Positions 1 to 64,000 of a stretch of DNA of 64,000 nucleotides are shown piece after piece (the first letter of the stretch is position 1; each line of letters starts with the position of its first letter). This stretch comes from Saccostrea echinata (lineage: Eukaryota): contig NW_026889782.1 of the NCBI RefSeq assembly GCF_033153115.1, forward strand, positions 25,730,001-25,794,000, read 5' to 3'. A program made the translations under genes and the position numbers. The notes under the pieces are model-generated. The model had not been told where the DNA came from. It did no database searches and saw only the letters and a program-made list of their open reading frames with translations.

Positions 1-857
1 GTTTCTTGTCCTCCATTTGTCAAAGAAAACTCTGAAGCAGTCGATGTGAATACAGGTTGGCAAGGAAATGAAGAAGGTTGACTTAAATTTGGCAGGAGAC
101 TGAAACTCTCTCTTCTTCCAGGGGAACTTTGTATCTTTGATGTAGTGAGCAGATTACGTGTAGGTGGTTGGAATAACCCAGAATCCTGAGGACGGACTAA
201 AACTGAGTTTGGAGTGTTTCCTCTTTGTATGTACAAGGTACCTCCTCTTGGCCCTGAGTTAGATAAGTCAGTCTGCCGATCTACACTTATTACGCCCTGT
301 GAGTTTAATCTGAGAGTTAGTAACTTTTGAACTTGAATTGCTTCTACTGTACCTGAGTTCAGAGTTTGCTTTGTTATCAATGTGGATAGTAGTGGGTTTT
401 GAGCAATATTTTCACTAGTCTTTGTGTTTACAGTTTGATTTTCTATCTCTTCAGGAGTATCCATTGTATTCTGAATGTGAGTTGAAGAACTTTCATAAAT
501 ATTTGAGGATGTGAACGAATTTCTCATAACTGGGTCATTTGACACAGACGGAGGTAAACTTAGGGCTCCAGAAGATGCCAGTTTGAAAGAAGCACTGGAA
601 TTCACATTTGTCACTGTAGTATTCACTGCATTTGAATATCTTTCAACATTGAAAGAAGAACTGGAATTTGTCCCTGCAGTATTCACTCCATTTGAATAAC
701 TTTCAACAGGTTCTTGTCTTACTACTGTGGATGTATGTAAGAGGTTATCTTCCCATGAAAGCACCGATTCCTGGTGTATATGAGGGACTCTGTTTTCTGC
801 TTGCTGTGTGGATCCACGATTTTGTGAGTTGTTATCCATGGAGTATATTGGTTCTTC
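1..857 (-). CDS. Crypton-derived gene, large S/T/N/Q-rich exon running off the window edge (EEPIYSMDNNSQNRGS...)
   Basis: Acceptor tttttcaccccag|GAA in phase 0. My translation is stop-free for 285 codons to position 1. Absent from the ORF track because it has no stop inside the window. Confidence 0.8.
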
Positions 858-1157
858 CTGGGGTGAAAAATTAATTACATTTGTAAATTATTTTAATTAA
901 TACCAGTAAATATATTCAATACTTTTTTTTTTAATCTATCTATTGGGAATGGATGAAATGTTTGTCATCTGCTGGAAAAACAAGTTGAGAAAAAAAAATT
1001 ATGACAAGCTACACTATAATTAAAAACTGAGGAATAGAATGTCCAAAATTTAATCCAACACTCTATATACTGCTGATTAAAGAGTTCTAATTCTGTGGTA
1101 TTCTTATGCAGTAAGAGTAGTCTGCCCTTAGATCTTATAACTCAAGATTTTATACTA

Positions 1158-3108
1158 CAGTCCCTGAAATGTTCTACTTTCCCATTTTTCCGTTCGCTCA
1201 CCGTTCATTCACCGTTCGTTCAGCGTGCCTTCACCATTCGTTCACTGTTCGCTCTCTGTTCACAGTTTTGCATTCAGCATTCACCGTGCACTCATGTTCA
1301 CCTTGCGTTCAGCGTTCGCTCTCCGTTTGTTCACTTTGCGTTCACCTTGCGTTCAGCGTTCACTTGTCTAACTACACAAATGTACCCTGAAATTAGGGTG
1401 CAGTGTAGAGAGGGTCCTTAAATGCAGTTGCTTTTTTAAAATTGTTATTGACTACATTGCCATTAACCTCCAAAGGAGGTAAGCCATTATGGATCTGAGT
1501 GTTGTATATTTTATGTGCCATATTCCACCACTTTCTTGAGTCGTTACACTCGGCTATATTTTTTAATAGCTTTTTATAGTAGTCATCGCGAACATTATGT
1601 ACAGTGCATATACAGTGATTTCTTATTTTTCTAAATTCAGACCATGATGATCAGTTTGTTTAGCGACTGTTTGTAATCATTTCCGTCAACGGATAAGTGT
1701 TCAAATTGCATTATTAATCCAAGGAGGATCGGATTTTCTAATTGTCACTGTCTTATTAAGTATGTTATTTCTAGCATGCTTTATAATAGTTTCATTAAAT
1801 CTTTATTAAATCATTAAGTCGATGTCAGAATCAGACAATACATGTATTTCTTCCCAGTCGATTGAATTCAGGTTATCTCTATATGAATCGTAATCGCCTT
1901 GATTGAATAACCAAATTTCACATTTAAATGAGTGAGAGATTTGATTATATTGACTTATCAACGCATAGACAGGACAATGATAATGTACACTCTGGTCCAG
2001 GAAACAATCGCCAACATAAGCTTTTTCCAGAATATTACTATCACTAACTATAATAACATCCATAAGTGTAGAAGTTTTTTTGGTAAAATGGGTTGGTTCT
2101 TCAATTAGTTGGGTAATGTTGTACATAGTCATTATATTAATGAGATAATCAGATTGTTGGTCAGTAAGTTTGCATTGAAATCACATGTGATTATTATTTT
2201 ACTAATTTTAGTGTTATAAGCTAGGTCTATGGAGTACTCAATATCACTCCATATAGATAAAGGAGAGTTTGGGGGTCGATAAAAGGTTCCATACAGATTA
2301 GATTGGCCACCCATAAAAAGTTCCAACCAAACGCACTCAATCATGGTTGGTTCAAGGTCAATTCTGCATTTTGCGAAAATATTATCCTTGACATATACTG
2401 TCATGCCCCCATCAATTTTCGTCTTGCGATAACGACAAAATGGAGTTTGGAAGTTATGTATATCGATATCCGTGGTAATGTTATCTTTGTGAAGCCATGT
2501 TTCAGTAAATGAAAGGATGGTGTGGTTGTGAAGTTCTGCTTCAAGTATATGGATCTTGTGACTTAGACTTTGGACATTTAAATGAGCGAAGGTAAATCTA
2601 TGTGGGTCGAATGATGTGTTTGAAGTACTTGTTGATGAATTACATGAAGATAATGAACATGTGCCATTTGGTTTTAAGGTAGGCCCTGGATTCTCTTCAA
2701 TATCACCTGATAGGAGGAGAAGAAGTGAGTACAAAAATGTAAGAAGAGTCATAGATATATATATACATGAATTATGTAAAATAGGTGCACTGGTAATACT
2801 TATGGTAGAACAATTAAATGACAGAGATATAATCGTGCATAGTGTGTTTAGCCCCATGTTTGCAAATACATGTAAAAGTATGATAATATGTAGACAAGAC
2901 TTAATCAAACTTAATGATGATTTGGGAAAAATGGCAATGTGATAAAATAACCCCACACTAGCCTGGTAGCTAGAAATATCTACACACATTCACCAAGTTG
3001 CGTTCAGCGTTCACACATCATTCACTCACCTTTCGCTCAGTGTTCGTTCACCGTTCACTCAGCATTTGCTCACCGTTCAAGTGGGAAAGTAGAACGTTTC
3101 AGGGACTA
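1158..3108. mobile_element. Non-autonomous TIR DNA element (Academ-like termini) with internal (C)ACCGTTC/CGTTCA short repeats, enclosing a LINE fragment
   Basis: 27-bp TIR: (c/t)agtccctgaaa(t/c)gttctactttccca at 1158 and its reverse complement ending at 3108. Short-repeat blocks at 1190-1366 and 2996-3080. Confidence 0.7.
1610..2989 (-). mobile_element. CR1/L2-clade LINE ORF2 5' fragment (hydrophobic leader, 2A-like peptide, APE endonuclease), frameshifted and 3'-truncated
   Basis: ORFs 2132-2989 and 1806-2132 carry LLLLLSGDIEENPGP, HLNVQSL, SFTETWL, YRPP, (C)DFN, EPTH and HCPV. Downstream remnant PPWINN...KFRKIRN. Confidence 0.88.
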
Positions 3109-3658
3109 CATGTATTTAAATTTCAGTTTGTGCTATTACTGTATAGCATGTACAGTTTCAAAATTGTCATGACCTCAAAGACATGAAATATAAATGCTAA
3201 TATCACCAATATCAAAACCCTGCCTCACAAATTCAAAAGAGATACATACTCCTCTGAGTATTTTTGCAAAGTAGGTCAAAGTTCAAGGTCAAATAGATTT
3301 TAATGCTGCTTATTTTCGTGATATTTTATGTCAATCAGTTCAAATACTAAAAAGTATAAATTTGCCTCTTAAATATCATAATTATGCTACATATCAGCAC
3401 AATCATCTATTTGAAAAGTATGTCAAAGGTCAAGTTCAAAGGTTACGAGGTCTGTAACCATGGTATTTTACAGAAGCCAAATAGTCAAGCAATATATGTG
3501 CAAAATATCAATTCTATATCTTTTACAATTTTCCAGATCTAGGGTGTGACTGACGGACAGACAGACAGACGCCAGGTAAAGTGCATCCCTATGTGCTGCT
3601 CTGCTCTGCAGGCAACACAAAAAGATAAACTCTAACATCTTTACTCAACAATGTCCAA

Positions 3659-4571
3659 ACAAGAAGCCGAGGAGCCACATTGCTCACCTGAGCACTATGG
3701 CTAGGAAAAAGCAGAAATCAGTTCAGTCTTGAAAGGTTGAAAAGTTTAAATATAAAATTGGTTTGGGGGGGGGGGGGGGGGGGGCTGTTGCTGTTCTTAA
3801 AAAAAAGTTTTTTTAAAGATTCTTCCTATACATTCCTATTTAAAACTTTGATCGCCCACTGTGGCCCCACCCGATCCCTGGGGGTCATGATTTGGACAGA
3901 CTTGAATCTACACTACCTGCGGATGCTTCCATGTAAATATGACCAATCATGGCTTTGCTGTTCTTGAGAAGAAGATTTTTAAAGATTTTTCCTATATACT
4001 CCTATGTAAAACTTTGATCGCCCACTGTGGCCCCACCCGATCCCTGGGGGTCATGATTTGGACAGACTTGAATCTACACTACCTGCGGATGCTTCCATGT
4101 AAATATGACCAATCATGGCTTTGCTGTTCTTGAGAAGAAGATTTTTAAAGATTTTTCCTATATACTCCTATGTAAAACTTTGTTCGCCCATAGTGGCCCC
4201 ACCCGACCCCCGGGGGTCATGATTTGAACAAATTTGAATCTACACTACCTGATGATACTTCCACATAAGTTTCATATTTTCAAGCACAGTGATTCTTGAG
4301 AAGAAGATTTTTTAATGATGCCATTAATTTTTCACAAATTTTTAATTATCTCCCCTTGGAAGAAGGCGTGGCCCTTCATTTGGACAAACTTGAATCCCCT
4401 TTACCCAAGGATACTTTGTGGCAAGTTTGGTTGAAATGGGTGCACTGATTCTGGAGAAGAAGTCCAAAATGTGTAAAGTTTACAGACAGACAGACGGACT
4501 ACAGACAAAATGTGATCAGAAAAGCTCATTTGAGCGATCAGAAAAGCTCATTTGAGCCTTCGGTGAGCTAT
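3659..4571 (+). mobile_element. Helentron/HINE-type non-autonomous element with 166-bp (Cg170-like) tandem repeats
   Basis: 5' acaagaagcc...gctcacctgagc, 166-bp tandem units, ACAG/ACGG microsatellite, and 3' aaagctcatttgagcc...gagcta hairpin. Confidence 0.8.
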
Positions 4572-4684
4572 AAAAATATTTCATTGTTGTATAGATGGTC
4601 TTTTAAGTTGTAACTCATGCACAGAAGATAAACCCAACTATAAACCCAACTTATATGGGATTACAATTATATCTAGAGACTGAC

Positions 4685-4755
4685 CTCTTCACTCTCAAGG
4701 TCAAGGTCACTGTCACCACTTGAGTCTTCATCAACAGAATCAGCGGCTTCATCAA
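4685..4755 (-). CDS. Crypton-derived gene, acidic exon (VDEAADSVDEDSSGDSDLDLESEE)
   Basis: ttcttttgacag|TT acceptor and GAG|GTCAGT donor. Phase 1->0. Confidence 0.7.
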
Positions 4756-4837
4756 CTGTCAAAAGAAAACATTTTTGTAAAGCAGAGTCAAAACTTTGGC
4801 CAAAGAAGTGCAATACAGGGTTGTCCCTAAGATTTGA

Positions 4838-5878
4838 AACAAGAGGCCCACCTGAGCACAGTGGCCAGGGAAAAATCAATCCAGTACTGAAAAGCTTAAA
4901 TGCATAAGTGGTCCGGACCTACCCATAAATAGGGGAGGGGGGTTATGATCTGAATTAACTTGAATCTACAACTAAGGATGCTTACATATTTCTTTGACTT
5001 ACTGTGGCTTTTTTCCCTACAAGTTTGAACTTTCATTGTGGTCCCACCCTACCCCCGGGTCATGATTTGAACAAATCTGAATCTACATTACCTGACGATG
5101 CTTCCGTACAAATTTGACCAATCATGGCTTGGTTGTTATTGAGAGGAAGATTTTTCCTATATATTCCAATGTAAAACTTTGATCGTCCATTGTGGCCCCA
5201 CGCTACCCCTGGGGGTCATGATTTGAACAAACTTGAATCTACCCTCCATGAGGATGCTTCCATACAAATATAAACAATCATGGCTTTTTTATTCTTGAGA
5301 AGAAGATATTTAAAGATTTTTCTTATATATTCCTATGAAAAACTTTGATAACCATCTGGCCCCACCCTACCCCTGGGGTCATGATTTGAACAAACTTGAA
5401 TTAACACTACCTGAGGGCTTTGTTGTTCTTGAGAATATTTTTAAAGATTTTTCCTATATATTCCTATGTAAAATTTGATTGTCCATTGTGGCCCCACCCT
5501 ACCCCCGGGGGTCATGATTTTAACAATTTAAATCTACACTGCCTGAGGATGCTTCCATATTAATATGACCAATCATAGTTTTGTTGTTCTTGAGAAGAAG
5601 ATTTTTAAATATTTTTCCTGTATATTCCTACGTAAAACTTTGATCGCTTCTTGTGGCCCCAACCTATCCCCCGGGGTCATGATTTGAACAAACTTGAATC
5701 TACACTACCTGAGGATGCTTCCACATTAGTTTCATTTTTCCCGATCCAGTGGTTCTTGAGAAGAAGATTTTTAAAAGATGCCATTAATTTTTCACAAATT
5801 TTTAATTATCTCCCCTTGGAAGGTGTGGCCCTTCATTTGAACAAACATGAATCTTCTTCACCCAAGAATACTTTGTGG

Positions 5879-5916
<38 letters not shown>

Positions 5917-6024
5917 AAGTCTAAAATGTGAAAAGATTACAGACAGACAGATGGACAGACAGAAGGACGCTGGACAAAATGTGATCAGAAAAGCTCATTT
6001 GAGCCTTCAGCTCAGTTGAGCTAA
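4838..6024 (+). mobile_element. Second Helentron/HINE element with Cg170-like repeats
   Basis: Same architecture: aacaagaggccc...cacctgagc, about 5 diverged ~166-bp units, acagacag tract and gagccttcagctcagttgagcta end. Confidence 0.8.
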
Positions 6025-6229
6025 TAGAAGGGGAGATTTCAAAAGTAGAAGGGAATCATGGGATTCCTCCCCTAATGGGGAGTTTAGGAGGAATATCAAA
6101 ATAACTGGGGGATTACATCATTAAAGGCGTGAGAAATTCTAGCCCCTGGGTGTTAGGGACAACCCTGCAATATAAAAAAACGACAGGGACTTTTCAACAA
6201 TGAATGCCTCTTATAATTATTATTCATAC

Positions 6230-6457
6230 ATTGACCTTCTTTCAGTAGAGAAGGAGCAACCCCAGAGCCATCTTGGGAAACCTTCAGTTGATTACACTTC
6301 ATTTCTTTTATCACTGTAGGGTAAATACCCATTCCATCCTTCTCAAAAATGTTTTGTGAAGCAGTTTGAGTAGTTGCTGTCGGATGAATGAAAGATCTTT
6401 GTCCAATCAGAAAGTTCCTTTCAACACACTCTTGGTACACATTTGAATATGGCTGAC
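6230..6457 (-). CDS. Crypton-derived gene, candidate symmetric exon (GQPYSNVYQECVERNF...LLKEGQ)
   Basis: 228 nt, phase 1->1, open, unique sequence between repeats. Acceptor caacaag| is weak; donor T|GTATGA. Confidence 0.45.
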
Positions 6458-6848
6458 CTTGTTGGCACAGGTTAAGGACAAATATGTTTTAGTTTGGAAT
6501 GCACATGAGCTTTTAGTCATCCATGTGCTATTCGTGACTTGTGTTTGAAGACAGGAATATGTCTGAATATCAGACATTCATTTTTTGTATTAATACTGAA
6601 ATTTCTGGGCAGAGTTATATTGTTTTAATAGCAAGTAACAGAAATGTTCAAACTACAATTAATTTGATTAGCTGGCACATAGCATTTGGGGGGGGGGGGG
6701 GGGGGGGCTTTTTTCAAGACATAAGTTTTTATTATAGAAAATGTTCCTTGAAAGTCCAGGTGCACCCTCCCTACTTTTGGTTGCAGTATTGTCAAATAAG
6801 GGTAATACAGCTATATGTATGTATAAGGGTAATGTAGTGTTTAAGAAA

Positions 6849-9800
6849 AAACAAGAGGCCCAAGGGCTTTGAATCACTCTTCTGATAAACTGTACAACCT
6901 ATCACTTCTATTTGAAGCCTCTAAGTATCCTTTATATTTAGATAAAGCCTTGAAATTCAAAGGTAGGCCATCATGACCTACATTTTAGATGAAACACTTT
7001 GAGAACATAAGATGATTCTAAGCCAATTAGTTCCTAAGAGTATGTCATGGTGATCTACTTATCACTTGTCATTTTCTGAGGACCCAAGATGCATCAACTA
7101 AGTTTGATGATTCTAAGCCAATTAGTACCTAAAATATTTTTAAAATTATTACCATAAAATTTCAAAAGTAGGTCAAAGTGACCTACTTTTCAGATGACAT
7201 ACTTTGAGGACCGAAGATGCCTCAACTGACAAAGTTTGATGATTCTAAGCCAATTAGCACCTGATATATTTAAATAAAGCCATAAAATTTCAAAAATAGG
7301 CCAAAGTGAACTCCTTTTCAGTCAACTAACTCTGTGGACCCAAGATGCATCAACTGACAAAGTTTGGTGATTCTAAGCCAATTAGTACCTAAAAATATTT
7401 AAATAAAGCAATAAAATTTCAAAAGAAGGTCATAGTGACCTACATTTCAGTCAACTTACTCCGAGGACGTAAGACGCATCAACTGACAAAGTTTGATGAT
7501 TCTAATCCAATTAGTACCTGAAAAAATATTTCATAATAGCCATATAAATTGAAAAGTAGGTCAAAGTGACCTACTTTTAAGATGACCTACTCTGAGGACC
7601 CAAGATGCATCAACTGACAAAGTTTGATGATTCAAGGCCAATAAGTACCTGAAATATTTAATTAAAGCCATAAATTTTCAAATGTAGGTCACAGTGACCT
7701 ACCTTTCAGTCGAACTAGTTCGAAGACCCAAGATGCATCAACTGACAAAGTTTGATGATTCTAACCCAATTATTACCCAAAATATTTAATTATAGTCATA
7801 TAAATTAAAAAGTAGGTCATGGTGACCTACTCTGAGGACCCAAGATACATCAACTGACAAATTTTGATGATTCTAAGCCGCAGGTGTGTTAAGGAAGCAC
7901 TAAGATAATCTGACTTGACTAAATCAGTGATACCGTATGACGTCATAGTAGGCGAGATGACGTCAATTTTAGAACACAAGTTTTCTAAATACTGTTATTT
8001 AGAGATATAATTTAACTCCTGAATTTGAATAGAAACTTGCAAATATCAACAAAAATAAAATGTTTTTATTTTGTTATGCTGTATCTGTCACCTGAATTAA
8101 AAACTCCGACCGATGACGTCATATATGTTAACAAGTAACTTGAATATTGATCATGTTGTGTAACGAGAATTTGGCTAAGACGGCATGTAAAAAGATATGT
8201 AAAAGGGGGTTTAGAAGCAAATATCATGAATATTTTATGTGATTTATGTGAAGTTAAAGTTTGGTAAACAGGTATGCTAATTCATTTTCATTGATTATAT
8301 CTTCTATTGAATACAGTCAGCTATTTACGTATCCCGGCCGGCCTTTCCTTTGTCATTCGTGACAACAATAATGCAAAAGAACAACACTAAGCTGGATACT
8401 TCAAAACCTAATATTAACACATATCGAAAGCTTGTGTTCTATAAAACTTGGGAAGTGCTGCTAGAATCATGAGGTAAACTTGGTTTGAAGAAATATCTCG
8501 GGTTATATGTATAAAATGCAAAACATTGGGTAAGGTTTCGTGCGAATATAAGGAATAATTATTTTCTCGACCGGACAGTGGGATTCTAGCTGCAGCAGCA
8601 CTTTTTAGGCATAAGAGATGTTTTTCAACTATATTATTTACTAAAAGAAATTATCAAACCCCGGGGTATTGTTGTTCTGTTAACTTTTTTATTTAGGAAT
8701 ATTTTGCTATTAATAGCAGTCACGTGATGACGTTGCGGTGGTGCACTTCTTGGCCTCAGACACTTTGTTGTCTTTATGTAATAGTTAATAATAGTTTACG
8801 TTTTATCGGTGACTTTGATAAATTATCAAACTTAATTTTCTTAAAAGAGTCTAAAATTCCCGAGAAACGATTAATATGCTTCCTTAACATACCCACAGCC
8901 AAATGGTACCCTTACTATTTAAATATAGCCAAAAAATTTCAAAAGTTGGTCACGGTGACCTACTTTTCAGTTGACATTTTTTGAGGACCCAAGATGCATC
9001 ACCTTACAAAGTTTTATTATCATAGGCCTTAAAATGTCCAAATTATGCCTCTAAAATGCTTTGAAATCGAATGTCTGCAAAGTTAAAAAATTAGGTCACT
9101 GTGACCTACTTTTTACTAAATATGTTTTATGGCCCCAAAATGCATCATCTTACAAGATTTAATGATTCTAAACCTCTCAGTATTCGAATTAATGACCTTT
9201 ATTGTTTTGAAACAGATTAGCCATAAAATTCAAAAAGTAGGTCAAGGTAACCTACTTTTTAGTCAATGTACTCTGAGGACCCAAGATACATCAACTGACA
9301 AAGTTTGATGATCATAGGCCTTAAATTGTTCAAAATATGCCTGTAAATTATTTTGAAAAAGAATGGCTGCAAAATTTTAAAAAGTAGGCCACCGTGACCT
9401 ACTTTTGAGTCAACATGATATGAGGTCCTTAGATGCATCAACTGACAAGATTTGATGATCCTAGTCCTTATATTAAGCAAAATAACATTTTAATAAAATG
9501 TAATTTTTGGTCAACTTTGAAGTGACCTTGAGACCACACGCTTTACCCCATGGTGATTCCCGTGCAAATTTTAATCTACAACATATCCTCATCCTTTTGT
9601 GTAAGTTTGGTGATAATCTGCCCAGTGGTTCTTGAGAAGAAGATTTTTTAGCAACCAGTACTTTTGTTTCTATTTTCCTAATTATCTCCCCTTGTTTAAG
9701 GGTCACAACACTAGTTTTAGTACAAATCGGAGCCCTTGGGCCAAGGATACCTTGTGACAAATTTGACAATAATTGGCCAAGGGGTTCTTGAGTTATGGCC

Positions 9801-9880
9801 CATATTCTAAAAAGTTTATGCACACTGCACAAATGGCCATAACATTAGCTCTTTGAGCCTTTGGCTCAGAAGAGCTAAAA
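6849..9880 (+). mobile_element. Helentron-like element with ~120-145-bp satellite array (AAAAGTAGGTCAnnnTGACCTACTTTT core)
   Basis: 5' aacaagaggcccaagggc, tandem gaggacccaagatgcatcaactgacaaagtttgatgattctaagcc units, 3' ttagctctttgagcctttggctcagaagagctaaaa hairpin. Interrupted by a TIR element. Confidence 0.8.
7876..8900. mobile_element. Non-autonomous TIR element inserted in the satellite array
   Basis: agccgcaggtgtgttaaggaagca at left versus tgcttccttaacatacccacagcc at right. The satellite monomer resumes after it. Confidence 0.65.
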
Positions 9881-10030
9881 ATTGGAACTGAAGATGTTGG
9901 AAGTACAAACTGAACAACAGGTAATTTAAAGAAAGAAATGAAGTGTAATCAACTGTGGGAATCCGATGTACTAGTGCTGAGGTTTTAATATGAAGAACAA
10001 ATATATAAGAAAGTCTTATTCCACTTATAC

Positions 10031-10087
10031 CCTCTAGCTGCAGGGATATGTCATCTTGTTCTTCTGGCTCTCTTGGTGGAATCCCAT
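10031..10087 (-). CDS. Crypton-derived gene, exon 4 (DGIPPREPEEQDDISLQLE)
   Basis: cctttcag|AT acceptor and G|GTATAAG donor. Phase 1->1, open. Confidence 0.65.
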
Positions 10088-10367
10088 CTGAAAGGTTTAA
10101 AATTATATTTATTTTTTTTCTGATTGCTTTTTTTCATAAAAAAGACAATCGTAATGCCAGTTTCATTTTGTAGCTCTTTGGTAAACATGCATTTCAATTT
10201 TGTTACAAAACTGGTCATGGGAACATTTAATGAATTTTTAAGCTCACTTAACTTTTATTTCAAACATGATAGAAAGTCTTTGTTGCAGGAGTTTATTAAA
10301 GAATAGCTTAGAATGTAAACCTTGAAAAGTTACACAACAGAAGAAGTGCATTCTAGTCATTATCGTA

Positions 10368-11413
10368 CAGGGTTCGACACTAACCTAAGTCCGTTAGTCT
10401 CAGACTAATACATTTTCATTCGGACTAATAAAATCTGTGGCTAATTAGTCCGAACGGACCAATAAAAATTCCTGAAAAACAACATGAATAATTTAAAGAT
10501 GTCCGATTCTCCACAACTTTTACTGGAAAACCCCGCATTTATTTTTAGCTTTCTAGATTTTTGGCGGGGAGTTAGACAATTTCGAGTTTGCGCATATTTT
10601 TTTCAACTGATTGGTTTGAAGTAAAACATTTTAGCGATCATAATTAATATGACACATAAAAGAAAGATGTCAGACATTTTGGATGTAATGTAAAGAGAAA
10701 AAGAACTAGATCGGGAATACGATCGTACTCGTTGATCTAGATAGAACGTTCTATCGTTAAAATGATATTGTCCTACGGACCCGGTTTAACGGTAGAATTC
10801 GTTCCGTGTATTGGCAATGTTGCAAAATAAACACGGGCGATGACTCGTACTCTGTGCATTTTCTATGAACAATCCAGAGAGTTTCGAATGTCAACATGGC
10901 GTTAAATTTGAAGCGAGGAAAAAACGTTGAGAAAATTAGTTGAATTTTCGTATTTATATGGCTTATTTTTTAGGTTAAAAGACATAGATTATCTCAAAAA
11001 GGTTTGTTATGATTAATTTGGTAGTTATTTTCAGTGCAATTCCTTTTGTATTCTTCAAAATCATTTCGGAGTGGATCCACTCCAATTTGCTACATTGCAA
11101 GTATATGGAACGTAGGCCAATTCTAACTGTGGTGAGGGCTTGTCCCGAGACACAGTTAAATTATTCAAACTATCGTTGATCGCGAGGTTTTAACGAATCT
11201 GTGCTAGGAATAAGCCATTTCACGTAAATGCTTTGTTTATTTTAAAAAAGTATAAAAACATATATTGAAATGTTTATTTATAAATTAATGCTACAAAACG
11301 TTGATGTTTCTTTTTTTTTTTGACGGACTCATAAAATTGCATGCGGACTAGTAAAAGTAAAGAAGCACTAGTCCGGCAGGACTAAAACCTAAAAAAGTTA
11401 GTGTCGAACCCTG
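10368..11413. mobile_element. MITE with CAGGG termini and 5-bp TSD (hAT5-like)
   Basis: TIR cagggttcgacactaac / gttagtgtcgaaccctg. TCGTA duplicated at 10363-10367 and 11414-11418. Confidence 0.85.
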
Positions 11414-11454
11414 TCGTACCAGAGATAAGACAATTTGAGTTTGACAATTTGATT

Positions 11455-12103
11455 AAGGGCTGAAACGATTCATCAAAATATTGATACTGTTCAATATAAT
11501 AGCTCGATTCAATGTTCGATTCACTATCACGATTTTCAGTTTGATAGTTTTTTTTAAAATTGGGTTCATTAATTCCTTGAAATAGATCGGGTTTGACCTC
11601 ATTCTAATTGTTTGACACATATGTGAGGGAAAAATAGCGATGGAGAAATTAAAGTTTCAGAGCAGGCTGCCACTGCTAGTATTGACATAAAGAGAAGTGC
11701 TCTTTTAAGGGTACTTAGACACAGATTTGAACTTAATATTTTCTCAAATTTTCTGTATAATATCATATCTTGTATTTTGTTTCAATTAATTCGAGATAAA
11801 ATAAGATTCTTATTATGATTTAGTATGAAATGCTACAGCAACATACAAGTCATGAAATTGTACAGAAAATTGGAGAAAATATTAATATCAAGTCTGTGTC
11901 CAAGCACCTTTAATCTAGAAAAGCACAAATTGTGCTCTTTATAGTATCACCATCTTTTATTTGAAATTTTGAAATCTGAATAAACATTTTCTGAAACCTT
12001 TAAATTTGTTTCTTTTTTAAAATGTATCATTGAAAAAATTGAATTGTGAAACAAGTATTGTGATATGTGTCATATCATGGAGGAGACATATCGTTTAGCC
12101 CCA
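11455..12103. mobile_element. hAT-type MITE with 8-bp TSD, containing a nested TTAA element
   Basis: aagggctgaaacgat ... atcgtttagcccca, with TSD ATTTGATT on both sides. Confidence 0.7.
11709..11909. mobile_element. Kolobok-like hairpin MITE (TTAA TSD)
   Basis: TTAA|gggtacttagacacagatttga...tcaagtctgtgtccaagcacct|TTAA, with ~50-bp imperfect TIR. Confidence 0.7.
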
Positions 12104-12121
12104 ATTTGATTTATTGCTTAC

Positions 12122-12171
12122 CTGAATTCCTTTTTCTGTAGATGGAACCAAAGTTCTGTGCCTCACGTGTT
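12122..12171 (-). CDS. Crypton-derived gene, exon 3 (RTREAQNFGSIYRKRNS)
   Basis: tacttatag|A acceptor and CAG|GTAAGC donor. Phase 2->1, compatible with neighbours and open. Confidence 0.65.
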
Positions 12172-12472
12172 CTATAAGTATACAGATACATTTTATCTGA
12201 CATAGTCATTGAATAAAGAAGGAATTTTGTTAGAATTCATTAAATACAGTGACACAAAGGTGTAATCTTCGAATAAGAAGCAAGAATATTACGTAAAACT
12301 ATGTTGATTATTAGGCAATCTTAGGCAAACAGTTTGGTTCTTGGGTACAACAAAACACGTTACCCTTGAACACAGTTTATAAATGTATAGTACTAGTCGG
12401 TAAAACAACAATTAATTTAAGCCTCTTGCGTTAATTGATCAATACTAGTCAGTAAAACATAACCTCTAGCAT

Positions 12473-13708
12473 TACTGTAAATCACTTTTTATTTGCGTGA
12501 ACTTTATTTTTTGATTATGCGAGTCTGTCTGCTCGGGAAAATTTCATTCTCGCTTATATTTGTATTATAAAGGATTATATACAACAGAAACCACAGCTCG
12601 CGAATAAATACTATGAGGGTTGTCTGGTAAAATCATGGACAAGTTGTCTACACTGAGAAATAATCATTACTGCATTCTGAAATTTTCACAACTCTTTAGT
12701 ACATTATTCCTCAATAATATACATAGCAAATTTCAAATAGATATAAATGCCTTACAGCGCAGTCGCACAGATGATAATGTCAAAGTGTCTAAAGCAGAGT
12801 CACATTTCCACTTTGCTAAAAAATGTTGGATAAGTCCCACTTAAATTTAGCAATTTCATTGATGCACATACTTTAGTTTCCCTTTATTCCTCCATAAAAT
12901 GTCGAGGAACCAATCTCGCACACACATGGGACTTTCTGTAGATTTATTAGTAAGTTATGGACAGTATTCTCACTATTATTCATCTAAATCGTCAAACTTT
13001 GTTAACGGCCTACAGTGACAGCGTCTTTGGCTATTACCATAGCTGTTTGTCCGTACTATGTTTTGTTCTACCCGAGGACTTGATCAAAGAAGATTTCACT
13101 AAGAAAACTCCCATTTCAATTGTATTTTGTGATATTTTAATATTTCTTTTCTTCAGTATTCATTTAAAGTCTCTTAGGGCATCGTGGCTACATCTAAGTC
13201 AAACTGAACTGCTCTCCGGTGCACCGTAAGGTTACCAAACGTCACCTTTTTTCGTGTGTTGTATTAATCACTTTCCCTTTTCGAATACTAAGGAAACAGC
13301 CAATAAATAAGCATATGCCTTGAAATTTTCAAAAAGATAACATAATAGATAGTGGATTAAGAACTGAATAATTTTTACTTCATTCTTATCTATTTAATAC
13401 TTTAAATTTATTTCAAAATAGTACTCATGTATCCTAAAATGAAACCCTTGTTTTTTGATCCTGTGCCGTAGGACCGTACCTTGTGCACATTCAAGCTTAA
13501 TAAAATCTTTATTTTTGTCTTGATTTTATCAAAACATTAAAGATGCACTCAAATATGATAAATCAACATCTGCTGAAAATTTCAGCTTAGTGCGCCTATT
13601 ATTTTCTGAGAAAAAAGCTTTGTCCACGATTTTACCGGACAAACCTTGTAAGTAGCTAACTTGCAAAAATAAGATGTTGCGAAAATATAGTGAACTACAT
13701 GTACAGTA
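12473..13708. mobile_element. TA-flanked TACTGTA...TACAGTA non-autonomous element hosting a mariner MITE
   Basis: tactgtaaatcacttttt...cgcgaa motifs at left; gcgaaaatatagtgaa...tacagta at right. Confidence 0.55.
12614..13648. mobile_element. Tc1/mariner-type MITE (TA TSD)
   Basis: TA|tgagggttgtctggtaaaatcatggacaa ... ttgtccacgattttaccggacaaaccttg|TA. Confidence 0.8.
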
Positions 13709-13751
13709 ACTGATCAATAATTGAGTGTTAGTTCAGCATCTATCTACATAC

Positions 13752-14499
13752 CTTTCCAGAGGACATATGCCCTTGCTCAAACAATAAACTTCATGCACCT
13801 CAATCAGATGTTTGGCTATCTCACTGTCAGGAAGCCAGTCGAATTGTCCTATCAGCTGCTTCCAGGTATTAGCTGCTTCTCCAAACAAAATATTTCTATA
13901 CTCATTCTTGATAGGGGTATCTCCTTCATTATCACTATTTACACAAGAGTCTTGTTGACCAGGATATGGTGACCTGTTAGCTGATTGGTCAGTTTCACAG
14001 CCAATGATTGCTGATATTACAGAAGGCTCCTCTGACTGGTTGTCCAGTATTTCATTATCACTATTTACACAAGCGTCTTGGTGACCAGGTTCAGAAGGAG
14101 CTGCTGCATCATTTCTGAAAGTTTTGATCAGAGGGTTTTCACACAGAATATCTGGCACATCACAAATCTTGTTTTCTGTTACTGTAGTACCGTTAATTGA
14201 TTGGTCAGTTTCACAGCCAATGATTGCTGATATTACATAGGCCTCCTCTGGTTGGTTGTCCAGTATTTGGATGTTGGTGGTCCTTATATTGCTATTGCAA
14301 TATTTTTTGCTAAGATTGGCTTCTACACTCAAATTCATCATTAGTGCAGAAAATGATTTTTTTCCCAATGGCAAATCTTCATACCATATGGCATCAGAGT
14401 GTCTGCATACTTTTCTTGGTTGCTGCCAAAAGTAGGGGTTTTCTGGGTTCAATTTCATCAAATATTTCTTGAAAGATGCCACTGGGCACATGGGATCAC
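13752..14499 (-). CDS. Crypton-derived gene, coding exon 2 (C-terminal half of YR-like domain, internal duplication, helical module)
   Basis: Acceptor ttgatttcag|GT joins exon 1 in frame to give MYDRPGDPMCPVASFKKYLMKLNPENPYFWQQPR...WY...PLGK...NLSKKYCNSNIRTT. Phase-2 donor AG|GTATGT at 13752/13751. Confidence 0.85.
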
Positions 14500-14793
14500 C
14501 TGAAATCAAGGAAACATTATCATGTTACTAAAAATATGTTACTAAAAATAGAAACTTACCAAATCATAAAATTCTTCTTGTTCATGAACTCCACAGATAT
14601 ATTTTCTTAAACATCTCAAAAAGGTTCAGTTTAAGTTTACAGAGTGAACATTATCAATACATTTCTTGAAAATCACCCCTTATATGTTCACAGTGCGACC
14701 GTTAGGGCAAGTGTAGACACCTTTCAGTTTTAATTTAGACCGGGCTCAAAGTCTGAACAGTTTTAAATTGATTCAAGAACGTTTAATCTACTA

Positions 14794-15040
14794 GGCCAAC
14801 TTAAGAAAAATGTTTGGTTGCCCTCTCCTGACTCGGTCTGATAATATTGGGTCAGTAGGTAGGTAGGTAAGAAAATTATTTTTTGTCAGAAAATTTTAAT
14901 TTCAATGCTAATTTTTTATATTTTCTAGAGTACATATAAAAAATAGTTGCTTCCTGGTCGTTAAAAAACGTTTCCAGTCAGGTCATTTTTAGCCAGTCAG
15001 TCGGGAGAGGGCAACCGAACAATTTTTTTAAAGATGGCCC
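14794..15040. mobile_element. Zator-like MITE (GGCC termini) in intron 1 of the Crypton-derived gene
   Basis: ggccaacttaagaaaaatgtttggttgccctctcctgact versus agtcgggagagggcaaccgaacaatttttttaaagatggcc. Confidence 0.7.
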
Positions 15041-15488
15041 TATTCATCTGCTATATATACAGGAAATCAAGGTGATTTTTTGTTAAATTTTTGTTGCTAT
15101 CTGTGAGAACGTTGTTTGTGGCGTGATTTTTGCTAAGCATTATGGTACCACAGGTTACTGCAGAAAAAATTCATTTGAATCAATACGCCAAATCCAAATT
15201 TTCTTTCCGCCCAGGTGTTGCTTTAAGAGCTCACAGTGATGAGTGGCCCTTTGCGCCACTCACTATTACAGCAAATTACAAAATATGGGTAAAGTAAATT
15301 TTCAACAGCTTGCTGGATAGCTCTATAGGGTATACAATTTGGTCTAACAAGTATTACATTAGGTTAGAATCTAGGTCAAGAGGTTACTCAGGTGTATCAT
15401 TAGTTTTTACAAGTAAATGTGAGATATCAGTGTTTGAGATAATGAAGTTCAGCTGTATTATGAATCCTAGTGTTAAACCTGCACCCAC

Positions 15489-16149
15489 CAGGTCGATCAT
15501 ACATTCCGACTGGCTGCATGATTGTTTCCCTCCGTTTTTTATTCTTCTTTGTGTATCTCTCTCTAACGGTCACATACTCCCTCCCAGATGTGTCCCTGGA
15601 GAACGTGAAATCCTCTTTCCGTACTCGCCTCATGTGGTCAAGGCCTCTATCGCAGAAATAGTAAATAAACTCAAACATAGTCTTTTGCTGCAGCGTTCTT
15701 GGGGAATCTGTTGAGAACACTGTGTTATATAGTTTTGCTACATCATTAGGATGAATAGGAATTTTCTGTTTAGGAAACTCAACCTCCCTCTTGCCACCGG
15801 ATTTCATGAATACCTCCTTAAACGTTTTATTGGAAGTTGAATATTTTTCGCTACGAATAATATCTTCATTTCTTAGTTTCAGAAAATATTTCTGCAGACC
15901 GGAACGGATGTTCAGCACGGACGCCCTAGCATAATGTTGGCCGTTAGCTTTCTTCATTTCCATGTAGAAACTTGTCAACAACGCGTCCAGTTGTTCTGAC
16001 GAGTAAGTTGTCTCTACGCTCAGATGCAGGCCCTTTTCTAGAAGAAAGGCTCGGAATATTGAAAGTGTTGAGCTGATATGTCTTTTAGTTGGAGGCATGT
16101 AGTCATTGCTGTCTGCAATCAATACCTGTAACGTTTGATCACCAAACAT
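15489..16149 (-). CDS. Crypton-derived (DUF3504 / tyrosine-recombinase-like; KCTD1/ZMYM/QRICH1-type) gene, coding exon 1
   Basis: ORF MFGDQ...MYDRPG with Crypton-A-like motifs (LLTSFYMEMKKANGQHYARASVLNIRSGLQKYF; PRTLQQKTMFEFIYYFCDRG; SGREYV). In-frame TGA upstream at 16192-16194. Phase-1 donor G|GTGGGT at 15489/15488. Confidence 0.85.
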
Positions 16150-16470
16150 ATCTGCTTCTCCAAGTGTATGGTCGGTCTGATAGGTATCATGTCAATTTGT
16201 CTCCCCACAAAATCGTTCGGTAATTTTATCTCCTCCAAGCGTTGTTCATCTTAAAATATTGTCCAAACATTATTCTTTTTTTAAATATAAAAGACAATCT
16301 TTTAAAAATAAAAAAAGATAACAATGTGCAAGTTCAATTTATTCAATTTTAAACTGTATGAAGTGATGTTTCAGTCCTCACTGTTGAGGGTCTGAACTGT
16401 CTAGTAGCCGTGACATTTTATTAGCTAAGTCGTACAATACACGTGATGATTGTTTACAATGCCCGTTATG
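16150..16470. promoter_or_regulatory. Probable bidirectional promoter between the Crypton-derived gene and KIAA1143
   Basis: About 310 bp between divergent first coding exons. Retained in the duplicate at 23896-24155. No TSS evidence is available from sequence alone. Confidence 0.5.
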
Positions 16471-16477
16471 CCGAAAT

Positions 16478-16558
16478 GTTAAAGACGATGAGCCGGATTT
16501 TATTAAGAAGTTTAAACAGAGAGTAGGCTACAAGGAGGGTCCAACAGTAAATACAAAG
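16478..16558 (+). CDS. KIAA1143: KIAA1143 homolog (DUF4604), exon 1; no in-frame ATG found
   Basis: VKDDEPDFIKKFKQRVGYKEGPTVNTK matches the KIAA1143 N-terminal EPxFxxxFKxRVGYxEGPTVxTK. Donor AAG|GTATGT. Confidence 0.8.
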
Positions 16559-16654
16559 GTATGTAGAATGAAGTCTACAGTTCCGACAAAAAACAAAAAG
16601 ATTTTTTTTTTCATTTGTAGCGTCTTATTTCGAATTTCCTCTACAAAAACGAAT

Positions 16655-17953
16655 CCGGGATGTTTCGCGCCAATGGTGGCAGAGGATAGTTTTTTTTAAT
16701 GCCAAACATGTGCCGAGGGGGTACACATATACATGCCATCCATAAAAACATGTACATGGGGACAGTTTTCCAGGGGCTAATCAATTACACTTCATATGCC
16801 CATGGCTCACAAATTATGTCAACAAATTACATGTAATCTGCCTATTAGAGTGCACATGTACCAAAAATGCACCTGGGGACTCCCCAAATTTTGGCTTGTT
16901 TTTCCAAGATCTGGGCCTCATTCACACCCACACAACCCACCCCCAGGCCCGAGCGAGCAGGATAAAACACCCAGTAGTCTGTAAATCAATGCAAGCCCTA
17001 ATAAAAATTCACCAATTGATATGGGGCCATTCACCTTCCCTCTGAGATACACACCTTCTTCTAAGGCCTACTGCTTTTTAGCTGAATTTCCTCTGCAACT
17101 GACCACGTGTCTTAGTTTCGCATTTACAACTCTGTATATGATAAGCGTCATAGTGACACCTACATGTTGCACATCATTTTTTTCAGCAAGCACTCTGCTG
17201 CACTGCAAATGTGTCCCATAATTATTCTAATCATTTTTCTACATAAAATATCACATCAAACAGGGGATATCTCAATTTTTTAAGAAATTTGACCGGGTCT
17301 TTAGTACGAAACTATCCCCTGCCACCAATTCTGTTTCGCACTGAGATGGTTCGCGCCTGGATGATTCGCGCCGATTTCGGTGCGAAACATCTCACAATTT
17401 ATTTTAAATATTCCACGACATTTTTATCCATTTTAATAAATTGTTTATCAATTATAAGATATACATATATAGATGTTGTGTGTTCAAATGCATGACTTAA
17501 TAATACATGTATGCACTGCCAAAGAGTACGGATCGTGTTCTTCAAATATTCCATGAGGATTTAATTGTAATTAGTTGTAGATCGAAAGGTGAGAATTTAT
17601 TAATTGACGTGTTGGTAGTCAAACCAACAATAATTACTTAATTAGATGGCCGTATTATAATTAGCATGGTGTTAAAATAATACATAATTATATGCTATGT
17701 ATACTTCAAACACAGACATAAATAATTATGTCTCTGCTACAAATATAATCTTCTTGAATTAAAAAAAATGTTTCAAAAAATATCAAAATTTACACCATAT
17801 AACATGTTTAAAATCTAAAATTTTGTTAAACGAACTTCAGTAGGCTAGCACATATTTGTACAACAATGTGGGGCAAACCATCTCAGCGCGAAATGGAATT
17901 GGTGCGAAACATCGCAGCGTGAACCATGCTTAGGTGCGAAACATCCCGTTACC
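16655..17953. mobile_element. Composite/degenerate non-autonomous element(s) with GCGAAACATC repeats in KIAA1143 intron 1
   Basis: cgggatgtttcgcgcc at 16657 versus ggtgcgaaacatcccg at 17933-17948. Inner inverted repeat ggtggcagaggatagttt / aaactatcccctgccacc. Confidence 0.5.
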
Positions 17954-18769
17954 TACAAAAATGTGTGTGTACCTGGGGAGGGAGGTTAGTGCATTGATTT
18001 CTGCAATAAATATATACTTGAACCAGTTTATTAAAATTCATGACTCCAGGGTCCACAATTTATCCTGGGTGAGCTTGAAGTCTTGGAAGTTCTATACCTT
18101 TGAATTTTTCATACATGGCATTATTATATTACTATCAGCTATTATCAACAAGAATTTTCCCTAAAAAAAAGAAATAGAAAGTTTAAATTGATAATTTAAT
18201 ATGACAATTTTTCATCAGGTCAAATATCAGGTCTTTAGTGTATCAGGTCTTTAGTATGTTCCCATTATCCAACAGATAAGCAGTTCAGGTACACTGAATA
18301 TAAGCTATTGCACATCTTTGTATACATTAAAACCCATGCACCCATGATTACAATGAGTCATAAGTCTTCTTTTCTTCACCAAGGATAGGACTGAAAAGAA
18401 TCTTTGAGATTGAGCACAGGAATTTTTGAATCTTCAAACAAAATTCATGTAATGTCATTTTGGTCAAGAGTATTAGTCCAGTGTGGGGCTGACTTCATCA
18501 CACTCAAGATACTTAGACAACTGGTCAACTTAATAATCTGAAGGTCTGTTTGCTTTGATTCATGCTATGTAAAAAAAATAGTGTACTTTTTATCCATATA
18601 TGGTGTCAACTAAGGGTCAAAAGCAGCATAGCCATAATAGGGTTCACAATTGGCCTTACACAACCAAAGGTGTCAATCAGTGCTTCAGCAGAAGACAACA
18701 GAACATATAATTTCCTCTTCAAAATGATCACAATTCATAGCTCGAAAGTAAAATCAGGAATTAAAATCT

Positions 18770-19080
18770 ACAAAACCTGAGGATGTTTCCACTTAGTTTC
18801 ATTTTTCCTGGCCCATTTCTTGAGAAGATTGAAGGTTTTTTTTTTTTTTTAAATAGTCCATTAATTTTTCTCTAATTTATAATTGCCTCCCCTTGGAAGA
18901 AGGTGTGGCCCTTTATTTAAACAAGGATTCTTTGTGGCAGGTTTGGTTGAAATTGTGTTGAAATTGGCCCAGAGGTTCTGGAGAAGTCAAAAAATGTGAA
19001 AAGTTACATACAGACAGACAAATACCAGACAAAATGTGATGAGAAAAGCTCACTTGAACCTTTGGCTCAGGTGAGCTAAA
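18770..19080 (+). mobile_element. 3' fragment of a Cg170-type Helentron
   Basis: cccttggaagaaggtgtggccc...acagacagac...aaagctcacttgaacctttggctcaggtgagctaaa. Confidence 0.75.
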
Positions 19081-19318
19081 ACAATGCTCAGACATTGACA
19101 AGTAAAACAAATATAAAATAAGGAATCCTATTTCCTTAACTGACCTTAAATATATCAAACATTCAAAAACATGAACAGGCTTCCATGTTTACTTTCAATG
19201 GGGTCTGGTTAAGACTTGTGATAATAGAAATGTGAGAGAAGGATTTGATTAGGATTATTATCCTGTAAAAAATCATTAAAGTAAAATCAGAGAGTTGTTT
19301 TAATATTTTTTGGAACAG

Positions 19319-19448
19319 CATGAGATTCCAAACTTTGAAGATGAGGAGGAGGACAGACCAGACAATGAAGATGAGAAGCCAGTGATTGTACAACTGAGGG
19401 AAGGGGATCTAAGTGCTGAGGAGGTGGAGAGACTGCAAAAGAGTGAAG
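19319..19448 (+). CDS. KIAA1143: KIAA1143 homolog, exon 2
   Basis: aacag|CAT, then HEIPNFEDEEEDRPDNEDEKPVIVQLREGDLSAEEVERLQKSE (EDEqPqVVvLkxGDLsxEE motif). Donor G|GTTTGT, phase 1. Confidence 0.88.
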
Positions 19449-21728
19449 GTTTGTATATAATACTGTAAACCGTTAAGGTGTGTATATAATACTGTAAACC
19501 AAAGAGTGAAGGTGTGTATATCATACTGTAAACCAAAGAGTGAAGGTGTGTATATAATACTGTAAACCATGAAGGTGTGTATATAATACTGTAAACCAAA
19601 GAGTGAAAGTGTATATATAATACTGTAAACTAAAGAGTGAAGGTGTGTATATAATACTGTAAACTGTTAAGATGTGTATATCATACTGTAAACCTTGAAA
19701 GTGTGTATATCATACTGTAAACCTTGAAGGTATGTATATCATACTGTAAACTCTCAAGGTGTGTATATCATACTGTAAACCAAAAGACTGAGGGTGTGTT
19801 TATTATACTGTAATCCAAAGAGTGAAGGTGTATATATCATACTGTAAACCAAAGAGGGAAGGTGTGTTTATAATACTGTAAACCATGAAGGTGTGTATAT
19901 CATACTGTAAACCAAATAGTGAAGGTGTGTATATAATACTCTAAATCAAAGAGTGAAGGTGTGTATATAATACTGTAAAACAAAGAGTGAAGGTATATAT
20001 ATAATACTGTAAACCATGAAGGTATGTATATCATACTGTAAACCAAAAGACTGAAGGTGTGTATATAATACTGTAAACCAAAGAGTGAAAGTGTGTATAT
20101 CATACTGTAAACCAAAGAGGGAAGGTGTGTATATAATACTGTAAACAGTCAGGGGTGAGACTGAAATCCGTCATTTTTAAAATGACGATTTTAAGCCATA
20201 AAATAAAATTTTTATTATGACTTAAACTCGTCATTTTTAAGAAAATGACGAAAAACAGTCATAAAAATTTAGAGTGTTTCTAGAATACCGAGTTACCTCT
20301 CTTTGAAAAATGTTAGATCCACCAACCGAAAAAAGGACAAAAAACATCGTAAACGAACTTCATTTCTCTAATACAGTTGACTACAATACTGGTTATGTTG
20401 ACAGTATAAATTTCCCAAGCAAAAATAAGAGTGGAAGAGTTATTTGTCAATTTATTTGCATTAAATAGGAAAGAAGACGAAAATGATGATATTCCGTCTT
20501 TTTTCAAAATGGAGGGTCTGGGCGCACTGAAATATCTCGCTTGTTTTACGGGGCGCACTACTTTTTTATGGCTTTAACTTTTTGTCGAGACTTTTCTCTA
20601 CAAGTACGTATTCTTCCAGACGGTGTACTATATGTTTTTATAGGGCTAAAAGCCATGTAAAAATGGCGAATTAGTTCTACCAAAATTCGACATTTTACCG
20701 CTAAATAATAACTTTCACCTTCCATGTTGATGTTCTAACGCACGTGGTCGGCAGTAATTAGTGACCCGGATGAAATGAAACTTGCGTAAACACTCTTCTT
20801 TCAGCGGTGAATTCAAATTTCGCTTTCATGTAACCAGGATAGAAGAATTAAGTTGAAAAAGAAAATATGACGATAGTAAGTCATATTGACAAAAAATAAC
20901 GAAAATACGTACTTAGTAAATATGACGCTTATCCATCATTTTTCAAAAATGATGGATTTCAGTCTCACCCCTGACTGGTAAAGCAAAGAGTGAAGGTGTG
21001 TGTATCATAAACCCTGAAGGTTTGTATATAATACTGTAAACCAAAGAATGAAGGTGTGTATATAATACTGTTAACTAAAGAGCGAAGGTGTGTATATAAT
21101 ACTATAAACTATGAAGATATGTATATCATACTGTAAAAATCTGAAGGTGTGTATATCATACTTTAAACTCTGAAGGTGTGTATATAATACTGTAAACCAA
21201 AAGACTAAAGGTGTGTATATAATACTGTTAACCAAAAAAACTGAAGATGTGTATATCATACTGTAAACCAAAAGACTGAAGGTGTGACTGTATATAATAT
21301 TGTAAACCAAAAGTCTGAAGGTGTGTATATCATACTGTAAACCAAAAGACTGAAGGTGTGTATATAATAATATAAACCAAAGAGTGAAGGTGTGTATAAT
21401 ACTGTATACCATGAAGGTGTGTATATAATACTGTAAACCAGAGAGTGAAGGCATGTATATCATTCTGTAAACCAAAGAGGGAAGGTGTGTATATAATACT
21501 GGAAACTAAAGAGGGAAGTGTGTATATAATACTGGAAACCAAAGAGGGAAGGTGTGTATATAATACTGGAAACTAAAGAGGGAAGTTGTATATATAATAC
21601 TTTAAACTGTGAAGGTGAGTATATATACTGTAAACCAAAGAGGGAAGGTTTGTATATAATACTGTAAACCGTGAAGGTGTGTATATAATACTGTAAACCA
21701 AAAATGAAGGTGTGTATATCGTACTGTA
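19436..21728 (+). repeat. 29/34-bp minisatellite (~45 units) built from the KIAA1143 exon-2 donor junction
   Basis: Unit caaagagtgaag|gtgtgtatataatactgtaaac. The first unit is the true exon end CAAAAGAGTGAAG|GTTTGTATATAATACTGTAAAC. Split by a MITE at 20146-20977. Confidence 0.92.
20146..20977. mobile_element. MITE with 5-bp TSD inserted in the minisatellite (hAT5-like)
   Basis: TIR cagtcaggggtgagactgaaatcc / ggatttcagtctcacccctgactg, with GTAAA on both flanks. Confidence 0.85.
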
Positions 21729-22161
21729 TCCCAACATATATTCATGTGTGAGAAATACCTGAAACTGTAAAGCTACAGTATCATCAGAGACTCCTATATA
21801 GTAACATTCCCATAAAAAATGACATGTTAATGTTTACTGTCTTAATGAATTCTGAAGCATTCAAATCTGAGTCAGGACTTGATTATTCAGATTAATGCTG
21901 TAATATACAATACACAATGTACAATATACAGCAAGACTACAAACCAAAGACTACAACACTACAATTTTGTTCAAGTGAATGTTGGGGGTCAAGGGCATTT
22001 TGTTCTTTTTCTCTAGTTAATCCTTTATCATATGTGTACAATACATTTTCTATATATTTTTCATATATTCCATACCTTATTCTTGATATTACATGTACAA
22101 GTCTATGTGTGCATCATCCTATATGATTTAAGTGAAATGTTGATATGTTTTCTCTCCTCAG

Positions 22162-22367
22162 AACCCATAGCTGATGGTAAGATCACCTTTAAGAAGCCGG
22201 TGGAGAGGAGCGGGGAGGAGGCAACAGAATTAAAATCATCAGCAAAGAAGAGGAGGGAAGAGAAAGGAGAGAAGAAGGAAGAGGAAGGAGAGAAGAAGTC
22301 AGGGAAGGCTGTCAAGAACTCAAGTCTGTTGTCATTTAACCAGGAAGATGAAGAGGATGCCACATGA
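22162..22367 (+). CDS. KIAA1143: KIAA1143 homolog, exon 3
   Basis: tctctcctcag|AA, then EPIADGKITFKKPV...VKNSSLLSFNQEDEEDAT* (conserved DGrIxf/yrKP and KNSSLLSF). Confidence 0.9.
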
Positions 22368-22551
22368 CATTGTGTCAAAGGAGGATGTCACATGAAATTG
22401 TGTAATAGGATGGTGTCACGTGATATTGTGTCATAGGAGGATGTCACATGACATTGTGTCATAGGAGGATGTCACATGATTTGTATGCAATAGGAAGATG
22501 TCATGTGATGTGTGTGTCATATGAGGATGTTGCACAATACATTTGTCATAA
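22353..22551 (+). repeat. 28-bp tandem repeat (~7 units) starting across the KIAA1143 stop codon
   Basis: Unit gaggatg(c/t)cacaTGAcattgtgtcatag, diverging with distance from the stop. Confidence 0.85.
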
Positions 22552-24239
22552 ATTGATCCGCATGAGCTTTTTCTCTATATAAGAAGAATACGGAGACTCG
22601 CTATCCACCTGATGTATTTTGCTGGACATTTTTCTGTACGTTGCAGGTAAATTTTCCATCTTTTCACTTTCCAGCCTATTATTGTGAGGTACATTTTGGG
22701 GTTTGAAGTAATACTTATTGCATATCTTGATTTTTTAAAATTGACCTGAATTCCTCTTTTCTAGGCATAAAATTCAATAATGTAGCTTATGATTAGTACT
22801 GTTTAAGACTACAGAGACTGAACTTTAATTTGTTATCAAAAGGATAAACTTGCTCTGTCTAAATCAATTGTAAACAAACATAATAGGGGCACCTGCTATT
22901 TCTCTAAGTGCCTTTCACTGAGGGGTGGTAAAACTTCTTTGCACATACTTATTTAACAGGAGGGGTTAGATAAGAGTCAGTTAGTACATCAGAGTCTTAA
23001 ATTATTTACTTCTCATAAGCTTCAAAAAAATTCTGAATCACTCTTTTTAAAAACTTTCAATTTTGCTTAATTAGCCATGATTTATCAAATTTTGGAGCTT
23101 TTTTTCAAATTCTGGGTAGAATCCACCCTTATGAAAAAGTTGACACAAATGTGACTTTATATTATTAACATCAAAAAACAAAACCATGCAATTGTATAAA
23201 TATTATATTCATTACAGTCACAACTATATCCAGGTCTGACCACAGGAATGAAATTAACTCATTCCCTGGAACACTACTTGCAGCAGGGAGGTGTCATTAA
23301 TTAAGATGGTCACAGTTTCCAAGAAACTGAAGTGACAGGCCTCAATTTTCACACATAAACATTGGTAAGTATAAGGTCTTTGAAAATAACAAAATTGACT
23401 AATTCTGGGATAGGTCAATATGTAAGTATAGGAATGAGAGTACCAAATCCCCGGATGTACACGTGGTTTTGTTTGTTACACAAAGTAGTATAGAGTACTG
23501 AATAGTGTGTGTCACCCGATTGGCTGAATTCAGGTATGTACAATGTAATTATTTTCATTTTAAAGTAAAAATATTAATGTTTGAAATAAATGATGGAATG
23601 TAGGAATATTACAGAGAATATAGAAATACCAGGGGGGATTGTAGAAGTTGGGGTTGATATTTTTGGCAGAGTGTCATTTACTGCCAAACGCTATAAGTTG
23701 TAAACAATGCAATTTTGACTTATAAACGCCATAGGACCCTATATTTTTTTCAGGCTTTTTTATAGGCGCTTAGAATAAAGTTTCAAATGGTGCCAAGGAT
23801 TTGTCTGAAATTGAATTAGTAGAGTACTGAGAGGGCAAAAGGTTTGTATAGAGTTCTATGGGAAAATAATTGGTTCTCTTTTCCCTATATGATATTGGTC
23901 GGTCTTCTAGGTATCATGTTAATTTGTCTACCCACAGAATTGTTCGGTAATTGTCTCCCCCTATAAGTATTGTTAATCTTAAAATATTGTCCAAACCGTA
24001 TTGTTTTTGAAAATAAAAAAAATAATGTGCAAGTTAAATTTATTCAACTGAATCAGATTGATTTGTAGGTCCTAACTGTTAAGGGTATGAACTGTCTAGT
24101 AACCGTTAAATTTTATTAGCTAAGTTGTACAATAAACGTGATGATTGTTTACAATGTCGAAAGGAAAAAAATGTCATGTGTCAAAGACGATGAACCGGAT
24201 TTCATCAAGAAATTTAAACAGAGAGTAGGCTACAAGGAC

Positions 24240-26520
24240 AGCCTGCACTCGGGCATCCCCTGTGGGGATGGTAGTGTGTTACATGGTATGTCAAGGAAAG
24301 AGGGAAGGTTTGCCCAGCCCCAATTTAGCTCACCAGGGATGATGTCAAGTAATTCCCTTGGGTCCTCTATAGGTATCTTGTGTAAGTGTGGCTCACCTGA
24401 AAGCACTGTGGGTTGTACCCCACCTAAAGACTAGTATAGCGAGGTTCCCTTGAATCCAGGGTTAGAGCATCCATATTCTGTAGACCTTGTGTATTCAGTT
24501 AGCAGCCACCCTATCCTTGTGGGAGACACAGCTAACCTGGGGGGCCCTGCTACCATTGGTTATAGACCAAGCCGCTTGGGTGAGGTAAAGTACCCCACCC
24601 ACTTGACCCCACCCTTTCACCTCATACACCGTGTCAAAGTCAACAACTGGAGAGGCCTTTGAGGCCTGCACTGCTCACTTCCAAGTATGATCGTAGGCCT
24701 GTTTACCCTACAGGGCTTACCTGGGACCCAGTGTCTGTACAGATCCAGCCTAGACCTGCGGACTTTAGTGTGTCCTCTCTTCCTGGGGATGATTTGCAAC
24801 CCTGGAGCTCAATGCCACACACTATGTCTGCCACAGCCCCTGTTAATGTTGGAGCGTCCCCAGCGCTGGTTCAGTCAGAAGCAGATAGTAACCTAGTCTC
24901 TGGCCTTCAGATATTGGCATGACTGCTGTTAAACCCCAACCTGTATCATTATATGCTACTTTCAAAAGCACGCCTAACCATGCACCCTCATCTGCTGTCA
25001 ACCCTGGGGTGGGCAAGCCCAACCCTCACTGCCCGACGATGCCCAGTCTGTGTTGTACCGAGGCAAGAATACTCAAGCTACACCCCATGGTATGGCTATG
25101 CCCAGTGTATTACAGCACCATAGTGTTCCCGTATCAATAACTTGTGGCCCTGCCCATCTTGATACTCCTGCCTGCCATTTTAAAAGGGAGGGGGAGAGGA
25201 TAGCTCATGTACAGCCAAACTTGTATGGGGCAACTCAGCCAGGATACTATGCTAGTCAGTCAGTCCCGGTTAACCAGGCTCGCAACTTCAGTGCACCGAC
25301 ACATTATGGCTCACCAGGTTACCAGGGCACCACACAATACCCAGGTAGTGAAGCCACTGGGAGTAAGCCCCGGTATAAGGACCTTACGTATGATGGTAAG
25401 ACCAGCTGGAAGGCATTTTTGCACAAGTTCGTTAGGTTTTCTCGCAGCCAGCTGTGGACTGAGGAGGAGCAGCACGACCACTTCTGTTTTTCCCTTGAAG
25501 GGGCAGCAAGTGAGAATTATGCCTTGCTGTTAGAAACCAGTAGCCAGCTCCCCTGAGGTGAGATCTTGCAGAGATTTGAGAAGTGTTTTGGCTCCTCTGC
25601 CCCCCGATCTCACTTATCAACTTAACTTCCAGGCTGCCAATCAGAATCCGGGAGAGTCACTTCGTCAGTAGGTAGACAGGGTGCTGACCTTGGCAACGCG
25701 AGCCTTCCCTTGTGTGCCGGATGTACACACACACACACACCATACCTAGGCTGTGTTATGGAGCTGAGGACCAAGATACTGGCCTTTATGCACTTGACTG
25801 GCATCCCCGGACCATGGAGGAAGCCATGGATCAAATGCAATACTACCAGCACTACCGGCTACATAGGCCTAAAGCCAAGAAAGAGCTGCAGAAGTTGATC
25901 TCCGGTGATGACACTGAACAAGACGATCCCAGGACAGTAAATTCTGCGGCGGAGGAGCTGGAAGCTCTCCGGAGCAGAATGGAAAGATTGGAACAAGCCG
26001 TTCAGCAGAAAGGATTTCCCCCCTCCCAACACTCCAGAGGACTGGTACCCCACAACCAGATTGGCAGAGCGAGACCAGAAGCCTGCTGTGTATTTTAAGT
26101 GTGGAGAGGTGGGGCATTTCCATAGAGATTGCCCCACCCAAGCTGCTGGGAAGACAGAAGCTAATGATTGGCAGCGGGGTGGAGCCCAGATGAAGGGACC
26201 CCTTGGTGAGAGATTTTGTAGGCCAGAGTCCCAGGAGAGGGGACCAAGAAGTGGAAAGCCTGGATCCCAGAGAGGGCCCTCCCAGGTGGTTCGATTTATG
26301 ACGCTGGAACAGTCACCAGAGAGGACGGACTCAGAGAGTAAGGAGCAGGGGGCTAGTCTACCACCCTCCTGTATGCGGTGCAGGTCCAAGCAGCGCAGGC
26401 TAAGGGTGCGCTTTGAGACGCCGCAATTGCCAGAACTATTCTCAGCTGAGGACAAAGAGGCATCCTTGGATGAGGAAATGGGGAAGCCTATGGCCCCCAC
26501 TCCACTCCGGAGCCACTTGG
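24240..26520 (+). mobile_element. Degenerate Ty3/Gypsy-type gag fragment
   Basis: GC-richer block with YDGKTSWKAFLHKF...WTEEEQHDHFCFSLEGAA, PRTMEEAMDQM and zinc-knuckle remnant (Y)FKCGEVGHFHRDCP. Many stops and frameshifts; no pol or LTR seen. Confidence 0.8.
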
Positions 26521-26877
26521 ATCAGTTCAGGCCCCAATGTACCCCTGGTTGTCATGATTTGAACAAAATTGAACCTACACAACCTGAGGATGCTTCCATA
26601 TAAATTTTATAAGACCAGTCACAGCTTTGCTGTTTTTGAGAAGAAGAATTTTAAAGAATTTTCCTATGTTTTCCCTATGTAAAACTTTGATCACACAACT
26701 TGGCTCCATCCTATCCCTGGGGGTCATAATTTGAAGCAGAACAAATTAAAATCTACACTATCTGAGGATGTCTCCACTAAGTTCATCTTTCCTGGTCCAG
26801 TGATTCTTGAGAAGAACTTTTTTTTTAAAGAGACCATTAACTTTTCACTAATTTGTAATTATCTCCCTTTGGAAGAA

Positions 26878-26925
<48 letters not shown>

Positions 26926-27068
26926 ACTTTGTGACAAGTTTGGTTGAAATTGCCTAGAGGTTCTGGAGAAGAAGTCAAAAATGTGAAAAAATTTACATAC
27001 AGACAGACAAATGCCAGACAAATGTGATGAGAAAAGCTCACTTGAACCTTTGGCTCAGGTGAGCTAAA
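26520..27068 (+). mobile_element. 3' part of a Cg170-type Helentron (paralogous to 18770-19080)
   Basis: 166-bp-type units, acagacag tract and gctcaggtgagctaaaa end. Confidence 0.75.
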
Positions 27069-27664
27069 AAGTAATACTCAGACATTGACAAGTAAAATTG
27101 CCTAAGGAATTAAAAGAATCCATCCTGTTTCCTCAACTTACTGAAATAAGATATGTCAAACATTCAAAAACCTGAACAGGCTTCCAGGTTTTCTTTCAAT
27201 GGAGTCTGGTAAAGACCTGTGATAGTAGAAATGAGAGAGAATGATTGGATTAGGATTTTTTTTTATTATCCATTGTATTACATACAAAATCAAATTGAAT
27301 AAGCAGCAAAATTACAATGGATATATAGCACTCACACACCCATTCATACATCCATTTGCATGTTAAATTAATATGGAGGTTGCTTCATAGTAATCAGCTG
27401 ATCAACAATTGTTTCTATCATAAACTAAATAGCAAAAACCTGTCACATTATCTTCCATTGTTCAAAAATATTTTTCCACGAAATCCATTGTTCTTCAAAA
27501 CAAAACAGTTTTGAGTTGCTAATAGACATACATCTTTCAATATTGTGTTTCATTTTCATATAACTTAGTAACCCATACGGAAAAAGGGCAAAAAGGGACA
27601 ACAAATTACTAACAAACCACTGTGGTTTGAAAGTAGTTTAATAGTATAGCAAATCACATGCAAA

Positions 27665-27925
27665 TGAGCTAACAAACTACTACAACAAACCTTGAACAAA
27701 CCACATCAACTACTAACAAACCACATCAACAAACTACTAACAAACCACATCAACAAACTACTAACAAACCACATCAACAAACTACTAACAAACCACATCA
27801 ACAAACTACTAACAAATCACTCTAACAAACTACATGTACTAACAAACCACTCTAAGAAACTACTAAAAAATCATCTCAACAAACTACTAACAAACCATTC
27901 TAACGAACTACTAACAAATCACTGG
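27665..27925. repeat. 24-bp tandem repeat (ctaacaaaccacatcaacaaacta)n
   Basis: About 10 units visible. Gives a spurious LLTNHINK-repeat ORF. Confidence 0.85.
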
Positions 27926-28842
27926 TACCGAATCATCAACAAAACACTAAATTTGAATTTTCTTCACAAATCCACAAGTCTTTGAAAACACCTAAACACA
28001 GTCACATTTTGAAATGTTCAACGCTTCTTGTTTCAGAGTATTTTAAATTCCAGGATTGACAAGTTTAGTCAATGCAAGTGCAACATTCCAACATTAAACA
28101 CTAAGTTCCTTTAGTTTAGAATATGTAATTCTCACATCAATGACCACTTATTGTTTTCTCCAATCACATCTTCATAAAGTTTTTTTCACAAAAAAGATGT
28201 TTTTCATGTAATTGTATTTGGGCTGACATTTAAATATTCCCTGCTTCGTTTGGCCTGGAAAATGCTGCAATATATTCTTTTTTCTGATATTATTGCCACT
28301 CTGTAAGATCTTTTCTTGCCTAATTTACAAGTATATTCATCACTTAATCCAGTGCAAAACTTATCTAAGCTAGTAAAGGGATTATAAGTCAGTCTGAAAA
28401 TAAATAAAAAACCAATAAAAAAAAATACATATCCACATTCAGTGAAGTTTACTGTAGCCCTGCCTTATTTAAGGTAAAAAAAGAACTTAATGTTATGAAA
28501 TTAATACCTCAGACAATATATAAATACTGCATGTAGTTGAGTGTAACATTGAAAATTTTCACCCCTCGAAAACCATTGTCAACCGAGGCGCAGTCTTCTG
28601 TATCCAGATCCATTCTTTAGTATATTATTGCTGCTTTCTCCAATCAGGGACCTTATATATACTAACAATTTGTATGTCCCTTCACCAATTCCTGTTTCTG
28701 ACCTGTTGGTGGTTTGAAAATTGGTGCAGTCTATCTAAAGAGATAAGCTGTTCTTGGAAACTTTTACAACTTTAGATAATTCAACCCTAAACATGTCTGT
28801 AAAGTAATTTCCCATGTGGTTAGATGCAAATGCAATACTAAG

Positions 28843-29552
28843 ACAAGATGTGTTTGTGAAACACTGATTCCCCCGTAAGACAGCTTATGGTGAAGGTTAA
28901 AGTTTCTCAAATGCAAGTCAAAATCCAGGCCAAAAGACAGAAAAAAATGTTGGTACCCAAAGAAAAGGTCTTTTCTCGAGGAATATACCTGTGAAATTTG
29001 AAAGAACTAGCTCGCTCCAACAGTTCAAAAGTTATGGCGAAGGTTAAAGTTTTTTAAAAGTAAATAAAACGTCAAGGTCAAGATCAAAGTTGTTGGTATC
29101 CAAAGGAAGGTTTTGTCACAAGGATTTCATATATGAAGTATGATGCCCTAGTACCAATCATTCAAAAGTTATGGCCAAGGTTAAAGTTTTTCGAAAGTAG
29201 GTCAAACTCCTAGGTCAAGGTCAAAAGGTCAAAGTTGTTGGTATCCAAAGGAAGGTCATGTCACAAGAATTACATATGTGAAATATAAAAGCCCTGAAAT
29301 TTTTTTCAAGCCAATCCAAATAATTTTTGTCTTTGAACTGTTTATCTTTAAACCAGATATATGTGAAAATAAATCCTACGTATCAAGAGCAGCAAACAAA
29401 GATGTTGGTGAACCGTCAAGGGCAAGCGAGGTATCACCTGCATATTAAGAGATTTTGTGTTCTTTTTCATTTACTATTATACCTTTTATATCTCTGTTAA
29501 GTTCTTCAAAAGTAGGTGTAACTCCTAGGTCAAGGTCAAAGGGTCAAAGTTA
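28843..29552 (+). mobile_element. Helentron-like element with GGTCAAGGTCA-rich ~140-bp repeats
   Basis: acaagatgtgtttgtgaaacac 5' end and repeated ttcaaaagttatggc.aaggttaaagttttt...ggtcaaggtca units. Confidence 0.6.
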
Positions 29553-30057
29553 TTCAAAAATTACATTTTTCAAAATATTCATGTATATTTACTAGTGGTC
29601 TGCTAAGTTATTACTTATAATTAGTACAAAGAGACATCATTTTTGAATGGATTAAACTGATATATTTTCTTATATCTTTATTGCAGCTAGTAGGGAGTAA
29701 CCCTTTATGTTACAAGATCATTGATGTTTGGAATTTAATAGACAGTGAAATGATTCATCTATGTGAGAGACATGGATTTGATACACTAAGGAACAATAAC
29801 ATGAACAGGACAAAAGGAGTGAATGATTCAGAACTAATTAGGAACAGAACATTCCATCCTTCGTAAATTTGAATTCAGGGACTTTTATTCTAAAAGAATA
29901 TTTTGTAGTGATATGGGACATGTCATCATAGAAGTGACAAAAACTACATTTGTTTGTGAAACAAATTAATTTACCAGGATTTTTCAATTAATTGTGTTTA
30001 ATATAAATAAAAAGGTTACAGGAATTCATATTGTTGAACTAAAATAATTGAATAGCC

Positions 30058-30337
30058 GATCATTTGGAACGTAGGACCAACGTTGGTCCAACATTATTCT
30101 TAGTTTTAAAAAACATTGAACTAACATTGGGCCAACAGGAAGTTGTACATTGGGCCATTGTTGGGCCAATGCCAAATAACCAACCGTCGAATGTTGGCCC
30201 AACGTCGAACCAACCTGTTGGTTGAACGTTGGGCCGATGAGCAAGATGACGTTGGGCCAACGCATAAAACTGACAGAGGGCCAACGCAATTTTCACCGTT
30301 GGGCTTGCGTTGGCCCAACGTAAGCTTGCTATCTGGG
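30058..30337. mobile_element. Fragment of a non-autonomous element with GTTGGGCCAAC short repeats, abutting the truncated LINE
   Basis: Repeated palindromic ttgggccaa motifs, ending ttgctatctggg. Confidence 0.6.
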
Positions 30338-30342
30338 CTGGA

Positions 30343-31990
30343 TAAAACCCAGATTGATTTTTTGATAACAATTCGTAGTCTTTTATATAATTGTACTTAT
30401 ACTTGAAAAGTATTCTCTCCATTACTTTACAGACAGAACTAGTAAAAGAAATGGGCCTATAATTATTAGTATTGTCGGGCTTCCTTTGTTTTTAAAGACT
30501 GGGGAAACATGTGCTTGTTTCCATATATAAGGTAGACATTTTTTACTGAGTGACATGTTGAAGAGTTTTGTTAATGGTTTATAAATAGAGAATCATGTTT
30601 CTTTTAGAATTCGTGGGGATAATCCGTCTGGCGGTTTAGAGGTATCTAAGATTTCTAATTGATCAAGAACGTCCTGATCGGTCATTTCAAAACCATCAAA
30701 GCAATTAATTGGTGGACCGGGTCCATGTACAGGAAGATCTGGCTCGGTGTTTATGTGTGAAATATGTACAAAATAAGTATTAAATTTTCTGCTTTATCAA
30801 TTGGTTGAATAAGTATTCTGCCATCACTGGATTTCAGAGGAGGAGGGGAGGTATTCTGTTTTTTAAGTCTTGAGACAGATTTAGCAATACACCACTATTT
30901 GCACGGGGGAATAGTCTTATCGATAAGTTGAGAGGCCAGTTTTACTTTATAAACATTTCGAGCTTTTCGTACTAATTTGACAACCTAGTTACGAGTTTCT
31001 CTAAATTTTTGCCAGTGATGAGGATTATCTGTTTGTTTAGCTTCATGGTGTATTCTCTTTCTTTTCCTCATTTTTCTACGAATTGTATTTGTAATAAAAG
31101 ATCTGTCAGAAGGTCGAACAGTAATGTCTTTGGTAGGGATATACTTGTCAACTAAGTTCATTAATTTTAAATCAAAATTATTATTCAATTCATTAATATT
31201 CTCACAATAGAACACATCCTCATCCCATTTAACTTGTTTTAAGTCGTCGTTCAAGCTTTGGTAATCAGCTAAATTATAGTTTCGTATGATATGTTTATAT
31301 GTCTTTATTTGTATGTACATTAAATGATAAATTAATTATAACTGGAGAATGAGAGCTGCATATGGGTGCATTAACATTGACCAAATCTATACAGGTTCCT
31401 GTATTTGAAGTGAAATTGGTTGGTTCAGTTACGACATTACTGATGTTCGGCCTTTGTAAAAGATGCTTAAAGATATTATTACCAGAGGCTAACATATTTA
31501 CACTAAAATCTCCGGTCAAAAAGATATTGACATTTCAGCATCTAAAGCTTTTTCCATGGTATTTCAAAACTTATTCCAATATTCAGAATTTGAATGAGGA
31601 GGTCTGTAGATTACTCCTACTAAAAACTTTTGTTTCTGAGTACAAATCTCAACCCAAAATACTTCAATATTAGGATCAATTATATCATTTCTCAAAATGT
31701 AAGTTAACTTATTGGATACATATAAAGGTACACCCCCTCCAAGTCTATTTTTGTCTTTTCTAATTGGAGCATGAAAACCATTTATAAAGATTTCTTCATT
31801 ACTAATATTGTCGTCTAAATGTGTCTCAGGTATTGCTATTATATCATTTTCTGTCAGCTCTGCACCAATAAGATCAATCTTTGACAACAAACTACAGACA
31901 TTGTTATGCACAATAGTGATATAAGAGAAGACTGATGGACCTGGATTTCTTTCGAAACATCCACATAGTAGCAGCAGTTTCATGACAACT
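30343..31990 (-). mobile_element. CR1-like LINE ORF2 fragment (degenerate 2A, APE, start of RT)
   Basis: LLLLCGCFERNPGP, HNNVCSL, ETHL, GGGV, YRPP, GDF, EPT, IDLV, HSPV, WQKFRETRN, then RPISFTSSVCKVMERILF...LLSKNQSGF. Multiple frameshifts. Confidence 0.88.
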
Positions 31991-32189
31991 AAGTTAAAAT
32001 GATGATTATTAAAAGGATGCAGCTAAGTATTCTAAGAGAAGGGGAAAAAAAATGATTTTCGACTGTCATATTCATGTTGCTTGATCGTATCATGATAAAT
32101 AATACACATAAACATGATCCACTTTTGTAGATCTGGATCTAACTCTCACACACAAACACACAAAACAAAACTGAAAAGAGTATACGTAT

Positions 32190-32800
32190 ATGCTCTTTGT
32201 TAAGAGCGTCGCGATGCTTATAATTTTGAGGTATTTACATGTACATGTATATGAATGTCGTCTTTCTATATATACACCTGTTGTAAGCATCGCGAAGCTA
32301 ATTAGTTTGTAGGTATTTATATGAATGTCGTCTCTCTATATATACTCCTTTTATTAGCATGGCGATGCTAATTAGTTTTGGGCATTTCATGCATTAAGAT
32401 GTGCCATTTTTAGAATGATATCCCTCCAAAATCTCCAAGCCCATTTTTTTTTATGATGACCCCCCCCCCCCCTCAAAGAAACCCTTTTCCCAAGAATTCT
32501 TCCCTTTATGGAGCTTGTACAATGTAATCTTGATATTTTGAAACGTCGTCTCTCTATATATACTCCTGTTATAAGCATGGCGATGCTAATTATAAGTTTT
32601 GAGGTATTTATATGAATGTCGTCTCTGTATATATACTCCTATCATTCAATTTATCAATTACATTTTTTTTCTCTTCATTTTATTTTCAACAATTCAAAAT
32701 CATTAAATTTTGATTTATAAACAATTTTCAACGCTTCGGACGTAACGTAAAAAAAAAAAAACGTCAAAAAATTTTTAGCACTGCGATGCTAATAAGAAGA
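32190..32800. repeat. Interspersed/tandem repeat with agcatcgcgatgcta + gtcgtctctctatatatactcc units
   Basis: 4-5 imperfect ~70-bp units. Confidence 0.55.
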
Positions 32801-34067
32801 TAATGCCAAGACATCCATTAATTGATTTTGAGATTTCTTCAATTTTGTTGAAAAGAAACTTGAAAAAAGCAATCATTTAACCAAAATCAGAAAAAAATAG
32901 CAAATCATTAGAATACATAAGGTTACATAATCTTCATTTTGATGTTTGAAAACCTCATAATTGGTGGTGATGTGATGAAATATGAAAAAAAAAATAACGA
33001 CTGTGAGTGGTATTCCTAAGACATATACGCCAACTTTTTTATGTGCACTGTATTGCATTAGGATCAATCTGTTTTTAAGCATATGTTTCATGTATGTAAC
33101 ATAATTTGTTTAGTCTGAACAAGAAATAAAAAAACAGATATGTCAAAATTCTTCAAACATATTTTTTCAACGTATCAAATATCATAGTGTAAATGTTGAA
33201 TTAACAGGGTGGCAGTAAGTACAAAATTTACAATATGTCAGACAGCTTTCAGTTGTGAATTGCAACCCGGTAAATTCAAAATTAACAATAAGAATTAAAA
33301 TGAATTTGGGCTGATTTTATCGAATCCTTCCCTAATTATTTCATTCTCGATGTGGACCCTGCTTTCACTCCAAACTTTCCTCCACTGACATAGATCTCCT
33401 TCTGAAATGTAGCAGAAGCAGACCATTTGTTTCTCTCCGTTGCACACTTTGCATAGATATTTTGTTGCATTGCATTTGCTATATGTGTGTGCGGACCTTG
33501 CCATGTGAGACTTGATGCATACTCCATCTTCCAGGTAGGTCCTCATTAAAGAAAAATATTTTTAAAATAATAATAGATATTGTATATTAATTGTTCTGTT
33601 TTCTCTGAAGATTAAAAAGGTTATCTGAAAAAGGTAAATAAACAAACAAAAACCATAATAATTATTTGCCACTCTTGCTTGAAATAGAGAAAAATAATAA
33701 TTATGATTTTTAAAAATACTGATGCAAAACCAGGCTCTTATAACTTGTCTTGCATTTACGGATTAACTACATACTTAGTAATGAAAAAAGAAACAAATAT
33801 AGTTGGTAAAGAAAATAATCATGTAAAACATGAAGACAAAGTGAAATTAAAACGATGAATAATTACAAAAAAATAAACATTTTTAAATTAGTGAAAAAAG
33901 TAAAAAAAAAAAATACAGCGTCTACATGTACATGTAATAGGGAGATAAATGTTCAAAAGTCTTTCGATCATGTTTCGGTTTTAAATAAAAGGTGAATCTG
34001 CTGTGATATATGCACAACAAGCGCCTAATAAAACCTAAATCAAATGACACTTGAATATATTTGATCA

Positions 34068-34412
34068 GGCCCAGCTTAAAAGATTCTTTGTTTGCAGTTA
34101 CAGATCTATACGTTTTAGAGTCTGTCGGTAGGAAGGTATGTTTTTTTAATTTTAAATTGATTTCAGTTTTTGTTTGATAACAAATCATGGGGATTTTAGT
34201 AGGGTTTCTAACTTAAATAACATCCACTTATTTTAATCTACTAACTGATAAAAAAAAATCAAACATAGAAAATGAAACAGCTTCAATATACTGAAAACTA
34301 AAATCTTTCCAAATAAATCTTTAAAAAAAAATTGGCTGAAAAAAGTTTGGGTAGGGTGCATTTAAAGTGGGTCGGTAGGCAACAGCAAACAAACCTATTT
34401 TTATTTTAGGCC
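34068..34412. mobile_element. Zator-like MITE (GGCC termini, 3-bp TSD TCA)
   Basis: TCA|ggcccagcttaaaagattctttgtttgc ... gcaaacaaacctatttttattttaggcc|TCA. Confidence 0.65.
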
Positions 34413-37088
34413 TCAGTTACTAAGGTGAAGCCAAAAAACTATTGAGTAACTTTTAAATAACGTGCCACATCCTCAAAAGTTGGCATTGTTTCAATTACTT
34501 GCTACAATTCTTGAAAAAAAAAAACAAAAACAGAAACGATTAAAACATATCCAAAGGAAAAGGTACAATACTATTATTCATGTTATCAAACAAAATGACC
34601 CATTTAAATTAAAAAAGATATTACATAATATGTTTTATGTAGGAAAAAGTCAATTTGAAAGGTATTACATTGAAGATTTGTCTAAAATTGCGTAATTGTT
34701 GCAAAGGTTCTGATATAAAAAAAAAAAATTCAATTTTGACAAGGAAAAGAAACAAGTTAACTATGAAGGTATGAATGATAAAAATTGCTTAATAAATATA
34801 TTAGATAATATATAGACTCTTTTCTTTTAAATACTGACTTTATTGATTTGGTAAATTGCCAAGTTTTCAGAGAGAGAGAAAAAAGATATATAAACCTTCC
34901 GCCAAGTAGAAATTTCAATATCCTGTACAGCAAAAGTACACAATGTCGTCAGACTGTATTTGTTGTCGGTGGCGACAACATTTGCGTATCCTTATTGCAC
35001 ATATTGAGATAATAATAATGAACATGATGATGATAATGATAAGGAAACTTAAAGAGGCTAGATTGCACAAATGCATTTGGTCATGGTGTGGTACTTTTTT
35101 TTTATGTTGACCATACTTTTAAATCAGATAGAAAACGTTGGCTGAATTCCAACGTACTATAACTTCTAGGGGACGGAGCTAAGCCGTACAGTAACTTCCA
35201 ATGTACTATACAATGACTTCCAAAAGAACTCAATACTTTTGGAATTTTTTTTTTCGATTTCTCTAAGCATATAAAAGATACCCAGAGGAAAAATGAAAAA
35301 CAACACAAAATTCAACACCCTCCCCCCCCCCCCCCCCTTCAATCTGAAAGTGCATACGTGAAAACCATTTTCATGAGGATTGCATGTAAACTCATTAGTT
35401 AATTAATTTAAATAAAAATTTTAAAAATACATAGAATTTCATGTAATACATTTATTCAAATTAAAACAGATAATTGAAATCTAATAATATTGAAAACGCG
35501 CAGTTCGATGATTTCCTTAATACACATGTACTATGTACAGCAACTGTTTTCTGAGTTTTTCAAGTTACATGCAAACTGATACATGTTCGTATATCAATGT
35601 ATCTGGATTATTTCACACAACATTCCATAATTTTGATACCTATGGCTACAGTACTTGACTCGGATTTCCTCAGTACATGCAAGTGTATCCCTAGTAACAG
35701 TAATGTAGCGGGTCATAGTGGGGCGGATCCAGGTTTCCAGTATTGTGTCTGTATTTGTTAAGGTTTTTGAAATACTCATATTGCTTAAATTAATCCATCA
35801 AATACAATTGCACACTCGTTTAACATTGCTTGATTTTTCAATGCAACCATCTCCTTCTTACTTTCTGCTTTGTTTGAACATTGATTTTACAGGCCATTTT
35901 GTTTCAGAAAACAGAGCACAAGCTTGCCTATCTCCAAATTTATATATTTCATACACTAGTATCAGATGCATCTTGTGTATGAAAATCACAGATAGGCAAG
36001 CTTGTGCTCTATATTTTCCGAGGTGAAAAGTGTCTCAAATTTGAAGAAATTCCACCAGAGTTGAGGAAATTCCAGAAAATGTCTTACTTCTGCACACTCT
36101 TGGCCTCTGTTTAAGCTTTGAATCAAAATTATTGCTGGTTTAAAACAAGCATAATTTTAAGTTCTTAACTACAAACTATCACAGTTTTAACTGTGTTCTG
36201 ATTTTTACATCAATTAAGGGGCCAAATTCTGCCGTTACTATACCCTGTCCTTACAATTTTTTTTTTATTTTTCAAGAATTATATAAAAGAAAAAGCAGTA
36301 AAAGATTTCTGTCTCAACAAAAATCCAAACAGGCTTGTTTTATTTTCTCTATCAATTCTGAGCAGAGAAATTCCTAGGTATGCGAAAAGTACATATGATC
36401 ATGCGATTCCGCGAAAGGTATTTCTCGCGGAATAAAATTACTCATTTGTCACATCGCATTTTTTACTCGCGTTAAATAAGTTCGCAGCTAAGTTTAGGAC
36501 GCCAAAGGAAAATACTCTTTAAATATTCCAAGAAAATGTATACTGTATTAATATTTTTTGATCAGCATGAGTTTTAATGACTTGGTACTGTGGTATTTGC
36601 ACTAGTATATATCGAGTCTCTGTTGAGTTCGGCCATAGGGAAGTCACTTACATGAGCTGTTTTTCACGCGACATGTTACAAATCATAAATCTATTGCTAA
36701 AAGTCGTAAAATTCGAAGATTCGCTATAACATATATATCTCGTTTTTCTTTTAGATATTTTTTTTTTTTAAAAATGAAAAGTGCTGGGAGCAACTTCCTC
36801 ATACTCGGGATTTAATTGTATAGTGCCTTTTCTATATTTGCACTGAACATGTCTCAAAATATGTAAAGTGTGTAACATACATCATATAAACTTAAATCAA
36901 AAAGTTTAAATTATCTGAAGATAACATGTCAGTCATCCAGAATAAACCAACAAATGTAGCAGTGATATTATTTTCTTTATAAATCAGAAAAAAATGATAA
37001 AGAAATGAAATATTACACAGTGTCTTTCGATTAATAATGGTATATGATGTACACAGTTCCATTTATATACCAATCTAAAGTTACGTCA

Positions 37089-38275
37089 TCAGAAAAGAGA
37101 CCTTTTTCTTACTTGCGTAGCTACTTGGATTTTATGAAAAGGTCTTTGTTGTAACGAATTATCATAAGATTCTAGAGATCCTTTAAAGTCTCTACAGATT
37201 TGTTGGCAGATACCGAGTATTTGCCACGAAATATCTCTGAGAGAAAAAGGCACAGAAATTCCGTCTTCAGAAAGTAGCAGAGTCTGTAGATCCTGTAGAG
37301 ATGGTTGTGATCTGTCTGTGTCACCCAGTCTGTGGCGATTCAGTATAAACAACATGTGTAACATCACTAGGGGTGGAATGTACAATAAAGATATGCCATT
37401 CTTTTCACTTACCCTCTGTTCTAAAACTAATTCATCAATATATGTATATTCAAGAAATGAATTTAATTTTTGAAGATTCATGAGGACATGAACTACGACG
37501 CTTCACGCCGGCATATTTCATGAAGCGCGTTAGCTTCATGAAATTCATGCTCATCCATGGTAGTTCATGAGAAAATGAACAGCATTCTAATTTGCAAAGA
37601 ATATTAAGAAAAAATATTTGGAAATGTAACTATTTATTGTTTAACACAATGTCTGCTGCTACAGCTCTCCTTATTTTATCACTCAGAGACATCCCCTCTG
37701 TGTAGTCTCTGTACATATCTTCATTTACAGGAACATGGTACATAATGTTTGGCAAAGGCTTTTCCTGTGCTTTTCTTAAACAGGTGAGTGAATGTTCATA
37801 CTGCCGTGTTCTGTAGTAGTACATAGCAAGGTACAGAATGTCTGACACATAAGCAAAAACACATGACAGTTTTAGTAATGCTTTTACTTTATTATTCTTG
37901 TAGTAAACTTTATTAGGATATTTATTTGGATATAAATTACTCTGTATGAAAAATGCAGTGTTTCTTAACACACTTGATGTTATACATTGTATTGTAACTG
38001 CTTGGTGCGGTGTCAACCTGCACATAATCAATCTCTCTAGTTGTTTCATGTAAAAAGCAAATTCTTTGTGAGAAATAGCCATGCTTATTGGTCGTAATTC
38101 TTGGAATATTCTAGCATCTAGGTTTGTCCTAGATATAATATTGTCTGTATTGATTACTAATGTTCTATTTAGTATGGCTTTAATGAGATAAGGTCTAACT
38201 GTTTCACTTAATAGAAGACATGATATTCCCTTACGATACAAATCATACAGCTAACTGAACAATGAAGCAAAGGTA
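37089..38275 (-). pseudogene. Mab-21/cGAS-like receptor (cGLR)-type gene, C-terminal remnant
   Basis: [60 protein letters not shown] and [12 protein letters not shown] resemble, from recollection, the helical C-terminus of bivalve Mab-21 proteins. In-frame TAG near 38251, ~180-bp insertion at ~37451-37630, and the NTase core is missing. Confidence 0.7.
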
Positions 38276-39108
38276 TCTTTACATTATTGATCATGTCTTA
38301 ATATCTGCATAGCAGAGGCTGAACCAGATTATTGAAATCTACCGCACTGTGTGGGAAAAATTATATCTGCAAATACTATTATTAAGAGTTATTTGTAGGA
38401 TCATTTAAACTTCAAATGATTTTCAATGTTTTGAAATTGAAAACAAAAAATTCTTGATAAATAATATGTTCAGAATGTATTTCATGAAATTTTTCGATCA
38501 TTCTAAGTACAGCGTATTTCAACAAACATGTCCCGACTTTGGATGTTTATATTTTTGCCAAATCACAAAATTTGTTTATAACAAAAACTGAATTTGAAAG
38601 CAAATTTTACGGCAAATTGTATTAATATGAATATAAGATATTATGACGTCATAATTACTTATTTAAGCTTTGATGTCATCATCAAAAGTTAAAATACCTG
38701 GATTCGGTTGTATCAACGGTTTATTAACTTTAATGAGTTATTAAGCCTAATGAATCATTAAATTCCTAATGATGCATTAGTTAATGAAGGCATTAAAACG
38801 TGTTGTACAAAACCTTTATTAGAGTCTTATTAGTTAATGAATCATTAAATATTTAAGAATTCATTAAAGATTTACTAACATTAGGGTAATATCCCGCAAT
38901 GCATTGCGTTACCACTTCCGGGGGCGTGTCCGTGGGCGTTTCCTTTGTTTACCAATTATCTAATAAATAAGCACTAATAAAACCAGTTTAAAAGTCCGCC
39001 AAATAGTTGTCGTTTTTAATTATGACGCAAAATAAATAAATTACGTCATTTTACCAATTCTGCGAGCGTCTTGAACGATAGGCCTATAGGCCTAACATAA
39101 ATCTAACA

Positions 39109-41671
39109 ATGACAGAAGAACAGCAATCCAAGTCGATTAGAAACCGTGGCAAGAATTTTGACACAACAGAGATACAGTTATTGACGGAATTAGTGGAGAA
39201 AAATATTAATATCCTCAACAGTAAATTGACCAACAGTATAACAAACGAAAAAAAAGAAGAAAATTTGGGAGAACATCACGACGCAAATAAACTCTTTGGG
39301 GATCGCAAGCCGTTCCACAAAAGAAATAAAAACTAAGTGGACAAACATGCACCAAACGGCGAAGAAAGAGTTCAGCCTCAACAAAATTTCTCAAAGAAAG
39401 ACAGGAGGAGGCCCCTGCGCTAAGCCTCTATCTACTTTCAGTGAGAAGATTGTCGACTTATATAAAGATTCGCCGACATTCAATGGATTGTCTGGGTTTG
39501 AGACACAACCACTTGGTAAGTTTAAGTTAAAGCAGGCATGTCGATGAAAAAATGTATTGAATTTCAATTATTGTTAATTTGCAATACGTCTTAAAGTTTT
39601 GTACAAAAGATATATTATGATTTGATTCATTCAAGTAAAGTAGACGCAGTGGTAGACAACTATTTAGTACATGCATGGATACATTTTATTACGAAATATG
39701 GGGAGGGGTCAATTAGGGACGACCATTTGATTCGGGGGAAAGGGGGAAGGGCTGGCAGACTTTGGAAATAAATAATCTGTCCTCGAAAATGATTAAAATA
39801 AATAGAATCTGTCCTCAACTGGGCAAGAAAATAAATAACTTGTCCTCTAGACTAGTCCACTATTGCTAATAATATCGCAAAAAATAGAGCCCCCCTCCTC
39901 CCCCCCCCCCCCCAGGAAGTAGAGTTTTGGACTTTGTTGTTGTTGCTGTTTTTGTGGGGGGTTTTTTCGTCAGACCTTTTGAAGTGAAAAAGAAAATAAA
40001 TAATCTGTCCTTGATCTCGGAAATAAATAATCTGTCCTTCACCGACATGAAAATGAATAATCTGACTGTAAAATTTGCCAGACCCCCCCCCCCCCCTTAC
40101 CCCCGAATCAAGTGGTCAGTCATCCCCTTAATAAACTAAAACGAGTTTTCTCCCTTGGTTTGGAATTGATTACAGCAGCTAGCAGTATATATCACAAGCA
40201 ACGCCTTTACATGCCGCCTGTATGTTAAATCATTAATCATTTACCTCGTTAAGTATCATTTAAATCTTCCCAACAGCAAATCACAAGAAACCCTTCTTTA
40301 AATCCATAAACAGGCAGAATAAATATAATACAGTCCTTCAACATTTATTCACAAAATGACGTCACAGTACTAACAACGCCACCTTTCGTAAAAAGTTACT
40401 GTGATGGACGATAAAAAGTGTCGTGTCCTTATTTTTATGAAAACCGCGGATGGTTACTTCATTCGAGTTGGTGGTCTATCTTATTTCATTTAAAGGTTTT
40501 GTCATGATTTTTTTATCTAATTATAGAATTTTTTTATACATGGGTGTGAATTTTGACAACTTTAAGGTCATATCCATGATTTTTTTTACGGGGGGTCAGA
40601 GTCCACATCAACTGTAACAAAAGTAAGACTTGGACATTTTTTGACAAGCATACAACAAACAAACACACGCGACCCCCCCCCCCCCCCCAAAGCTGAACAT
40701 AACAGGGGGGTGTAGACACATAAGTCTATCTTTTTTTTGTTTACTCTGAAAATCACCCCCTCCACGTACCCTCCTCAGTCTATGGATTCCTCCAGGGACT
40801 TTGTAAAATTTGAAGTTTGTATTTACAGAGTAATGGGCACCAGAAAATTAAAACAAAAATGCATTATTAATTTTTTTCATAAACAGACGAAAGCAACATA
40901 GAGATCTTGGGCTCACCCAAAACTATGTGCATGCTAACGGAATTGCTCATTCCGAGCAATGAAGGAGAGCATGTCGTCGATGAGTCTGATCTGGCACAGA
41001 ATGTGGTCACCGTGGCGACAGAGGTAACCGCGGCGACAGAGGTAACCGCACCAGAAAATATAACAACTACAGCGACGACAAGCATGGTGCCGAACATGTA
41101 ATTATAGTTCATAAATAAATAAATTGTTGATATAGACGTGCATAAATATCTTTTAATTCAATAAATAATCAATACTTATTACATGTATAACAAATTCAAA
41201 ATGTGTCTCTTCCTGAAGAAAATCTGCTATCACCATTCAAACTGGCGAAATTTAAGTATAGTTCTGCATTTAAAGTGTTTACACTTACCTGTCGACGTAT
41301 TGTAACCTACATGTGCTAATGTAAAATTTTACATGTAATAAGTTATAACATATTATATTATGTAATATAATAGGATAAAATAGAAATTCATGATTGCACA
41401 CATTGCTTTGTTAACAAGTTTTAATCTATGGAATGTCAATAAGCTCAAAAGTTCGATCCTGCATCAATAGTTACTTACTAAACACATACATTATAGGTCA
41501 AAAAAGGTGGAGAATATAGGACAACGCAAGAGGGTAAAACCTGAAGACGTGACTCAAATGCAGTACGCAGTGTTGGTGGAACAACAACAGAAATTACGGG
41601 AGCAAACAGTTTACTACAGGTTGATGAACAAAAAGCTTAGACGGGAGTTGGATATGTCTTCTGAAGATTAA
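39109..41671 (+). pseudogene. Harbinger Myb/SANT-like DNA-binding protein (exons 39109-39515, 40887-41097, 41497-41671); one frameshift in an A-run near 39250
   Basis: RGKNFDTTEIQLLTELV...KKIWENITTQINSLGIASRSTKEIKTKWTNM...RKTGGGP, GT-AG introns in compatible phases, and a coiled-coil-like last exon. Confidence 0.82.
39714..40131. mobile_element. MITE in intron 1 of the Harbinger Myb gene
   Basis: agggacgaccatttgattcgggg ... ccccgaatcaagtggtc..tcccct, with internal aataaataatctgtcc repeats. Confidence 0.6.
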
Positions 41672-42568
41672 CTGTTTCTTTTTCATTTTTTCTCATATTC
41701 GTGGGTTTTTCTTCTAACCTATATTACTACAAGTATAACTTTATGAATTTGAAAACAACTATTTGTTAAGCGCATCTAAAGTGTTTGTACAATATAGAAA
41801 TGAATCAAATACAATTTATGAATAAAATACAATAACTATACCAGTGTATACCAATAAACGCCTTAACTGTTTCCATTGGTACACATAAGATAAATGCAAG
41901 TTCTTAAAAATAATGTTGTGTGATATAATTTCTTATGTTTTTCCCATCCTCGGGTCCGTTGTACTGCCCTTGAATATTTCCATCGACGTCCAAGTCTTGA
42001 TCTTCGTCTGCAAGTGGCTCCCGGAATAAAATAGCAAGATTCTGAAGTACAGCACATGCTCCTGAAATCAAAACGTATGCGTTCACACAACAGGTACCTA
42101 AAAACATGCAAATAATTACTTGTGAATACTAAATGAACATGTTCCTAAGCCTATTAACTACATCTGTCTAAGCCTTGTACCTATGACTGTGCAGACCCTC
42201 TCCGGTGTCATCCGTATTTCAGCATGGAGGACGTGAAAACGCCTCTTCCACCAACCAAATGCACGCTCAATGGTCACCCTGGTCTTCGAATGGGCCGAGT
42301 TAAAGCGTTCCTGTGCTGGTGTCGATGGTCTCAGATACGGGGTCATAAGATAAGGTTTACATGCGTAACCGCTGTCACCAAGAACAACCCCATCCTTGAT
42401 CGAGTGAAACTTCTCTTCTATAGTTTGTCTTATTCCTGACATACGGAATATATGACTGTCATGTGTACTTCCGGGCCATCTAGCTACGATGTTGGAAAAT
42501 CTGCCTGAAAAATATGTTCTCGTTTTGAAGTAAAATATATCAGGAGTTGGGATTTCAGAATATCGAAG

Positions 42569-42573
<5 letters not shown>

Positions 42574-42620
<47 letters not shown>
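42574..42620. repeat. (TC)n microsatellite in transposase intron 2
   Basis: About 23 TC units. Confidence 0.95.
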
Positions 42621-42623
<3 letters not shown>

Positions 42624-43284
42624 TACCTGTATAATCACAAATCGCCTGTACATTTACTGAGTGGAAGCCTTTCCTATTAACGTACGCTGGTTCATTTTGA
42701 GAAGGGGCTTGGATTCGTACATGGGTGTCATCTATGCACCCTATGACACCCGGGAATCCAGCTAAATTGAAGAATTCGTTTTTGATTATGGTAAGTTCGT
42801 CATCGGCAGGCCATCTGATAAATCGGTGCGCCAGGGAAACAAGGGCTCTGGAAACTTTACGGACAACTCTCTAAACAGTTGACTTGTTCACTCCAACAGT
42901 ATCTCCGACGACTTCAAGAAAACTCCCACTAGCGTAATATCGCAAAGAAATGAGGACCTAAAGATTTTAAATAAAGTGGTATATATGTCTTTATGATAAT
43001 TTTAGTCAGAAAAAAGTAAAACAATTTATTTTATGGGCTTTTAAATTACCTAGTAAGATGTTATTCTAATGATTCAAAGAAAGACAACATGCATTGCTAT
43101 ATCCAAGAAAATTTCGAGAGGGGCCTACCTTAAGGGGAAAAAAATAGGAAAAGTCAGTATTATAGGCAAGTTTTTGTTGTGATTTTTACAGACGTATACA
43201 TGCATGTCATATTAATTTAAAGTGTATTAGAAACGATGTGACTATTATTAATATACATGTATTTCACTTTATGTTTTAAGAGCC

Positions 43285-45015
43285 ATTCTCTGTAATGACT
43301 TGAACTTTTATATAGGAGCTGTGGCACGCATAGTCTCAGAATTTCTCCAAACTCTCTATGATAAAAGTCTTTGATACCGTTAACTCAAATCAGGCAAAAA
43401 TTGGTCGCTACGTGTCATGGTTACCATAGCAACATGTCCTAAAGTTTGAAAAATGGCATTTTTCAACATCTTCAGAGTCCCACAGTTAACGTTTGCAGCA
43501 AAGCAAACAAGTGGCAATGACTGTTTCTGAAAGTTGAAGGCCTGGTGTCTTAAATGCATGATAAACATGTTTGGTAAATCATCTATAACATACGTTACTA
43601 TGGAAACAAAGTATTCAAAAGTAATAATTTTGTTCATTTAATTTTATAAAGTCATACACTTAAGAATAAAAACAATAATAGGTTGAAATGCAAGCAAATA
43701 ATAAAGAAGAGATCATTGTAACATATACCAAGGACAAAATATGATATTTCTTATACTGGTTAGCAATGGTTGCCATGGTTTTAATACCACGAAGGGATTT
43801 TAAATTTACTCTCTTAGTGTTTTAATCTTATCCTATCTTTTTTAAAAGCATATTTCTATATAACTGATGATCAATTTTTAAAGGCCTTGGTGTGACCCTA
43901 ATTTTCACATTTCAAAAAATTAAATTTCAATTCTTTAAATAGTGCGTTGCTATGGAAATAAGGCGAAAAAACATGCATAAAAATCTGAAAAATACTCTGT
44001 TTCCTTGGATACGTACCGTTGTAAGTAGATTCCCAAAACTTTAATGATTGATATATGTGAACAACTAACCTGACTTTCAATTTTGACTATCACCCAATCT
44101 CTAACTGGATGCAAAAAGCTGGCACATAGGGTCTAATATTGACAAAAAATTAACAAAATCGAACATTTTCTCTTCTTGGTAACCATAGCAACAGTGTTGT
44201 ATTTTTCAACAACCTTTATCAATATATGATATTCAACTTTAGTTCTACGAGATAAGTATTATTCAAGGTGATTCAAATAATATTTTTCTTGATTAAAAGG
44301 TTAGTAAATTCTTAAAGCAGCAAAACAATATCACTTTAAACAACTAGTACGTTGTTTCCATGGTTACACTGCAAAGTAACAATTAATCTCAATTTTTCTT
44401 ATGTTGTCGGTGTTGCAAGGTCCTAAAGATGCATTTGTGCCAGTCGTGAATTTTGTTGTTTTTCCTCACAATAGTAGCATTAACCCAATCATAGCAACAG
44501 ATTTTGCATGGTGACACTGTGTTACCATGGCAACCATGAATGTTATTTTTAGAATAATATTGCCAATACCTAATTACATGAGGTCAAATATTTTTCATTG
44601 TTTTTCTTACGTTGTTGATTGAGTTTGATCATGTAACATCTATCATTTGTGACTATAGAGCGTTTTTCAGCATTTTTCAGCATCTAAAATGTATTCCAAA
44701 TGTACCCATGGTTACCACTTACTTAGAGATAAATTCTAAATAGTTTCTTTATAGCATATGTGGCAACAAGGTGTCATGTTTTTGGGAGAATGGTTTGTTT
44801 GTTTTTCTTAGTCTTTATTAAGGCTTAATAAAGATTTAAAGTAGCTGAAAATCTCAATTTTTTCAACTTTTCTGGCTGTTACCATGGCAACCAAGACACA
44901 TAGCAACGAAATTTTATTTGATATATGTTTCTGGTGTCAAGTTGTAATAATGGGCAAAGTTTCATCAAAATCGGTGACCATGCGTGGCAAAGAAGTTTAA
45001 GTGGTTACAGAGAAT
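43285..45015. mobile_element. Non-autonomous TIR element with repeated GTTRCCATRGYAAC motifs, in transposase intron 1
   Basis: attctctgtaatgacttgaactt / aagtttaagtggttacagagaat termini. Confidence 0.7.
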
Positions 45016-45237
45016 CACTATTAATTAGTTAAGATAATTTTGAGTTCCTCCGATTTTTTTCTAATGCCATGAACTATACACCAACTTCCCGTGTTCTGGT
45101 CCTAATTCGGAAGAGATTGTGATATGAATTGAAAGAAATAGTAAAATATTAAATTTTAGATTTAAATTTTTTAAAGTCACTTTTGTCGATAACTAAATAA
45201 ATAACCCGAATAGATAATATATCAGTTTCGATTTTTA

Positions 45238-45397
45238 TTAAGGAATGAATTTAATAGCTACCCATTTTATACGATATAAACTGGGTTGGGGCAGTTTACG
45301 CTTTATAAACCGCGGAGCGGTTTATAAAAAAGCGTAAACTGTTCCAACCCAGTTTATATCGTATAAAATGGGTAGCTATTAAATTCATTTCCTTATA
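45238..45397. repeat. ~75-bp-arm palindrome centred on ccgcggagcgg (Crypton-like non-autonomous element type)
   Basis: aaggaatgaatttaatagctacccattttatacgatataaactgggttgg...ccaacccagtttatatcgtataaaatgggtagctattaaattcatttcctt. Confidence 0.75.
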
Positions 45398-45931
45398 ATT
45401 TATTTTTCATTCTTTTGGTGTAAGAAAAAAGATGACTGTCCTTAAGAAAATGACTTCAATTTGTACAAAATTTGAATGTAACGTCAGGCGGATCGATACG
45501 TTTTTAACGCAAGTCATTGTGACGTAGGCAACCCATTTTATACGATATAAAGTAAATTTTTTATCCAATCAAATACAGCGTTACAATCAGAATTAAATTA
45601 TAAAAACTTTATTTAGGTTCAAAGTTCCTAATATTCAAACCAAATTCAGTTTCTCTCGATTTACCGGCATTAAATCATGAAATAAAAAAAAACGAGTTCA
45701 TAATTATGTTATAACAATCTGATTAAAATTAGATGTTCCAAATCCGCTACCGCCTCTAGCGGTAGTGGATTCGGAAAATCTAATTTTAATTACATGTAGA
45801 TTGATTTTATAGCAGATTTGATTTAAAAATCCTTCCAAAATATTTATTACTTTAATGTAAATTCACCTGATGAAAAAATAAATTAATTCAGCCAAAATTT
45901 AATTAAATGATAATGAAACACGCAGGATTAA

Positions 45932-46066
45932 TGAGGTTGATTTATTTATTCAATTTACGAAAAATGGTGAAGACCTGCAATATCAACAATGAAATCTGAT
46001 AAAATTACTATTGTAGAATTGCATACTTTTATGTAAACTAAATTTTTAAACATGTAATTTTTGGCA

Positions 46067-46150
<84 letters not shown>

Positions 46151-46296
46151 CATATGTGGATTTCATACAAATGTAGTACAGTGTACATGCATATACATGT
46201 ATATTAATTCATTTTTCTTTTAGTAATTTATGTTACAGATTTTATTAATGTGGGCCTTCACCATTTTTCATACATTGAATAAATAAATCAACCTCA
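45932..46296. mobile_element. TTAA-flanked (Kolobok-like) MITE with a central (TA)n at 46069-46148
   Basis: TTAA|tgaggttgatttatttattcaat...attgaataaataaatcaacctca|TTAA. Confidence 0.75.
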
Positions 46297-48785
46297 TTAA
46301 TAAGGCATATTTCCATAATGATGGCGAATAAAATCAAGATATTACATGAATTGTCTAATTAATCTTCGAGGAAAGATTCTAAATGATTCAAATGCTACAA
46401 AACGCGGTCCACTCCGACGACGACTCCTCTAAATGTATCACAAAATGTGTTTTTAAAACAGCCACAGCATTTTTATTTTAAAACGGAATATTTTTACATT
46501 CGACTGGCCTTTGATATCCCAGACACAGTCGGTTGGTGTTTTATACATGTACAAGGACATATATAGACTCCCCCCCCCCCCCCCCAAAATATGATACTAG
46601 CATATAGTTGCGGATCGTCAGTTTCCAAGCACCTGTGACATGCTTACATGATATGCACAAAGGGGAATAACTCTAATATTTTAGAATCACTCAAGAATTT
46701 TGTCGTCACAGTTCACCTGTGTATAATCAAACAAGATTATTCAAATAATATGAGATGTATGTATGTATAATCATGTTCATGTATAATATGTATAATAATT
46801 ATTAATTATTCTTGTACTATATGGGTAAGATATTGTCAGGATCCACCACCAAGGTGACGCAATATGTGACGTAATCAACTAAAAAAAAACAAGGGAAAAG
46901 GGGAGGTTGTGGTGTTTGTTGACTGTTTTCGTATGGACAGTACATGACAAAGTGAGTTTTTTTAATCAGTTATATACCTGTAATTCTGTTGATAATGCCT
47001 GCGACCTTCTAGTCCTATGGCCGATTATTGGGTCAAGTAAATCCACGATTTGTTTTATTGATTCCTTTCCAAATCGATACCGCCTCCGAATTTCCTCTTC
47101 ACTCATGTTTTGTACGGAAAAACGTTCTCTAAAAACCCTATCCACTCTTCTTCTACCCAACTGACCAAACATTACGTTGGCCGCCATTGTTATTGAGCGT
47201 TTAAAGAAGCCCTCTTGGCTTCATTAAAATTAGAGAAGTTAATGAAGCTTTAATGCATCGATTCGTTCATTAAAACATTGATACAACGGAATTTAATGAC
47301 ACATTAAAAATGATCAGTTTAATGAAGCTTTAATTATTCATTAAATATTGATACAACCGGATCCTGACTACCTAACTTTTGATGATGTAATCAAAGCTTA
47401 AATAAGTAATTATGACGTCATAATATCTTATATTCATATTAATACAATTTGCCGTAAAATTTGCTTTCAAATGCAGTTTTTGTGACGGATATGGTGACAG
47501 AAGAAAAGACACACCTATGAGACCAAGGACTGGACGGTCAGATGAAAATATCGAAATGGTGAAGACAATCATCCAAGAAACACCACAGAAATCAGTGAGA
47601 AGAATATTTGGAGAACTTGATTCAAACATTAGTTCCTCATCATTTTATGGAATTTTGAAATATGACTTAAAATCATCACCTTATAAAATTTCGATAAACC
47701 AGTATCTGAAAGATACCGATATTTCCTCCCTTCTTTGTTTTGCTAAGTGGTTGTTGAAAAACATTTCTTAACCAACGTCATATGGTTCTCAGATGAAGCA
47801 CATTTTACACTTAACCCTTTCGACGCCGAATACGGTTACGTCTGTAACGTCATGAATGCCATACTATGACGTCAATCTAGACGTAAAGTAATTGCTTCAG
47901 AAAAAAAACGTCAAATTGATCATGAAACGAGCACCTGTATAACCAAGGTAATAGGATGTTCATTGTTTTCGTGGAAAATGCAAAAATGCATGTTATGTAG
48001 TTATGTTATATTCATTCCAATAATTTTTTAATCGGCGTAAAGTAAATTTAGCAAATATTTGGCGTCGGAAGCAAATTAAAAGGGGGGGGGGGGGCTAATT
48101 GAAAGAGAAAAAAAATCTGAAAATAAACTTGACGAGCAAAAATAAATAAATAAATAAAATGAATAAATAAATTGGAAAATTGTTCAAACCCAAAAATCCT
48201 ATTTAGGGGGAGGGGGGGGGTTAAGATCGAACTTCAGTACCAATTTTTTTTTTCAAACAGTACCACTTAGCCTTCGATCTTTGACTACACTGAAACGTTC
48301 CTGTTAAAAGTGTGTGTGTGTGGGGGGGGGGGGGGGCTAAATCCACGCCACGATGTTCAATGCCTATATTATGGCTATCTTTGAAAAAAGGGGGGGGCTA
48401 AGCTGCCATCCCCCGGGTCCGCCTATGTATTCCTGTAGCTAGCATTCACAAGGAAAGTCTTTAGAAACTTTTTTAATATTTTTCAAATAATATATTGATA
48501 TTCTGATAAATGCTAAATGTATATTACATATATTTGTAATAAATTTGAATTAAGTAATTAGTTGATCATTTGATTGGTTTTTAAAGATAAACGATAACAA
48601 TATATGTAGTGTTTAAGTTGTTAAAAACATTTATAAATATGACGAACTGATATTTTATAACAGATATTCTCTCTGTAAACTAAATAAGTGCGTAACTTTT
48701 GATTGACAGAGATTGTTTAATGATTAACTTAACTAATATATTTGATTTAGCCACAGTCAGCAAATTTACTCAATGTGTTCAGGTG

Positions 48786-48868
48786 AATTGCTATAATACT
48801 GTCTATTTTTAAAGAACATAAGAAACAGTTTCTTATGTTCTTTAAAAATAGACAGTATTATAGCAATT
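48786..48868. repeat. Perfect 83-bp palindrome (41-bp arms, 1-nt spacer)
   Basis: aattgctataatactgtctatttttaaagaacataagaaac-a-gtttcttatgttctttaaaaatagacagtattatagcaatt. Confidence 0.95.
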
Positions 48869-49055
48869 AGTTAAGACAGCTTTATGACAGACGCCAGCCC
48901 TGCTATAAGTAGGTTTAATTCATCCGTAATAAGAATATAAATATACGTAATAAATAATTTTCGCTCTCTCTCTCGCACACACACACCACACTTAGATTAA
49001 ACACAAGGCAGTTTTATTTTGAGTAGAGTAATAGTTTGTCATATCTGTGTTCCAA

Positions 49056-52000
49056 TTACTCCTCAAACTTGATCCTCGTGTGAAATTTCCTAAAGCATCC
49101 TTCTACACAGGGTCCGACCCTGCAGTCCTCACACCACCACTGAATTCTTGTTTTCCTGAATCCACCTCCATACCCCACAAACAGCACATCTCTTACGCTT
49201 ACCATCTGGTATTTTGGACGGAAAGTGCCTCTCAGACAATCTTGCCAAGGTTCTGTGCTGGACTGGTATTATACGCAGCTGTCTGTTCCTGCTACCCTGT
49301 CGAAAACCCCCAATAAGTTCTTGGCAAAGCTGCTGGTGAAGCTTCAGATGGTCCATTTTGTGTTGTACAATGAAGGAATCTCGATAGCAAATATAGGCAT
49401 TTACTACAAGGATATTTAAGATAAAAACATTTCGACATCATAAAAATATTCTACAACAATTTACATTCCGAACAGCTTTAATAAAATACGTTTTGTATGC
49501 ATGGAAGTGTAAGTCAAAACATATACCTGCTGCGGTTACAAGAGAGTGAAATAGGAGTTTTCTCCACATCTTTAAACTCTTGAACTGTGGCTCAAATTGG
49601 AGAATAAGTTGATCTCCGAGATCGACCCCTCCCATCGTAAGATTGTAGGTGTCTATAATGGCAGGGATAGAAACTTCACGACCCTTTCCATTTGTTGTTT
49701 GTATCTGCCTATAAATATGTAACACTTTTAAACTTTACTCCTCCTACAGTTTTGACATCTTTTTAAATATTTTAATAAACTTAGAATAAAAGTGTACTAC
49801 ATGTAACTACTTTTATAAACAAGTGAATTACATGTATCAATTTTTGATGAGAAGCGATTACATGATAAACATAACAAGGTGTAAAATTCTTTCAAAATGC
49901 AACTAGCCATAGTTTTCGTTTGATTTCAATAACATTTGAATATATATAAAGATTCTGAATTTTAAGAGGTAAAAGTAATGTAAAAACTATTACAAACCAA
50001 GGAGAAAATTTTCTTCATCAGTATTTAATTTCTATACAAACCAACAGAGCTACAGTCTCATCAGATACATTAGATTTAGTTACCTCGCGGAACCAGTAGT
50101 GGTCAACAAAGATACAACTCTCCTGTCTGCCCATTGAACAGCCATTACTCCAGCACGGGTTTTAACCTTAACATCTCCTTTCTGCATTATTGCGTTCTTA
50201 AAACTGGAAGGCATATCCTTTCGAGATTTGATCACTGTTCCCGTGCTGTGAGTTTGCTTGTCCAAGAGATCATATACCAGTTTGGGGCTGGTGAAAAAAC
50301 TGTCGAAAGTGACATGATGCTCTTTATAGAAATGTGGTTCCATCAAGTCCATTACTGCCTGATAGCCCTACAACATATACGAGTTTGGGTGATTTTTACT
50401 TAGTGTTCTTTTTTCTGGGGTTGTTGTTGTAAATTCCTCAAGGCACCTTCCTTTTGCTTGTAAATGGTTCTCTGGCTGGCTGCACTCATCCTTTTTGGTA
50501 AAAAAATGCTACGTGTCTGAATGTAATTAATATACTCTCTGACTTTTAAAAATGCCGTCTGCCTAAAAATTCTTTGAGTTAATTTTTTAATCCTAATGTA
50601 TTCCAAGTATTGAATAAATTGACAATTAAAAATTTGCTGCTGTTTGTTTGATTCCTCGAAATAAAATCCCAGTATAGCAAAATATACAAAGAATAAAAAA
50701 AGACGCGGAACAGAGTACATGTCTACCTGTCGTTATTTTTAATCGCAGAAAAACATTTCAAATCTTCATAAGCCTATGTAAATCGATTGGCGGAAAAGCA
50801 GTTTCAAGTTCTCGCGGACAAGCCTACCAAAGTACTCACGGAAAAGCATGCTGCTTGGGTTTTGAAAAAAATTACAGAAAAGCAGGACCACCCGCACAAG
50901 ATCAGCACGCGACTCAACAAACAAACAGCCGGTAATACTTGTAGGATCACTGCATGGAAATATAAATGAAATATCGTGTCAAATACTTTCGTAACAGTTA
51001 CAACTATTATTATTCTGTCAAAAGCACTTACTTGTCCGTTCGGACTGCGTCGCTCATTTCTCCTGCCTTTATAAACGTTTAGGTGATGAGTGTATCCAGA
51101 AATGGAGTCTGATAGCACCCAAAGTTTGATCCCCCATCTGTGTGCTTTCTTATTTGAGATGTATTGCTTGAGTTGATGCCTTCCTTTAAACCCTACAATT
51201 CTTTCATCTACGCAAACATCCCGATTAAGCCTTTATTTGAAAAAAAAAAAATGAAAATCCTAACAGGATAAAATAAAGTGTCAACAGGAAGCTCTCATTT
51301 GTAAGTTTTACTGAATTCTCTAAAAGAAAATTAAAAAAAAAAAACAAAAAATATCTGACATAAAAGTGGGGGATAACTGAAAAAGTCATTTTGATTCAAG
51401 ACAATCACATGACTGTGTTCAACATTAAAAATTTGTCGTTCAAATTTTTATATATGTTTATGTTTATTCACCAATCAAGGCCCCCCAGGAAGCATATACA
51501 ATTATTTCACATTTAAATAATATTGAAATATCATAATATGTTAGAATTTTAATCATTTCTACCAGAGGCACAAATGGAAGATGTACAATACCACAAGTAA
51601 GATACTCGTGAAAATGCCAGTTTTGTAACATATCCGCAATTGTCTGAAACTGGTTCAATAATATTTAGTGAAAAACCTACATATAGAAAATTATAATAAT
51701 AATAGTAGCACAGCAGAAAGAGGCTGGATACAGAGATATATGTAAGAAAATTCTGTTCACATTAATTTATAACTTCAATTTACTTATTCTCCTCGTGAAA
51801 AAAAAAAATTATGCTATATACATGTACATGTACATGTAGTATATTGAAAACATACTTGTAATTTCGGCTGAAAGTTTCGTTCAAAATTTCAATAATTGGT
51901 GAAATTTTGTGTAGAGGATCATAACCAATATCACCAGGTTCTGCTGCAATAGCATTGTCATTGCAATGAAGAAACTGCAGTATGGCTTGAAAACGATTTC

Positions 52001-52493
52001 TAGCCATAATTTTGGAAAAATTAGGAGTTTCCATTGACCACGCACGTGTGTTACTTTCCCAGTAGGATGCATAAGTTGGTTTTTTCACTACTCCCATGCT
52101 CAACACGATGCCCAAAAAAGCCAACATCTCATCTCGAGTTACAGGACACCAATCACGGAACCTGGAATGCGGACCTAAAATCATGGGGGGCCTGCTTCTC
52201 CTTGATATCTCCTGATCTGCGTATCGATTAGTCTCCCTCACAAGAATATCTACAATGTCGTGTTGTTCATACTGGAGAAATTTTGTGAAATACTCCAAAG
52301 CTGACATCCCAGGATAAAAACTGACGGGTCCTGTTTCCTCCCTGAAATCAGGGTCAGGCATGATAAAAGAGTTCGGATCCACTACATTAAACCACGGACC
52401 TCGAAATGTAGTAAATTCTTCATTATCTTCATCATCATCGGAATCAACTATGTCCGAATCTAGGTCAGTAGTTATGTCGGAATGGTGCGCCAT
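49056..52493 (-). CDS. piggyBac transposase (PGBD-like), 5 exons: 51856-52493, 51032-51230, 50084-50367, 49527-49708, 49056-49403; one frameshift near 49172 in the Cys-rich tail
   Basis: ETNRYA, MARNRFQAILQFLH, DPLHKI, CVDE, FKGR, WGIKLW, FDSFFTS, YNLTMGGVDLGDQ, WRKL, and RCAVC...WCEDCRVGPCVEGCFRKFH. GT-AG junctions in phase. Confidence 0.88.
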
Positions 52494-53684
52494 ACTTTAC
52501 TATGTTTATTACAACGCTAGCGTACTCACTCCTAAACTGACGTCATAATTCAACGTCAACGTAAGAAAATATGACGTCATATTAAGACCAGTACATATAC
52601 AAAAATAAAGTCCTATACTTGTGTTAAAATATAGATATTACTGTGTTTAATTACACGTAAGATAAATGGTTGATAAAAGAAAAAGTAAAACATTTATTGA
52701 AAAGCGACATTTTTGTCGGTTTGGCGTTGACACAGTAAACGACATTTATGTCGCTTTGGCATCAAAAGGGTTAATGGACATGTAAACATGCAAAATATGC
52801 GTTTTTGGGGAACTTCAAGACCTGATTTCTATGAAGAGAGACCACTCATAGTCAGAAGATAACAGTCTGGGCGGCAGTGAGCAGTTCCGGTATCATAGGC
52901 CCTTTTTTCTATGAAGAGGATGGTGAAACCACAACCGTAATTTAACATCTCAACGCTACCTGGCTCTTCTGGGAACCAAATTCCTGCCTGAGCTAATGAG
53001 AAGAGGAATAAAAATTAACGAAGTATGGTTTCAGCAAGATGGTTCCACTCCTCACACTGAAAATATTGTGCTTGAATTGCTGTCTCACAGGTTTGGAGAA
53101 ATGTTTATATCCCTTCGCTCAAACATTGAGTGGCTACCACATTCACCCGAACTTAACCCTTTAGATTATTCTATATGGGGATATTTAAAGGATTGTGTTT
53201 ATTCACCTCCCCCACAAGATACAAGTGTTCTGAAAATGGCTATCAGAGGACAAATTACACTTATATCCTTGGACTCTTGCAGAAGTGTTATCAGAAACTT
53301 CAAAGACAGAATGAAACTGGTGACGGGAAAAAAAGGTGGACATTTGGGACACGTTATAAAATGACGTTAGATCAAAATCTGCCTGTAGTGACCATGTTCT
53401 AAAAATGTCTGTCTTTAAAATAAATGATCTTTTTTTTTGAAACTCTTGAATTGATTAAATTGTATAACTTTGTTCTTTATTTTCCCGCAAACTTTCCTTT
53501 CATGAATGCTGCATAACTTTTTTCATAAAACCGCAAAGACGGGACAGGTTTGTTGAAACATCCTGTACTATTTCTTGTCAGCGGCGGTATTTTCCATTGC
53601 TGATTTTTCTCTCAGAGAAGTGATTAGGTCCAAACACTGTTTGGTCTGGGGAAGTGCATAGAAGAGTTGATAAAATCAACTTAT

Positions 53685-56210
53685 TTGGACAATTTAAGGC
53701 TTATTATCATAAAACTTTGTCAGTTGATGCATCTTGAGTCCTCGGAGTACATCAACTGAAAAGAAGTTCATCCTGACCTATTTTTGAGACTTTATGATAA
53801 TATTTTAATATATCAGATACTAATTGTCTTAGACTCATCAATCTTTGTCAGTTGATACATCTTGAGCCTTTGGAGTACAACAACTGAAAAGAAGGTCAAT
53901 ATGACCTACTTTTGAAATTTTATGGTTATATTTAAATATTTCAGGTAATAATTGGTTTAGAATCATTAAACGTTGTTATTTGATGCATCCTGACTCCTCG
54001 AAGTATGTTAACTGAAAATAGGTGATAATGACCTACTTCGGAATTTTCTGCCTATATATAATTATTTCAGATACTAATGAGATAAGAATCATTAAACTTT
54101 GTCAGATGATGCATCTTGGGTCCTCAAAGTACGCTAACTGAAAAGGAGGTTACAGTGAACTACTTTTGAAATTTAACGCCTTCAGGTGATATTTTAATTT
54201 TTGAGATACTAATTTACTTAAAATCATCAAACTCTTTACGTTTATGTATTTTGAGTTCTCAGAATGTGTAAACTTAAAAGTAGGTCACAGTGTCCAACAT
54301 TTAGAATTTCAAGAAAATATCTAAATATTTCAGATAATAAGAGACTTAAAATCATCAGACTTTGTCAGTTGAGGTATGTTTGGGTCACGCTGTATGTTTA
54401 TCAAAAAGGAGGTCATTGTGACCTACTTATGTTATTTCACTGCTATATCTATATATAAGGGGCTTTTAATCATCAAATTTTGTCAGTTGATACCTCTTAG
54501 GCTCTCAGAGTGTTTAAACCAAAATATAAGTCATTATGACATAATTTTGGAATTTTAAGGTTTTTTTAGCTCTTCTGAGCCAAAAGCTCATTTGGCCATT
54601 TGTGCGATGTGCATAAACTTTTTAGAATATGGGCCATAACTCAAGAAACCCTTGGCCAATTATTGTCAAATTTGTCACAGAGTATCCTTGGCTCAAGGGC
54701 TCTCGTTTTCACTAAAACTAGGGTTGTGACCCTTAAACAAGGGAAGATAATTAGGAAATCAGAAGCAAAAGTACTGGTTGCTAAAAAGTCTTCTTCTCAA
54801 GAACCTCTGGGTAGATTATCAGTAAACTTACGCAAAACTTACACAAAAGGATGAGGATGAGGATATGTTGTTGATTAAAATTTGCACGGGATTTACCCTG
54901 GGGCAAAGGGCAAGGTCTCAAGGTACTTTGAAAGTTGACCAAAAATTACATTTTATTAAAATGTTGATATTTTGCTTACTATAAGGACTAGGATCATCAA
55001 ATCTTGACAGTTGATGCAAGAACCCCATAACATATTGACTTAAAAGTAGGTCACGGTGACCTACTTTTTAAATTTTGCTGCCATTCTTTTTCAAAATGAT
55101 TCAGAGGCATATTTTGAACAATTTAAGGCCTATGATCATCAAATTTTGTCAGTTTATGTATCTTGGGTCCTCGGAGTACGTCGACTAAAAGGTAGGTCAT
55201 CATGACCTACTTTTTTAATTTTTGGCTAATCTTTTTCAAAACGATTAATGTCATTAAATCGAATACTTACAGGTTTAGAACCATTGATTCTTGTAAGATG
55301 ATGCATCTTGGAGCCATAAAACAAATTTATTAAAAAGTAGGTCACAGTGACCTACTTTTTGAACTTTGCAGGCATTCAATTTCAAAGCGTTTTAGAGGCA
55401 TAATTTGGACATTTTAAGGCCTATGAGCATCAAACTTTGTAAATTGATGAATCTTGGGTCTTCAGAAAACGTCAACTGAAAAGTAGGTCATCGTGATCTA
55501 CTTTTCAATTTATATGACTATAATTAAATATTTCAGGAACTAATTGGCTTAGAATCATCAAACTTTGTCAGTTGATGCACCTTGGGTCTTCGGTATAGGT
55601 CGACTGAAAAGTAGGTCACCATGACCTACTTTTGAAAAATTATGGCTTTAATTAAATATTTCAGGAACTAATTGGCTTAGGATCATCAAACTTTATCAGT
55701 TGAAGCATCTTGGGTCCGCAGAGCTAGTCGACTGAAAAGGAGGTCACTGTGACCTATTTTTGAAATTTTATGGTTTTATGTAAATATATCAGGTACTTAA
55801 TTATTGGCTAAGAAGCATCAAACTTTGTCAGTTGATGCATCTTGCGTGCTCAAAGTACGTCATCTGAAAAGTAGGTCACTGTGACCTACTTTGAAATTTT
55901 ATGGTTATAATTTTAAAAATATTTTAGGTATTAATTGGCTTAGAATCATCAAACTTAGTTGATGCATCTTGGGTCCTCAGAGAATGACAAGTGATAAGTA
56001 GGTCACTATGACCTACCCTCAGGTACTATTTGGCTTAGAATCATCTTGGGTTCTCAGAGTGTTTCATCTAAAATGTATGGTCATGATGACCTATCTTTGG
56101 AATTTCAAGGGTTTATCTAAATATACAGGATACTAAGAGGCTTCAAATAGAAGTGATAGGTTGCATAGTGTATTAGAAGAGCGATTCAAGGCTCCTGGAC
56201 CTCTTATTTC
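53685..56210 (-). mobile_element. Reverse-orientation copies of the ~120-bp-satellite Helentron-like element (complete copy 54563-56210; older array 53685-54560)
   Basis: Reverse complement of 6849-9880: ttttagctcttctgagccaaaagctca at 54564 and agagcgattcaaggctcctggacctcttatt at ~56180-56209. Confidence 0.82.
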
Positions 56211-57352
56211 TATAGAAATTGGATATTTAGAAGCTTCAAATAGAAATATATACATTTGTGGTATCTCTCTATTATATAAACATGCAGAGAGCAACTATCT
56301 TCATACCTGTATGAAGTTTTTCGAAGGTCATAGGTCATTACCTGACCTAATTACAAAGCGCAGTAATATCTACATAAAAAAGACTTGCTCTACTTAGCAA
56401 TATAGCATGTTTTTAATGCATAAAAATGTACAAAATACACAAGTAAAATAATAATCATTTTATTTACAATGTAAACGAGCATTTAATACAGTTCTTGATC
56501 GATTTTACATAGAGAAAAGAAAACTACATGTTATAAGTTTCATGTCTGAGCTCCAAAGTCTCAACGTTTAACGTTACCCTTATTTTTTCTTGTAGACCTC
56601 TGAATGCAATGATTTTTTTTTTTATTAAACTTCACTAACAATAAATTTTAAAATCTGTTGGAAAATATCAATGTAATGCAATCACGCCAAAAGCAGCTGA
56701 CAAACACTTCGGAAGTTCGATCGGTAGGCACACGTCATTCATCGGGAGCGTTCTCTTAACAATGTAATCTGTCGCCAGTGTCTCCGTGTCAACATCATAA
56801 TAAATACGCCTTACTGAAATCGTAGATTTTATGTTTCTGATCAAATTTTAAACTTGATTTCAAGTTATCTGGTCCGGAAAGTGTCTACATCCATCCCTTT
56901 CCGACCGAAATTCCTCCAACTTTTTATTATCAAACATCGGACGTGTTTCTCATGTTTTTTTTAACATCGATTATGGATTCTCATGAATACAAAAATTCCC
57001 AGACACCAATATGCTCACTATAATTGATCACAAGTAGCCTTTCACAGAATATTCCCTTCAAAACAGAATGCTTTGCTAGATGAATTTGAAGCGTAACCGC
57101 TTTTCAAGCCGATTTACACCTTGCGTAATTTGTCAAAATTTACGACGAACAGTTAGTGCAATATTTATATTCGATTGTCCGTCTGAAATGTATATATAAG
57201 TAATAAATAACAAGTTTAAAAACTTCACTGGGAAATGAAGTGGGTCGGTACGTGATCAAATCTTCTGAAGTGATAGGCTGTGTAATTTATCAGAAGAGCG
57301 ATTCTAGGCTCTTGGGTCCTTTTTTATGGAAACATATTGTGAATATTATATA

Positions 57353-58394
57353 CTAGGGGTTATCAAAAAGTTCGTGGACTGATGCAATATAATTAAAACT
57401 ATGTAGTCTGTGCTTACAAAATTTATAAGGAACATTAAATTGCAAAAGTTTAAGAAATGTTGAAAATTTAAGCTTGAATTTTGCCAAATTATTCTGAAAT
57501 AAAAAAGACATTATACGATCACCCGGAGCTGTCGCCTTTTAGTTTCATGACGTCCGACAACGTCATTGTTTCTCAATGTCCGCTTTCTCTACCTCATACA
57601 CTTATCTTGATGCGATTACCTGAAATTAAGTAACTTAATCCCGTCTTGTTTATATGACTTTAAATTGTCATAAATAGCTGCTTTCAATGCATATAATATT
57701 GTATATGGATCTATGCACATGGAAAGATCCTCACTTGTTTATGTTAGAATACTAAGCTTGATGGAATTCAATTTCTACCACACATGATAAACGTCACTTT
57801 TGGACGTGACTGATTTTTGACACCCTAACTACAAATCGATATTAACTGTGCATCTTTCATGTCTCTGAATCTGTTTTGGTATTTAAAAACAAGCACTCGG
57901 GATGCATTCTATTTTTCTGTAGCCCGTTTAAACATTTTCTAGGTCTATACCAGTTTTTCCAGGTGCGAAACTCTATAGAATGTTGGAAAAAGAAACCCCT
58001 TCCCCCTTTTGACGTCATTTTCAAGTCCTTAATTGTTTGGACACTCCATATAAAATTTATGATAAAATTTCATAGAACTGACGGAATGAGGTAAAAATTG
58101 CAAATTTTACGGAACAATTGTATTGTACGACATGCCTGAATTGACGGGATTTTTTTTATGACAAATGCTCGTATCAAAAGAGTTTTTCTGAATTGGTTGC
58201 GCCGCCGGGACATACCATTGCTCACAAAACCATTAACAATTTATTAAAAATAATAAAATTTATGATTTATGGTTTATTCTATAGATAAAAAAGATGATGC
58301 TAACTAAATGTATTAAAATCCATTACCTAAATTCTTTACCTAAAGTGGTTTTAATTTTATGGTGCTAGTCCACGAACTTTTTGATAACCCCTCG
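57353..58394. mobile_element. Tc1/mariner-type MITE (TA TSD)
   Basis: TA|ctaggggttatcaaaaagttcgtggact ... agtccacgaactttttgataacccctcg|TA. Confidence 0.85.
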
Positions 58395-59397
58395 TACTTG
58401 ATATCTAAATATTCTCAAAATCATAACGATTACAATATCTGAATATCTGCATACTTGCACTACATATAAATGAGACATAAAAACACAAATAGATATGGAT
58501 AATTCTTCGGACGATAAATACGAGTTATTCAACAAGGATATTTTCAAAATTGTATTATTTTAGTCATCAACGTCGAGTTTACATGTAGGAAAGTGCACAT
58601 GGACCAGTGATGATGAAACAGTTTTCAGAATTTTGGCTTAAGCAGAACTAAGAGGCTATGGAACGAATAATTGTAATCTGGACTCTTAAGAATATGCGGT
58701 CGTTTCAGCCTGCTTTAATATTTTTTTACCTACCTATCCTATTTCAATACCATTTTTACCTTTTTAAGATGGAAAAAAAATCATTTTTTTGTCGCTAATT
58801 TATCTTCACATTGTGAAATAAAACCAATTGAAATACCAATTTGATTATACAGATAATTTACAGTATTTAACTAAGATACCTTACTTGTACACACTAAGAT
58901 TTCTAAATGGTTAAATACTATGATACTGGACAGGAAATTTAACAAAACGATAAGAAAAACGCTGAGATAGTTAAGTCAAACAAATTATCTAGAGTCTGAT
59001 TTTCATGATAACCATTCTTCAATGGGTATAAGAAAAAGAAAAACCCAGACGTAGACCCATAAAATTAATATCATTTAAGTAAATTATATTCCTTAAACAA
59101 GGGTTGTTGTTGTACGAGGAAAAAATTGCATAAAATCAATTATGCATTTTTTTATATTCCTAAGGATCTATGCACATATTCAAAGTTCATGTCTTGTAAT
59201 GCTTCATGTCTGTCTTTAAAATACAATAAAAGAATTACATGGGGTATATATAATATTAAAGAATTGAGTAATTTTTAAAAATCATGACAATACAATTATT
59301 ATTTAAAAATATTAATAATCGATTGCCTCGTAATAAAGTTCAATGTTATTGGAATTATTGTTTTTCTTTTCTTTTTTTCTCTCTCTCTTTCTTTCTT

Positions 59398-59443
<46 letters not shown>

Positions 59444-61548
59444 TTTTATTGAATATTCTTAGTGCCGTATTTTTTTGCAGATGTACTCTATAATCCATTA
59501 GCTTCTCCTCTTTTTTCTTTTCCTTTTTCACCTCTTCTTCGTTGAGACATTCTTAAAGAAAAATAAAGAGAACATTCTTTTATACTTAATGATAAAATAT
59601 AAATTTAAGATGAGGTAAGAGGCAATCCACAAGGCAATGGGTGGCACATCGCATGTCATCGATTTTAATTATTTTTTGCATGCACAATGGTAAAAAAAAT
59701 GCTACGGTTTTGTTTTGTTTTATATGAAAAAGATACTCAAAATCTAGATGTGTCGATCAATATTATTTTTGGTATAAACCCTTATTTTTTTTATTATATT
59801 AATGAATAAGACTCCATTTTATATTTTTAAGAAAAAATTAGGTGGTCCAAAATTTAGTTTAGCAAGTGACTTTTTGAATTCAATATCCAACTTTTATTAC
59901 GTTCTAAAATACATTTCAATGACAAAAATTTCTCCTCATGCTATTATGAATGCAAGTTATTGAATCAATCAATAAAATCGATTGGAACGGGTATATTGAG
60001 AGAGAAAAAAGGAGTCAACTATAGCTATTTTTTAAATTATTTTTTTTCCAAATTAAACCGATCAGGTCCGGAATTATATAAAGAGGAAAGCTACTATATT
60101 TTCATCATTAAATTTGCTTCTTTTGTTGTAATATTGTTAACAAATTACTTGATTTTTTAATGTCTTACAGGTTGCAATTGTCTTTAGTTTCATTAATTAA
60201 TTATTTTTTGCATTTTTGCGGTTTTATTTCAATCGGGATGTTTTTACATTAAAATTAGAAATATTTTTTCTAAATATGGTTCTTCATTATAAATCATCAG
60301 AAAAATATTCCTTTTGTTTCTTTTCAGTAAGTCATACGTTTTTAATTACAAGCAAACTAGCATGGCGCGGCGCCATGCCCTTTTCTCTCGGCGCCATGCC
60401 CTTTTTTCCAGCGCCATGCCCTTTTTTCCTTGCAAAAATAAATAAATATGCCTAGCAGAGGCAAGATGGACTGGCGGCTTTGTTAATTCAGTGCATGCTG
60501 ATTAGCCCCTTTGTTTATTTAATGCACGCAAAGGTGGGAATTCAGGACAGGAAATCACTTCTTGCTTGAACGCACACAGCCACCTGGCCAGGTAACATGC
60601 CTCAGGCTGTCAGGGTATAAGAGATATCAGAGAAAATATCATTTGATTGCATTGATTATGCAAGAATTAGCCCAAAGTCAAAGATAGATTAATTTGTAAA
60701 TTAAAATGTTACACATTTTAAATCAGGATCGTTTTTTTTAAATTGAAAGTAGAAAAAACAGAGTTGATGAAGAAATGTGAAAAATAAAACTGCTGATAAA
60801 TTAAGTCAACTTACAATGTACCAAAAAAACTGAATATTATGTGTGAAATGGGCTAGGAAACAACAAAGCATGAAGTTAGTTTCTTTCAACATGTTCCATG
60901 ATTCTACGTGTTCTAACTTTCTGAGTTGACACCCTGAGGCTCAATGTTTCTAAGCCAGAAAAAAAGTTTTAACCAATTTATATATTAATTATTTCAAGTT
61001 TAATTTTTTGGCATGATCAGTTTTCACTTGATTTTGTTGGTAGATTATTTTCAAAATAAAGAGAATGCCCTCTACATTTAATATCCAAGTAGCCCCCCCC
61101 CCCTTTGCAATTTTGTTCTGTTATTTAACTCATACACAAATAACAATATTAAAGCAAGGAAAAAATTCATACCCCAAATTAAAATTATTCTTGAGGAAGT
61201 GACAAAAAGATTCTCACCTATTACTTTTTAAGCATAACCTTGATAACCATACAAATTTCTTGATTAAAAAATTTGAATTTAAATTTGGCAATAATTGCCC
61301 TCTCAATGTGTATTAAATGAATTAAGCTGACAGATTTATAAATTTTTCTTTTAGATACTTGTATAACTAAAGATTTCAGTATTAAATAATAATTTAAGTA
61401 CATAAACATGATAAAGAAAATATTTATAATTTTAAAGACGTCAAAAAAGTGCCCTCATGAAAACTTGTCGCGGCGTAAAGTGCCCTTTTGATTATTGGAT
61501 TACCATACCCGTTTTAGGGTCTGGATTTAACACTAACAAAAAAAAAAA

Positions 61549-61580
<32 letters not shown>

Positions 61581-61783
61581 AAACAAAAAACAAAACAAAA
61601 CAAAAAACAAAATAACATCTGTTTGCTTTCTTGATACTCGGTATTTAAAAAGGTATTTATACATGTATCATGCAACATTTGAAAGCAAACTTTAAGCTTT
61701 ATTAAATATCTTATTTCCAAGCAAAATAATTTTGAAAATTTCCTCAGGAGTAAAAAGAGTTATTCTTTCAATGGCAGAATTAT

Positions 61784-62178
61784 TAGGGATCCGCGATTTT
61801 ATCGGTATACCGGTATATCGCGATGTTTTATTGCGTGATACGTATCGTGATACGGAGACTAAAATACCGGTGTTTGGTACATAACTATAAATTCCGGAAA
61901 TTACTCATTTATTTGTTCACAATATTGAATGACAATTACAGGAAGTGTAAAAAATGTTGAAAACAGTTAAACAATGGCATCCAAACATGTTTTATATTAA
62001 ATGATTAAAAATAAAAAAAAAGTTATGTTATTTATAGCATATTTTTAAGAAATTTTGAGGAAATTCATTTAAAATATTAGTAAAGATGGTGTGTAAAAAT
62101 ATCACAATTTATCGTGATATTCTTGGGAAAAAATCGTGATATATCACGATACGAAATTTTTGCCGATACCCATCCCTA
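61784..62178. mobile_element. hAT-type MITE with 8-bp TSD
   Basis: AGAATTAT|tagggat...atcccta|AGAATTAT, with internal atcgtgat repeats. Confidence 0.85.
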
Positions 62179-62620
62179 AGAATTATACATGCACGTACTT
62201 TAATCCAGCATTTTTATGTGTACAGCCTCGGCTTTATTCCAAGTTTTTCATCCTGCCTACTCTAAGAAATTTAATTTGAAATGAAATAAATACGAAAATA
62301 ATTACTTACATATACCTTATATTATCATTATAATACAGGCCAGAAATGATCGCACTAAACAAAACCGGTGGTGGTTGTGGTGGGGAGGGGGTCTGGGAGG
62401 CATGATTTTTTTAAAACTGGTTTGATGAAAATGAGATAAGCATTTTATAGTGAAATTGTCCAACAAAGTTGTATATTTATATAAAGCTATGTGGAACAAT
62501 ATTGCCAAAATAAAAAAAAAAATAATAAAAAAAAATTAAAATATTTCACGGAACAATCTAACCTTCCGTTTTAGTGTCAACTTGGAGCAGGGTGTTTAGC
62601 AGTGGTATAAGCAACATTTT

Positions 62621-62766
62621 NNNNNNNNNNNNNNNNNNNNNNNNNNNNNNNNNNNNNNNNNNNNNNNNNNNNNNNNNNNNNNNNNNNNNNNNNNNNNNNN
62701 NNNNNNNNNNNNNNNNNNNNNNNNNNNNNNNNNNNNNNNNNNNNNNNNNNNNNNNNNNNNNNNNNN
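62621..62766. other. Assembly gap (N run)
   Basis: 146 N characters. Confidence 0.99.
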
Positions 62767-64000
62767 TTAATCGTTCCGCAGACTTGATTTGATTTGACTG
62801 CATAGATTATTATATTCAAGTTTTTTTAAAAAAAACTTTATGAATTGAACATCTCGACTTCGTAATTCTGTTGCGTAAATCTAAAATATGCATCCTTCAT
62901 GAATGATAACAAGAAAAAAACTAACATTTTCACATCCAATTTTTATCAGAAATGTTCAATATAATCACTAGAATAATTATTTTTACGCATATGCTAGTAA
63001 TTCATTTTAAAAATAAAACAATTTAATCCTAAGAGGTAAAACATGTATGAAATAACTTATCAATACTAACTTGTTTTAAAACTATATAGCTGAGGTACTG
63101 CTCGTGAATAGAATACAATTTGGGTCAAAATATTATTTAATATAAAGGATAATGACTGAAGAATAATTTGACAGAAAAAGAGAATTTATTTAACTTAACT
63201 TTTAAAAAATCTTTTTCATTGCACGTTAACACAAATATTTGCGGAATATATGTAACTATTAATTGTGACGCAATATGAGATAGGTTTTTGACGTCACTGA
63301 TACATCAATGGAAACGTGGATTAAACCTTAATAAAGCAAATATTAAACTAAATATTACATTTGAAAGTATAAAATGAATCCCATTTTGAAAATAAAGTAA
63401 TGATTCTTATTTAATAATATTCTTTAGTGTATCAGTTCTAAATATTTCACTAGGATTCCGATAGTAAGCTGTTGAGCAGATTTCCCGATGCCACGGGAGA
63501 TAACTCTTGCATCGCTAAATTTCATAAAAACATCCATCTATTTTGCATGAAAACTACAATTGAAGATATTTTTCCAACTGATTTTACTTTTTAATCTGAA
63601 AGATGAAATATTTCTACATTTAGTTCTGGGTGAATTGTAGACCAGTTACAAATGTATAAGAATTTACAGTTCTTTGTTTCCAACCTACATTAAATGGTTT
63701 ATATAGAGGAATTCAGAAACACAAAACAAAACAATATTGGACTAAATAAACAATTTTCATACAAATCTTTAATGGCATTATTCCATTTGGACTACTTTAA
63801 TATTGTTTTCAATAAAATATGAAAAATTCGTCACATTCGATGTGCCGCCTATCAATACAATACTGCCTGGTTTTTCGGCGGACTGCCTCTTTAAAATTGT
63901 TTTCAGTTACAGATACCTCTAAGTTTGTTCCTACACCCCCCTTTTCTTCTCGGACAGCAAGCCAATCGGTAAGGAAGAGTTAAAAGATTGAACGGGGAAG

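Follow-up and report, generated by a model that had tools for sequence, protein, structure and literature searches.

ZMYM2/3/4 - WOC, KCTD1 and KIAA1958 are domesticated Cryptons, and the vertebrate genes of this origin have lost Arg II (Kojima & Jurka 2011, PMC3212892). QRICH1 likewise possesses a Crypton-derived two-domain fold without the catalytic set, embedded in a long, partly Q-rich, disordered nuclear protein; within the SEPHS1:QRICH1 "Zincore" coregulator (PDB 9hjt), its DUF3504 domain stands on DNA, according to Bianchi et al. (2025) as cited in PMC13538652. Here, we analyzed a 64,000-nucleotide stretch of the Saccostrea echinata genome (the window; contig NW_026889782.1, positions 25,730,001 to 25,794,000), whose minus strand carries a gene that, like QRICH1, sets such a fold in a long, partly Q-rich, disordered protein. 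Like ZMYM2/3/4 - WOC, KCTD1 and KIAA1958, which act on chromatin, it is an expressed DUF3504 host gene under purifying selection that has lost the Tyr nucleophile, but it has no MYM fingers or BTB domain and another pattern of lost residues. It differs from QRICH1 in the position of the domain (N-terminal here, C-terminal behind a CARD in QRICH1), in its partner domains (an MNEYRN module and an SSRP1 HMG box), in age (an old, bilaterian/vertebrate domestication in QRICH1, one seen only in Saccostrea within the scope of our searches) and in keeping Arg I, Lys and Arg II, the last of which QRICH1 has lost (PMC3212892). We consider it likely that this locus is a Saccostrea-specific chimeric host gene assembled from three sources and encoding a nuclear, noncatalytic chromatin- or DNA-associated factor.

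The gene is spliced and expressed and comprises nine coding exons and 1,260 codons over about 27 kb, with exons 1 to 6 inside the window and exons 7 to 9 reaching 10.8 kb to its left (Table 1). Its long exons lie in minus-strand open reading frames at 16191-15430 (254 codons), at 14524-13736 (263 codons) and from 887 past the left edge (565 codons in total), for which the chance probabilities, given the base composition, are 8e-9, 4e-9 and 9e-19, respectively. The initial annotation had read a multi-exon gene with GT-AG junctions, compatible phases and more than 810 open codons, in agreement with the six exons and about 815 codons found within the window, where every junction has the form AG/.../GT. 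In four public runs, which come from two studies and carry two organism labels, spliced contigs connect exons 1 to 4 exactly at the predicted sites: the exon 1-exon 2 joint is present in three runs (X1, X3 and X4), and the joints 12171->13752 (exons 2 and 3) and 10087->12122 (exons 3 and 4) are present in all four. We guess that these runs are RNA, because the introns are removed precisely and the genome holds no intronless copy. Read support covers exons 1 to 4, while the exon 4-5-6 and later junctions, like the exon 4 donor GAGG/GTATAA, are based on sequence splice sites and on agreement with the public gene model P0156, which matches all nine exons at 96 to 100% identity. The decayed transposable elements previously noticed in the introns are visible as debris, with one intronic open reading frame giving a weak, subthreshold match to a LINE-type endonuclease family and multi-frame repeat matches elsewhere.

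Table 1. Features of the gene in window coordinates; slashes mark exon-intron boundaries
Feature	Position	Strand	Details
Coding exon 1	15489..16149	-	ATG at 16149; 220 codons + 1 nt; donor CCTG/GTGGGT; exon 1-exon 2 spliced contigs
QRICH1-type N-terminal domain	15808..16005	-	aa 49-114; Pfam PF25561 match
Arg I, retained (FCD-R-G)	15646..15648	-	Alignment with intact members
Catalytic Lys of beta-hairpin, retained (YT-K-KN)	15547..15549	-	Alignment with intact members
Coding exon 2	13752..14499	-	748 nt; acceptor tttcag/GTGATCCC, donor GGAAAG/GTATGT; spliced contigs both sides
HxxR box, S-N-I-R	14282..14293	-	His II to Ser, Arg II kept; alignment with intact members
GH...Y box, GCETDQSINGT	14186..14215	-	His III to Cys, Tyr nucleophile gone; alignment with intact members
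Internal duplication of degenerate box-II/Tyr segment	13925..14268	-	ILDNQxEE..ISAIIGCETDQS and GxQDxCVNSDNE, 2 copies each
MNEYRN module	13754..13909	-	First coding exon of a host gene lacking a recombinase, taken over by in-frame fusion
Coding exon 3	12122..12171	-	50 nt; both joints in 4/4 runs
Coding exon 4	10031..10087	-	57 nt, acidic; acceptor by joints in 4/4 runs
Coding exon 5	4685..4755	-	71 nt; VDEAADSVDEDSSGDSDLDLESEE, acidic/Ser-rich; AG/../GT, compatible phases; in P0156
Coding exon 6, in-window part	1..857	-	565-codon open frame; whole exon spans 857 to -804 (804 nt past the left edge), ~554 codons
Exons 7-9	1043-1231, 6344-6496 and 10634-10825 nt left of the window	-	Mapped from P0156

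Exons 1 and 2 together encode a two-domain tyrosine-recombinase (Crypton/DUF3504) fold, as first annotated. Exon 1 starts the protein with a core-binding-like ("QRICH1-type") domain and enters the catalytic fold, of which it supplies one half; exon 2 supplies the other half, with its dead motifs, and continues through a degenerate segment that has been duplicated and a linker into the MNEYRN module. The Pfam QRICH1 model matches exon 1 just below its cutoff (E = 7e-7; 29.7 bits versus 30.8), and DUF3504 covers residues 3 to 55 of exon 2, reaching 39.9 bits on P0156 against a cutoff of 29.7. Searched against the PDB, the family profile retrieves QRICH1 (E = 1.2e-10) and XerA (2.5e-5). The AlphaFold2 model of the paralog P0002 (70% identical), which stands in for the window gene, predicts a helical QRICH1-type domain with pLDDT values above 90. 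With this model, Foldseek ranks QRICH1 best (E = 2.7e-9) and Cre next, and VIA-align gives Z scores of 16.2 for Cre over 284 residues and of 14.8 for QRICH1. Also among the VIA-align matches, at Z = 8 to 10, are MrpR/YopR and SroF. These repressors of the phages SPbeta and phi3T, respectively, have a catalytically inactive recombinase fold and bind DNA without recombination. They represent a precedent for the retention of this fold in DNA-binding regulation, although they are bacterial-virus proteins, related at the level of the fold only, and have no fusion partners.

The catalytic positions were read from an alignment of the exons with intact family members, in which the window gene shows FCD[R]G, TK[K]N, CN[S]NI[R] and IIG[C]E. 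The initial reading of a kept Arg I and of the loss of both His residues and of Tyr holds, with His II being replaced by Ser and His III by Cys. Lys and Arg II are retained as well. A two-residue deletion (SING-T) removes the Tyr position, and the AlphaFold2 model of P0002 predicts no ordered helix in this region (pLDDT below 50 for residues 328 to 387). The degenerate box-II/Tyr segment, predicted to be disordered, is internally duplicated through direct repeats of 77 nucleotides (91% identical) and 39 nucleotides (95% identical), and a Saccostrea cucullata relative contains three copies of it.

CryptonA transposons have in common with exons 1 and 2 the domain order, the motif spacing and the intron position (…G/D.xCPV…), and are their source. 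However, the R-K-H-R-H-Y set is complete in the transposons, whose near-identical copies are dispersed in the genome, whereas the window gene has no near-identical copy, spans 27 kb, contains fused host exons and lacks both His residues and Tyr. Intron 1 is no sign of domestication, since live Crypton copies that are 99.9% identical to each other carry an intron at this position.

The same catalytic losses occur in five genes, the window gene, two S. echinata paralogs and two S. cucullata genes, which all have Ser at His II and form a single clade (support 100/100) on a long stem. In the tree, it is surrounded by mollusc genes whose catalytic sets are intact, among them the sister gene par3, which keeps the complete R-K-H-R-H-Y set (wider clade support, 95/94) and is 48 to 53% identical. 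Since par3 is fully intact, the catalytic loss took place within the Saccostrea lineage and is recent, and the origin is separate from that of ZMYM2/3/4 - WOC, KCTD1 and KIAA1958. By this phylogeny, the domestication is placed as recent and independent of ZMYM, QRICH1 and KCTD1, which supports the independent mollusc domestication suggested at the outset. Outside Saccostrea, the searches returned nothing nearer than generic DUF3504 proteins.

As judged from alignment, we show that the end of exon 2 corresponds to the first coding exon of a host gene family (MNEYRN…), joined in frame. Recombinase-less genes of S. echinata, S. cucullata and Ostrea edulis begin M-NEYRN at an ATG, and their first exon has its donor at the same place and in the same phase as exon 2. 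In the window gene, the codon at the position of this initiator Met (13907-13909) encodes Lys, while par2 and par3 retain Met. The module carries the invariant pattern H-x4-H-x3-C-x(3-5)-C and is predicted to form three helices (mean pLDDT, 67); its fold comparison gave no match to known folds. Exon 5 is homologous to an acidic stretch in the recombinase-less genes. The acidic and S/T/Q-rich segments noted earlier downstream of the N-terminal domain are present, and their exons are now recognized as belonging to a host gene family that existed before the fusion. Exon 6 is S/T/Q/G-rich and predicted to be disordered, contains 45/78-nucleotide coding tandem repeats and has only two other genomic copies, in par1 and par2 (73% and 51% identical).

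SSRP1 is a subunit of FACT, and its POB3_N, SSrecog, PH and Rtt106-like domains make it a histone chaperone. Following the gene to the left of the window, as the initial annotation had advised, revealed that exons 7 to 9 encode an SSRP1-type HMG box, a DNA-binding domain, and a basic tail (HMG_box E = 6.9e-16 on P0156); the closest PDB matches to the HMG part are the HMGB1 B box, SSRP1 and HMG-D. These exons match the three final exons of SSRP1 at 56 to 64% identity and are divided into the same three pieces, and this comparison shows them to be a copy of the SSRP1 3' end. The window gene lacks the other four SSRP1 domains, which are found at another locus (C30).

The likely history of the gene would start from a CryptonA-type tyrosine recombinase, which would have given exons 1 and 2 together with the transposon's own intron, joined in frame to an MNEYRN-family host gene at its initiator Met. 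The host part would contribute a small helical H..H..C..C module, the acidic stretch and the long disordered S/T/Q-rich region. Since par3 is a recombinase-host fusion with an intact catalytic set, the fusion would have come first; His II, His III and Tyr would then have been lost and the HMG tail gained, presumably from a duplication of SSRP1 that took in only its three final exons. Duplication would then have produced the three S. echinata paralogs, the lineage of the window gene having branched off before the split between S. echinata and S. cucullata. Such a chimera of dead transposon recombinase, host exons and copied SSRP1 DNA-binding tail would represent a recent domestication independent of the vertebrate cases.

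The product of the window gene is probably a nuclear, noncatalytic factor associated with chromatin or DNA. In tyrosine recombinases, both Arg residues and the Lys hold the DNA phosphate. Because all three are retained here, the dead fold is likely to be a DNA- and/or protein-docking domain, by analogy with QRICH1 in Zincore and with the phage repressors. The HMG box would add non-sequence-specific binding to bent DNA or nucleosomes, and we speculate that the acidic, low-complexity middle connects the two ends or recruits partners.

The retained residues would also suit a family engaged in an arms race, in which the dead-recombinase proteins interfere with Cryptons or with the intact recombinase of par3, or are directed to them, an unlikely scenario in our opinion. 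Tyrosine recombinases work as tetramers. A DNA-binding subunit devoid of Tyr could poison synapses as a dominant negative or, alternatively, bring chromatin factors to Crypton-like sites. Several observations fit: S. echinata contains live Crypton families (sharp 1.9- to 2.4-kb units at 98 to 99.9% identity); the intact sister gene bears the same fusion; the S. echinata copies still have Arg I, Lys and Arg II; MNEYRN genes and Crypton recombinases have been fused at least twice, in both orders; the stem branch is long, dN/dS is about 0.5 and the duplications are tandem; and the fold has been used in phage repressors. However, the nearest multicopy or intronless Crypton copies are only 33 to 41% identical to the domain of the window gene, which is far for mixed tetramers; par3 is 48 to 53% identical. 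Moreover, the C-terminal segment of tyrosine recombinases normally swaps between subunits, and here it is degenerate and duplicated. The moderate dN/dS equally fits plain relaxed constraint.

Constraint on the window gene is indeed only moderate: dN/dS, computed between paralogs rather than orthologs, is about 0.5 in every exon against the closest paralog. Among the paralogs, it ranges from 0.20 to 0.76, with all pairs significantly below 1 (z = 2.1 to 7.9) and the lowest value in exon 1. Together with the spliced transcripts, the related genes in S. cucullata and the absence of near-identical dispersed copies in the S. echinata genome, where the best paralog is 70% identical, these values are in agreement with the initial proposal of a noncatalytic host gene. 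It seems quite improbable to us that the gene is a young chimera that is transcribed but serves no selected function, a by-product of transposon insertion and segmental duplication now drifting toward a pseudogene. The values of 0.5 to 0.76 in several comparisons would suit this reading, as would the excess of nonsynonymous over synonymous differences when the transcript contigs are compared with the window (12 versus 6), a decayed copy with three stops near par2 and a protein that is largely low-complexity and repetitive. Yet the 1,260-codon frame stays open over nine exons in three paralogs with dS values of 0.25 to 0.9, the splice sites are retained and used, the significant dN/dS values argue for selection, and a second species, S. 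cucullata, has conserved the architecture as well.

That the gene is an ortholog or offshoot of a known ancient domestication (WOC/ZMYM, QRICH1, KCTD1 or KIAA1958) is most improbable: although the QRICH1 DUF3504 region is its best PDB match in both sequence and fold and both Pfam models match, the domain search of P0156 found no MYM, BTB or CARD domain, the recombinase is N-terminal, Arg II is kept in the clade but lost in the vertebrate genes (PMC3212892), the searches outside Saccostrea gave nothing nearer than generic DUF3504 proteins, and the position of the clade among intact mollusc genes such as par3 would demand an implausible regain of the active site. The gene is undescribed rather than unannotated, its model already being in a public collection. 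The public label of its closest paralog is "uncharacterized protein."

The minus-strand gene that crosses the left edge of the window is best read, from its sequence, as a Saccostrea-specific chimeric host gene: exons e1 to e4 are spliced, the recombinase frame is fused to a host exon (the MNEYRN module, at the end of e2) and to exons derived from SSRP1, and near-identical copies are absent from the 923-Mb assembly searched. Three long minus-strand frames stand open, and e1 to e6 are all flanked by AG and GT in compatible phases (see the table). Each exon was searched separately; wherever a full-length sequence was required, the stored proteins P0156, P0002, P0157 and P0158 served. P0156, 1260 amino acids long and marked as the window's own product, maps onto nine exons at 96-100% identity; the junctions later than e4 agree with this stored model.

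Transcript contigs were compared over positions 9950-15949, using four public sequencing runs from two organism labels and two studies. In four of four runs the contigs are 97-99% identical to the window, and together they omit exactly 15488-14500, 13751-12172 and 12121-10088, each bounded by GT..AG when read on the minus strand, so that the predicted e1-e2, e2-e3 and e3-e4 joints are found. That these runs represent RNA is a guess on our part; nonetheless, the joined form must stem from spliced RNA, since an intronless copy of the gene is absent from the genome. The multi-exon structure with phase-compatible GT-AG junctions proposed in the initial annotation is thus recovered by junction reading for e1-e6 and by splicing for e1-e4.

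Positions of the gene, its relatives and its neighbors (negative positions lie left of the window)
Feature	Position	Strand	Remark
Open frame	16191-15430	-	chance P = 8e-9 (local base composition)
Open frame	14524-13736	-	chance P = 4e-9 (local base composition)
Open frame	887 to 807 nt past left edge of window	-	chance P = 9e-19 (local base composition)
Exon e1	16149-15489	-	junction reading
Exon e2	14499-13752	-	junction reading
Internal duplication in e2	13925-14268	-	direct repeats: 77 nt, 91% identical; 39 nt, 95% identical
Exon e3	12171-12122	-	junction reading
Exon e4	10087-10031	-	junction reading
Exon e5	4755-4685	-	junction reading
Exon e6	857 to -804	-	junction reading
Coding minisatellite in e6	L017:835-1464 (window about -666 to -37)		45- and 78-nt periods, ~6 copies
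Exon e7	1043-1231 nt left of window	-	mapping of P0156
Exon e8	6344-6496 nt left of window	-	mapping of P0156
Exon e9	10634-10825 nt left of window	-	mapping of P0156
Paralogue par1	17.14 Mb, same contig		70% identical
Paralogue par2	33.26 Mb, same contig		68% identical
Paralogue par3 (LOC133198711; L015, L004)	G000:C33:17,070,000-17,078,400		47-49% identical
Decayed e1 copy (L006)	G000:C33:33,238,259-33,238,707		59% identical, at least 3 stops, 21 kb from par2
Second MNEYRN fusion, module (L036)	G000:C33:5,022,085-5,022,231		recombinase exon near C33:4,989,010
SSRP1 gene	C30:24.22 Mb		
Crypton units with intact active sites (L028/L029, L026/L027, L018/L019, L020/L021)	various contigs		
LINE-type endonuclease family fragment, inside intron 5	2135-2989	-	weak, sub-threshold
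DUF4604/KIAA1143-like exon	22032-22367	+	weak Pfam match
LINE-type endonuclease family fragment	31564-31983	-	weak, sub-threshold
Harbinger-type DDE_Tnp_4 fragment	42158-42622	-	
piggyBac-like DDE_Tnp_1_7 fragment	51780-52493	-	

The N-terminal part of the protein belongs to the DUF3504 family. Taken singly, e1 matches the Pfam "QRICH1 domain" (E = 7e-7) and e2 the terminal part of DUF3504 (E = 6e-5), each with a score slightly below the curated cut-off; the single exons score 23.6-24.2 bits against PF12012 (DUF3504), below the gathering score, and full-length P0156 reaches 39.9 bits for a cut-off of 29.7. Sequence searches of the PDB with single exons returned no useful match, and the family profile retrieved QRICH1 (9hjt; E = 1.2e-10) and the recombinase XerA (E = 2.5e-5). 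The AlphaFold2 model of P0002, the protein of the closest paralogue (70% identical), has a pLDDT above 90 over residues ~30-310. Foldseek ranks QRICH1 first for this model (E = 2.7e-9), followed by many Cre entries, and VIA-align superposes it on Cre with Z = 16.2 over 284 residues, ahead of QRICH1 (14.8), XerA (13.8) and lambda Int (~10). As judged from this paralogue model, the two-domain tyrosine-recombinase fold, with a helical core-binding domain and a catalytic domain, is present.

The active site is dead. Read by alignment with family members keeping R-K-H-R-H-Y, the protein retains Arg I (FCD-R-G), the Lys (YT-K-KN) and Arg II (NI-R), carries Ser at His II (CN-S-NI) and Cys at His III (IIG-C-E), and has lost the Tyr through a 2-residue deletion. 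The R-H-R-Y tetrad, like the set extended by the Lys and the second His, is therefore incomplete, in agreement with the initial annotation, which had both His and the Tyr nucleophile gone and the first Arg kept. In the P0002 model, no ordered helix occupies the expected site of the Tyr helix. The internal duplication of e2 covers the degenerate box-II/Tyr segment and is recent; an S. cucullata relative carries three copies of this segment.

The genome holds at least 130 relatives of e1. Some form discrete units of 1.9-2.4 kb whose active site is complete and whose sequences are 98.3-99.9% identical between chromosomes; these units are live or recently live Cryptons, and among them at least the L028 family contains an intron. 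Several intact copies have an intron at the exact site of the gene's intron 1, which indicates that intron 1 came with the transposon, and the idea that this intron is a sign of domestication was rejected on these grounds. Mobile Cryptons show near-identical dispersed copies and defined unit borders, whereas the gene has no such copies: the best other copy of e1 is only 70% identical, and e6 is confined to three genes. Together with the fusion to host exons, this copy number led us to reject the possibility that the locus is still a transposable element.

A maximum likelihood tree of the recombinase region (25 rows, all non-vertebrate) unites the gene with par1, par2 and a pair of S. cucullata genes in one clade with a long stem (100/100). 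Within it, the S. cucullata pair is closest to the gene (100/95); a wider clade adds par3 (95/94). Ser, Cys and the loss of the Tyr are common to five of five members of the narrower clade, whereas par3 has every catalytic residue, which argues that the active site died once, in this lineage, after par3 had split off, and hence independently of the vertebrate DUF3504 genes. The latter have also lost Arg II (PMC3212892), which the oyster gene keeps. Placement inside ZMYM/WOC, QRICH1, KCTD1 or KIAA1958 is further argued against by the nesting of the clade among mollusc genes with intact sites. Those families carry MYM fingers, CARD or BTB as partner domains, whereas Pfam detects only DUF3504, QRICH1-N and HMG-box models on full-length P0156, so that the absence of MYM fingers and of a BTB domain, first noted within the window, extends to the whole protein. 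The decayed e1 copy near par2 also belongs to this small clade, as a dead member.

Beyond the genus, the relatives become generic. When e2 was compared with 1.84 billion representative proteins, 1531 matches resulted, of which the three below 1e-30 are par1, an S. cucullata protein and par3. In a word search with par1, all matches below 1e-10 were Saccostrea proteins, and the next-best matches beyond Saccostrea are DUF3504 proteins of a generic kind, from scallop, mussel, echinoderms and amphioxus. With e1 alone, a word search among proteins of 132-420 amino acids found one ENA fragment.

The origin of the MNEYRN module is informative on how the chimera arose. The genome contains the sequence of the last 52 codons of e2 (…NEYRNILFGEAANTWKQLIGQFDWLPDSEIAKHLIEVHEVYCLSKGICPLE) eight times. 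At three of these, the sequence is a first coding exon with an ATG start (MNEYRN/MNRYRN) and stops upstream; the three genes share the donor place and phase of e2 and have no recombinase within 4 kb. Moreover, proteins annotated in S. cucullata, S. echinata and Ostrea edulis start with the MNEYRN sequence and continue into an acidic stretch homologous to e4-e5. The residue before NEYRN is Met in par2 and par3, Lys in the gene under study and Arg in par1. Since host genes start at the Met that par2 and par3 retain, the recombinase frame was joined to a host gene at the latter's start. In the transcript contigs, the Lys codon that stands in place of the fossil initiator (13907-13909) has a T>C change, giving Glu. 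The module keeps an invariant H-x4-H-x3-C-x(3-5)-C pattern; modeled alone, it is predicted with modest confidence to form three helices (mean pLDDT, 67), with no Foldseek match and a best VIA-align Z of 4.1. Neither the module nor e6 matches a Pfam family.

Full-length copies of e6 occur elsewhere in the genome only in par1 (73% identical) and par2 (51%); its minisatellite encodes GGQQxSPASGVTxIx repeats, whose units and total length vary among the three paralogues. Exons e7-e9 code for an HMG box (Pfam E = 6.9e-16) followed by a basic tail. On P0156, HMG_box PF00505 spans amino acids 1101-1167, a part encoded left of the window, with 58.9 bits for a cut-off of 25.4. In the PDB it comes closest to the HMGB1 B box, SSRP1 and HMG-D, and its matches to SOX/SRY are far weaker, which assigns it to the HMGB/SSRP1 type, the nearest relatives being of the non-sequence-specific class. 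Further genomic copies of the HMG exon lie in par1, in par2 and at the C30 locus; par3 has none. C30 is where the true SSRP1 gene lies: its upstream exons encode POB3_N, SSrecog, PH and Rtt106-like domains, and its final three correspond one to one to e7, e8 and e9, with amino-acid identities of 56-64%. P0156, in contrast to the full SSRP1 gene, lacks the upstream domains by Pfam: only the final three SSRP1 exons were copied. The e6 donor (GAA AAG/GTATAG, 804 nt left of the window) may additionally be read through into one Val and a stop; because the RefSeq model of par1 ends by the same read-through (Val + stop), an isoform without the HMG box may exist.

Selection was assessed by the Nei-Gojobori method on S. 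echinata paralogue pairs. For e1, e2 and e6, respectively, dN/dS is 0.53, 0.56 and 0.56 for the gene versus par1, 0.21, 0.38 and 0.69 versus par2, and 0.20, 0.33 and 0.76 for par1 versus par2; every ratio (0.20-0.76) falls short of 1 (z = 2.1-7.9). Between the window and the transcript contigs, 12 changes are nonsynonymous and 6 synonymous. Judged from substitution patterns, the constraint on the gene is real but moderate. Selection is also argued for by the 1260-codon frame, which is open in three paralogues differing by a dS of 0.25-0.9.

Par3 combines a Crypton recombinase bearing all six catalytic residues (R-K-H-R-H-Y) with the MNEYRN module and acidic and S/T-rich segments, which makes it a candidate for a host-employed, still competent recombinase; its isoform X3 begins in a different upstream recombinase unit spliced to par3 exon 2. 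On the reading with the best support, an MNEYRN gene first captured a Crypton recombinase in frame, and par3 represents this stage, its active site intact. His, His and Tyr were lost and the SSRP1 HMG tail was gained after the fusion, before the dead-site, HMG-bearing gene was duplicated.

The protein is most likely a nuclear, noncatalytic DNA or chromatin factor, a function that we infer. Its dead recombinase fold would serve as a docking domain, by analogy with QRICH1, and the HMG box would provide unspecific binding to DNA or nucleosomes. PDB entry 9hjt (Bianchi et al. 2025, cited in PMC13538652) places this fold of QRICH1 on DNA as part of the Zincore complex.

It is also conceivable, if rather improbable, that the dead copies act on intact par3 or on live Cryptons, as noncleaving subunits or targeting factors. 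The presence of live Cryptons, the retained Arg/Lys/Arg and the fast evolution of the gene hint in this direction, as does a second MNEYRN-recombinase fusion in the opposite order (module N-terminal, recombinase C-terminal; P0181, P0183 and P0184). This fusion is independent and derives from a different Crypton lineage (L018/L031 type), and the catalytic motifs of its S. echinata member, P0181, are likewise degenerate (PQCLR, NLCNE). Were such an action real, the repeated fusion in both orders would reflect a functional partnership, e.g., a host system controlling or using Crypton recombination.

We rate the gene as a recent case of Crypton domestication that took place independently, in which the domain architecture is new and intermediates survive. 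To our knowledge, the Crypton domestications described so far (WOC/ZMYM, QRICH1, KCTD1 and KIAA1958) are ancient events whose intermediates are lost. Here, one oyster genus keeps the source transposons, an intact fused intermediate and the dead HMG-bearing end products together, as a stepwise series from live intron-bearing Cryptons through par3 to the dead copies. Since the stages coexist, the order of steps can be read directly, with host-exon fusion first and active-site loss and domain accretion after. With a dead recombinase at the N terminus, then a host module and finally an HMG box from SSRP1, the gene has a new DUF3504 gene architecture and is a clean example of construction via transposable element capture and exon shuffling. 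It also offers testable material on the role of a dead recombinase fold in chromatin, a question lately opened by the QRICH1 Zincore structure. A gene model for the locus already exists in a public collection, and the closest paralogue is labeled "uncharacterized protein"; titles and abstracts of the 19 papers found to mention DUF3504 contain no mollusc-specific Crypton-derived gene, and the single mollusc study among them deals with Mytilus chilensis lncRNAs.

The window corresponds to C33:25,730,001-25,794,000 and contains 146 N bases. The DUF4604/KIAA1143-like exon expected beside the gene has a weak Pfam match, and the other neighbors include fragments of piggyBac-like and Harbinger type and two with weak, sub-threshold LINE-type matches.
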